A stretch of DNA of 58,181 nucleotides from Chiloscyllium plagiosum (lineage: Eukaryota): assembly GCF_004010195.1 (NCBI RefSeq), contig NC_057758.1:7809510-7867690 (forward strand), in the 5' to 3' direction. The position numbers were made by a program, and so were the translations under genes. Positions 1 through 58,181 of this stretch are shown here, in pieces. Numbering within the stretch: position 1 is the first letter of the stretch; every line of letters begins with the position of its first letter. The notes beneath the pieces are model-generated. The model saw nothing but the letters and a program-made list of their open reading frames with translations, had not been told where the DNA came from and searched no databases.

Positions 1-339
1 CTGCCAGTAGAAGTGGTTGAGGCAGATACATTAACAATATTTAACATTCATTTGGACAAAAACATGGACATGAAATATTTAGAATAATATGGGCTAAATG
101 CAGGGACGGAGGGTGAGCGTGGACGGAAGTTTCGTTCATCATGGAGCAGTTTGGGCCTGTCAGCAAGCGGTAGGACTCCATGACTCGATAATGTTCTGAC
201 TTCTCCGTTATTTGCCTTTAAACTGGGTGTTTATTTAACACTAAAGACTCCTTTGAACACCGTGTTGTAATTTATATGTCGCATTAAATTTAATTCAGAT
301 GATTTCAAAGATTGGTAATCGCTACTATGTTTATAAAGA

Positions 340-500
340 TTTTTGTGAAGATTAACTCGAACAAAAAGCGACCTTAGTCTGTGGCAAGGTTGATGAACTG
401 GGAACAGATTCTCATTCACGTAGCCCTGAGAGAGCAAATACCCACAGTTTGTCTGTCTTGAAGCTACAATTATCGACTTCTGTCGTTTTGTTTTGATAAT
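340..500 (+). pseudogene. degenerate Ig C1-set domain relic
   Basis: ED*LEQKATLVC ... THSLSVLKL, resembling the B-strand ATLVC and E-strand of Ig constant domains; truncated. Confidence 0.4.
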
Positions 501-774
501 TCAGGGGATAAAGGTATCACTGGTTAGGGGGGAACAATTGTTTGTAACCATTCAAACTGTCTTGGGCATGTGAGTAATGGCAGAAGTTTATCGGAGCATG
601 AACATGCTTTTCAGTTTATAAATGAAAACATGCAGCCTGTAACTACTGATAGCAGGCATTGCAATATGATTTAAAAAGAGAGAACTTTTAGAGTCCATAA
701 TCTGAATAGAAAATGTGCCTTAGACAACGTGAGGTTATAACAGTCAAACGGCGTGTATATGTAAGAATGAAATG

Positions 775-1070
775 TAAGTAGGAGATAATGGGGACTGCAG
801 ATGCTGGAGAATTCAGAGCTGATAGAGCAGGGCGGTGGAAAAGTCACAGTTGCTCATGCAGCATCCGAGGAGCAAGAGAGTCAATGATTCAGGGCAGCAC
901 CCTTCTTTAGGACTGGGGAGAGGCAAGGGTCCTGAGAGATGAATGTGTTGGAGGGGTGTGGCTTAAAGAGAGGTAGACCATAAGTGAGTGAAGGTTGGAG
1001 GTGATCGTGATAGTTCGGTGTGGAGTGTGGAGTGGATAGGTGGGAAGGACGATGCACAGGTATTAATGCA
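775..1070 (-). mobile_element. Penelope-like terminal-repeat relic
   Basis: Similar to 35905-36330 and 53068-53272 (ctgcagatgctggag...gcagcatccgaggagca). Confidence 0.6.
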
Positions 1071-1424
1071 AGTGAAACTCAATCTGCCACACCTCAGCCC
1101 AATGTGTGCTAATACCGATCCATCACCCTTCAGTTTTGAAAGATCTTCCCCTCTCAAGAAGCCCTACAAACACCAACCTTGATTTACCCAATCATCCAGA
1201 GCTTTATTGGCTTTGCATAGGTACAGGGAGGAGTGGGTGAGGAGAGGCCGGAAAGTAAGCAGGTGCATTTTATCAATTAATGATTTTAGGAAGAGGGGAG
1301 CCACATTCTTGAGGATGAAAATAGTGGCCGTGTTTTCTGGCCAGAAATGGTGCTATTTCGTCGTCTCTGGCATTCAGTATTGATAGCTATTCGAAATCCT
1401 TCATACTACAGATTTTATCTACAG

Positions 1425-1720
1425 GATTTCTTTCCCAAATATTGCAAACTAAATACACTAGCCATTTAAGCTGGAATTATAGCCAAGCAATTACAAATGT
1501 CCACAGTTTATCTCGAAGGCAGGGCATATACACTCATCTGTTTAGCAAAGAGAAATGTCCCTATGTAATTCAGTAATGTTTTCCAGAATTTAATAAATCG
1601 GTATAGAGCTGAAGCTGACACAGAAATTAATGGTCCAAAGTCTGTGCATGGTATAAGTCTTGTGTATTGTGTAGCACCCATGCCTCTGAGCCAGAAGTCA
1701 AGATTCGGTTCCAGAACATA
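1425..1720 (+). pseudogene. degenerate Ig C1-set domain relic
   Basis: GRAYTLICLAK, then PYVIQ (frameshifted) and KSVHGISLVYCVA; stops and frameshifts present. Confidence 0.4.
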
Positions 1721-2139
1721 AGCTTGTGATCGTGACTCTATCTCTGGAGCAGATGGTGTGGAATTAATTCTTGATGTCACAGAAGTGTTTCATAGCATGT
1801 CAGTCAGGTTGATGAACAAACACACAATATAATAATGTTGCAGCTTTCGGGCCGATTGCTGAATGACGGTGGTGTCCCTACCTCGAGGCCAAATGTTTGG
1901 ATTCGAATTCAACAGAGATCCATAATACATTTTATGCATTTCGATGCATTTCCCTTGCAATCGAGAATATCTGTGAGCATCTTTAATTGATAACACATTA
2001 ACATGTCTGAACATGTTGATCAATTTATTTTAGAATTGTGCCTTAATGGAGAAGTAAGAGGTGTCATTATTGAATTTGAGAAAGCAGGCCAAGGATGACT
2101 GAAAGCTTAGCCATTTCTACTGATTGCAGTTAAACTTGC

Positions 2140-2700
2140 ATCTTCTGAGGTTTATAAAATCATGTGGAGGGTGAATATTCGAGGTCTTTATCCCAGGTTA
2201 GGGGAGTAGTCTAAAACTAGAAGACATAGCTTTAATCTTTCTGAGGAAGATAAATATTTAAAATGGACATAAAGAACAACTTTTTCATGTCAAGCGTGGT
2301 GCTTGAATGGAATAAGCTGCCAGAGGAAATGGTGGAGCCTGGTACAATTACAGCATTTGAAAGGAATCTGGAATAGAGGGATATGGGCTAGATACTGGCA
2401 AGTGGGACTGGATTAATTTTGAATAATTGTTCGGCGTGGACTTTTCGAAGGGATTGTTTCCCTACTGTGAATCTCTATGATTCATTGATTCAATTGATCA
2501 AGATCCTGCCCACTATACAACCAAACTGGATGGCATCTGCAAATTTGCGAATCATACATTCTGCAATTCTCATGTAAATTATTTAAATAAATGACAAAGA
2601 AAAGGGAAACCAACACTTTTGCCTGTGGATCGTTGCTGACTGCAGGCTTCCAGTCTGAAAAAGACAATACTCCACGACCACTCTATATCCTGTGATTAAG
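2140..2700. mobile_element. CR1-type LINE fragments (3' end on +, RT fragment on -)
   Basis: 3' tail ...ctctatga at ~2480 followed by an inverted fragment (FSDWKPAVSNDPQ). Confidence 0.7.
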
Positions 2701-3169
2701 CAGATGAATTCAGAAACGTATATGCACACACACACACACACACACGAAGATTAACAGCGACAGTCGTATCTTTAAGACAGAAATGGCGAAGTTTTGCTTA
2801 AAATGGGGGCCGGGCCAAGCGTAACAGTGAGAACGGAGGACAGTTTTGCAGAGACACATGTCAGGCATGATCGAACAGCAAAATTGATGTAATGGGCCAA
2901 TGGGCCTAATTCCAATTTCCTATGCTTTATGACCTCAAAGTCTCAGGATTATTTTCCCAAGGGTGCGGCGGAGGCTGAGATTGATAAATACTTTATTGAA
3001 CTGTCAATGGAATTGTGGGATGGGATTGAGTCGCTGAACGGTATATGTCTTTTGCTATTTGGTGTGCCCTTATTTCTCCAAAGTGGAGGTGACGTGCTGT
3101 GAGGTAAGCATACTTTAGAATTATGGGTCCCGCCTCTTACGTTTGGGATAATGTTGTTCCTATCTGCTT

Positions 3170-3380
3170 TGGACTGTGCGATCTGTGGTGCTGTCACCCT
3201 CAGGGAGCAGTGAAAGTATTCAAGGTTCACCTTGGCTGTCCTTTGGTAGACAGGAGAGTCTACGTTTCTTGGGAACAGAGAGGAAATGGGTGTTCAGCTA
3301 CAAAATAACCAACCATGAGCTCCTAAATTGTGCAGCATGCTCCATGGCTGAATGGCCAACTGCTGCTCCTACCCCACATG
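3170..3380 (+). pseudogene. degenerate Ig C1-set domain relic
   Basis: SVVLSPS / KVHLGCPLV..RVYVSW / SMAEW across frames (ORF track 3123 and 3176). Confidence 0.4.
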
Positions 3381-3589
3381 TTATTTTCTCAATTCACCAC
3401 TCGAGACTGTTGCAGGGGGATTGATTCATCCACTCAGCGGCGTTACAATGTGACAGCAGGAGACCATTCTCCTCCTCCATAGTGTTAGACAGGAAGGTAA
3501 TGAAGTGTTCAGTGTTTTAAATAAATTACAAGCAAAGAATGAAGCCATGTAACTGTTCTAGTGTTTTGCATATAATCACTGGAGCCCTG

Positions 3590-4680
3590 GGCAGCTACCA
3601 GAAAGTACAGAGTAGAGGTAATTACTCATTTTCAAGTTGGAAATCTGCAACTCGTGGAATTCCTCAGGGATCAGTGTGAGGTCATCAACAGATTACAATC
3701 TAGATTAATGATTTGGATGTCGGGGCTGAATGGATTGGATCGCAGTTCGGTCATACACCAGGATGGACATTCAATAAGATGTCAAGTGGAAGCACAACGT
3801 CTGCAATGGGATACAGGCAGGGGAGGGTAGTGAACAATCGTTTGACAAAAAAGTACTACGTGTGCAGTGGGAACTTTGTGTTGAGGGGAGAGGATAAAAC
3901 AACAGAAAATTATTTTAATGTAAAGAGAACGCAGAACTCGGTAGTACAGGGGGATTTGATCGTCCCGGTACATGAAACGCATCAAGATAGTCTGAAGATG
4001 CAGCGTGTGATTTCGAAGGTCAATGGAATGGTGCTGTTTCGTGCACGGAGTGTCGGGTATGATCTTCGCCATGTTTTTGTGCACCGGGACAGGGTATTAC
4101 TGACATCGCATTTGATGCAATGCATGCCGTTAGATTAGATTTGTTACAGTGTAGAAACAGGTCCTTCGGCCCAGCAAGTCAACACCTACCATCTGTGGAG
4201 TAACCAAACCCCTGTGCCTAATGCACCCTACACTTTGGCCAATGTTACGTGGTCAATTCACCAGACTTGCACATCTTTGGACTGTGTGAGGAAACCGGAG
4301 CAACCGGAGGAAACACATACAGACACGGGGAGAATGTGCAAACTCCACAGAGACAGTCCGCCAAGGCTGGAATTGAACCTGGGACCCTGGTGCTGTGAGG
4401 CAGCACTGCTAACCACTGAGCCACTGTGTCGCCCCTCTCATTTATAGTTTCTTAAAGTGAAAAAAAAACAAAATGGTTGTCAAAACATTTAAAACATGTT
4501 TCACGTTACTCGTTCTCAGGATGAAGGCATTATGTTATGAATAATTAACAGTTTAGGCCTGAGAATGTGAGATGTTGTATTGACCATATAAGATCTTGAG
4601 AAGAGTGTTCTGGTGAATACAAGATTAATATTTCCTCTTGTGTGGGAGAATAAGACTGGGCACTAATTTAGATTATGGCA
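3590..4680 (+). mobile_element. CR1-type LINE fragment interrupted by a SINE
   Basis: GIPQGSV and INDLD RT-region relics; ORF 3713-4138. Confidence 0.7.
4130..4433 (-). mobile_element. HE1-type shark SINE (diverged)
   Basis: tRNA-like head (tggttagcagtgctgcctcacagcaccagggtcccaggttcaattcc on -), central GGAAACCGGAGCA domain, (TCTAA)n tail. Confidence 0.9.
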
Positions 4681-5089
4681 GGTTCCAAGGATAGCACACT
4701 GGACTGGAAAAGGTAACTTCGATTTCTCTTCGTACATGCAGCTCGGCCTGTTGTTCTTTTCCTTCAATTTCTGCGCTTGTTGTAGAATTAGACGTAGTCA
4801 TTTTAACATAGATATTGTGAAGACATTAACTGTTTTATTTTTAAATTATGCAGGCACATATGAAATCATCTTCAAAAAAAGTAGGGCCATTATTTTGTTA
4901 ATGAAATCATTCTGTGTACGACAGCAGCAATGATACATCTCCATGGAGCAGAGAATGTAATTGAGTCATGTAGCTCAGACAATGTTCAGGGAGACCTGAC
5001 GTGGTTCAATCTGGGTTGTTTTAACATTAACAATTCACTTCAGAGAACGAGAAATGTAACCTATATGCGAAGCAACAGTCTTTTTTTCC

Positions 5090-5301
5090 CTTTCTCTTTC
5101 CCTGCCCTTCATCACATTAATGTGTGCGAACTAAACAGAATGTCTCGTCGTCCTTACCACTCACGGAGGATTCCTGATGAGAATTCATCGGAATCTCCCC
5201 ACTGCCTGAAAAAATGGAAATCAGTAAAATTCAACTGTTCCCGGATGGATCCTCATACCAGTAGCAGAATAACTTCAGAAGAAATGAAGCAGACTGGGTA
5301 G
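5090..5301 (+). pseudogene. degenerate Ig C1-set domain relic
   Basis: ITLMC / CELN ... SKIQLFPDGS / TSSRIT / EADW across frames; abuts a CR1 insertion. Confidence 0.4.
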
Positions 5302-5304
5302 GTA

Positions 5305-8300
5305 TGGGACAGACAGGAGATTCTGTGGCTGCAAATTGAAGTACAAGATGGTGTTTTACCTCACAGTTGCAAAGTCCATGGTGTCTCGGAGCGGCTGCAG
5401 AACGTTCTCGAGGGGCACAGTGAGCAGCCAGAAGTTATTTGCATGTTGTCACAAATGGCACAGGTAGAGATAAGGATGTGGTCCAGGAGAGTGACTATCG
5501 AGAACTCGGAAAAACGTTAGAAACCAGGACCACGATGATGGTAATCTCCAAATTACTTCCAGTGCCACGTGCTAGTGAGGGTAAGAACAGGAGGGTATAG
5601 CAGTAGAGTACATAATTGGGGCAGGGGAGGAGAATCAGATTTTAGATCACTGGGATTTTTTTGTGACAGAGGTGGCCTGTTCAAGTGGAGCCTGTCGCAT
5701 CTGAACTGAAGGAGGAACCAATACCCTGGTGGGCAGGTTTGATAGTGCTACAAGGGAGGGTCTGAAGTAGTATGGCAGGGATTCGGTTACTCCAGAGCAG
5801 AGAGGCAAGTGCGAGGCTGGAAGAAGATACAGTCATCAGTAACAGAAAAGTGAAGAGAAAGGTCAGGCTGGGACACAACAGGGAGCAAGTGGGCAGACAG
5901 GTAAGGCTGATGAACTCGGGGCGTGGATAGGCACGTGGGACTGGTATACGTTTGCATTGGCTAAATGAAAGAACGGATTGGCAGGGTACAGGTGCTTAAG
6001 GCGGGACGGGATGGGGGAGTTGCATTTTTAGTAAGCCGAGTATCAAAGCAGTGATCAGAAATAAAATAACTGAAGGATCATCCAGAGGGGCTTTGTGGGT
6101 GGAGATAAGTAATAAGAAGTGTGGTGACGTCATTGACTAAATAGTCAATGGGAATTAGAGTAAAATAATTCTGTCATGAGATTGGGGTGACTTTCTGGGG
6201 GAAGAGGATTGCCAAAATGGGAGATCTTAATTTTCTGAACATGAATTGGAACTGACAAAGGATGAAGGACTTAGATGGGGTGGAAACTGTTATGTGCGTT
6301 CAGTAAACTTTTCTCAAACAGTAGGTAGAGTGTTCTACACGGGATGGGGAAAAACTCAGCCTACCCTTGGGAAATAGGGCAGGATAGGTGACTGAGGTTA
6401 CATTGGGGGGACGCACTTTGAGACCAGTGACCACATTTCTATTAATTAAAGTAGTTGTGGAGAGGGACAAAACTAGTCAACAGATTCCAACTCTATCTTG
6501 GGGCAACATCAATTTTCATTCAATTAGACATGAGTTTGCAGGGGATGGTTAGAGAAGTTTGTTTGCACGCAAACGGACCTCTGACAGGTGGGAGGCATTG
6601 AAAAGTGAGATAGCTGGAATTGAATGACTATATCTTGCTGTGATGGTGAATGTCAAGATTCACAGGAATAGGGAAGGCTGGATGACAAGACATATTGAGG
6701 TTTGATAAGAAATAAAGAGAGCGTGGCTCAGGTACAGGCAGCTGAGATCAAGGGAATCGCTGCAGGTAGACAGGAGTTTACTGAAGAAGGATATCAGGAG
6801 GATGAAAAAGGGGTCATGACATAGCCATCGCCGAGAAAAGTATGGTGAATCCAAAGACGTTCTTGAAGTATACTAAAGAAAAGAGAATAACTACTGTGAG
6901 AGTATGACCTCTTAAGGACAAAGTGGACATGTAAGTGTGGAATCTCATGTGATGGGCAAGGCCGTCGATAAATTTTCACCTCTGGGTTTACTGTATAGAA
7001 ATAAAGGAAGACTTGGGCGCTTGGGAGAGCTCGTGGTGATATCTTGGATGCAGTCCATATTATATACAGGAGGTGTTGGACGTATTAGAATGTATGAAGG
7101 TGGTTAAATCTTCTCGTCTTGACCATATATATGCAAGACTACTGCAAGAGGCTACAGAAGAATTTACTGCCGCCCTGGCTGATATTTTTGCACTATCATT
7201 AACTGAAGGTGAGGTCCAGTAAGAGTGGAGGATGGCGTTTGTTGTGCAATCTTTCAAGAAATGAAGCAAAGAAAACCTTGGGAACTATAGAACTGTATGC
7301 GTAATATCTGTGGAATGTAAGTTACTTGTGAAGATTTTGAGAGATAAGTCATACATGCATTTGGAAAACCATGATTTAATTAGGAAGGGTAAGCATGACT
7401 TTGTGAGTGAGAGAGCATACCTCAGAAATTTGTTTGAGTTCTTTGATGAAGTGTGAGCAAGAAGGTTGATGAGGGCAGGGTAATATAGGTCACCTATAGA
7501 GATGTCAGTAAGGCATTTGATCAAATTCCAGGTGATAGGCAGTTCTGGAAGGTTATGTCGCATGGAATCCAGGGCGAGCTGGCAAATTGAATACACAATG
7601 GGCTTGATGGCAGGAAGCAGAAGGTAATCGTGGAGGAATATTTATTTGACTGGATGCTTCTGAATATTAGAGCATCTCAGGGGTCGATGCTGAGACATCG
7701 GCTGTTGATTATGTACATCAATAATTGTTTTTGAGAGCGTACAAGGCATAATTAATAAGTTTGCTGATGACACGAAAATAGGTGGTGTCGTCGACAGTGA
7801 GAAATGTTTTCAGAAATTGCAGCAGGACTTTGGTCAGTTGTGTAACTGCGCCAGGAAAAGCCAAATGGAGTTTAATATCGATAAGTGTGAGGCCTTGCAT
7901 TTTGGACAAACAAAACAAGGTCGGAGTTTTATATGAATGCTAGGGACTAAACGAGTCTGGTGGAACAGAGGGAACTTGGAACTCGGATGCACTGTTCTCG
8001 AGGGTCACAAGTAGATAGGACATTGAAGGGGTATTTTGCACACTGGCATTCATTAGTCAGGGCACGGGTATAGAAGTAATGCTGCAGTTATGTGGAAGTT
8101 GGTGAGGAAACACTTGTAGTGCTGTGTCCAGGCGTGGTCACATTGCTATCGGAAGGAAGTTATTAAACTGGAAGAAGTGCAGAAGAAATTTACAAGGATG
8201 TTGCCAGGCCTCAACGGTCTGACTTATAGAGACAGGTTGACAAGCGAGAACTATTTTCTTTAGAACTAAGGAGAATGAGGGGGTGGGGGCGCGATATTTT

Positions 8301-8982
8301 GAAACATCGTAAAAGATCTTGAGAGGCATGGATAGGTTGAATTGAATCAATCATTTTTTTCCCAGGGTTGGGGAATCAAGGACGAACGGGCATCAGTTTA
8401 AGGTGAGAGAATAAAAGGGAACATGAGGGTCAAACCTTTTATACCGAGGGTTTAGATTAGATTACTGACAGTGTGGAAACAGGCCCTTCGGAATAAACAA
8501 CTCCACACCGATCCGCAACCCACCCAGACCCATTCTCCTACGTTTACCCCTTCACCTTACACTACGGGCAATTTAGCTTAGCCAATTCACCTGACCTGCA
8601 AATTTTTGGATCGTGGGAGGAAACCGGAGCACCCGGAGGAAACCCACGCAGACACGGGGAAAACGTGCAAACTCCACACAGAGAGTCGCCTGAGGCGGGA
8701 ATTGAACGCGGGTTTCTGGAGCTGTGAGGCAGCAGTGCTAACCACTGTGCAACCGTGCAGCCCACAGTGTTATACATATGGAATTAGCTGGAAGTGGAAG
8801 TGTTCAAGGCATTTACATGTGCAATATTTTAAAGGCATTTGGACAATTACATGGACAGGAAAGGTTAGACGGATATGGGCCAAGTGCAGGAAGACAGGGT
8901 TAGTGTGGAGGAATATTTTGGTCAATACGGACCAGTTTCGGCCAAAGGGCCTGTCTCTGTGCTGTGGGACTCTATGACTCTA
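5305..8982 (+). mobile_element. near full-length decayed CR1/HER1-type LINE (ORF1 esterase-like relic, ORF2 endonuclease-RT relic)
   Basis: Frameshifted ORF2 motifs including FADDTKIGG (tttgctgatgacacgaaaataggtggt at ~7760); 3' tail ending ctctatgactcta. Confidence 0.88.
8452..8764 (-). mobile_element. HE1-type SINE inserted into the 3' end of a CR1 LINE
   Basis: Full head/body/(TCTAA)n tail; LINE sequence continues on both sides. Confidence 0.92.
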
Positions 8983-9338
8983 CCCGTAGAATAAGACTTG
9001 GGCCAAACTCTCATTTTTTCCTTTTATAATGAGATCTAATAATATTTGGACAAAGTTCTGTCAAGTTAATATTGGGGAGAATTTATTTTTCAGTTTGTTA
9101 TCAAACATATGTGTATGTGCAATTGTCTGTGTGTGCGCGCGTGCGTTCATGTGTGTGTATGTATGCGTGCGTGTGTGTGAGTGAGAGAGAGACTGTGTGT
9201 GTTTGCGTCCACATGTATGTATTGCTCAGTATTTTTCAAAGGGAATCATTAATGCACACATTTGCAATATCCAATCGTCATTCTTCTTTCCATTATAGTT
9301 TGAGTAACTTTGTTTTCATCATAAATGCGTTGTTTTAG

Positions 9339-9494
9339 CAGATTAAAGAAAACTACCTGACTTATTCCTAACGCTGACTCTTACACGCTCTGTGAACTAT
9401 AACATTGGCCAAATCACCAACATGGTTAAACTTGTTTGTTTGTGACCACTGGAGGAGTGGGATTACAAACGAGAACAGTGTTCCAAAAACACAG
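9339..9494 (+). pseudogene. internally deleted Ig C1-set exon relic
   Basis: tttag| acceptor, KLPDLFL...MVKLVCL*PLEEWDY in one frame, G|gtag donor. Compare the VQLVCL...VPLQEW pattern of shark IgNAR-type constant domains (from recall). Confidence 0.45.
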
Positions 9495-9509
9495 GTAGTT
9501 GTAGACTTT

Positions 9510-10440
9510 GTGATCCGAACGTCAGTGTCGGATAGTTTGTTGGAGGGGGTTCTGAGGGATTGGATGTACATGCATTTAGGGAGGCAAGGACTGATTAGCA
9601 ATTTTCAACATGAAAATCATTTCTCATTAACGTGACCGAGCACTTTGAAGAGATGACAAAGAAGATTGACGAACGCACTGTAGTATACATTGTTTGCATA
9701 GACTTCGGCAAGGCATTTCTTAGTATCCGCATCGTGGACAGATTACTGAGGTTAGGTCGTATGGACTCCGGTGCAAGGCAACCAATTGGATACAAAATTG
9801 ACTTGAACATAACGGATTGTTTTCCAGACAGGAGGCCGGTGGCCAGCAGCGTGCTGAATGAATCAGTGCTGAGGTTACTGCTTTTCATCATGTATATTAA
9901 CGGCGCAGATGTGAATATCGGAGGCATGTTTAGTAGGTTTTACGGACAACATCAAAAAAGTGGTGCCGTGCACAATGAAGAAAATTATACCAGTGTATAA
10001 CGATACCCTTGAAAGCGTGTGCATTTATATGTTTAAAATATATCTGGACAGGTAGAAATACGAATGGTTCAGTGGGATATTGTCCAAATGCTGGCAAATG
10101 GGATGAGATCAGACTTGATTATCTGGTCAGAGCGGACTGATTGCACTAACATGTCCTATTCGATAATTTATGAATCTCTGATTCTATAAGAGGGATGTCA
10201 AAAAATTCTAAAAATGCCTTTAGAGTGGAAATTCTCTTTCCCAGAAGTTTGGTGTACCTCATTGCTTACATTTATTCGAAAATGCATTAGTAAATTATTT
10301 GACAGGGAAGTGAATCACGGATAATGGTATACAGAGAGGAAAGTGGGGCTGAGATCGCAACCTGATCAGACACGATCTTAGTGCCTTTTGGAGAAGGCTC
10401 AATGTGTCTAATGACCCACTCCTGCTCCTCAGGTCGATGC
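9510..10440 (+). mobile_element. CR1-type LINE fragments
   Basis: ORF 9632-10000 resembles the RT region (FEEMTKKIDE...IDFGKAF). Confidence 0.75.
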
Positions 10441-10669
10441 CTCTATGTTCACTTAAGCCACTCAAATCTGCTAAACAGGAGCAGTTGGAGGTCATTTACT
10501 GCTCTCACCTGAGGCACAGAAACAGAGGAGGAATTGCAGCACCTCAAGTCTGTCACACACCGCTGGGGTAATTTGAAAAAGATAATTGGAAAATGCAGTC
10601 TGGGTATGGAAGAGGCTCCGTATTTCTCATTACTGAGCTTCCTCTCTCTGAATCTTTTGCTTCATTTGT

Positions 10670-10910
10670 TGGTTATATTGTAAACCCAGTTTCACCGTGA
10701 ATATAGCCCCATGCATCACCCTGATATGGCTCATAAAATCCTCTGCTCTCCCAGACTGCAGCACTCAATAACATAGCTTGCAGGGAAATAATACCCACCA
10801 ACTTTCCAAAAATACCATGAACACCAGAAATGGGAGCATGTCGTTCAACCCCCAAACTTGCCTTGCCCTTCATTAAGATCATGGCTGATCAGCTCTCGGT
10901 CTCTTGTCCT
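10670..10910 (+). pseudogene. degenerate Ig C1-set domain relic
   Basis: ITLI(W for C)LIK..LP / TNFPK / TRNGSMS / PKLAL / LRSW across frames. Confidence 0.4.
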
Positions 10911-10989
10911 CTTTCAGGCCCAATACTTCTTAGCCCGAAATTCGCTGATAGGTCAAAATCCATGTGCTGCCTCTTTACATACTTTCATA

Positions 10990-11950
10990 AAACATAGGAA
11001 AATACAGCAGAGTATAGGTCATTGGGCTCTCGATGTTATGCCGACCTTTTATCCAACACTGAGATCAGAATAATCTTCATTCTTCCGTGAACTGACTTCC
11101 ATGTGCCCATCCAAGCATCGCTTAAATATACCTCAAGTATTTGACTCTACGACCATTACTGGCAGTGCATTGCACGCACCCAACTCTCTGAATAAATAAC
11201 CTGACTCTGATTCCTCCACAAAGCCTGCCTCGAATCACGTTAATGCCCAGGGAAAGCAAGCCACTGGCTATTAACACCGTCTCTGCACTCCTCCGCTCAT
11301 CCCCTTGCACAGCTCTGTCAAGTCAACTCTCATCCTTCTTCACTCCAATGAGGAAAGACCTAGCTCCCTTAACTATTCTTCATAATACGTGCCCTCCAGT
11401 CCAAGAACCATCCTGGTAAATTTCCTCTGCACCATTTCCAAAGCTTCCACATCTTTCCGATAATGAGGTGACCAGAACTGAACACAAAATGCCAAGTGCG
11501 GTCAAACCAGGATCGAAAGAGCTGCAGTATAACTTCAGGGCTCTTAAACTCAACCCCCACTAATGAAAGACAACACACCTTATGCCTTCTTAACAAGCCT
11601 ATCAAATTGGATGGCAACTTTGGGGGATCGGTGGACATGACCGCATGATCTCTCTATTCCTCCACACTGCCAAGAACCGTGCCTTTAACTGTGTATTCTG
11701 TATTCACATTCGTGGTTGTAAAGTGAGACACTTCACACTTTTCAGGGTTGAATTCAATCTGGCACTTCTCAGCCCAGCTCTGCATTGTGGCAATGTCCCG
11801 TACAACAGCCCTCTTCACTATGCACCACTCCACCAAGCTTTGTGTCATCAGCAAACGTAGTAATCCATACTTCGACTTCCTCATCCGAGTCATTTACAAA
11901 AAAGGCACAAAGAGCAGAGGTCCCAGAGCCGAGCCGATCCCTATGGAACA
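10990..11950 (-). mobile_element. CR1-type LINE 3' fragment
   Basis: ITTFADDTKLGGVV; WAEKCQIEFNPEKCEV. Confidence 0.85.
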
Positions 11951-12912
11951 CCACAGTTCACTTACATTGATCTCGCTCCCTAATTCTCTATATAAGAGAA
12001 TTCCTGACATTCACAAACCTCTGCTTGAAGAAAACATTCTCTTCTTCTACACCATGACCCACTGATACGAACAAAAGAGGTAACACAGTGGGTCAGGTCA
12101 GAGTCACTCTCCTTGAACTCAGGACAGTATTTTACTGAAGATTGCATCAAGGAACCTGTGCAAGATTGCCCTTAATTAGAATCGATTGTGAACTCTCCAT
12201 TGTTTGGAGTCATTCACAGCACAAGCGAAGTTGTTTATCAGCGGTGGGCATTGACTATCTTAGCCGTCTGATATGTCTGCAGGGGATCCTCAGGGTAGAG
12301 TCCTCAGCCTAGGCCTCCCCGGTTTGTCGTCATAGAATCCTGACAATGTATAGATGGAGGGCATGCAACCCATTGAATCCACACTGAGCAGAAGTGGGGA
12401 TATTCACTGAATTTTACATAATGTTCAGAACGATTTGTGCCCCCTCAACTCCTGAAGCAATCTGTGTCCATGTGCAACAAGATCTGGACAACATTCAGAC
12501 TCATGCTATTGAAGTCTGAGTAACATTCCCGTATCAGCACTGCTAGTCACTGCTCATTTCCACAGTAAAAGGCGCTGCTTATTCCGAACCTCAGTCTGCG
12601 TTCACAAGAATGTGTGGAAGTCAGTCAGCCCATCAAAACTATTGGATTCGAAATGGGATAGCCAGTTCAGTCCCTCCAGCCTATTACACAAGAAGATAAT
12701 GAGTCTGCTCACTGTCATGCATCAATGCACTTGATCAGAAAGAGACCATTTCACAACTGGAGTCACTTACAAAGGAACAGGAGGAGGTCAGAGATGCTCC
12801 AACATCAGAAACAAATGAGGGAGGGAATGCACGGACAGACTGATCCACCTTGATCCACGTGGCTTCATTACTAGTAGAAGACATGTGTCACTTTAATATG
12901 TTTTTCTGGCAG

Positions 12913-13180
12913 TAGGAATGAAGCCAACATTTTCAACCTTTCTCAAAGCGTCTCCATCTCCAAGAAGGGAAACCCGTGGTCTCGGTAGAGGTCAGAAGCT
13001 GATGGGAATGGCTAACTGTTTCAGAATGAAGGTATTCTGGCTGCTGTCAGGATTGTGTACTACGTAACATTCAAACAGTAACCATACATTACAATGTTCA
13101 GAGTTCATTCAGTGCCTGTACCCCTCTGTCAATCGATATGGGGCTTGGCACAGACACGTAAACTATCTGGAATCAAACAT
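12913..13180 (+). pseudogene. degenerate Ig C1-set exon relic
   Basis: tttttctggcag| acceptor (phase 1), MKPTFSTF...FRMKVFWLL, then SSFSACTPLSID in another frame. Confidence 0.4.
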
Positions 13181-14284
13181 CCGATGAAACGCATGGAACT
13201 TTCACCCTATTTAGGTACTTGGGACATAGGGAGTGTCGGTCCATAACCATCAAGTCTGACTTCTCATTCGCTGCTACACATTAAACACATACCTTCTTCA
13301 CTCTCTCCTCATAGTACCACCATGTCAAGGTTTCGTCTGGTGAAATTCTTTTGCACCCTTTATAACAAGGAGATCATCATTTATAAAGCAGAGCAAATTT
13401 GTGTACAATATCCGAAACACCCTCTGCACTAAACCTTGGCATTGGTAAAGATATATCTCCTCTGGCACTTCAATCATTGTGCATGAAGAGCCGCATATCA
13501 TTTACTTCCTGCCCCGTAAGAATTCTGTTAGTGACTTATGATTAAGAACATCCAGGACCTCTTCAACAACAGAATCTCCGAAATGTGAATGTATATGATG
13601 ATATGTGTTGTTCAAATCACAATCATTTTCATATCTCACGAACAGCTATTGCCCAAACCCTGATCTCTCTGATACACAACAAGCCTTCAATCAAGAGAAA
13701 TACGTTACTCTCTTTTTACTATCCAGTATCCAACTTTAATCTGTGTGGTATATATTCCACCCCTTCCTAACCAAGGACTCTAACATTCTCCGCTCACCTG
13801 CATTCAACTATGTCAAACATCTTCTGAAAATTCAAATACTTCACTCCCACTGGTTCTCAAATATTCGATGCTACAAAGGACAACTTCCAAAAATTCCAGC
13901 AGTTTTATCAAAGATCATTTGCTGAAAGTAGGCCGACACCACCAAATCACGTCATTATTTTCCAAATGACGATTTGTCACATTCCTTAAAAAGTTGACAA
14001 TGTTTTTCTTTTCTCACAGCTGACATCAATCTGTCCACGTTTTAGTTTTCTGTTTCCTCTCCATCCTGTTGAAATATTTAGCTTCACATTAGCTTCTTTC
14101 CTGTCTGCAGGATCCTTGCCAGAACATAAACAGCATTGAAAAATAATCAGCAATTATTCCACTAGCTCTATGGCGATCTCATCAATATGCTGGGCTGTCG
14201 CTCACCAACTGCAGGAACTTACCAAATTCATTCATTTATATTTTCAAAAAAACATGCACTTTATTAATTCTAATTGAAAATAGA

Positions 14285-16317
14285 TCATAGAACACAGAGC
14301 AATACCGCGCAGAACAGGCCCTTCGGCCCTCAATGTGGCGCCGACCTGTGAACTATTCTCAGTTCGTCTCCATACACTATCCCAAAATCATCCATGTGTT
14401 TATCTAAGGATTGTTTAAATCTCCCTGATGTGGCTGAGTTTTCTACATTAGCAGGTAGGGCATTTCACGCCCTTACCACTCTCTGCGTAAAGAACCTGCC
14501 TCTGACATCTGTCTGAAATCTATCACCATTCAATTTCTAATTACGCCTCCTCGTACAAGCTGACATCATCATCCTCGGAAAAACACTTTCACTGTCCACC
14601 CTATCTCATCTTCTGATCATCTTGTTTGTCTCTATCAAATCCCTTCTGAGCCTTCTTCTTTCCAAAGAAAACAGATCCAAGTCACTTAGCCTTTCCTCAG
14701 AATACCTTCCCTCCAGACCAGGCCACATCCTGGTAAATCTCCTTTACACATTTTTACAGTGTTTCCACATCCTTCCTGAAATATGTGGATCAGGGCTGCA
14801 CATAAAATTCCAAGTTTGGACGCACCAGTGCGTTGGATATTTGCAACACGGTATTGCGGCTCCAGAACACAATCACTCCAGGAATGAAACCTAACACCCC
14901 GTATGTCTTCTTAGCAGCACTATCCACCTGGGTGGCAACATTTAGGGATCTCTGCACATGGACTCCAATATCTCTCTGCACATCCACAGTACCAAGAATC
15001 TTTCCATTGATCCAGCACTCTGCCTTCCTGTTATTCTTCTCAAAGTGCATCACCTTACATTTAGCTGCATTGAACTCCATTTTCCACCTCTCAGCCGAAC
15101 TCTGCAGTTTATCGAATTCCCCCTGAAACCCGTAACATTCTTCCAAACTGTCCACTACTCCACCGACTTCTGCTTCGTCTGCAAATCTGCTAATCCATCC
15201 ACCTATGTCTGCATCTAAGTCATTTATAAAAATGGCAAACAGCAGTGGTCCTTGTGGCACACCACTTGTAACAGGACTCTAGGCTGAATATTTTCGATCA
15301 ACCACCACTCACTGCCTTCTTTCAGAAAGCCAGTTTTTAATCCAAATTGCGAAATCACCCTCAATTCCATGCCTGTTCATTTCCGTTACGGCCTCCCATG
15401 TGGAACCTTATCAAAGTCTTTACTGAAGACTATATATATCACATCAAATGCCATACCTCGTCTACGTGCTTGGTCATCTTCTCAAAAACTCAATGGTGTT
15501 TGCGAGACACGACCTGCCCTTGGTGAAACCATTTTGACTATCTGAAATCAAATGGTTTCTTGCCAGATGATTATAAATCTCATCTCTTATACTCCTTTCC
15601 AAAACATTTCCTCCATCAGAAGTAAGGCTCACTGGTTTATAATTCCCTGGGTCATCTCTACTGCCCTTCCTGAAAAAGGTAACAACATTTGCAATCCTTC
15701 ATTCGTCTGGTGCTAAACCTGTAGACAACGATGAGTCAAATATCAAAGCCAAAGGCTCTGCTATCTCTTCCCTTGCTTCCCTTGGATAGATCTCATCCGG
15801 CCCAGGGAATTGTCGACTTTCACTCCTTCTAGAAATGATAACACCTGTTCGTAACAAACCTCGATCATTTCTAGTCAATATCTTATGCCTAATTCGTCTC
15901 TGTAATATTCTCATTTTCCTGAGTGAAAAACAATGAAAAATATTCGTTTAGCACCTCTTCCATCCCCATAGGGTCAACACTCAACGTCCCACTTCTATTT
16001 TGACTTGCCCGATTCCTACCCTAGTCATCCCTTTGTTCCTCACATACCTATTGAAAGCTGGAGGGTTCTCCTTTATTCTATTTGCTAAAGACTGCTCGCG
16101 TCCGCTCTTTGCTCATCTGAATTCTCTCTTTAAATCCTTCCTAGTTAATCTGTAACTCTCCATCGCCTCATCTGAGCCATCTTGCTTCATCAACACATAA
16201 GCCTCCTTCTTCTTCTTCTTAATAGGGATGCAATGTCTGTTGCAAACAAAGGTTCCCTTACCTTATCACTTCCTCCCTGCCTAACAGGGACATACCGGTC
16301 AAGGAAATGCAATATTT
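14285..16317 (-). mobile_element. CR1-type LINE, ORF2 3' portion, truncated by a gap
   Basis: ORF 14790-15260 GPLLFAIFINDLD...FADEAEVGG...WKMEFNAAKCKVMHF; (TTCTATG)-type tail at ~14285. Confidence 0.9.
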
Positions 16318-16817
16318 NNNNNNNNNNNNNNNNNNNNNNNNNNNNNNNNNNNNNNNNNNNNNNNNNNNNNNNNNNNNNNNNNNNNNNNNNNNNNNNNNNN
16401 NNNNNNNNNNNNNNNNNNNNNNNNNNNNNNNNNNNNNNNNNNNNNNNNNNNNNNNNNNNNNNNNNNNNNNNNNNNNNNNNNNNNNNNNNNNNNNNNNNNN
16501 NNNNNNNNNNNNNNNNNNNNNNNNNNNNNNNNNNNNNNNNNNNNNNNNNNNNNNNNNNNNNNNNNNNNNNNNNNNNNNNNNNNNNNNNNNNNNNNNNNNN
16601 NNNNNNNNNNNNNNNNNNNNNNNNNNNNNNNNNNNNNNNNNNNNNNNNNNNNNNNNNNNNNNNNNNNNNNNNNNNNNNNNNNNNNNNNNNNNNNNNNNNN
16701 NNNNNNNNNNNNNNNNNNNNNNNNNNNNNNNNNNNNNNNNNNNNNNNNNNNNNNNNNNNNNNNNNNNNNNNNNNNNNNNNNNNNNNNNNNNNNNNNNNNN
16801 NNNNNNNNNNNNNNNNN
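16318..16817. other. assembly gap (others at 32775-33274, 42959-43063, 44554-44861)
   Basis: N runs. Confidence 1.
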
Positions 16818-16834
16818 TGCCATAATATGTAAGA

Positions 16835-17200
16835 ATGGAAATAATTTGGAGCAAATGTTTTATTTCGGAATTACAGAACTTCTAGAGTGTTTATTGATGT
16901 GTCAGATTTCTGTAGTCCGAGCAAAACAAGAAAAGATGTTTGCGTTCAGCCTCTGGGAGAATGACTTGGCTTAGAAATGAATAAATCCTGGCAAACATGT
17001 TAAATTTTATTCATGAACATTACAACACAGTTAAATATTATCTTATGTAACCAACACTGGAGTGATAGATTTGCAAGTAACACCAACAGCTGCAAGTATA
17101 GGGTAAGACATACCCTCTATCTGTAGGATTACTGAATACTTGAAGTAGGCACTGACGTTGTGGACTCACTGATGTTTCCTGCCGAAAAATAGAAGTTTCT
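16835..17200 (+). pseudogene. possible degenerate Ig V-set domain relic
   Basis: NLEQ..GITE..CLLMCQISVV ... TVKY ... SDRFAS ... TLYL across frames; conserved Trp and second Cys not recoverable. Confidence 0.3.
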
Positions 17201-17919
17201 TCAATGCAAGCCACGTTTGTATTGAGAAACCGCTTCCGTGATATTGGTAATCTATTTGAGTGTCAAACTATTAAATTAGAGTAATCCGAACGAGCAGAAA
17301 ATCAAATGTATTGACTTCTAATCATGTTCAATGGTTCAGGCAAACCAGGTTATAAATTCTAGGTGTGCAGCATACAACGTAAATCAAACACTCAATTCAA
17401 ATTTGAGTATACGGTCACAAAATTAGGAAATCTCTTGCTGGAAAAGCCATTCAATCATTGCAAACACACGTGTAGAAGAGGAGTCAGCTAAATACTGGAT
17501 CTTACTATACGTATGTCTATCTTTACCTTTCTTCCAAATAGAGAAAGTAATCAAGAGACACGGAGTAAGAATTGATCAGTATGGAATGATTTGGATACAT
17601 TGCATGTGGTGGGCAGATTAACATGAGGAAGATAAAAATACATACAGTTTGAAAGGCATCAGGGATATGGTGATCAGAGATGTGCACTGAAACTTTAAGA
17701 TGATTTAACTACGGTTATCTGCTGAAAACTACACACTAAACCCCTGGAATTCACGTCAAGTCGAATAGCGTCAATTGAGGGAGGAAAGAAAACACTAATC
17801 ATTCCAGTGTAGAATTCTTTACTGAGGTATTTTTCAGGTGTTATTTCAGATTTCCAGTGTCCACCATAAGTTACTTTATGATTAATGTTTTGAACAGATT
17901 AAAAATGCAAACATTCCAT

Positions 17920-18325
17920 GTCAACCACATTCAAAAGCATCAATGTAAACATCATGGCATAGACAGAGAACACAGGGGGCTAACAACTTCTACATATTAT
18001 CTAGCTATCACCATTGTTAACAGGTAACCCGGGAATGCAACTTTTAAACAAAGGTTTTGTGATTTACACATGAAAGAAGTGAAATTATCACTGTATTCTA
18101 ACAGATGAAAGGCTTAATTTTTCAATGTACAATTTCAGTTACATCACACTGTAAATCTTTTGCTATCAATTCTGTGTTACGATCGAGGCCTCCACTATCA
18201 CCTGATAAAGGAGCGTACTTCCGAAAGCTAGTGTTCTTCCAATTAAACCTGTTGGACTATAACCTGGTGTGGTGTGATTTTTAATTTTGTACACCCCAGT
18301 CCAACACTGGCATCTCCAAATCATG
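17920..18325 (+). mobile_element. Penelope-like element 3' terminal repeat (related copy at 19720-20335)
   Basis: Shared terminus cacctgaNNaaggagc...ccgaaagcta...tataacctggtgt...tacaccccagtccaacac; degenerate hammerhead core. Confidence 0.6.
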
Positions 18326-18849
18326 AATATAATTATATATCTTCTCAAATAATTGATCAAAACTCTCCACAATATTCCAACGGCAGAATCACTGATGCCT
18401 TCTACAGGTTGCAGAAACACTCATTTCTTTTATAGCAGATTCATTTAAGAATAAATTGCAAATACCAATTTATTCCTTGCTTCGAGGTACTATCAATACT
18501 TAAACTAGTGTGAGATCCAGAGCTCAGTGGCTGAATTCTGTGCTGGAACAATTCTTCTATCTTTTGGATTCAATTCTCCGATTTCTGATAGAAGGGATAA
18601 CAGTTGGAAGATCAAAAAGGCTGATTTCAAAGTAAGAAGGTGACCCAGATAATCACAAGGAAGAGAGGATGGATAATGTCGGGAGTAGGCAATGATTAGT
18701 GTGCAGGTGACTGACAGAATTGTTCACCAGTGGAAGAATATTAATGAATAAAATGCGAAAATCACTATGATCCAACAGGAAAATACTGGTTTCAATTTAT
18801 TAGAGTGAAGAAATTTTTAACGAAATAAATGAATTTTGGACATGTTTCA

Positions 18850-19120
18850 CGGATGAAACAGCTTTCTGTTATGTCGCAATTAAGGGATTCAATGGACTGC
18901 TCATATACCTGCGAATAATGCAGTGGGAGAAAAATAATACTGGTATTAGATTTCTGAAAATAAGAAAAGTAAGAAGCAATAGACTGGAAAAGCATCAGTA
19001 AACCGAGGGTGAAGAGTTATGCCTTCGACGTTCTCCACTGAGTATCTCACATCTCCGGGCTGACGTCAGTCCTCAAGCTTTCTCTTTATAAGTTCAAAAC
19101 GTATTCTGTCAGTAATAATG
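18850..19120 (+). pseudogene. degenerate Ig C1-set domain relic
   Basis: ETA / FLLC / IKGF....IMQWEKNN ... LTSVLKLS..KTY / FCQ across frames. Confidence 0.4.
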
Positions 19121-19404
19121 ACATATTAATAAAAGCGTTTGTCTGCATCTTGTGTGGACCAAGTTGGCAGCTCATTAAGCAAGGAAAGCAGCAAGGAAAC
19201 GCATGTTTCACTCAGTCTTATTGATTTAACTCATGAAAGGAAAGGCAGACGGAATACGACTGAGAAAGAGAGACAGAGAGAGAGATACAGAGATAAATGA
19301 CTGAAGGAGGGAACATGACATTTGTGTCTGTCTTTTCAGGTACAAACAGACACCAAACGATACTATTCAGCTTCCATCCATGCATCACTTTCATTTACCG
19401 ATAT

Positions 19405-21065
19405 ACATAGAACATAGAACAGAACAGTACAATACAGGACAGACTCTTCGATCCTCGATAATGTGCCGAGATTTTATCCTCTTGAAGATCAAATTAATCT
19501 ACATTCCAAATCTTTTACTAACAACCACGCACCTATCCAAGAGTAACTTAAGTATCTGACTCTACTACCAACGTTGGCAGGGCATTCCATATACTCACCT
19601 TTTCCTGTGTTAATAACCTCACTCTGACATCTTCCTCCAAATCTTCCCCCAGTCTCGTTCAAATTGTGCCCCCGAGTGATAGCCTGGGGAAAGGTTTCTG
19701 GCTCGCCACTGTACCTATGCCTCTCACATGCACACCCGACACTCATAGCCACACACGTACATACACATACTATCTCACTGACACTCACACCCGCAACACA
19801 GACACACACCCACATGAACACACACGCATAAAACTTTGTGCAGTGAATTTGTGCTTCCAGAATTGCATATTATTTTGCTTAAAAACTACATGAATGATGC
19901 AAGATTCTGTTTTTTTTACGGAAATATAATCAGGCTGAAATCTGGGACATAGAAAGACAGACTTTAATCTTACACCTCCAATGCATTTTGTAAGCTGACA
20001 TCGCACCTGTCATTAAAGTTCACTTGAGAAAGTCACTTTAAAATAAAAGTTCTTAGATTTACATATGAAAGAACTGAAACCAACACGGGTTTTCCAAATG
20101 TTCAGAGACTTAACTAACAAAGAAGGAAATTTTCAATATATCATGTCAGTTGCATTACATTTAACTTTTTTACTGTAAATTATGCATCTTACGATCTTAT
20201 ACTCAACAACCACCTGACGAAGCAGCAGTGCTCGGAGAGCTAGCCCTTCCACAGAAATATAATGGAATATTGCCTGGAGTTGTATGATATACAACTTTGT
20301 ACACTCCAGTCGAAACCTGCCACCTCCAAATTACGTTTCTCGTTATCTGTATCCAACCACTTCTCCCCCTTCTTCAATGCGAAAAGTCCTATCTCCCTCA
20401 ACCTTTATTCAAAAGATAATCCCTCCAGTACATTCTGATAAATCTACAGTGCACCCTCTCTAATGCTTCCATATTTTTTCGAACCACTGAACACAAGCAT
20501 CCAAGTGTGGTCCAAACATGGTTTTATACAGCTGCAGCATAATTTTGCGGTTCTTAATCGAATTCCCCTGCTAACTAAAGCCAACACAACTTACATCTTC
20601 TAACTAACCCTTTAAACCTGGGTGGCAACTTTGAGGGATCTACGTGTGTGAATCTCAAGATAACTCTATTCCTCCACAATGACAAGAATGCTGCCTTTAC
20701 CTTTGTTATCTGCATTATAATTTCAACTTTCACAATGAATCACTTTGTGCTTTTTCAAGTTACACGCTGACTGCTACCTCTCAGCCCCGTTTTACATCCT
20801 GTCAATGTCCCGTTGCAACCCACAACAGCACTCCACATGTTCAGAACTGCAGTAACCTTTGTCTCATCGGCATACTTGTCTACCCACCCTTCCACTGCTA
20901 CATGCGAATTATTTATAAAAATCCCATAGAGCAAAATTCCCAGAACAGACCCCTGTGGAAAACCACTGGCCACCGATATACAGGCTGAATACTTCCCATC
21001 TATGACCATTGTCGTCTTCTATGGGCCAGCCAAATCGGTATCCAGGCAGCCAAATTTTCCTGTGA
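19405..21065 (-). mobile_element. CR1-type LINE fragment split by a Penelope-like insertion (19720-20335)
   Basis: GFPQGSVLG...YADETKV (ORF 20755); 3' tail catagaacatagaac at 19406. Confidence 0.75.
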
Positions 21066-22036
21066 TGGGTCGAGGTGGGATGTTTTTCAGTCAGTCGAGG
21101 TGGACACGATGGCCGAATCACCGACTTACACACTGAAGGGATTATGTAATTCTAGATATGCTTCCGTTGTTCATTGACAGATCACGTTACATAACACGAG
21201 ATATAGCATTCGAACTCCAAATCTCTGTGAATACCCGAAACACAATGCATTACTTCTGCCAACGTCTTCATGGCGGAGCCTTACGCCCTGGAAGCAGTTC
21301 ATTACAGGGCACAAGCACCAACCCCTAACATCACGTCTTAATTTCTGAAGGGTGATGAGACCCATTCAACTCTTCATCTCTGAAATCTGAATCGTGAAAG
21401 GGTGGTAGAATTAAGGAGTTCTGAGACTCAACAGCGACCATCAGGGGAGATAAACAGAAACAATGTGACAATTTGAATTAAATGTCAAAAATGTGCTGGG
21501 ACGAATTACCAGAATTCCCTGCCGAAGGATATTGAAAGCCAACGTGCAGCACCCAGAGTGCAACAATTCAAGAAGGCAGCTTCCTACCACTTTCACTAGA
21601 GGGCAAATAAGAACAGGCAATAAGTTCCAGTTAGCAATGTCCAAATTATTTAAGAATACTGACAGGGTCATTCAGGAGAGTTAATAGAAAGCACTTCTGC
21701 ACATAGAGAATAGTGGCGGTTAGGAAATCCCATCTTCAAATGGCAGCTGATGTTTATTCAATTGTTACAGTTAAATCTGAGATAGACACATTTTTTTTGA
21801 GCAAGGGATGTGGTCTCAAGACAGGCATATGGAGATATTCCACAGATTACACATGGTCTTCCGAGTAGCTGAGCAGATTCGAGGATCTAAACGGCTTCAT
21901 CGTGTTACTGATTTCCTATAAATAAATTATTTCGATCTTCTTTCGTTTTCTCATTACTCAGGCTGGTAACTTTGTTCGGTAAATCATGCAAACTTTAAGG
22001 AGATAGCTTTGAACTTCCGTTCCAATCACTCCCTAC

Positions 22037-22355
22037 CTCAGTTAGTGATGTAACTTTTACCAGAATTCAAACTGGTGCCAGTTATCATTATGTCTGTGAT
22101 GAAAAGCAGGGTAATCTTTGAAACCATAAAATGAACATCGGTGTTTCAGTTATGTCATTCTCCCTCTCACCACCACAGTGATGATGTTGGCGATACTGCT
22201 TTTGCTGCTTGGAAAGCTGGTGATGATGGACGTCCAGAAAAATTGCAAGTACCACAGTTAATCTTCCTTGCAGTGAATTAAACAACGTCTTGTGGGCAAA
22301 CGAGGCAAGCACTCTTTTGAACGTTGGCCACTATGCTCTTTGCTTTCTTCCAAGA
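22037..22355 (-). pseudogene. degenerate Ig V-set exon (TCR-gamma-V-like motifs)
   Basis: 319-nt interval between an ttttctgtag| acceptor and a |gtaggg donor. LEES / KSIVANVQKSA(C)LVC / FTARKIN / WYLQF / GRP / FQAAKAVS across frames. Candidate leader MDRLGFMIGVFLCESFI starts at 22518 (-). Confidence 0.45.
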
Positions 22356-22469
22356 CTACAGAAAACGGAACTAATGAAGTATTGATCTGAATGACCACAC
22401 ATGATTGACCATGTGTGTTCATTCAGATCAATACTTCATTAGTTCTGTTTTCTGTAGTCTTGGAAGAAA
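22344..22469. repeat. 60-bp inverted repeat (hairpin), 6-nt loop
   Basis: Arms at 22344-22403 and 22410-22469 with two mismatches. Confidence 0.93.
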
Positions 22470-24074
22470 TAAAACTTTCACACAGAAAGACGCCGATCAT
22501 AAATCCCAGTCTGTCCATAAATTGTACGCTTGCATTCTTTCTTATTGGAAATATTGATCGCCAAGCAGATGTGCAATTGATATGCGACAACTCAGAGAAA
22601 GTGGAATGTTGTGGGTCAATGTAGGTTTCTAATTCTACCTGCTACAAAGTTGTGTAATAACATCTCTGCAGCAAATGCATTCGCATACAATTCAACAGAG
22701 TTTTTAAAATATATGCATGGCTTTGCCGGACTTTAATTTCAAATGGATTGGATTATAAAATGCAAGAGGTTTCACTCAAGATAAACAAGACTGGTGTCAG
22801 CATAATTGGAATATTGTGAACAGTTTCGGGCACCGTTCCTGAAGAAAGGCAGACCACAGAAAGTTCTTTGAGCTGATGCCAGTGAGGGACGGACTGTCTT
22901 AGCAGGAGAGGTTCAGTCGGTTGGAAACCCGTTGGGGTTTCGAAGAATAAGAGGTGAGATTATTGAAGAAGAAACGACTGTTGTACACCTTTCCAGTTTA
23001 ACTGATGTGAGGTCTATTGATCGAATGTGAGAGTGTAGAACTAGAGGACCTCATCTCAGAATGAAGTGTTAACAATTTAAAACATTCTTGGGGAGAAGTT
23101 TCTTCTCTCGGATTGTTGCAAATCCAGGGAATTCTTTACCCCACAAAGCTGTCAAGGTTGAAAAATTCAAAGGAGTGACAGACACATGTTTCAAATAGTA
23201 AGGGAATCGGTGAAGTATTGGTAAAAGGCGGGAAATTGCAGTTGTTGGTGTAGCTGGTCTGATATCTGCAGTGGCTGCAGTATGAACGCCTTCACAATGG
23301 CTGCATTCCTCCAAGTTCTGTCTTCTTTGATCTATGCTGTATTATTAAAACTGTCTATATTTGCCGTGCGTCACGATGTCTGTTGCACAAGGAAATGCTT
23401 AACACTAACCTTTATGATAGGTCTGAAACAATCCCTCATTGATCAACCATCGAGCATATACGAATCATAGAATTATCCAGTTCAGAGCGCGACATTACAT
23501 CCATTGTCTCTGCCCTGGCTCCTGTAAAAGCTGCAAAGTTAGCACAATTCTCCACCTCAACCTTCACATTCCTCTCAATTCATCCCCTTAACATGAATAT
23601 CCAAATCTCTTTTGAAACCTTCTGTCGAATATGCCTCCACCTCTGTCCCAGGCAGTGTGTTCCATATCCCAAAAACTCTCTGAATAATGAAGTCACTAAG
23701 TTATGGACCAGGGGATCTGTTCACTTTTAAGCCAGCTGATGTTTCCGATTGATTCTTACTTCCGAAAGCAAACTGCTCAGAAGCTTTACAGTCCCTCTTC
23801 CTCAACATTTGCACACTGTGAACAAACTGATCAGTTCTCAATCGGATATATCTATAGCAGGTCAGAGCTGCAGCACTGCATGCATATCTGGTATTCACAA
23901 TCAATAATAGAAACCACTTCAAGCAATATGCACTGTTGCGACCCCAACGAAATGCCATTAGAAACGAGAGACTTCAATCTGGATTTTCTGGCTTTATGTC
24001 CCCCAGTGAGACCACAGGAGGATATCCCCGTGTGTGGAATGTTAACATTAAAGCATACTTTTTCTGTCTCCCAG

Positions 24075-24241
24075 ATCCAATCATTCCATGTGTTTTAGAG
24101 AGAAGTCACTGCAGTAAAGTACCATGTGATGAGACCATTTCAGTTCGGACCGATGGGGCATGCCCACACTTCCAAGTGTGCTGCATGCCTTTCTTGCCAG
24201 CGATGAAGAAAAGGGAACATGCACCTCTGGAAAGCATTTGA
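24075..24241 (+). CDS. beta-defensin-like peptide, terminal (mature-peptide) coding exon, copy A
   Basis: Polypyrimidine acceptor tttttctgtctcccag|AT (phase 1). Open frame (D)PIIPCVLERSHCSKVPCDETISVRTDGACPHFQVCCMPFLPAMKKREHAPLESI*. Cys spacing C-x6-C-x4-C-x11-C-x5-CC with GxC before Cys4. AATAAA at 24338-24343. Signal-peptide exon not securely located. Confidence 0.75.
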
Positions 24242-24337
24242 TTTTCCGAATGGAGAGATCTGTCATCTCAGCAATTCCATCTTCATTTCATGGTCTCAAT
24301 ACAATGAGCTCTGGCGCACTGCTTTCTCAGACACATG

Positions 24338-24343
24338 AATAAA
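24338..24343 (+). terminator. polyadenylation signal of defensin-like gene A
   Basis: AATAAA about 100 nt after the stop codon at 24241. Confidence 0.5.
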
Positions 24344-24489
24344 ATTAACTGACACCAACAAACATAAATTGTCCAAGCTTTATTTCCTATTCAGATCATA
24401 CTTATAACATAATGACAGGGACGAGGGCAACGGTCACAGAATAGGCAGGATACCGGGGTGACATTGTCTTTGTTGCTGTGAAAGCCTTT

Positions 24490-24820
24490 GATTAGATTAG
24501 ATCACAGTGTGGAAACAGGCCCTTCGGCCGAACAAGTCCACACCGACCCACCGAAGCGCAACCCACCCATACCCCTACATTTACCCTATACCGAACACTA
24601 CGGGCAATTTAGCATGGCCAATTCACCTGACCTGCAAATCTTTGGACTGTGGGAGGAAACCGGAGCACCCGGAGGAAACCCACACAGACACGGGGAGAAC
24701 GTGCAAACTCCACACAGTCAGTCGCCTGAGGCGGGAATTGAACCCGGGTCTCTGGCGCTGTGAGGCAACAGTGCTAACCACTGTGCCACCGTGCCGCCCA
24801 CTGTGCCACCGTGCCGCCCA
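24490..24820 (-). mobile_element. HE1-type SINE with a duplicated 5' end
   Basis: Near-consensus copy; ccactgtgccaccgtgccgcc occurs twice in tandem at 24778-24819. Confidence 0.93.
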
Positions 24821-25936
24821 CCTTGGTTACATGGCAGTTGGAAGACCATTTTTAGACCGCATCACCACAGTGTAGGAATGGTATGGAGGCTCTGGGGAGG
24901 CTCCAAAAGGATACGAGATGATTAACTGCAAGAAGTGAATGCAAAACCTTGGATGGTTTCTGCTAGACTATGATAGTAGAAGGGACGAAGTGTCAAAAGC
25001 ACAAAAAATGATGCAAGGATAGATTATCCAGGTGGAGCTTTTTTATCCCCAGGGCGGGTATGTCAAATATAGGTAGACATATATTTAAGGTGAAGGAAAT
25101 ACATGTGGAATCATATGAGGAATGTTTTTTACAGCGAGGGATGTAGGCGTCGGGACCACGCTGCCAGGAGAGGTGGCTGAACTGGATATCGAAGCAAAGC
25201 TTAAAATTAGATGTGCAAATGAACGAATAGAGTATGAGGGATACAAGCAACGTGCAGGCAGATAGAATTAGTTTAATATATTAGCATCGTGGGCAGAACC
25301 AGCCGTTCCTGTACAGTAAAGTTCTATATTCTGTGGATCAGTTTAGCAACAAAGGAAAGCAAGACCTGCTCGGGTTGTTTTGCTTTGAAGCAGAAAAGAT
25401 AGAGGGATGAACTGTTTGTGGTGTGCACTATTACCAAGGCTACGGACAGAGTGATCATTGAGCAGTTGTTCCGTTATATCAACAGGTCAATTACCAGGTG
25501 GTATAATTTGAAATTGAAAGGAAAATGGTTGAAGGGGAGTTAAGGAGAAAACTTTTCACAGGGAGGATTGTGGGGTTTGGAATTATTTGGCTGGGAGGTT
25601 ACTTAAGCTGGGAAACATCACAATCCTTGAAAAGCTCTTGCATGAGCCACATGACGTGTCCAAACATTAAAGTGTATGCGCTAAGTTTTTGAATGTGTCA
25701 AGTATATATTTTGAGTAACATTTCACGGTGTGGACTCAATGAGCTGAAGTGCCTCACCTACTTTTTCTGATTCTATGATTCTCTGCTCGAACACACACAA
25801 ACCACCGCCCGCAGATAAAGTCACTGAATAATTATACACCCTTCCTGTGGGGCAGGGATGGGAGGTGTGATGTTTCACTCAGAGGGGAGTGACGCATCAC
25901 CCTGTTGCATCACACGGACAATGATCGTTTACTCAC

Positions 25937-26230
25937 GTCTGACCGCATAGACTGGAATGGAAATTGGGAGCCAGAGTTGCACGAAGCTCGAGACAAAATT
26001 GATCTTGCATGCAGACCAACCACCAAGAAACCATCAGTTGTATCAATTCTATCTACATTGTGCAAACAGGGAGGGAAGTTTCCACCAGGGTTGGCTTGCA
26101 ACAGGAGATGAAGTAAACTTTGAATGGGCAGTACACACAGTAAGAATGTTCATAGTCCATCCGCAGGTATCGGTAAGAGAGGCGGGCAGACGTTCTCCGT
26201 GGAGTCATTCAAACACAGAAAATATGACCA
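25937..26230 (-). pseudogene. degenerate Ig C1-set exon relic
   Basis: ILTVCTA..F....PWWK / GNFPPCLHNVD..DTTDGFLVV; ends at a |gtgagt donor. Confidence 0.35.
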
Positions 26231-26799
26231 AATGTAGACCACACAGTCTTTCGAGTCTGCTGAACCCCAAATCAATAACACAACATACAACAGAAATTAC
26301 TGGAAAACTCGGCATGTCTGTCAGCAGCTGTGGAGAAATGTCAGAGTTAAGCTTTCTGGTTGACTGCCCCTTCCTCAGAACTGGATACTTGAACCATAGT
26401 TCTCAGGAAGGATCTCTCGACGCAAAACTTCAATCATGATTTCTATCCACTGAAGCTAATAAATCTGTTGAGATTTTCGAGATTTTTGTCTTCGAATCTT
26501 TAGGATGCGTAGTTCTTTCAGTTTTTATTCAGTTTGATCATGGTTGTTCCAATTTCATCCTCAACTGTGCATTCCTACATATTCCTGGATCAGCTTTCAC
26601 CGCGTTGCTCATCAAGAATCTCTCTGAATACGCCGTCAAAAGCTTAAAGTGTTTGCTTTTTCAAGAAGGAATTCCAAAGTATTGCAAGCCTCTAAGAGGA
26701 AAGAAATTCTTCTTTGTCTCCGTTTTAATTAGTTACTTTTAAATAACGAAGCTTTTTTTTTATTATGCACTATTTATACAAAAAGTGGATAACAATGTA

Positions 26800-27555
26800 A
26801 AAGGGATAATTATGGGTTGACAAACGACTCGAAATTTGATGTTGTTGATGATAGTGAGGAGGATGGTCTCAGGCTACATCCGGATATTGATCAGCTGCTA
26901 AATTGGACAGGTGAAATTTAATTCTGATAAGTGTGATAAGCATTGTGTGACGTCTAAAAAAGGAAGGATATGCCAATGTATCGTCAGTCCATAGGACGTA
27001 CTGAGAATAAATGGGACCCAATGTATAAGTTAATGAATCCTTGAAGATATTAGCACATTTAAAAAGGATGGTGAAGAAGACATACGGAATGCTAGCCATC
27101 ATTATCCTTTGGAGGATATGAGCAACAAAGTCTCATTACAATTCTTTAAAACATTGGTTCATCCACATATAGAATAATATGTGCAATACTTGTCACTGCA
27201 CTATCAGAAGGGCATGAGTGCAGAGGAGAAGGTATAAAGGAGATTGACTGTGATTTTGCCTGTGATTAAAACTCGCAGTCATGATGAGTGATTGGACAGG
27301 TTGTGTTTGCTTTCCTCTGGGCAGGAGATGTTGAGGGGGACTCTGATTGATGTCGAGAAAATCTTGAGTTATAAACAAAACAGGTTGTGAGTATCTTTCC
27401 ACATTGCAGGCATGTCTAAGACCAGAGCGTAATAGTTTCTTCTGCCGAATAATTAGCTGAGAAGCGAATTGAGAATTTTTGTTTCATTCAGAGGACAGCG
27501 GAAATATGGAACATCCTACCTGAGAAGCTGGTTAAGGCAGGTACTCTATTCCATT
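26800..27555 (+). mobile_element. old CR1-type LINE fragment
   Basis: Degenerate RT C-terminal and 3' region similar to the other copies. Confidence 0.6.
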
Positions 27556-27559
27556 CGAT

Positions 27560-27790
27560 GCAAAGGCCGACATTCTATTCGTAGTTTAGTCGCAACCACG
27601 CGTCGTGGGACTGGTGTGACATGTAGGACCAAATCAGGTCAAGAACAAGAACAATGCTATGGGTCTGGGCTTCCATGTAGTGACAAAACAGGCCAATGGT
27701 ACCCAGAGTAATTTGACTTTCGAGTCACATGTAACATTGGACAGGTCAACATGAACCATATTCCTCTTAGCATTATATCACATGTTTGGT
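27560..27790 (-). pseudogene. degenerate Ig C1-set domain relic
   Basis: VPLACFVTTWKPRPIAL ... VVATKLRI. Confidence 0.3.
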
Positions 27791-27899
27791 CTGAGTAGGT
27801 TCGTGATGTCATTTCCTGTGGTGATATCACTTCTGTGGTAATGTAATTTGCTGCTGCGAAGTCGCTTCCTGTTCTCTGTCTCGAGGGGTGATAGCTGGG

Positions 27900-28375
27900 G
27901 TCTAACTCAATGTGTTTTTACTCAGACCCCTTGACATCATGGTAGTCCTCAAACACACCAACACTCTCAAACAGCAGCTAACGAACTTGAAAGATCCTAT
28001 ACAGACAACAAGCAAAACGAATGTAATTTACAAAATACCTTGCAAGGACTGTTACAAACACTACATTGAACAGACAAAAAATAGCGACCAGGATACATGA
28101 ACTTCACCTAGCCGAAAAACGACAGGAACCTCTCTCACTAGTATCTTTACATACGGATGAGGAAGGCACCATTTCGATTGCGACAACACATCTATCCTCG
28201 GACAATCCAATTAACAACACGCACGAGAATTCCTGGAAGCATGATAATCCAACTTAAAGTCTATCAACAAACATTCTATCAATAGTGCTTCGCCTGAGGC
28301 CCACTGAAGATTTTACCTAGTGGGGGACAAAACATCTGGAAATGAAACTTCCAGCTCAGCGAGCAAACCTGCATG
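27900..28375 (+). mobile_element. Penelope-like element relic (GIY-YIG endonuclease region)
   Basis: TNTLKQQLTNLKDPI...NVIYKIPCKDCYKHYIEQT / ATRIHE / REFLEA*. Confidence 0.85.
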
Positions 28376-28644
28376 AAACTCCATTTCCCACTTCTCAGCC
28401 CAGCTCTGCAGCTTATCAATGTCCCTCTGGAAAATGCAACATCTTTCTGCATGGCCCACTTCTCCACCAACTTTAGTGTCATCTGCAAATTTACTAATCC
28501 ATGTATCTGGAACATAACTGACTCCAGTTCCAAACGATACATTTCTCCATTAAGCATCTTTCGATTTACCTGACAAAACTTTCACTTACACTAAAGCTGC
28601 AAAACGAATTACGGCATGAATTAAAATGGACTGATATTCATTTG

Positions 28645-29150
28645 CGTGTGTGTGGGCGTGTGTGAGTGTGCATGAGTCTCTGTGGGGTGTGATTGTCTGT
28701 GCATGTGCATGTGCGTGTGCGTGTGTGTGTGTGCGTTGTGTCTGTGTGCATGTGGGTGTGTTTGGAAGCGCGTGTGAGTATGTGTGTGCGTGTGTGTCTA
28801 TGTATGAGTGTGGATGTGTGTGGGTGCCTGTGTGAGTATGTGTGTGTGGGTGTGTGAGTGTGTGTTTATGAGTGTTAGTATGTGTGGGTGTGTGTGTGCG
28901 TGTGTGTGAGTGAAGATGCGTGTGTAGGTGAGTACGGGTGTGTGCTTGTGGGAGTGTGGGTGTTGAAGTGTGAGTTTGTGTATGTATGTGTGGTTGGGTG
29001 CTGATAAGGTCGGGTGTGTGAGGGTGTGAGTTTGTTTGTGTGGATGTGTGTCTGTGTGTGTCTTGTATGCGTGTGCGTGTGTGTTGTTTGTGGGTGTGCA
29101 TCTGTGAATGTGGTCGTTTGTGTGTGTCTCTGTGTCTGCCTGTGTGCTCA
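28645..29150. repeat. TG-rich low-complexity tract (CA-rich counterpart at 44862-45340)
   Basis: Imperfect (TG)n. Confidence 0.9.
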
Positions 29151-29254
29151 TATCCAATTCTTCCCCACCTTTGAGCATTCAGGATGCATCAAAAAGACAC
29201 CGAGAATGATGGAGAGATCGATTGACAGGCACTGTCCTCAATATTTATTTACAG

Positions 29255-29890
29255 TATGACAGAGGGCAGGGTAATAAGGCTGTCGAAGTCTTGCGTGCCA
29301 ATTTAAGCTATGCAACAAGGAAAGGGTTGGGAGCTGGGACTGCCGTCTCTCCGTTCCCACCATTTCCAATGCAATTAGATTAGATTAGATTACAGTGTGG
29401 AAACAGGCCCTTCGGCCCAACAAGTCCACACTGACCCGCCGAAGCGCAACCCACCCAGACCCATTCCCCCGCATTTACCCCTTCACCTAACACTACGGAC
29501 AATTTACCATGGTCAATTCACCTAACCTGCACATTTTTGGATTGTGGGAGGAAACCGGAGCACCCGGAGGAAACCTACGCAGACACGGCGAGAACGTGCA
29601 AACTCCACACAGAGAGTCGCCTGAGACGGGAATTGAACCCGGGTCTCTGGCGCTGTGAGGCAGCAGTGCTAACCACTGCGCCACCGTGCCGCCCACAATT
29701 GCGCTGTCACACATGGAAGATGGAGAGCGTCTGGGTCATCAGCAGATCCAACATCACCAACTCCTTTGCCCGGCAACAATGGGTACCCCAGTAGCACTTG
29801 GCTCTGATCTTCAGTTCGTCCCCTCGGCAAGTCTGCTCTCGGCACAGGCCTCTCAACTTATCACATGTGGCTCCAGGCTCTGCGAACGAA
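29255..29890 (+). pseudogene. Ig C1-set exon relic (left arm of the inverted duplication), interrupted by an HE1 SINE
   Basis: tttatttacag| acceptor; TWKM...SNITNSFA / NNGYPSSTWL across frames once the SINE is removed. Confidence 0.35.
29377..29695 (-). mobile_element. HE1-type SINE, young, with CAATT target-site duplication
   Basis: caatt at 29372-29376 and 29696-29700; empty site visible in the paralogous arm at 44339-44343. Confidence 0.95.
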
Positions 29891-30082
29891 ACCGTCGAGT
29901 ATTAGCCGGATTCCTCTCAGCCCACTCGCCCACCACGTCAGGATTACTGATGGTGAAGCCTGAACAGCCGGGAGTGGAAGCGAATAGGGTCAGGGGGCTA
30001 GCGCAGTTGAGATTTTCTTCTGTGCAAACAAACATCCATGCAAAGATTTTGACTCTGCATCTTTATTTCTCGCTTTGCACAG

Positions 30083-30350
30083 AGTGTGGATGCGAGGCGT
30101 TTCGAGTCTACAACCACTCCCGTAAAACAAACCTCTAAACCTGCTCCACAGAGCGTCTGACAAACCTGTGTCTCCAACTTGATATGTTTTCCAGCTTCAA
30201 CGCGAATGTCGAATTCAATGGTTGCTATCTCTTCACACGGGCTGCGCCTGAAAGGTAGAATCTGCCAGCATATGTGGGTGGCTACTGGAGTGTCACAGAG
30301 CCTTGTGCTGATTCGCAAGAGAAAGAGATTATATTTTGTAGTTTTAATGT
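30083..30350 (+). pseudogene. Ig C1-set exon relic (left arm)
   Basis: ctttgcacag| acceptor; VYN / NLICF / SFNANV / IQWLL / GGYWSV / IFCS across frames. Confidence 0.4.
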
Positions 30351-30569
30351 AATCAAGGGGTGTGGGTTGCAAATGGGAAATTGACGTTGAGTGAGAGAAT
30401 CACCTTTGAGCATACTGAGGTATGGAAGCGGCCAACTCCTGCTCTGAGGTCATATGATTCTGGTTCTCATTGTGGGTGGGTGTTTGTGTGTGTGTGTGTG
30501 TGTGTTTTTGCGCACGTGTGTGTGTATGTGTTTCTGTGGCTGTGCGTCTATTTGTTTGTTTCCCTGGTC

Positions 30570-30975
30570 CACAAAGCCACAGTGCCAAGCAAAGAGGAGG
30601 CACTGTCAGAGGGTAGACTGACAGGGAATGGAGGGCACCTTGGCCCAGCGGGGCTGTCTGAAATCAGCTTAAGCCAGCAGTATCCTTTCAATCCGAGAGC
30701 CAGCCTTTCGACAACCTCCCACCCACATGCCCCCACGTGGTAGCGAATCACCTTTGTAGAAGAAATGCTTCCGTGGCAGAAGGCCGGCCCCAGACAGAGA
30801 CAGGGCCAGGAGTTCAAGGACGAGGAGGAGGAATACTCCCTTCATCTTCTGGTCAGCTCCTCGGAGCCTGGAGACGGCAGAGCGAATCTGACACGATTTA
30901 CCAGCCCAGTTCCACAGGAATGGTCTCGTATTGACGTCTTCTGAATCGAACAGCACGACAACAAGTTGCCTGGAG
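30570..30975 (+). pseudogene. Ig C1-set domain relic (left arm)
   Basis: VPSKEEAL ... LPWQK ... TSPVPQEWSRIDVF*IEQH, matching the EW..G.V(Y/F).C...H region of C1 domains. Confidence 0.45.
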
Positions 30976-31679
30976 TGCCCTCCTTCCTTGGAAGAAACAC
31001 AGCAGGCTGAATCCGTGATCGCTTTAAATCATTAACATGTGTACTCACCCTTCGTTACAACTTGGGCTTGATCCACCTTATTGCATCGAATTTCAGAGAC
31101 TCTGTGCAAATGTCACCATATTCTTCACTGAATCAAACTGCTAATCATTTTCCCCAATCCCGCAGTGCGTCAGAGAAAAGACCAGTCAAAGGTTTCTGTT
31201 CAGAATCTCTATGGTGGAGAAGCAGAATACCGAATCGCGTTGATTGAGTGGATGTTGGGAAGAGTTTTTCATTGTTAGGAGAGAAGTGGATCCGAGGACG
31301 AAGCCTTAGAGTAAAGGGAGGACCTTTTATAACGAAGATAATGAGAATTGTTTTCAGCCAGAGATTTGTGAATTTCAGAAATTCATTACCATCGACGGTT
31401 GTGAAGGTATAATTTTATACAGATATAATTCGGTTCGGAGTATCAAGGGGGAGGGAGTACGGGGAGAAAGGTGGAGAATGTGGTAGATAAACCTATCGGC
31501 AACGAGTGCATGGTGGACGGGCTTGATGGGCTGAATGGCCTCACTTCTCCTCCTATGTTTTTTGGCCATTCTGCCGATCGAGTTCACACCGACACAGTAA
31601 GCAGCATTCTGCCCTGTATTTTTTGCAGAACTAATCTACCCAGCCTGCACATCCTTGTCACATTGCGGAGAAACTTCCA

Positions 31680-31860
31680 ATAGCCAGTCCACCTGAGTCT
31701 GCACATCATTGAACTGTGGGAGGAAACAGCAGCACCCGGAGGAAACCAATGCTGACACAGGGAGAATGTGCAGATTCCACACTGACAGTCACCAAAGGGT
31801 GGAATCGATCCTGTGTGCCTGGCGCTGCGAGGCAGTATTGCGAACCACTGAGTGAAATTG
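31680..31860 (-). mobile_element. old diverged HE1-like SINE (also in the right arm at ~42320-42500, +)
   Basis: Degenerate gggaggaaac...cacccggaggaaacc body and tRNA-like head. Confidence 0.7.
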
Positions 31861-34152
31861 CAACACGCATTCCTGGTAGACTGAGATCCAGAGAATATCT
31901 CTCACGACAGGAGCTGAAGTAGGCTGTTCCGCACATCACATCTGCTGCGCCATTTAACGGGACCACAGCTGATCTGACAAACCTCTCCTGCGCCTTCCCT
32001 GTCTTCCCCCATAAACTCACAATTCCCTCACTGTTTAAGAGTCGCACTCTCTTTCTCAGTCTTCAATATATTGAATAACCCAGCATCATCAGCACTCTGT
32101 GGTGAAGAACTAAATAGTTTCACCCATCTCCCAGAGCACAGTCCCTCCAATATTGTGGAAGTCCCATAGCACTGGCCCTCTGATAGTAATTATATCCTCA
32201 GTGCTGACCATCCGACAGTGCCTATTCCCTCATCACTGACCCTCCGATAGTCCCCACTGCCTCAGCGTTGAACTTCTAACAGTGCCGAGTCCCTCAGCAC
32301 TGAGATTCCGAGCGTGCGGTGCTCCCTCAACACTGAAACTCAAGCAGTGAGGAATCCCATCGACAATGATGCTCTAACAATGCCACACTACCTCAGCATC
32401 GACCTTCTGATAGTGGGACACTGCCTCTGCACTGACTGTCTGACAATGCAGAGCTCCATCAGCACTTCCCCTGACATTATGGGAACCCAGCAACAATGAC
32501 GCACTGAAAGCACACACTGTCTCAGCACTGACCCTCCAACAGTGCCCAGTCCCCCAGCACTGATTCGTTGACAGTACAGGACTCTCTCAGCACTGACCTG
32601 TCCTTCCCCAGTATTGACCCTCCAATGGTGCGGTTCTCCCTCAGTACTGAATCTCTGACGTTGCGGAGACCCTTCAGCAGTAACCCTCCAATAGTGCAGA
32701 GTTCCCTCAGCACTGCCTCTTCGGCATTGTGGAAATCCCTCAGCACTGACACTCTGGCAGAGACATTTCCTCAANNNNNNNNNNNNNNNNNNNNNNNNNN
32801 NNNNNNNNNNNNNNNNNNNNNNNNNNNNNNNNNNNNNNNNNNNNNNNNNNNNNNNNNNNNNNNNNNNNNNNNNNNNNNNNNNNNNNNNNNNNNNNNNNNN
32901 NNNNNNNNNNNNNNNNNNNNNNNNNNNNNNNNNNNNNNNNNNNNNNNNNNNNNNNNNNNNNNNNNNNNNNNNNNNNNNNNNNNNNNNNNNNNNNNNNNNN
33001 NNNNNNNNNNNNNNNNNNNNNNNNNNNNNNNNNNNNNNNNNNNNNNNNNNNNNNNNNNNNNNNNNNNNNNNNNNNNNNNNNNNNNNNNNNNNNNNNNNNN
33101 NNNNNNNNNNNNNNNNNNNNNNNNNNNNNNNNNNNNNNNNNNNNNNNNNNNNNNNNNNNNNNNNNNNNNNNNNNNNNNNNNNNNNNNNNNNNNNNNNNNN
33201 NNNNNNNNNNNNNNNNNNNNNNNNNNNNNNNNNNNNNNNNNNNNNNNNNNNNNNNNNNNNNNNNNNNNNNNNNNATTCTTTCCTATTCATGTATTCGTCA
33301 AAATGCCGATTAAATGTTCTTAATGTGACAGCGTCAACCACTTCCGTTGGCAGCTCATTCTATATACGCATCACTGTCTGTGTGGAAAATGTGCCCTCAG
33401 GTTTCCTTTCATTCTTTCCCCTCCATTATTAACTGGTGCTCTCTTGTCCTCGATTCCTTTACCAAGGGGGAAAAAAGCATTTCCTCTATCCTTACCTCTC
33501 ATGATCTTATTCACTTCTATAAGGACCCCCTTCATTTTTTTTACTCTCTAAAGAAAAACATCACAGTTTGTCGAACATGGCCTGATAACTTAAATCATTG
33601 ATTTCAGGCAATATCCTTGCAAATTTCATCTTTACATTTTACATTTTGGTAACATCTTTTCTATAACAAGGTGACCAAAACTGAACACAATATTTCAAGT
33701 TCAGCTTCACCAACGCCTTGTAAAATTGCAATTAAACTTGCAAAATTCTGCACTCAATGCCGGGACCGAGGAAGGCCAGAATGCCTGGCTGATTTAATCA
33801 GTTATTCAAGGCTGATCTACATGCAGTTATTTTGAGCAAAGGTGTCAACAATTGTAATTTTCATTCATGAAAACAATAGTTTTTTTAATTAAACCATGAA
33901 AAAGACATTGTTCGAATGATTCATTTTACTTTAAGAAACTTATTTTTTGTTCATAAATTACAAAGTTTTTGCTTAAGTTACAAATCGGTGTTGAGAATCA
34001 ATTTTCCCAAAGCAATTGTGCATCCAAACCAGATGACAATGCTAACAAACTCTCACACACATACAGACAAAGCTTTTCTGCAAGCGCGTGATTTTCCCTC
34101 TCGCTCTCTCACGCAGGCAGACGCACGCAAGGCGTTTCAGCAAGCCACAGCT

Positions 34153-34204
34153 TTCTCTCTCTCTCTCTCTCTCTCCCTGTCACTCTCTCCCTCTGTCTTT
34201 CTCC

Positions 34205-34255
<51 letters not shown>
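34153..34255. repeat. (CT)n(CA)n compound microsatellite
   Basis: Visible directly in the sequence. Confidence 0.95.
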
Positions 34256-34256
<1 letters not shown>

Positions 34257-36011
34257 GAGCCTTGCCGAAACAGACCCTTTTGTTAATTCCAAAAAGTACA
34301 GTATAGGCCTTGCCTTAAACATTCAACAGTCTAGTAACAGTTTAACACGATGACAATTCTCTACTATTTTGCATTTCACCTTCAACCACCAACCTGCTGG
34401 CTTCCAATTTCATCAAAAATCACTAATACTAACAATAAAACAATCCTTAGCTGTTCCCGTCCGTGCAGTCCCCTTTATTTTTTTTAAATTTTCTTCAAGA
34501 TAGGACGGTATCCACAGAAACTTAAAAACACTACCTGTTTTTTTTCTCAATCTCTTTATTATTTACTTAATCACCCCCCTGCACAGTTTTCTTGAACAAC
34601 TTCTGTGTCTTCTCAAACTTGAATTAACATCCGCCTTTCAAAAGTCGACATTGTCTGTCACAATGGTTCCCGACATTACACTTAACCTGTCACAGAATAC
34701 TAACATTATCTGTTATGGGAGCTATGTAATATGATGCCAGATTACAACCCTAAGTCAACTAATTAACTGCGACAGTAACTTCCATACTAACAGCAGCAGG
34801 ATCCCTGTTTTATCCATTGCTGTCTGTACAATTGGAACAACTGAGCTGTACCCCGATCTGACCTGGAGAGCGCAGTGGAGCAGAAGGAAGCACGATCGTT
34901 CAGTGAGTTGCTGGGGAGGGGATGCTGGGAGAGAAGGTTCCCTCTGACACCAATGCCCCAGTGCCTTCCCAAACCCTTCGTTTCTATTCATTCACGGGAG
35001 GCTGTGGCTCTGTTGGCTGGGTCAGCATTTACTGCCCATTCCACCCTGCCGTGAACGTCTGCAGTCCATCTGCTGGAAGGTCGACCAACAATGTTCCTCA
35101 CGGAGAGGGACCTAGGATTCTGACCCAGCCACACCGAAGGAACGTCCGAAATATTTTCACTTCGGTTTGTTGAGGGACTCAGAAGGGGACCTGAAAGTGA
35201 GGGTGTTGTGTTCCCACACGGTGAGTCTTTCGAAATAGAAGTGGCCATGGGTTAGGAAGGTGCTATAACAGGGTGAGATTCTGCCGTGCATCTTGTCCTT
35301 GTTACACACTGCTGTTACTGAGGGTCGGTTGGAGGGGGAGCGATGGGGGGTTGTGGTGCCAATGCAGACAGGACGGTGCTGCTCTGTCCCTGGATAGTTT
35401 CGACTTTCCTTCATGTGTTAGAATAACAGCTACCCGGGACAAGTGGGAAGTCGTAGCGTTCTGTCGGTTTCTCCCGTTCCTTCATTCCTGTAAAGTCGAG
35501 GAGAAAATACACAATGCTATGCAGTCGGCCTTACGACACCAGTCCGGCAAACGCTGCAATCAGTTTGGTAAACTCCAATGCCAGGTAAGGAGACCAAAAC
35601 TGCACTCAGCACTGCAGATGCAGTCTGACCTATCCAATTGCATCAGATCCTCCCAGCTCCTGGACACGAGTCCTCTCGATCTGATGGCCGAGTGCACCGT
35701 TGCAGGACCATCATGAGCAGCAGTATCTCAGAATGGTGACTGAGGCCCAAACATCTTCAGCTGCTTCAGAGATGAACTGCTTTCCATCAGAATGTCAGAA
35801 GAGGGGTATGTTCACCGATGAAATTCAGCACTATTCGCCACTCCTCAGACTCTGCAGAAGTCCGTGTGCTGAAGTTGCAAACCTGGACAATAACGAGGCT
35901 GGTCTGAAAACTAAAAGAGCAGGTGAAACTGCGGACGCTGGAGATCAAATTTGACGGTGTGGTCCTAGAAATGCAGAGCATGTCAGGCAGTTTCCGAGGA
36001 GCAGGAGAATC

Positions 36012-36039
36012 GACGTTTCGGGCAAAAGCCCTTCATCAG
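36012..36039 (-). ncRNA. minimal hammerhead ribozyme core in a Penelope terminus (copy 1)
   Basis: CUGAUGA-AGGGC-UUUU-GCCC-GAAAC-GUC on the minus strand. Confidence 0.65.
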
Positions 36040-36175
36040 GGCCAAAGGGACTGAGAGTGAAATAAGAGTCGCGTGACGTTGGGGCAAGGTAGCTAGGAAG
36101 GTGATAGGAAGATGAAGGTGGGGTAAAGTGAAAATTTGGAGAGGAGAGTTAAGCAGATAGAGGAGCAGGAGAATC

Positions 36176-36203
36176 GACGTTTCGGGCAAAAGCCCTTCAT
36201 CAG
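36176..36203 (-). ncRNA. minimal hammerhead ribozyme core (copy 2)
   Basis: Identical to copy 1, within a 164-bp tandem duplication. Confidence 0.65.
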
Positions 36204-37489
36204 GGCCAAAGGGACTGAGAGTGAAATAAGAGTCGCGTGACGTTGGGGCAAGGTAGCTAGGAAGGTGATAGGAAGATGAAGGTGGGGTAAAGTGAAAATT
36301 TGGAGAGGAGAGTTAAGCAGATAAATAGAAGAGACGATGATTAGACAGGACAGGCCTTGGATTTGGTATAAGTTGAGGTGGCAGGGAGAAGAAATGCGGA
36401 AACTTGTGAAATTCCCATTGATTCGGTGGGGTTGAGGGACTCACGGCAGAAGATGAAACGTTCTTCCTCCAAGCCTCTGGTGGTGAGGGTTTAGCGGTGG
36501 AGAAGTCTCAGGACCTATATGGTCTCAATGGGGTGAGAAGTGTGCGGCTTACAGAAAAACCCATGTCGGATGTGGAAGCTTCCTTTGCGACTGGATGCCA
36601 ATTGCGGAGAGCTTCAGGGACCACCTCCCAGATGTGCGCACGGACCAATCCCACAGCCCCGTGGCCAAACACTTCAACTCCACCTCCCACTCTGCCAAGG
36701 ACATGCAGATCATTGGCTTACTCCATTGCCACTCCATAACCATGCAACGCCCAGAGGAAGAACACCTTTTCTTCACTTCAGAAAACTCCAATCCCACGGT
36801 ATCAATGTGGATTTCACCAGTTTCTCCAATTCCCCTTACGCCATCCTCTCCCAGATCCAACCTTCCAACTCGTCAACAGACATTTTGGTCTGTGTGGTGT
36901 CTTTCTCATCCATCTGCACCACCCTACTCACCGAACTATCACCATTGTCCCACCTCCACCTAACTATCGCCTTCCAAGCTAATTTTCCCCAGCTCCACCG
37001 TCCTATTTATCTCTCAGCCTCTTTACCCCGCACACCCACATTCCTCATGAACGAAACGTCGATTCTCCTGCTCATGGGATGCTGCTTGATCTTGTGTGCT
37101 TTTCCACATCCCACTCTTGGCCTAAAACCTGCCAATTAATATCTGCATCACGCAAATGCCTGATGATCAATATCTCCAGTCTAAAAATATGTCTATGCTT
37201 TTGTGCTGAGGACACACAATCTATATCCATATTTCTGTCTCTGTTACTATTTATGATCTCTATGTCTCTCTATCAGTATCCCTGTCTCTGTCTCTGGGTC
37301 TCTGCATTTTCTCACTCTCTTTCTCTCTCTCTCCATCCCTATCTCTTTTCGGTTATTCTTTTATAATCTTTGTTTCCCTCTATCATTGTCTCTGTCTCTG
37401 CTTATCTATATGTCTGTCTCTCTCTACCTATGTCTCCCACTCTCTCTGTCTCTCGCTGTTTATTTCTCACTCTCTATCTCTCTGCCTTT

Positions 37490-37745
37490 AAGACACTTCG
37501 TGAACGAAAATAATTTTGAGGCAAATCCTGGTGTGCTGTGGCAGCATTTTTGTTACGTGGTCCTGTGAGGCACCATGGGAGATTTCGTGAACTCCCTGGA
37601 TCAAAACAAGCTGGTCCGTTCTCCCCCAAATTTTGCTCCCAATTGTTTGGCCTCAGTCGGAGAACTGTGCACAGCTCTGATTTCCAAATTGAAATGATCG
37701 CAAGTTGTGGTCATACAGGAAAAGTAAGGTCCCACACTGAAACTT
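37490..37745 (+). pseudogene. degenerate Ig C1-set domain relic
   Basis: QILVCCGSIFVTWS ... TALISKLK ... HTGKV across frames. Confidence 0.35.
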
Positions 37746-38435
37746 GATTGTTAGGTCTGAGGTGTCAGATTGCTTTATTTCTTCTGTCATTGAGGCTAAT
37801 CAATGGACGTATTCAGAAGAGGTTCGAAGTGTAAAATTAACACGAAGGACATGGTCATTTCAAAAATAGGCTAACAGCTTTGTTCAACAGCACAAGGATT
37901 GTTGGGACCGTGCAATTTCAAAGTTTAGCAAGAACTGTTCATCCTTTTAGAGGCCACTATAACAGACGGATTATCACATCTCAGGTAACATTCAATCCAT
38001 CTCTACACTGAATCTTCTATTTCAACTGATTGAAAAGTTGATTTCCATTTCGCATAACGGTGAAAATCCACTTAATGTATCCGTGCTGATACCCTGAAGA
38101 CAAGCTGCGCAATTTTGCTCTCAATGTCCCTCACTTACACCACATATAATGTGATGTGCAGAATTCTATTCTCAATATTTCTCAGTTGCATCAAACATAA
38201 AGAACTATGCATAATTCTGCTCTCGATATCCGTCCATGACACCACACATTAAGCACAGTGCACAGTTATGTTTTTACTATTGGTTCAAAAACACTTTAAG
38301 CACACTAGATAGTACTTCGTTCTGTATCCCTCCGTTAAACTACACTGCACAGTGCGGTTCTCTGTTTCACTTGGTTGCATCCTACTTGTACAACTGATTG
38401 TTGATAATAATGAAGTCGCGTTTTCTGTTTCCCAG

Positions 38436-38554
38436 GTTTCTTCAGCGATTGTATGAGTTTGGGTGCAACTTGTAAAGAAATGCCCTGTGACAACAGTGAG
38501 ACTACTCTCAATGGGATATGTGCCGGGAACAAGTTATGCTGTTGGAAAGACTGA
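38436..38554 (+). CDS. beta-defensin-like peptide, terminal (mature-peptide) coding exon, copy B
   Basis: Acceptor ttttctgtttcccag|GT (phase 1). Open frame (G)FFSDCMSLGATCKEMPCDNSETTLNGICAGNKLCCWKD*. Cys spacing C-x6-C-x4-C-x10-C-x5-CC with GxC motif. Too short for the supplied ORF track. Shares PCD and GxC with copy A. Confidence 0.8.
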
Positions 38555-38964
38555 GAAAGGGAAAACCGAATGAATAACAGAGCGAGGCATGTCTGAGTTT
38601 CAACGCGTGCTGTCTGCCCATTCTGAACTTCGGGTACAGCTCAGTTATGTAGATATGATAATTTCTGACCCACCGTTTTCTGAAACAAGGGAATTAAACT
38701 AATGCATTGATCACTGGGTATTTTCTGTCTCTGATTACTCACTGGGATCAGGATGTGCTCATACTGACCAGGAGTTAGGGGACGTGAGTGGGGTGTCATT
38801 GGGGCAGGAATGCCAGAAAATGGAGGAAGCACATTGATATTTTGTAGCTTCTATCTAGTCACAATGCCAGTGTCATCGTGACGTGGCAAAATGCCCATTG
38901 CGCGGCCTGTTCAGCTCCAACTGGAAGCACAGGCTGGAGATAATCATTACGAGGTCTGGATGTA

Positions 38965-41900
38965 ACCAGTCCTATCAGAGATCAGTGTTTAGGCATCTAC
39001 GCACTGCTGGACAGTCAGTGCTGAGGCAGTCAGGACTTGCAGAGGGACAGTGCTGACGGAGCGGACTCTATCAGAGTGTCAGTGCTGAGGTAGCACAGCG
39101 CTGTCAAAAGGTCTTTGCTGAGGGATCACCGCACTGCCAGAAGGTAAGTGCTGAGGAAGAGGGCTCTATTAATGGGTCAGCGCAGACGGAGATGGTTCTG
39201 TCAGACATTCAGTGTTGAGGAAGACATCTCCCTTCGAGGCGCAGTGCTGGGGAAGAAGCCTCTGTCGGATGGTCAGTGCTGCGCATTACAGCACTGTCGG
39301 AGGAGCAGTGCTGAGGACGTGGGCTCAGTTAGAATGTCAGTGGTGAGGCAGAGGGTGCTGTTGGAGGGTCAGTGCTTATACGCAGTATATTGTTGGAAGG
39401 TTTGTTCTACAGAAGCACTGTACTGTCGGAGGGTTAGTGCTTTGTCAGTACTGCACTGTCGGCTGGTCAGTGCTGAGGAAGTGGGCATTGATGGAGGGAC
39501 ACTGTTGAGGGAGCAGCCAGTATTGGTTGGTCAGCGCTGTGAGTGGTTCAGCGCTGTGGTAATGTCACACTGCTGGAGGATCAACGCTGAGACTGTGGGC
39601 ACTGTTGGATGGCGAGTGCTGGTGGAGCCGGCACAGTTGGAGGGTCAGCACTGATGGAGCTCCACACTGCTGAGGGCCAGTGCTGACAGAGTGCCACACA
39701 GTCGGAGAGTCCGTGCGGAAGGAATGGAGACTGTCAGAACTTCAGTGCTGAGGGAGTGCAGCACTGTCGGAGGGACAGTGCTGGGTGAGTGCCGCATATT
39801 GAGAGGATCAGTGCTCAGGGTGCTTCGCACTGACGAAGTGTCGGTACTGAGGGACTGATTCAATGTTGGAGACTCAGTGTTAAAGGAGTGTTACACTGTC
39901 AGAGACACAATGCTGCGGGATCTCTGCACTGTCGGAGGGTCAGTGCAGAGGAAATGCCACTCTGTCGGAGGGTAAGTGCTGAAAGCGCAGGAACATTCCA
40001 AAGGTCAGTGTGGAGGAAGCCCGCACTGTCAGAGGGTCAGTGCGGAGGGAACCAGTAATTTCCGAGTGTCGCACTGTTGGATGGTCAGAGCTGAAGCGAA
40101 TATCCCACAGTCGTAAGCACAGTACTAAAGGAGCGCCGCTTTGTCAGATGTTCAGGGTTGTGGGAGTGCAGCATTGTCAGAGAGTCCATGCTGTGCGAGT
40201 GCCACACGGTCTACTACTCAGTTATGAGTGTTCTCTGCACTGTCGGAGAAACAGTGTTCAGGGACTAGGCACTTTCGGAGGGTTCATGCTGAGGGAGTGT
40301 GGCTCTCTCAAAAGGGACAGCCCGAAGGGGATGCCACACTGTCTACCGTCTATGGTGAGGGAGATCCGCAAGGTCAAAAGGTCAGTGCTGAGTGAGCACC
40401 GTACTGTTGAAGGGTCAGTGCTCAGGAGGTGTGGCACTGTTAGATGGTCAGCCTGATGGAATGCCACTCTGATGGAGGGTAAGTGTTCAAGGAATGCCGC
40501 ACTGTTGGAAAATCAGTGGTGAGGGAGTGCCGCATAGTTTGACGATCAGTGCTGAGGGCGATCCACACTGTCAGAGAGTCAGCGTTGACAGAGTCAGCGT
40601 TGTCGGAGGGTGACCACTGACGGATTGTCCTACAGTTGGAGGTTCAGTGCTGATTGAGCTCCACATTATTGGAGGGCCAGTGCTGAGGAGCGTCAGCACT
40701 CATAGAGGGTCAGTGCTGATGGCGTGCTACACTGCCAAAATGTGAGTGCTGAAGGAGCGCTGCACTGATGGTAGATTAGTGCAGAGAGAGTGCTGCACTG
40801 TCAGAGGGTCGTTGCTGAAGGAGTGCCGCACTGTTCGAGGGTCAGGACTGACAGAGTGACACATTGTCGAAGACTCAGCGGTGAGCGAGCCACACGCTAT
40901 CGGAGTTTCAGATTTGAGGGATCTCTGAACTATTGGAGCATACTTGCTGTCCGAGTTCCATACTGTCCGGGTGTCAGGGCTGGGTGAGTTTGGCACTGTC
41001 GCAAGGTCAGTGCTGAAGGACTGCTGCAGTGTTGGAGGCTTCGTGCTGTGGAAATGTCACACTGTTGATGTCGCAATGCTGAGAGAGCTCTTCACTTTCA
41101 GACTGCCAGTGCTGAGGGACAGCGGCACTGTCATAGGGTCAGTGCTGAGGAAGCACCGAATTATTGATGGGTCAGTGCAGGGCGAGCTCCACACTGTCGG
41201 AGCGTCAATGCTGAGGGAGTGCAGCACTGTTGTATGGTCAGTGTTGCGTGAGTTGGCACTCTTAAGCACTCAGTGGTGTGGTTGTGGTCTCTTTCGGACA
41301 TTCCGTGCAGAGAAAGTGGGCATTTTCAATGGGTCAGTCCTGAGGGACTGTCGCAGTCTCGGAGGTCAGTGCTGAGGGGGGTCCCACTGTTGGATGGTCA
41401 GTGTTGAGGAAATGTCTCTGCCAGAGTGTCAGTGCTGAGGGATTTCCACAATGCCGAAGAGGCAGTGCTGAGGGGACTCTGCACTATTGGAGGGTTTCTG
41501 CTGAAGGGTCTCCGCAACGTCAGAGATTCAGTACAGAGGGAGCACCGCACCATTGGAGGGTCAGTACTGGGGAAGGACAGGTCAGTGCTGAGAGAGTGCT
41601 GTACTTTCAGCGAATCAGTGCATGGGGACTGGGCACTGTTGGAGGGTCAGTGCTGAGAGTGTGTGCTATCAGTGCGTCATTGTTGCTGGGTTCCCATAAT
41701 GTAAGGGGAAGTGCTGATGGAGCTCTGCATTGTCAGACAGCCAGTGCAGAGGCAGGGTCCCACTATCAGAAGGTCGATGCTAAGGTAGTGTGGCATTGTT
41801 AGAGCATCATTGTTGATGAAATTCCTCACTCCTTGAGGTTCAGTGTCGAGGGAGCACCGCACGGTCGGAATCTCAGTGCTGAGGAACTCGGCACTGCCAG

Positions 41901-42050
41901 AAGTTCAACGCTGAGGCAGTGGGCACTATCGGAGGGTCACTGATGAGGGAATACGCACTGTCGGATGGTCAGCACTGAGGATGTAAGTACTATCAGAGGG
42001 TCAGTACTGTGGGACCTCCACAATATTGGAGGGTCTGTTCTCTGGGAGGT
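38965..42050 (+). repeat. diverged ~32-bp minisatellite (gcactgtcggagggtcagtgctgagggagtgc-like)
   Basis: Recurrent cagtgctgaggg...gcactgt units over ~3 kb; inverted copy at 32125-32774. Confidence 0.92.
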
Positions 42051-43084
42051 GGATGAAACTATTTAGTTCTTCACCACAGAGTGCTGATGATGCTGGGTTA
42101 TTCAATATCCTGAAGACTGAGAAAGAGAGTGGGACTCTTAAACAGTGAGGGAATTGTGGGTTTATGGGGGAAGACAGGGAAGGCGCAGGAGAGGTTTGTC
42201 AGATCAGCTGTGGTCCCATTAAATGGTGCAGCAGATGTGATGTGCTGAACCGCCTACTTCAGCTCCTGTCGTGAGAGATATTCTCTGGATCTCAGTCTAC
42301 CAGGAATGCGTGTTGCAATTTCACTCAGTGGTTAGCACTACTGCCTCGCAGCGCCAGGCACACAGTTTCGATTCCACCCTTTGGTGACTGTCAGTGTGGA
42401 ATCTGCACATTCTCCCTGTGTCAGCATTGGTTTCCTCCGGGTGCCGCTGTTTCCTCCCACAGTTCAATGATGTGCAGGCTCAGGTGGACTGGCTATCGGA
42501 AGTTTCTCCGCAATGTGACAGGGATGTGCAGGCTGGGTAGATTAGCGCTGCAAAAAATACAGGGCAGAATGCTGCTTACTGTGTCGGTGTGAACTCGATC
42601 GGCAGAATGGCCAAAAGACATAGGAGGAGAAGTGAGGCCATTCAGCCCATCAAGTCGTTCCACCATGCACTCGTTGCCGATAGGTTTATCTACCACATTC
42701 TCCACCTTTCTCCCCGTAATCCTTGTCCACCTTGATACTCGGAACCGAATTATAACTGTATAAAATATACTAAATGATCTGACCTTCACAAACGTCGATG
42801 GCAATGAATTCCTGAAATTCACAAATCTCTGGCTGAAAACAATTCTCATTATCTTCGTTATAAAAGGTCCCATCTTTACTCTACGGCTTCGTCCTCGGAT
42901 TCTGTTCTCTCCTAACAATGAAAACCTCTTCCCAACATCCACTCAATCAACGCTATTCNNNNNNNNNNNNNNNNNNNNNNNNNNNNNNNNNNNNNNNNNN
43001 NNNNNNNNNNNNNNNNNNNNNNNNNNNNNNNNNNNNNNNNNNNNNNNNNNNNNNNNNNNNNNNTGTTTCTTCCAAGGAAGGAGG

Positions 43085-43520
43085 GCACTCCAATCAACTT
43101 GTTGTCGTGCTGTTCGATTCAGAACACGTCAATACGTATCAGATTCGCTCTGCCGTCTCCAGGCTCCGAGGAGCTGACCAGAAGATGAAGAGAGTATTCC
43201 TCCTCCTCCTCCTTGAACTCCTGGCCCTGTCTCTGTCTGGGGCCGGCCTTTTGCCACGGAAGAATTTCTTCTACAAAGGTGAGTCACTACCGCGTGGGGG
43301 CATGTGGGTGGGAGGTTGTAGAAAGGCTGGCTCTCGGATTGAAAGGTCACTGCTGGCTTAAGCTGATTTCACACAGCCCCGCTGGGCCAAGGCGTCCTCC
43401 ATTCCCTGTCAGTCCACCCTCTGACAGTGCCTCCTCTTTGCTTGGCACTGTGGCTTTGTGGACCAGGGAAACAAACAAATAGACGCACAGCCAGAGAAAC
43501 ACATACACACACACACGTGC

Positions 43521-43563
<43 letters not shown>

Positions 43564-44460
43564 GAGAACCAGAATCATATGACCTAAGAGCAGGAGTTGG
43601 CCGCTTCCGTACCTCAGTATGCTGAAAGGTGATCCTCTCACGCAACGTCGATTTCCCATTTGCAACCCACACCCCTTGATTACTTTAAAACTACAAAATA
43701 TAATCTCTTTCTCTTGCGAATCAGCACAAGGCTCTGTGACACTCCAGTAGCCACCCACATATGCTGCCAGATTCTACCTTTCAGGCGCAACCCGTGTGAA
43801 GAGATAGAAAGCATTGAATTCGACATTCGCGTTGAAGCTGGAAAACATATCAAGTTGGAAACATAGGTTTGTGAGACGCTCTGTGGAGCAGGTTGAGAGG
43901 TTTGTTTTATGGGAGTGGTTGTAGACTCGAAATGCCTCGCATCCACACTCTGTGCGAAGCTAGAAATAAAGATGCAGAGTCAAAACCTTTTCATGGGTGT
44001 TTGTTTGCACAGACGAAAGTCTCAACTGCGCTTGCCCCCTGACCCTATTCGCTTCCACTCCCGGCTGTTCAGGTTTCACCATCGGTAATCCTGACGTGGT
44101 GCGCGTGAGGGCTGAGAGGAATCCGGGCTAATCCTCCACCTCGCTGGTTTCGTTCGCAGAGACTGGAGCCACATGTGATAAGTTGAGAGGCCTGTGCCGA
44201 GAGCAGACCTGCCGAGGGGACGAACTGAAGATCAGAGCCAAGTGCTACCGGGGTACCCATTGTTGCCGGGCGAAGGAGTTGGTGATGTTGGATCTGCTGA
44301 TGACCCAGACGCTCTCCATCTTCCATGTGTGACAGCGCAATTGCATTGGAAATGGTGGGAACGGAGAGATGGCAGTCCCAGCTCCCAACCCTTTCCTTGT
44401 TACACAGCTTAAATTGGCACGCACGACTTCGACAGCCTTATTACCCTGCCCTCTGTCATA
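43085..44460 (-). pseudogene. three Ig C1-set exon relics (right arm; paralogues of 29255-30975)
   Basis: Reverse complement of the left-arm relics; lacks the SINE and has a 33-bp deletion removing the VPQEWS motif. Confidence 0.4.
43504..43561. repeat. (CA)n microsatellite (paralogue (TG)n at ~30475-30530)
   Basis: Visible directly; length differs between the duplication arms. Confidence 0.95.
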
Positions 44461-45334
44461 CTGTCAATAAATATTGAGGACAGTGCCTGTCAATCGATCT
44501 CTCCTTCATTCTCGGTGTCTTTTTGAGGCATCCTGAATGCTCAGAGGTGGGGANNNNNNNNNNNNNNNNNNNNNNNNNNNNNNNNNNNNNNNNNNNNNNN
44601 NNNNNNNNNNNNNNNNNNNNNNNNNNNNNNNNNNNNNNNNNNNNNNNNNNNNNNNNNNNNNNNNNNNNNNNNNNNNNNNNNNNNNNNNNNNNNNNNNNNN
44701 NNNNNNNNNNNNNNNNNNNNNNNNNNNNNNNNNNNNNNNNNNNNNNNNNNNNNNNNNNNNNNNNNNNNNNNNNNNNNNNNNNNNNNNNNNNNNNNNNNNN
44801 NNNNNNNNNNNNNNNNNNNNNNNNNNNNNNNNNNNNNNNNNNNNNNNNNNNNNNNNNNNNNACAGACACAAACACCAAAACGCGCATGTATACATACACA
44901 AACATACACGTCTGCACACTCACGCACATCCCCTACACGCAAACAAACAAACTCACACCTCCACACCCAATGACGCATACCCACTCACTCACCTGCCCAC
45001 AACCACGCAACCAAACTCACACCACACAGACGTACAACACCAAACACCCATACAACACCGACACACATACCCACACACACCTTCTCTAACTGACACCCAT
45101 CCACCCACGCACGCACACACTCAGCTCCCGCAACACCCCCATGCATACAACACACAGCCATCCTCACACACCTACTAAACCCTCACCCACTCACACTCAC
45201 ACATACAACCCCACTAACGCAATCAGACACCCCCACACACCCACAGGAATCCACACAAACCGACACACATCCTTCCACACACACCCCACATGCCCACAGC
45301 CATTCTCTCTCACACACACCACAACTATACACAC

Positions 45335-45679
45335 CCACACAGTTGTAACCGTGGTGTTAAATTGATAGGAATCATCCCCCAAATGCTACATGTTCCAGGA
45401 AGATACAAGAGGACTAGGGATACATCAGTGCCGGCAGTCTATTTTGCTATTCGATTGAAAATGGTCCTCTCAATTATGTTTTCAAAATACTTAACACTCT
45501 GATTGATAGTTTTCTGTCTGGAAAGGATTCTTTTTTTTTTACAAATCCTGAAACTGCGATTTGCTAATGGTACGACAACACAATTCAACCATGTTCCACT
45601 TATAGTACAGGTTAGAAGGCTGATTGGACATCCCCGGGCCAATCAGTATTTTAGCAGACTCTTCAATCAGAGATGTAGC
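45335..45679 (-). pseudogene. Ig V-set exon relic with a J-like G strand in the same exon (VJ-type)
   Basis: ttccttttacag| acceptor; SLIEESAKILI / SLLTCTISGTWLN / (S)YH*Q for WYxQ / QSVKY / DVSLVLLYL / TCSIW / DDSYQFNTTVTTVWV across frames; no RSS recognised. Confidence 0.55.
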
Positions 45680-46046
45680 CTGTAAAAGGAAATTATGATA
45701 TCTTCTGTTGGTAACAAAGGTTTCCAGAGGCATCAACGTTGCAAGGATGAAGAGCAGTGTTTACCTCACCTTGCACAGTGCTCCTCGGACGAGCCTTTTA
45801 TATGAGATTTCTAATGATTCTATAATGTTATGGCCTACAGGGCCTCTGCAGATTGGGCTCCAACCGTGGTCATATGAATGGAATAGTCCACTTTTTTGCT
45901 TTCACCGACTGAGATCAGATTAATTCTGCATTGCTGCGAAATATTCAGCTCACCGTGTGACAAAAATTACAGATGCCAACACAATCTCTTATTTCTTACG
46001 TATTGGCCCATGCCAAGTGATGCAGTCACAGATCTCTCACTATTAC

Positions 46047-46113
46047 CTTGGCACCAGGAGGTACACAGTCAGCAGCAAAATGCACACAGCTCTTCCACTT
46101 AGTACAATTCGGA
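46047..46113 (-). pseudogene. signal-peptide (leader) exon relic
   Basis: IRIVLSGRAVCILLLTVYLLVP followed by an AG|gtaata donor, ~370 nt upstream of the V relic; no in-frame ATG nearby. Confidence 0.4.
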
Positions 46114-46654
46114 TGCTTGTGGTAGCTTTCCGTGTACAAATTGTTTGCCATGAACAGAGAAAGTGCTTTACAATTATTTTTGTTGCTCAGTAATCTGGGA
46201 TGTCATTGGCTTGTCTTAGATAACAGATCAAACTCGACATTCTGTTCCCCTTCCCTTTTCAAGGTTGTCTCTCTCTCCCTCTTTCCCTCTCTAACTCCTT
46301 CTCTCATATTCACATTCTCTTCATTTTCATCACCCTTTCATTCTCGATACTGTTTCTTTCCATTTCCGATCGTTCCCTTTCTCCATCACATTTCGCGATT
46401 CCCTCTATCCCCTCCTCTCACCAAATATGTAATATCTCATCTTCTATATTCACTGTCTTCCTTGATTTCTCAGTTTTTGTTCCTCCTTTCTTCACCTCCA
46501 TCTCCAATTTTCTCTCATGTTTTCACTCTGTACTCTGTGTGGGCTTTGCGTGTGAGCGTATACATATGTCTGTGTGACAATGTGTACGTGCATGCTGATT
46601 TTTCTTGCCATGAGGAACATAACGTTTCACAACAAGTAATAGATCGAACCTTGT

Positions 46655-47185
46655 GAGTGCAATTTGAGATAGAAAGGAGAGTGAGGGCTGCGATTGGATT
46701 TCCTGCATCAGTGCATTGAGTATAGCAGTTGGCAGATCATGTTATGGTCGTACAAGCCATTGTCTCGGACACTTCTGGAAGATGATTTGCGAATTCCGTT
46801 CTGCTTCTTATCGGAGGAATTTTGTGAGTCTGAATGGGATCAGGAAAAGATTTAGAGCAATGTTACGAGGATTGAGGTGTTTGAGGTAGAGGGCGAGTTT
46901 GAATCGGCTCGGGCTATTTTTCCTGGAGAGTCAGGAGCTGAGGGATGAGTTTAAAAAATTCTGTAAAATCAAATGAGGCACGGATAGGGTAAGTAGACAT
47001 TGCCCTTTCTCCAGAGTTGGGCGTCCAAACAAGCGAGTGTATGTTTAACGTGAGAGTAATAACATTTGAAATGGAGCTTTTTTCACATGGGGTTGGTGCA
47101 TGTTTGGAATGAGCTGCCAGAGGAAGATTTTTAACGAAGGGTCTGTTTCCATGCTGTATATCTCCATGACTCTGTGATTCTATGA
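46655..47185 (+). mobile_element. CR1-type LINE 3' fragment
   Basis: ggaatgagctgccagaggaag and the ctccatgactctgtgattctatg tail. Confidence 0.7.
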
Positions 47186-47439
47186 ACCCATGATATTGAA
47201 CACAGTATCTTATCAAGAGCGAATGAACAGTCAATATCCACCACTAATGCACTAAACCCGTAAAGAGACAATGAGCGTTGGTACATACTCAGCATCAGCT
47301 CGCACTTCTGAACTTCACTGAAGGGTGTCATATATAATGGTGGCTGAGAGCAGGACAATTTCACTTCAGGGATAAATATTTAACAAACCAGCAATGACTG
47401 CACATGAGTACTCTGCTGAAAACTGGCAGGGAACCTTTG

Positions 47440-48520
47440 CGTCACACAATTACCAGGAAACGGCCATCTTAATAAGACGCTGTAGAATCACTGCCTTTTG
47501 ATAGTCAATGGCGTTTCCATCACTGATTCCGCCCGCCCCCTTCAACCCATCTATCCATATCTTGGGGAATAGCATTGAGAGCAAATCGGCTGATTGTCTC
47601 GTGTCATTCAATGGTATCACCATCATCGAATTATCGAATTCCCTGATGATTAACATGCTGGTGGTTATCCTTCAACGAGCAGCTAATCATTGGCCTTTGA
47701 AGTTCAGTGATGTCACTGTCACTAAATGCTGCCCTCCCCACCACATCTTCGGGCTTTCCATTGAGAGGGTATTACCAGCATTGAATTCCCTCCAGATTAA
47801 AACCTGGGGGATACTTTTGACCAGAAATTGAACTGGAGTCAACAAATCAGTAGAGTCACTATAAGGGAATCTTGCAGCCATCAACTCGCTACCTGAATCA
47901 CTCCCTTAAGCCATTCAACCATCGAAGAAACATAAGCCAGGAAAGTAATGAAATACTCTCTGAATGTCTGAATGAGCGCAGCGCCAGCAATACTCCAGAG
48001 TGTCAACATTATCACAGATAAATCAGCCCGCCTGGCTGACACCACATTCCACAAGCTTTCTTCAAACCGAAAGGTGAAATTGCTGGATAGCTCTGCAGGT
48101 CTGGCACCAGGTGCGAGGCGAAAACAGAACGAATGTTCCTGGAACCAATCCGCAGGTATCCCTCCCGCCACCTTAACGGCACAGTACCAGTAATGCATAT
48201 CAACTCGAAAAAGGCATAAATTCTATAAATATCCTCAGGCAGCACTTTCCAAACAAATGACGACTTCCATCGAGAAGGACAAAGCAACCAATGTATGGGA
48301 ACACAACAACCTGCACGGTCCCCTCCAAGTCACTCGCTATCCTGACATGGGAATAAATCACCGTTTCTTCATGACTGCTGACTCAAAATTTGGAATTGCC
48401 TCTGTAATGGCACTGTGCACTCTACCTACAATACATGGAACATAACTTTTCACGAATGAACAAACGCTACCTTCTCAAGGGCAAATTAGGAATGGCGATA
48501 AATGCTAGATCCACAAGTGA
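47440..48520 (+). mobile_element. non-LTR retrotransposon 3' fragment of a second family
   Basis: Degenerate RT C-terminal relic (ILG...DQKLNW; IRKVMKYS), ending in aataaaataaa; related pieces at ~12230-12560 and ~52380-52930. Confidence 0.5.
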
Positions 48521-48529
48521 ATAAAATAA

Positions 48530-50305
48530 AGGAATCATTTTCAGAAGGGTAACTGTGTAGAGAATACCTCCCCTTAAAGATCAGCAAGGCGCCATTTGTG
48601 TGGAGCCGCAGAAGATGAAGGATACACTGTACTAGTATTTTGCATCAATGTTTCCTGTGGAAAAGGATATGGGAGATGTAGAATAGAGAAAAACGGAAGG
48701 CGTCATCTTGAAAAATGTCCATTTTCCAGAGGAGGAATAGCTGGATGTCTTGAAATGCATAAAAGTCGATAAATCCCCAAAACCTTGTGAGGTGCAACCT
48801 GGAAATCTGCAGGGAGCGAGGGAAGTGATTGCCGGGCCTCTTCATGAGATATTCATAGCATTAATCGTCACAGGTGCAGTGCCGGAAGACTGAAGTGTGG
48901 CTAATGCAATACCATTGTTCACAAAAGGTGGTAAGGACAAGCCAGGGAATTGTAGATCAGTGAGCTTGACGTCGAAGGTGGGCAAGTTGTTGGGGGGAAT
49001 CATGAGGGAGAGGATGCACAAGTACTTTGAAAAGCAAGGACTGATATTCAACATGACTTTAAGCGTGGAAACCATGTCACACAAACTTAATCGAGTCTTT
49101 TGAAAAAGTAACAAGGAGGATACATGAGGCCAGAGAGTTAGATATGATCTCTATGGACTTCAGTCAGGCGTTCAAGCAGGTTACACAATGGAGATTGGTT
49201 AGCAAGACTAAATCTTATGGAATAAAGGGATAAAGAGCTGTCTCAAATGTAGAAGAGAGAGGGTGTTCGTGGAAGGTGTTTTTTAAACTGGCGGCCTGTC
49301 ACTAGTGGTGTGCTACAGGAATCGGTGCTGCATCCGCTACTGTTCGTCATTTACATAAATGATTTGGATGGAAGCACAAGAGGCATAGTTAGTAAATTTG
49401 CAGATGACACCAAAATAGCAGATGTAGTGGACAGTGAATAAGGTTACCTCGGATTAAAACTGGATCAATATCAATGGGCCTATGTGCTGAAAAGTGGCAG
49501 GTGGAGTTTCACTGAGATAAATGTGAGGGGCTCCATTTTTGGAAAGCACATCTGAGCAGAATTTATACACTGAGTGCTAAGATGCTAGAGTGTGTTGCTG
49601 AGTAAAGAGAACTTGAAGTGGAGGTTCAAAGCTCCTTGAAAGTGGAGTCGCTGGTAGATAGGATGATGAAAAAGGTGTTTGGTGTGTTTTCATTTATTGT
49701 TCAGAGTATTGAATACAACAGTTGGGAGGTTATGTTGCGGCATTAAAGGACATTGGTGAGGCCTTTTCTGGAATATTGCTGTCAATTCTGGTCTCCCTCC
49801 TATGACGAGGAATTTGTGAAACTTGAAAGCGTTAAGAAAAGACGTACGAAGATGTTTCCCGGTTTGGAGGTTTTTGAACTATGGGGAGAGTTTGAATGGG
49901 CTGGAGCAGATTCTCTGGAATGTTGGAGGCATGTAAAAGTTTTTTTTTTTAAAATGAGGGGCATGGATATGGTAAATAGACAAAGTATTTTCCTTGGGGT
50001 GCGGGAGTCCAGAACCGGAGGGCATAGGTTGGGCTTGAAAAACGAAAGGTGTAAAAGAGTCCTAAGGCACAACATATTCACGCAGCTGGCGTACATGAAT
50101 GGAATGAGCTGTCAGAGGAAGTGGTGGTGGCTCATGCATTTGCAACATTTAAAAGGCATCTGAGTGGTTATATGTATAGGAAGGATTTCGATTGATATGG
50201 GTTGGGTGACGGCAGATGGGGCTAGATTGGATTGGGATATCTGATCAGCATGGAAGAGGTGGACTGAAGTGTCGGTTTCCATGTTTTACATCACTATGAC
50301 TCTAT
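48530..50305 (+). mobile_element. CR1-type LINE, 5'-truncated ORF2
   Basis: ANAIPLFTKGGKDKPGNCRSVSLTS; INDLD; FADDTK at ~49398; LVRPFLEYCCQFWSP; ctatgactctat tail. Confidence 0.9.
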
Positions 50306-50679
50306 TTAAGCATCTAAAGCATTTCGATACATCAGGGAAACAGAGAGAGGGAGATCTTGAGAGACAGCAAGTGGAAAAATCGGAAAAGAGAGAGAAAACC
50401 AACTCATGAAACTTCACGATAGAGAAAAAGAGATACAATGACAAAAAAAAAGATAGGAAAAGGATGTGGATGGGGGAAGAAAGGGGGGAGAGATTCAGGG
50501 ACAGTTCTGTGAGCAGATGTACAGATAGACATGGAGGGAGATAGCAATCGTTAGGGAGAGAAAGAGAGTTGCAAACAGATGGTGAATGAGTGATCAGGGA
50601 GTCCAGGAACAATGAGAAAACAGAGATAAAGGAAATGAAGGGTGACTTGGAGCAGCAATAAATTGTCGATGTGAGACTG

Positions 50680-50925
50680 TTGAAGCGGTGGAAGACATCA
50701 ATACACAGCAAGATCAAACAATCAACATTCGGTAGTGATGTGCGAAATCAGTACTGATGCCATTCTGTGTGTAAATGTTAAATGTCGGCTGAAAGAAATA
50801 AGAACAATCCGCAAAGGAGCAGGATGCACTCCGGTTGATGCAAATTGAACATACATCGTGAAGGTTGCCTCGTTTGGTTTGTTCTGAGAACCTTTGACGA
50901 TCTCTAACAGTCAGAATCTATAAGT
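50680..50925 (+). pseudogene. degenerate Ig C1-set domain relic
   Basis: Single frame SVVMCEISTDAILCVNVK(C for W)...PVDAN*TYIVK. Confidence 0.5.
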
Positions 50926-50964
50926 GGTATCTAATGGAGCAACCCTTTCCTGTAATTCCTTGCT

Positions 50965-51290
50965 ACATCCGATAGCCCAACCCAAAGTGAGCGTTTGAAG
51001 CTAACTTTGAAATGTATAAATTAAGCAAAATTAGCCTGAATACACAAAGGTTGGTTTCTGCCTAATTAAATGAAAGGACGTGGAAGGGAATTATCTTTCT
51101 GTTCTGGATGGCCAACTCATTGGAGTGCTTTATCTCAGAGTCTAGTCGTTGTCAGTGAGTGACTGATGGCTCTTGGTGCGGTCTGACATTTTTGTCTGGG
51201 CATCGTGAATGGGGACAGAAAAGCACAAAGTGAAACACGTGGAGCTGTGTATATCTTTGTGGTCAGAGCTTCACAGCTGAGAGTAAACAA
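50965..51290 (+). pseudogene. degenerate Ig C1-set domain relic
   Basis: AQPKVSV ... FCLIK ... TDGSW ... RGAVYI(F for C)VVRASQL. Confidence 0.45.
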
Positions 51291-51298
51291 CATTTGTG

Positions 51299-51612
51299 GG
51301 CGGCATGGTGGCACAGAGGTTAGCACTGAGACCCGGGTTCAATTCCCGCCTCAGACGACTGTCTGTGTGGAGTTTGCACGTTCTCCCCGTGTCTGCATGG
51401 GTTACCTCCGGGTGCTCCGGTTTCCTCCCACAGTCCAAAAATGTGCAGGTCAGGTGAATTGGCCATGCTAAATTGCCCGTAGTGTTAGGTAAGGGGTAAA
51501 TGTAGGGGTATGTGTGGGTTGCGTTTCGGCGGGTCGGTGTGGACCTGTTGGGCCGAAGGGCCTGTATCCACACTGTAATGTAATCTAATCTAAAAATGTA
51601 ATCTAAATCTAA
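51299..51612 (+). mobile_element. HE1-type SINE with a small deletion in the tRNA-derived head
   Basis: ggcggcatggtggcacagaggttagcactgagacccgggttcaattccc...taatctaatcta. Confidence 0.93.
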
Positions 51613-52019
51613 TTTGCCTTTCTGTCCTGCGGCCTCAAAGAACGTTCTCCCGCTGGCTGGTAGGGAAGGTGAACAGGAAATGCAGAGTCATATTACCATT
51701 AATCTCAGCCTTTGGACTGGAGACTGCTTCCCTTCCTGCAACTGGGGGACGTTCGCACTTACACTTTGGACCGGAAAACAACCCCAGAGATAGATGCCTT
51801 TCACAATGGCATGGGATTGTGGGAGGAAAGACGGTCATTGCTCTATCCATTGCACAGCGTTCCTCTGTCAGCTCGATTTGTTGGAACATACCTTAAAATC
51901 AGCAGAATTTGAAACCGGGCTTCTTCGTTCAGATATTAACAGCATGGGAAATTGCTGGAGAAACTCAGCAGTTCTGGCAGCACCTGCATACATAAAAATC
52001 CCACATATCATTGGCTACC

Positions 52020-52212
52020 ATCCAAAAAGATGTGCAGGGTTAGGTGAATTGGCCATGCTAAATTGCCCGTAGTGTTAGGTAAGGGGTAAATGTAGGGGTA
52101 TGGGTGGGTTTCGCTTCGGCGGGTCGGTGTGGACTTGTTGGGCCGAAGGCCCTGTTTCTACACTGTAATGTAATCTAATCTAAAATCTAATCTAATCTAA
52201 TCTAATCTAAAT
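52020..52212 (+). mobile_element. 5'-truncated HE1-type SINE
   Basis: 3' half nearly identical to 51433-51592, with a (TCTAA)n tail. Confidence 0.9.
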
Positions 52213-53067
52213 CGTAGGCTAACGGATTGTTTTGGGAAGGGATACTGATCAGAGATTTGGTGTGGACTCGGTGGCTCTAATTGTTTGTTTCCACACTTTA
52301 GGCTGTCACTGAAAACAGAGTTAATGCTTCAGAGACACATTCAAAAAAGATCTGCTCCCACACCACGGACGTTCAGAGCAACAATGTGAAACACATGCAT
52401 GATGAATTGCACAGACGCTCAGAATTTCCTTGGTGATCTCTTCACAAGACCAAGGGGGGAAGAATTGCAGAGGTCGGTCAGGTCATGATCCTAGGGGATT
52501 ACGCAGCAGAAATATACTATGCAGTGTTTTAAGAGATTGTGATTAAATTGATTTCCACTGGCGCCACATGGCTGCCCAGATGGGAGATTCCAGATCTGTA
52601 AATAATCTGCAGCATTTGGTAGAATGACTGTACCCAATAACACAACTGTATCCTCAGTGTGGCGGTAATATTCAATCTTCGCCATGACTGTGTGGTTTTC
52701 ATTTCTAACAATGCCAATGTAGATAGATGTGTGCGAGGCAGGAAGATTAGTAAGAAGGAAGGTAAGGACATTATTTCCCTTTCTGCTGGTTCTCTTGCCA
52801 CGAACTGCAGGTAGAGTCTGGCTTGCAAACCTCGATAAATTCGACGAGTCATTGGAGAACCCGAGACTTCCACGGTGAAAGCCGTTCAAATCCGAAAGCC
52901 AGTATGGAATCGAGTGCTGAATCCTCTCCAACAGTTTATTTCTGTTTGTTTTACCTTGGGGAGGTCAAGACCAACATATCAGGATGACACAATTGGTAAA
53001 GCAAGATATGAAAGACTCTGCCTGGGTTTTTGAGACCTCCCCTCTCTCCGATCAAATGAACGAAAGA

Positions 53068-53272
53068 GCTGAAAATGTGTTGCTGGAAAAGCGCAGCAGG
53101 TCAGGCAGCATCCAGGGAACAGGAGAATCGACGTTTCGGGCATAAGCCCTTCTTCAGGCTTATGCCCGAAACGTCGATTCTCCTGTTCCCTGGATGCTGC
53201 CTGACCTGCTGCGCTTTTCCAGCAACACATTTTCAGCTCTGATCTCCAGCATCTGCAGACCTCACTTTCTCC
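53068..53272. mobile_element. young Penelope-derived insertion forming a perfect inverted repeat, with 16-bp flanking duplication
   Basis: 84-bp arms at 53065-53148 and 53157-53240, 8-nt loop; tcaaatgaacgaaaga at 53052-53067 and 53273-53288. Confidence 0.9.
53130..53157 (-). ncRNA. minimal hammerhead ribozyme core
   Basis: CUGAAGA-AGGGC-UUAU-GCCC-GAAAC-GUC on the minus strand. Confidence 0.6.
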
Positions 53273-53473
53273 TCAAATGAACGAAAGACGAAGGCTTGAA
53301 CAACGGACATTGCAACGAGTTTTATTGATACGAGTTACAAAGCAGTAAGTCAGGGTCATTGGATCCACACAATGGAACACAGTCGATCTACAGAAGTAAC
53401 AATTTGCATGAGTGGGTGCCTCAGACTGGTCTCACTTCAGATTTATTTACTGTACATCTATTTTCTCTTGCAG

Positions 53474-53700
53474 CAGTATAGTCCAATTTCACAAATCCCA
53501 CTGTAAGGGAGTTCTTGTGGAAGACAAGGGGATCTCTTGCAAGTTCCTCTCTGGAGTGCACAAGAGTTGAAGAAACCGGTAAAACAGAAAGATATACTTA
53601 GATGATGTCTCCAGCCGGGACAATCTACCCTCCGTGTGTCATCAAACCTGGAAACATGGCGAGCATAAATGTTTACAGTACTGCCAGTGTGATCCAATCA
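53474..53700 (+). pseudogene. degenerate Ig C1-set exon relic
   Basis: ttttctcttgcag| acceptor; TNPTVREFLW / GDLLQVPLW / QSTLRVSSNLETWR. Confidence 0.45.
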
Positions 53701-55374
53701 AGGAGATGGACGCCAGAACTGTGTACAGTAATCCCAATGTAGGCTTACCAAGGGATGTAAAGATGAGAACAGTGCCCAGTGCTCTCAGTGACGTCTTATC
53801 AACGGAGATAGAGAGGAGAACTGTCTGCACCTTCCCAATGGGTCTCGGTGAGTTAGTATTCGGAGGATTGGTGGGGACATCTTGGGTCGAAGGGCCTGTT
53901 TCCACACAGTAAGGGTTCCATTAAAAGAATGTTGTCACTGGGACATATTGAGATAGGGACTGTGCACTGTGCTCCCACTGTCGTCGAACTGAGGGTTGTG
54001 GCGTCGAAATCTATGTACAGTGTTGTCTTACTAAGGAAGGTTGAGATCACATCAATGTTCAGTGAACAAAGTATAGTCTAACTAAGGGATATGGCGTCAA
54101 GGACAGTGCACAGTGCTTCCAATTTGGTCTGCGTTAGGGATATAGAGACCTGTCTAGTACGCATTGCTTCTACTGTGACTAAACGAAGGGACATCCAGTC
54201 CATGTTTTGTGCACAGTGCTATCAGTGTCGTTTAACTAAGGGAGAAGGAGCCGATTACAGTTAAATGTGTTATAAATTTGTCTTACAAAGGAGAATCTCA
54301 GATATTGCTACGCACAATGTTCGAAGTTGTGTCACACTGAATGCTATAGGGATCAGAACTGCCCACGGTGTCCCAATATGAGTTAACAAATGGAAATGTC
54401 GATCAGCTCTGTGCACAGACTTTTCTTTCGTATGCGAAGAAAAAAGGACAGAAGGAGATATACGAGTACGTTGTCAGAAAACATTTTTTAACATGATTGA
54501 TTTCAAGGAATCTTTCAGATAATTGATTGCATTTATACGGAGCGCATTCCTGTGCTCAATGCTCAGGCAGCTGAATAAAATCCGATAAAAATACAAACTG
54601 TCAGATCTCTTGGATTCATCAGAATTAGATGAGTTTGGGTTTCACAATTAAAGTGGCATGAGTGTCAAGTAATAATGTCGATACTGAAGGATATTGCAGA
54701 GATCGGGGGACGGGTCAAAAAGACATTTGAAAACGTTTCTCTATTCAAAGTGTAACGATGCATCTCCTTGTTGGATAGTTTTGGAGGGTAAATAATTAGC
54801 AGATTAAATCCAACAGTTTCTCGAAAATTATCCAAAATGCGACTGTAACATCATTTCGGAGCAGGGAGGGATGAGAATCTGGGCTGATTGAAAGAAGACA
54901 TACAAACAGTCAAATTCCAATACAAACCGGCACACACTTGAGGAGCTGATGGTGCTATAATTATTTTTCATAGAAATGTACTAATCGGGAAGGAAGAAAC
55001 TTGGTCTCGATTCTCCATTCGCAGTGATTGGTTCGACAAACACCAGGATGATGAGGAGCAAAAGCAGTGATTTCATCTTTCTCTAGAGAGTCTTTCAGAG
55101 TCATGGAGAGGTGACTGGAACACCGAGGCTCTTTAGAACAGATGAGTGACTACATTGTAGTTAATAATCACTGCTCAAAATTGAAGATTGGATTCACGAT
55201 GTGCTCATTATAAAGACATTTCACTTATACCAAATGTAGCTGGAGTCAAAGATTAAGATCTTCTGTCAATCAGTTACTTCTCAATGAACAGAGAAACCTA
55301 ACTGTTTACAACTTGACGTGGAGAAGGTTCACAGTAAACTTTCACACTGGATATGTACGTATTGTTTATTTTAG

Positions 55375-55690
55375 TTAAGGGGAATATTTGGCCGATCATT
55401 CCTCTGCTGTCTCTTTAAGTTCTCCCACAAAGAACTAACAGTGGCATTTTGTGCCAAATGGCTGAAGTTCCTATGTATTTAAATGCATTAATCGCTTCAC
55501 ACCTGTGAACGTTATTGCTCAATGCGACATAGCAGCACTACATGCTGATGCATTAGTGAAAGATATCATGTTACATTGAACACCAACAATATGAAGTGGA
55601 TCAAGCCACAATTCTGCCTGATATCTGACTCATCCCTGTACGAAGTTCAGCTACGATCGTAATATTATTAAAGAACAGAGTGGGAGCTCA
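55375..55690 (+). pseudogene. degenerate Ig C1-set exon relic
   Basis: tttattttag| acceptor; PIIPLLS / LKFLCI / INRFTPVNVIAQ(C for W). Confidence 0.5.
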
Positions 55691-55749
55691 CGTTTCGTCC
55701 TTGCTCCCTGTTACTGTTGTTCTTGGTGATTGAACTGTCCCTTTAACTG

Positions 55750-56055
55750 TTCCAACGTCGGGCCAAACTCAATCAGCCTGAGGTCAGGAAAACCGCAATG
55801 TGTTCTGCCCGTTAATAATGAGCTTCTGTTCTCCAGGAGGTCACTGTGTCTGTGAGGGGAAGAGTAAAGAATGAGACAGGTGCTGCCTTTTCTCTTTGGG
55901 TGCCCGGCCCTGGCGTTGGTACAGTCTTTCATTGTTGCTGGAGTTGTGCCCTTGCTTGATGTTACGGGACATGAATCTATCTCAGCGTGCACTACTGGTA
56001 GGAACTTCCTGGAAAAGAGAATCACTTTTTATCCACTCACGTCTCATGTGACTTT
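55750..56055 (+). pseudogene. degenerate Ig C1-set domain relic
   Basis: RKTA / VFCPLIMSFCSP / EVTVS / LLVGTSWKRESLF across frames. Confidence 0.4.
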
Positions 56056-56059
56056 GGCC

Positions 56060-57310
56060 AAGCACACTGGGAGAATTGTCCACCCTTCTTCGGTTTCCCC
56101 AACTTTGATGGTCCCAAGGGGAGCACTGTGTACTTCTGTGATTCCATTCTACCTTGGGCAGACCACACTGGGAGCAGTGTGCACTCCTCGGGTCCCAACC
56201 TACATTAGACAGACCGAACTTGGAGCCTTGTGTAATCGTCACGCAACAATCTATATTGACGAAATCACACTGTGAGCACTATGCAATACTGAGGTCCCTA
56301 CCTAATTTGAGCAGGGATATTTGAAAAATTATGTCCCAGTCTATATCGGACTGGCCACAATGGGAGCACTGTGTAATCCTGAGTTCTCCAACGACTTGTT
56401 CGAAGAGCACACTGGGAGCAGTGTATGATTCTTATGTCCCTATCTACCTTGGACAGATCACACTGGGAGCACTGTGTAATCCTCAATTCCCAATCTACAT
56501 TGAGCAGGCCACACTGTGTGATCGTCATGCACCAATGTAGATGGAGTAAACCACACTGTGAACACTGTGCAATCCTGAGCACCAACCCTATTTTGAGCAA
56601 GCTACACTGGGAGCAGTGCGTAATTCCCACATCCCAATCGAAATTGGACAGACCACAATGGGAGCCGTGTGCACTCCTACGGTCCCAATCGACATTAGAG
56701 AGACCAAACTTGGAGTTTTGTGTAACCGTCACGCACCAATCTATATTGAGCAAATCACACTGTGTGCACTAGGCAATACTGAGGTCCCTACCTAATTTGA
56801 GCAGGGATATTTGTAAACATTACGTCCCAGTCTATATCAGACTGGCCACAATGGGAGCACTGTGTAATCCTGAGTTCCCCAACTACTTTTCGAAGAGCAC
56901 ATTAGGAACAGTGTATGATTCTTAGGTCCCTAACTGCCTTGGACTGATCACACTGGGAGTACTGTGTAATTCTCAAGTCCCAATCTACATTGAGCAGGCC
57001 ACACTGTGTAATCGTCATGCACCAATGTAGATGGAGTAAACCACACTGTGAGCACTGTGCAATCCTGAGGTCCAACCCTACTTTGAGCAAGCTACACTGG
57101 GAGCAGTGCGTAATCCCCACGTCCCAATCGACATTGGACAAACCACAATGGGAGCATTTTGCAGATCACACTGGGAGGACTGCGAACTTTTCAGGTCCCA
57201 ACATACGTTGGACGGAATACAATGGGAACACTACGCAGACCAGATCGCGAGCACTGGCGAGGTCGCAGTACCTAATCTACATCAGGCAGAAAACACTGGG
57301 TGCACAGTAC
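56060..57310 (+). repeat. ~47-bp unit satellite with a 490-bp higher-order duplication
   Basis: cacactgggagcactgtgtaatcctgagNtccc units; gtccctacctaatttgagcagg at 56295 and 56785; older, oppositely oriented related array at ~53700-54420. Confidence 0.88.
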
Positions 57311-57639
57311 ATTGCTCATCTTCCAAAATCCATTGAGCAGTCGTATCCCTCAGGACGATGTTGATCTGTCTCAACCAACGGTGGATAATAAACCAATTTA
57401 TGTGCATGTTAGAATCGTGACCATTGCTGCACCACGTAATGAGTGGCGCAACACACAATGTTCCAAACCACCGACCCCCTCCCCACCCAGCGTGTTCGCT
57501 TTAATCCTCTGAGTTATGGTGATAGCAATGTCTGTCATTCAGGCACTTAGAGATCACGTGGAACCGTAGCCCCTTGCTCCAGTGATTTTACGATAAGTTG
57601 AATAATGCTTACTGCATTAAATAATGCCTCTGGATTCTC

Positions 57640-57890
57640 TTTACTTTCTGAATCGCCGTCTTTTTGTATGAACAGGAGAGGGACAGCACAGAGATTCTGA
57701 GGGCCCCTTTGAAATGTATTCGCCCTAATAACCCCAGTCGCGGGATCATATTTTACACCCAATGCATTGGCCTCGTCCGTCACCATCCTGGGGATGTTCT
57801 GTTTCAGAGCAGAGATCCCACAGAACACCAGTCAACTCACCGCCTCAACTGAGGAAGATCCACATTTCCTTTGCGTTAGTTGATTGCAGA
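57640..57890 (+). pseudogene. degenerate Ig C1-set domain relic
   Basis: APLKCI ... QNTSQLTASTEEDPHFLCVS (SxLT.STEE(W)...F.C.V pattern with a deletion). Confidence 0.35.
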
Positions 57891-58181
57891 TCTCCGTGAC
57901 TGAACTGTCCCTTTAAAAGATTCGCATTGGAACTCGCCCTCTGCGTATATGTGTGTGTTTGTGTGTGTGTGTTAACTCATGAGCACACTTGTGTTTGTGC
58001 GTGTTTGTGTGCGTTAGGGAGAGAACGATAATGAATGACAGAAAATAAAGAGCTTCTGCCTTCCAGTGAACACAACTGGCACCGAAGAGCTCAACAGAAA
58101 GCAACAAAAGCCTTGCTTTTTCTCCTTTGAACCTTGTTGTCAATGCAACCCATTACTGCTGGAGGAGGAATTAGTGCAAGA

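Follow-up and report, generated by a model that had tools for sequence, protein, structure and literature searches.

A second exon of a beta-defensin gene in the shark Chiloscyllium plagiosum is probably the remnant of a 5'-deleted copy in a tandem cluster

The window analysed here, a stretch of 58,181 nucleotides at positions 7809510–7867690 of the 10 Mb scaffold C49 (3.56-Gb assembly, 101,977 contigs), contains at positions 38,436–38,554 of the forward strand a genuine exon 2, called D3, which belongs to a shark beta-defensin gene. This exon is probably an orphan, exon 2 of a pseudogene that has lost its 5' part. We also think it likely that this copy does nothing, being a stranded exon that has not yet been eroded. 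The shark expansion to which it belongs outweighs the single copy in importance.

The exon consists of two nucleotides completing a phase-1 codon, 38 sense codons and a TGA stop; the two nucleotides ahead of the sense codons indicate a phase-1 intron. An earlier note, made from the sequence alone, had described a strong splice acceptor at this place, and the AG at 38,434–38,435 indeed lies behind a pyrimidine tract (38,414–38,435, forward strand), both being kept in the paralogues. The same note had reported a stop-free exon of 39 codons. The quoted peptide is present but is read from 38,438, since the frame starting at 38,436 contains a stop, and the count has to be amended to the composition given above. 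The six cysteines, the G-x-C motif (at Cys4) and the 5 acidic and 3 basic residues were all found as described, giving a net charge of −2 and a pI of 4.6. The cysteine spacing of 6-4-10-5-0, regarded in the note as the vertebrate beta-defensin signature, agrees with the published motif C-X(6-7)-C-X(3-7)-C-X(8-14)-C-X(4-7)-CC, by which lizard beta-defensins are defined in the Figure 4 legend of PMC12278569. The exon has a canonical acceptor and an open frame, with no stop, frameshift or cysteine loss, so that "intact" is a fair description of the exon, but not of the gene, whose exon 1 is not in the window. An ATTAAA at 38,693–38,698 (forward strand), 138 nt past the stop, is a possible poly(A) signal.

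The strict six-cysteine pattern occurred five times in the window. When the window was simulated 100 times with a Markov model, the mean was 0.01 and the maximum 1. The five exons (D1–D5) start at 24,075 (+), 29,879 (−), 38,436 (+), 44,160 (+) and 53,576 (−), and the acceptor position is always 14 nt before Cys1, occupied by AG in four exons and by CG in D5. A chance arrangement of cysteine codons in non-coding DNA would suit the lack of any sequence match to D3 in Pfam, the PDB and the protein collection. The five occurrences, the common acceptor geometry and the predicted fold described below leave this reading a negligible probability, and it is refuted by paralogous two-exon genes, as 29 related places were found in the assembly with signal exons among them.

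The model of D3, built from the five-exon alignment (pLDDT 87.7), is predicted to form a short helix (residues 5–8) and three strands (11–14, 21–24 and 32–37), as in beta-defensins. In Foldseek, ranks 1–13 were all beta-defensins, the best being human beta-defensin 2 (1fd3; probability 0.98, TM 0.68, E 0.13), and no match reached an E of 0.001 or better. A wide structure search (VIA) aligned human beta-defensin 2 with D3 over 36 residues (Z 4.5, rmsd 2.2), and a platypus defensin-like peptide and anemone peptides came within 1 Z of the top match. The structure prediction suggested in the earlier note thus returned a fold like that of human beta-defensin 2, albeit with a Z under 5. The search with beta-defensin profiles, also suggested there, failed: D3 had no Pfam family at E up to 1, and the gathering cut-offs of PF00711 and PF13841 were not reached. 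The sister exons D4 and D5 matched one or other of these two families at 11.9–17.8 bits, below the cut-offs of 21 and 22.2. No PDB sequence matched D3 at E up to 10. It might be argued that D3 is a working member of a non-defence family with the beta-defensin fold (ovodefensin-like, reproductive or toxin-like), in view of the missing Pfam match, the proximity of the platypus and anemone peptides and a charge of only +1 in the close paralogues. We regard this as very improbable, given the unbroken run of beta-defensins in Foldseek and the sub-threshold Pfam matches of the two sister exons; moreover, a working copy would still require an exon 1.

The supposition that D3 is unannotated held up, as two word-based searches covering proteins of 25–81 and 82–2000 residues found no relative of D3 among 5.8 billion proteins. 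When the five exons were combined into a profile, it matched 4 proteins among 1.84 billion, namely one shark beta-defensin, a six-cysteine protein (P0004) and two repeat-rich proteins which were judged spurious. With an 11-row profile P0004 was the sole match, and it is itself a member of that profile. This protein, encoded on a Logan contig of 3.8 kb, has 120 residues, a signal-like start, the same six-cysteine spacing as D3 and a long basic tail. In the Atlas, beta-defensin clusters were retrieved at 0.82 and 0.76, values below 0.9 which make them leads. One shark member is already known by name: the Chiloscyllium punctatum protein GCC16467.1 (UniRef100_A0A401REA7) is called "Beta-defensin" in UniRef and hypothetical in GenBank. 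It is near D4 (75% identity to exon 2) and far from D3, to which it is identical at just 6 of 24 aligned positions. Intron read-through seems to account for its N-terminus, which has no signal peptide.

Searched against the assembly at E up to 1, D3 matched 30 places: itself, 15 at 81–95% identity (one of them partial) and 14 at 41–49%. For 18 of these 29 other places, up to 9.9 kb of upstream DNA was fetched. Ten of the 18 loci have in common a signal exon of 32 codons, located 2.8–3.8 kb upstream and followed by a phase-1 GT donor; in two of the ten it contains a stop. In the 81–95% group, 7 of the 9 fetched loci possess this exon 1; one of the two others has a 4.3-kb run of N and the other, L010, is an orphan. 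The exon 1 of the subfamily matched 22 places in the assembly. Both exons are open and bounded by GT/AG sites, in the sequence read, at six loci (L004, L005, L009, L012, L013 and L017), L009 carrying a seventh cysteine. An in-frame ATG just before the acceptor of some paralogues was discarded as a start, as it gives no proper signal peptide; it does not exist in the open frame of D3. We propose that in the intact paralogues exon 1, which encodes a signal peptide and a short pro-piece, and exon 2 are joined by splicing in phase 1. The 71-residue precursor would be secreted and trimmed to a peptide with the three-disulfide beta-defensin fold. An R-x-x-R in the pro-piece is a possible convertase site. 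The peptides, near neutral to mildly cationic, would act in host defence, which is their likely role from what is known of the family. With so low a net charge (+1 to +2) they may kill poorly by direct action on membranes, and signalling may be the weightier part of their role.

No exon 1 of the paralogue type was found in the window by assembly match, BLASTN or six-frame alignment, and no hydrophobic phase-1 exon with a GT or GC donor passed a scan of positions 24,300–38,436. D3 therefore has no signal exon in cis within the window that could be joined to the six-cysteine exon. Two candidates, at 37,047 and 31,535, were rejected because they overlap repeated elements. The 3' part of the intron is retained (37,220–38,433, forward strand) with 75–80% identity to the introns of intact paralogues, and this identity breaks off at 37,219–37,282. 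A query spanning the junction (37,219–37,221) gave 41 rows in the assembly, including the window itself. Three left homologues end and four right homologues begin at 37,220; another right homologue begins 62 nt later, behind a run of N, and the 32 further rows correspond to an interspersed repeat. Among these 41 rows, no place other than the window spans 37,220.

The DNA to the left of the junction has a counterpart at a paralogous locus of C49. The block 34,010–37,219 is homologous to DNA lying 15–19 kb upstream of exon 1 at C49:3.49–3.51 Mb. Positions 34,010–36,922 align with C49:3511165–3507716 (72–77% identity) and positions 37,220–38,717 with C49:3490695–3488900 (80% identity), in the same order and on the same strand at both loci. 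Exon 1 of the paralogous locus (3492372–3492540) sits between these two anchors, which are 17.0 kb apart there versus 0.3 kb in the window. Since the anchors flank the exon 1 of the paralogue, about 16.7 kb, promoter and exon 1 included, is missing at D3; the colinearity rests on two anchors, and coordinates alone delimit the deleted stretch. The idea of an intact gene thus finds no support, given the absence of a paralogue-type exon 1 from the window and a sharp junction of the deletion type at 37,220. We propose that some 17 kb up to position 37,220 were deleted, the promoter and the signal-peptide exon with them. D3 would then be what is left, at the 3' end, of one copy of a repeatedly duplicated three-gene cassette made of D3 forward, D4 forward and D5 reverse. 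It most likely yields no peptide, because a start codon, a signal peptide and a promoter would all be absent in cis.

A different origin of the junction has to be weighed, namely an assembly mis-join or a deletion present in one haplotype. In that case the gene would be whole on other chromosomes and encode a secreted, mildly acidic beta-defensin. The number of contigs in the assembly, the four assembly gaps in the window and the undamaged state of the D3 exon and acceptor would all fit, as would the coincidence of the edge of a CT-rich tract with position 37,220. Exact pieces of the window intron are present in other DNA runs. Among the listed contigs of two such runs none bridges 37,220, and a contig of run X1 (986 nt) follows the window from 36,911 to 37,221 with 8 differences in 311 positions (97% identity) and then departs. 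However, this contig may derive from a sister copy, since the arms of the inverted duplication in this region are 93–97% alike. There is also no gap at 37,220, where the left and right homologies overlap by one base, an overlap so short that a repeat common to both sides would hardly have mediated the join. Furthermore, two of the three nearest sisters of D3 are broken, and the exon shows no excess of conservation in its clade (see below). We consequently hold a mis-join or a haplotype deletion to be unlikely. The X1 contig and the homologues fix the position of the break, across which the joined arrangement may be fixed, polymorphic or the result of misassembly.

All introns of the cluster are in phase 1, so it is conceivable that D3 borrows another signal exon of the same strand, either that of D1, whose exon 1 was not located, or one hidden in the unread 500-N assembly gap at 32,775–33,274, upstream of the block 34,010–37,219. 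The phase and the acceptor position common to all five exons would allow it. Against this, a transcript from D1 would have to skip the D1 exon 2 and its AATAAA and to cross D2, which is on the opposite strand. As the block 34,010–37,219 is upstream DNA in the paralogue, the native exon 1 should have been in the lost stretch and not in the gap. Such borrowing appears distinctly improbable, and a 5'-deleted pseudogene remains our preferred reading.

The earlier note had taken the negative charge as the sign of a special role. Exon 2 was translated for 19 relatives, after exclusion of L016 and L022–L030 as partial or distant. Sixteen of the 19 had a net charge of +1 to +5, one of 0 and two of −1, as compared to −2 for D3, which departs from the usual net-cationic character of functional beta-defensins; the closest intact paralogues have +1. 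In a tree of 20 rows, calculated from the exon and its flanks, D3 grouped with L002, L010 and L011 with a support of 100/99, and the three relatives of non-positive charge all fell in this clade. Two residues are private to D3 within it, the acidic E14 and L33. Over 37 codons the clade shows 8 replacement versus 0 silent changes, a ratio which fits neutrality (p 0.22) and is also compatible with positive selection. Exon divergence in the clade equals flank divergence (p 0.30–0.61). Between D3 and the intact L004, by comparison, differences occur at 6 of 111 exon sites versus 47 of 248 flank sites (p 0.0006), the exon being the better conserved. These numbers are small and suggest that the ancestors were under constraint, of which the D3 clade shows no sign. 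Among the sisters, exon 1 is absent from about 9.6 kb of N-free sequence at L010; at L011 exon 1 contains a stop and Cys1 has been replaced, and L002 lies on a short contig which ends before the upstream region. Judged from these comparisons, the negative charge of D3 is recent. The private E14, the positive charge of 16 of 19 relatives and an exon no better conserved than its flanks lend no support to a special role, and the net −2 would be the product of drift. Anionic mature beta-defensin peptides with a pro-piece are reported for the olive flounder in passages of PMC8231796 and PMC8116387.

Samples amounting to approximately 2% and 6% of two single-cell RNA runs, both from one sample whose tissue is not recorded, contained no read on the D3 exon; run X5 gave 162 reads in the window, all in repeats, and run X6 gave none. 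The earlier note had also placed frameshifted immunoglobulin relics next to D3, and these could not be reproduced. A motif scan of the window turned up neither a set of Ig-like motifs nor a credible RSS, and Pfam found no Ig family in the 266 scanned of 334 N-free, stop-free segments of at least 60 aa. Six-frame read-through of 33,281–38,433 gave no Ig family either, a weak test as no family at all was returned. Of 1319 V-set candidates in the assembly 150 matches were scored, and none of these 150 lies on C49. Heavily decayed Ig pieces could escape these scans. The sole protein relics recognised by Pfam in the window were two reverse-transcriptase pieces at 14,793–15,698. V-set exons were numerous at C9:2.0–4.3 Mb.

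The other four exons of the window differ in their state of preservation. D1 (24,075–24,241, forward strand) is a beta-defensin-type exon 2 with an AG acceptor, a net charge of 0, a Cys3–Cys4 interval of 11 residues and a long tail, followed by an AATAAA. Weak candidates for its exon 1 were seen at 23,297 and 22,181. D2 (29,707–30,845, reverse strand) and D4 (43,185–44,332, forward strand) are intact-looking two-exon genes, each with a hydrophobic 31-codon first exon and a phase-1 GT donor. The signal exon and exon 2 are at 30,845–30,752 and 29,879–29,707 in D2, and at 43,185–43,278 and 44,160–44,332 in D4. Their second exons have net charges of +3 (D2) and +4 (D4) and a 21-residue, partly hydrophobic C-terminal tail past the last cysteine. 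D2 and D4 are better candidates than D3 for peptide assays. Many of the relatives of these two genes in the genome carry stops. D5 (53,458–55,076, reverse strand; signal exon at 55,076) has both reading frames open and is a probable pseudogene because both splice sites are non-canonical: AT is found at the donor position after 54,986, where a paralogue has GT, and CG replaces the acceptor before 53,576.

D4 is an inverted duplicate of D2, one lying on each arm of an inverted duplication which flanks D3 (29,162–44,553; arms at approximately 29,162–32,774 and 41,404–44,553, 93–97% complementary). By the symmetry of this duplication a second D3-like copy could lie inside the N gap. A candidate is the unplaced contig C75666 (the L002 locus), with 92% identity over window positions 38,096–40,047. 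An interspersed repeat at 29,375–29,697 sits directly past the D2 stop; it must be younger than the inverted duplication, since the D4 stop lacks it. A degenerate 33-bp tandem repeat occupies 38,982–41,980, between D3 and D4, and is also seen at 32,128–32,774 and beside several paralogues. A second tandem repeat, with a period of about 51 bp, is located at 56,100–57,340. Tandem arrays may drive cassette duplication, which is speculation. The window also contains a near-perfect hairpin at 53,065–53,240 (84-nt arms, 100% complementary, 8-nt spacer), a 126-nt palindrome at 22,344–22,469 (94%) and an exact 164-bp tandem duplication at 35,996–36,323, either recent or an assembly artefact.

The cluster extends far beyond the window. 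At E up to 0.1, D1, D4 and D5 gave 46, 25 and 32 rows, and the union of all exon matches covers at least 129 places detected: 34 on C49 (0.84–8.87 Mb), two on C8 and the rest on 86 other contigs. Stops are present in many of the rows, and some places on unplaced contigs may be allelic copies of others. With five exons in the window and 34 places on one scaffold, the arrangement is that of a tandem cluster. The order D3 forward, D4 forward and D5 reversed is found again at C49:3.47–3.49 Mb and 3.71–3.74 Mb, and D3 is paired with D4 on five unplaced contigs. The recurrence of these orders indicates that duplication proceeds by whole multi-gene cassettes. We propose that this cluster evolves through duplication and decay. 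On balance, we incline to the view that it represents a hitherto undescribed, scaffold-wide expansion of shark beta-defensins, comprising about a hundred loci that arose as multi-gene cassettes were duplicated again and again, with two-exon genes and entire low-charge subfamilies.

The resemblance to known systems is of several kinds. D3 shares with vertebrate beta-defensins (PF00711, PF13841; 1fd3; mallard AvBD3, 7lzl) the six-cysteine spacing and the G-x-C at Cys4 and, in its predicted structure, the helix and three strands, avian beta-defensin 3 being also among the best matches; its paralogues share the phase-1 signal exon and the clustering of genes. D3 differs from them by falling below Pfam detection, by an identity of about 25%, by its net −2 and by having no exon 1 found. 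The six cysteines are also common to D3 and teleost beta-defensins (sea bass, olive flounder fBDI). The sea bass first coding exons of 55 and 58 bp given in PMC8231796 both correspond to 3n+1, in agreement with the phase 1 of D3. According to the same source, genes of teleosts comprise three exons and are few in number (three in zebrafish, seven in salmon), whereas the shark genes have two coding exons, as in mammals, and over a hundred matching places. A parallel in layout is offered by the lizard Podarcis lilfordi, for which PMC12278569 reports 63 beta-defensins in about 5.5 Mb of chromosome 3. Both clusters are of megabase scale, with recent tandem duplicates and many motifs that lack a complete ORF (in the lizard 24 of 65 are complete). 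The lizard cluster is marked in that account by CTSB and XPO1, whereas in the shark assembly the sole match to the cathepsin-B propeptide (PF08127) is at C9:579039–579244, on another scaffold than C49; both scaffolds could belong to one chromosome. The antimicrobial section of a 2019 review of cartilaginous-fish immunity treats transferrin, squalamine and kenojeninin, with no defensin in that section (PMC6795676), and in the portion of PMC10707392 available the word defensin occurs only in the reference list. No paper on shark beta-defensins was found in the literature searched, which took in few subscription journals, so that this counts for little as a sign that none exists.

If D3 is a remnant, this copy matters little in itself, and serves as a warning that a well-preserved second exon of unusual charge is no guarantee of a working peptide. 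The analysis supplies intact genes on which a test can be made: D2, D4, L004, L005, L009, L012, L013 and L017. If the shark expansion is real, large beta-defensin clusters would not be restricted to amniotes, and D3 would be one decayed unit recording the turnover of the cluster. Either the ancestor of jawed vertebrates had such a cluster and teleosts lost it, or sharks evolved one independently. A large and quickly turning-over shark cluster with mammal-like two-exon genes would bear on the time of origin of beta-defensin clusters.
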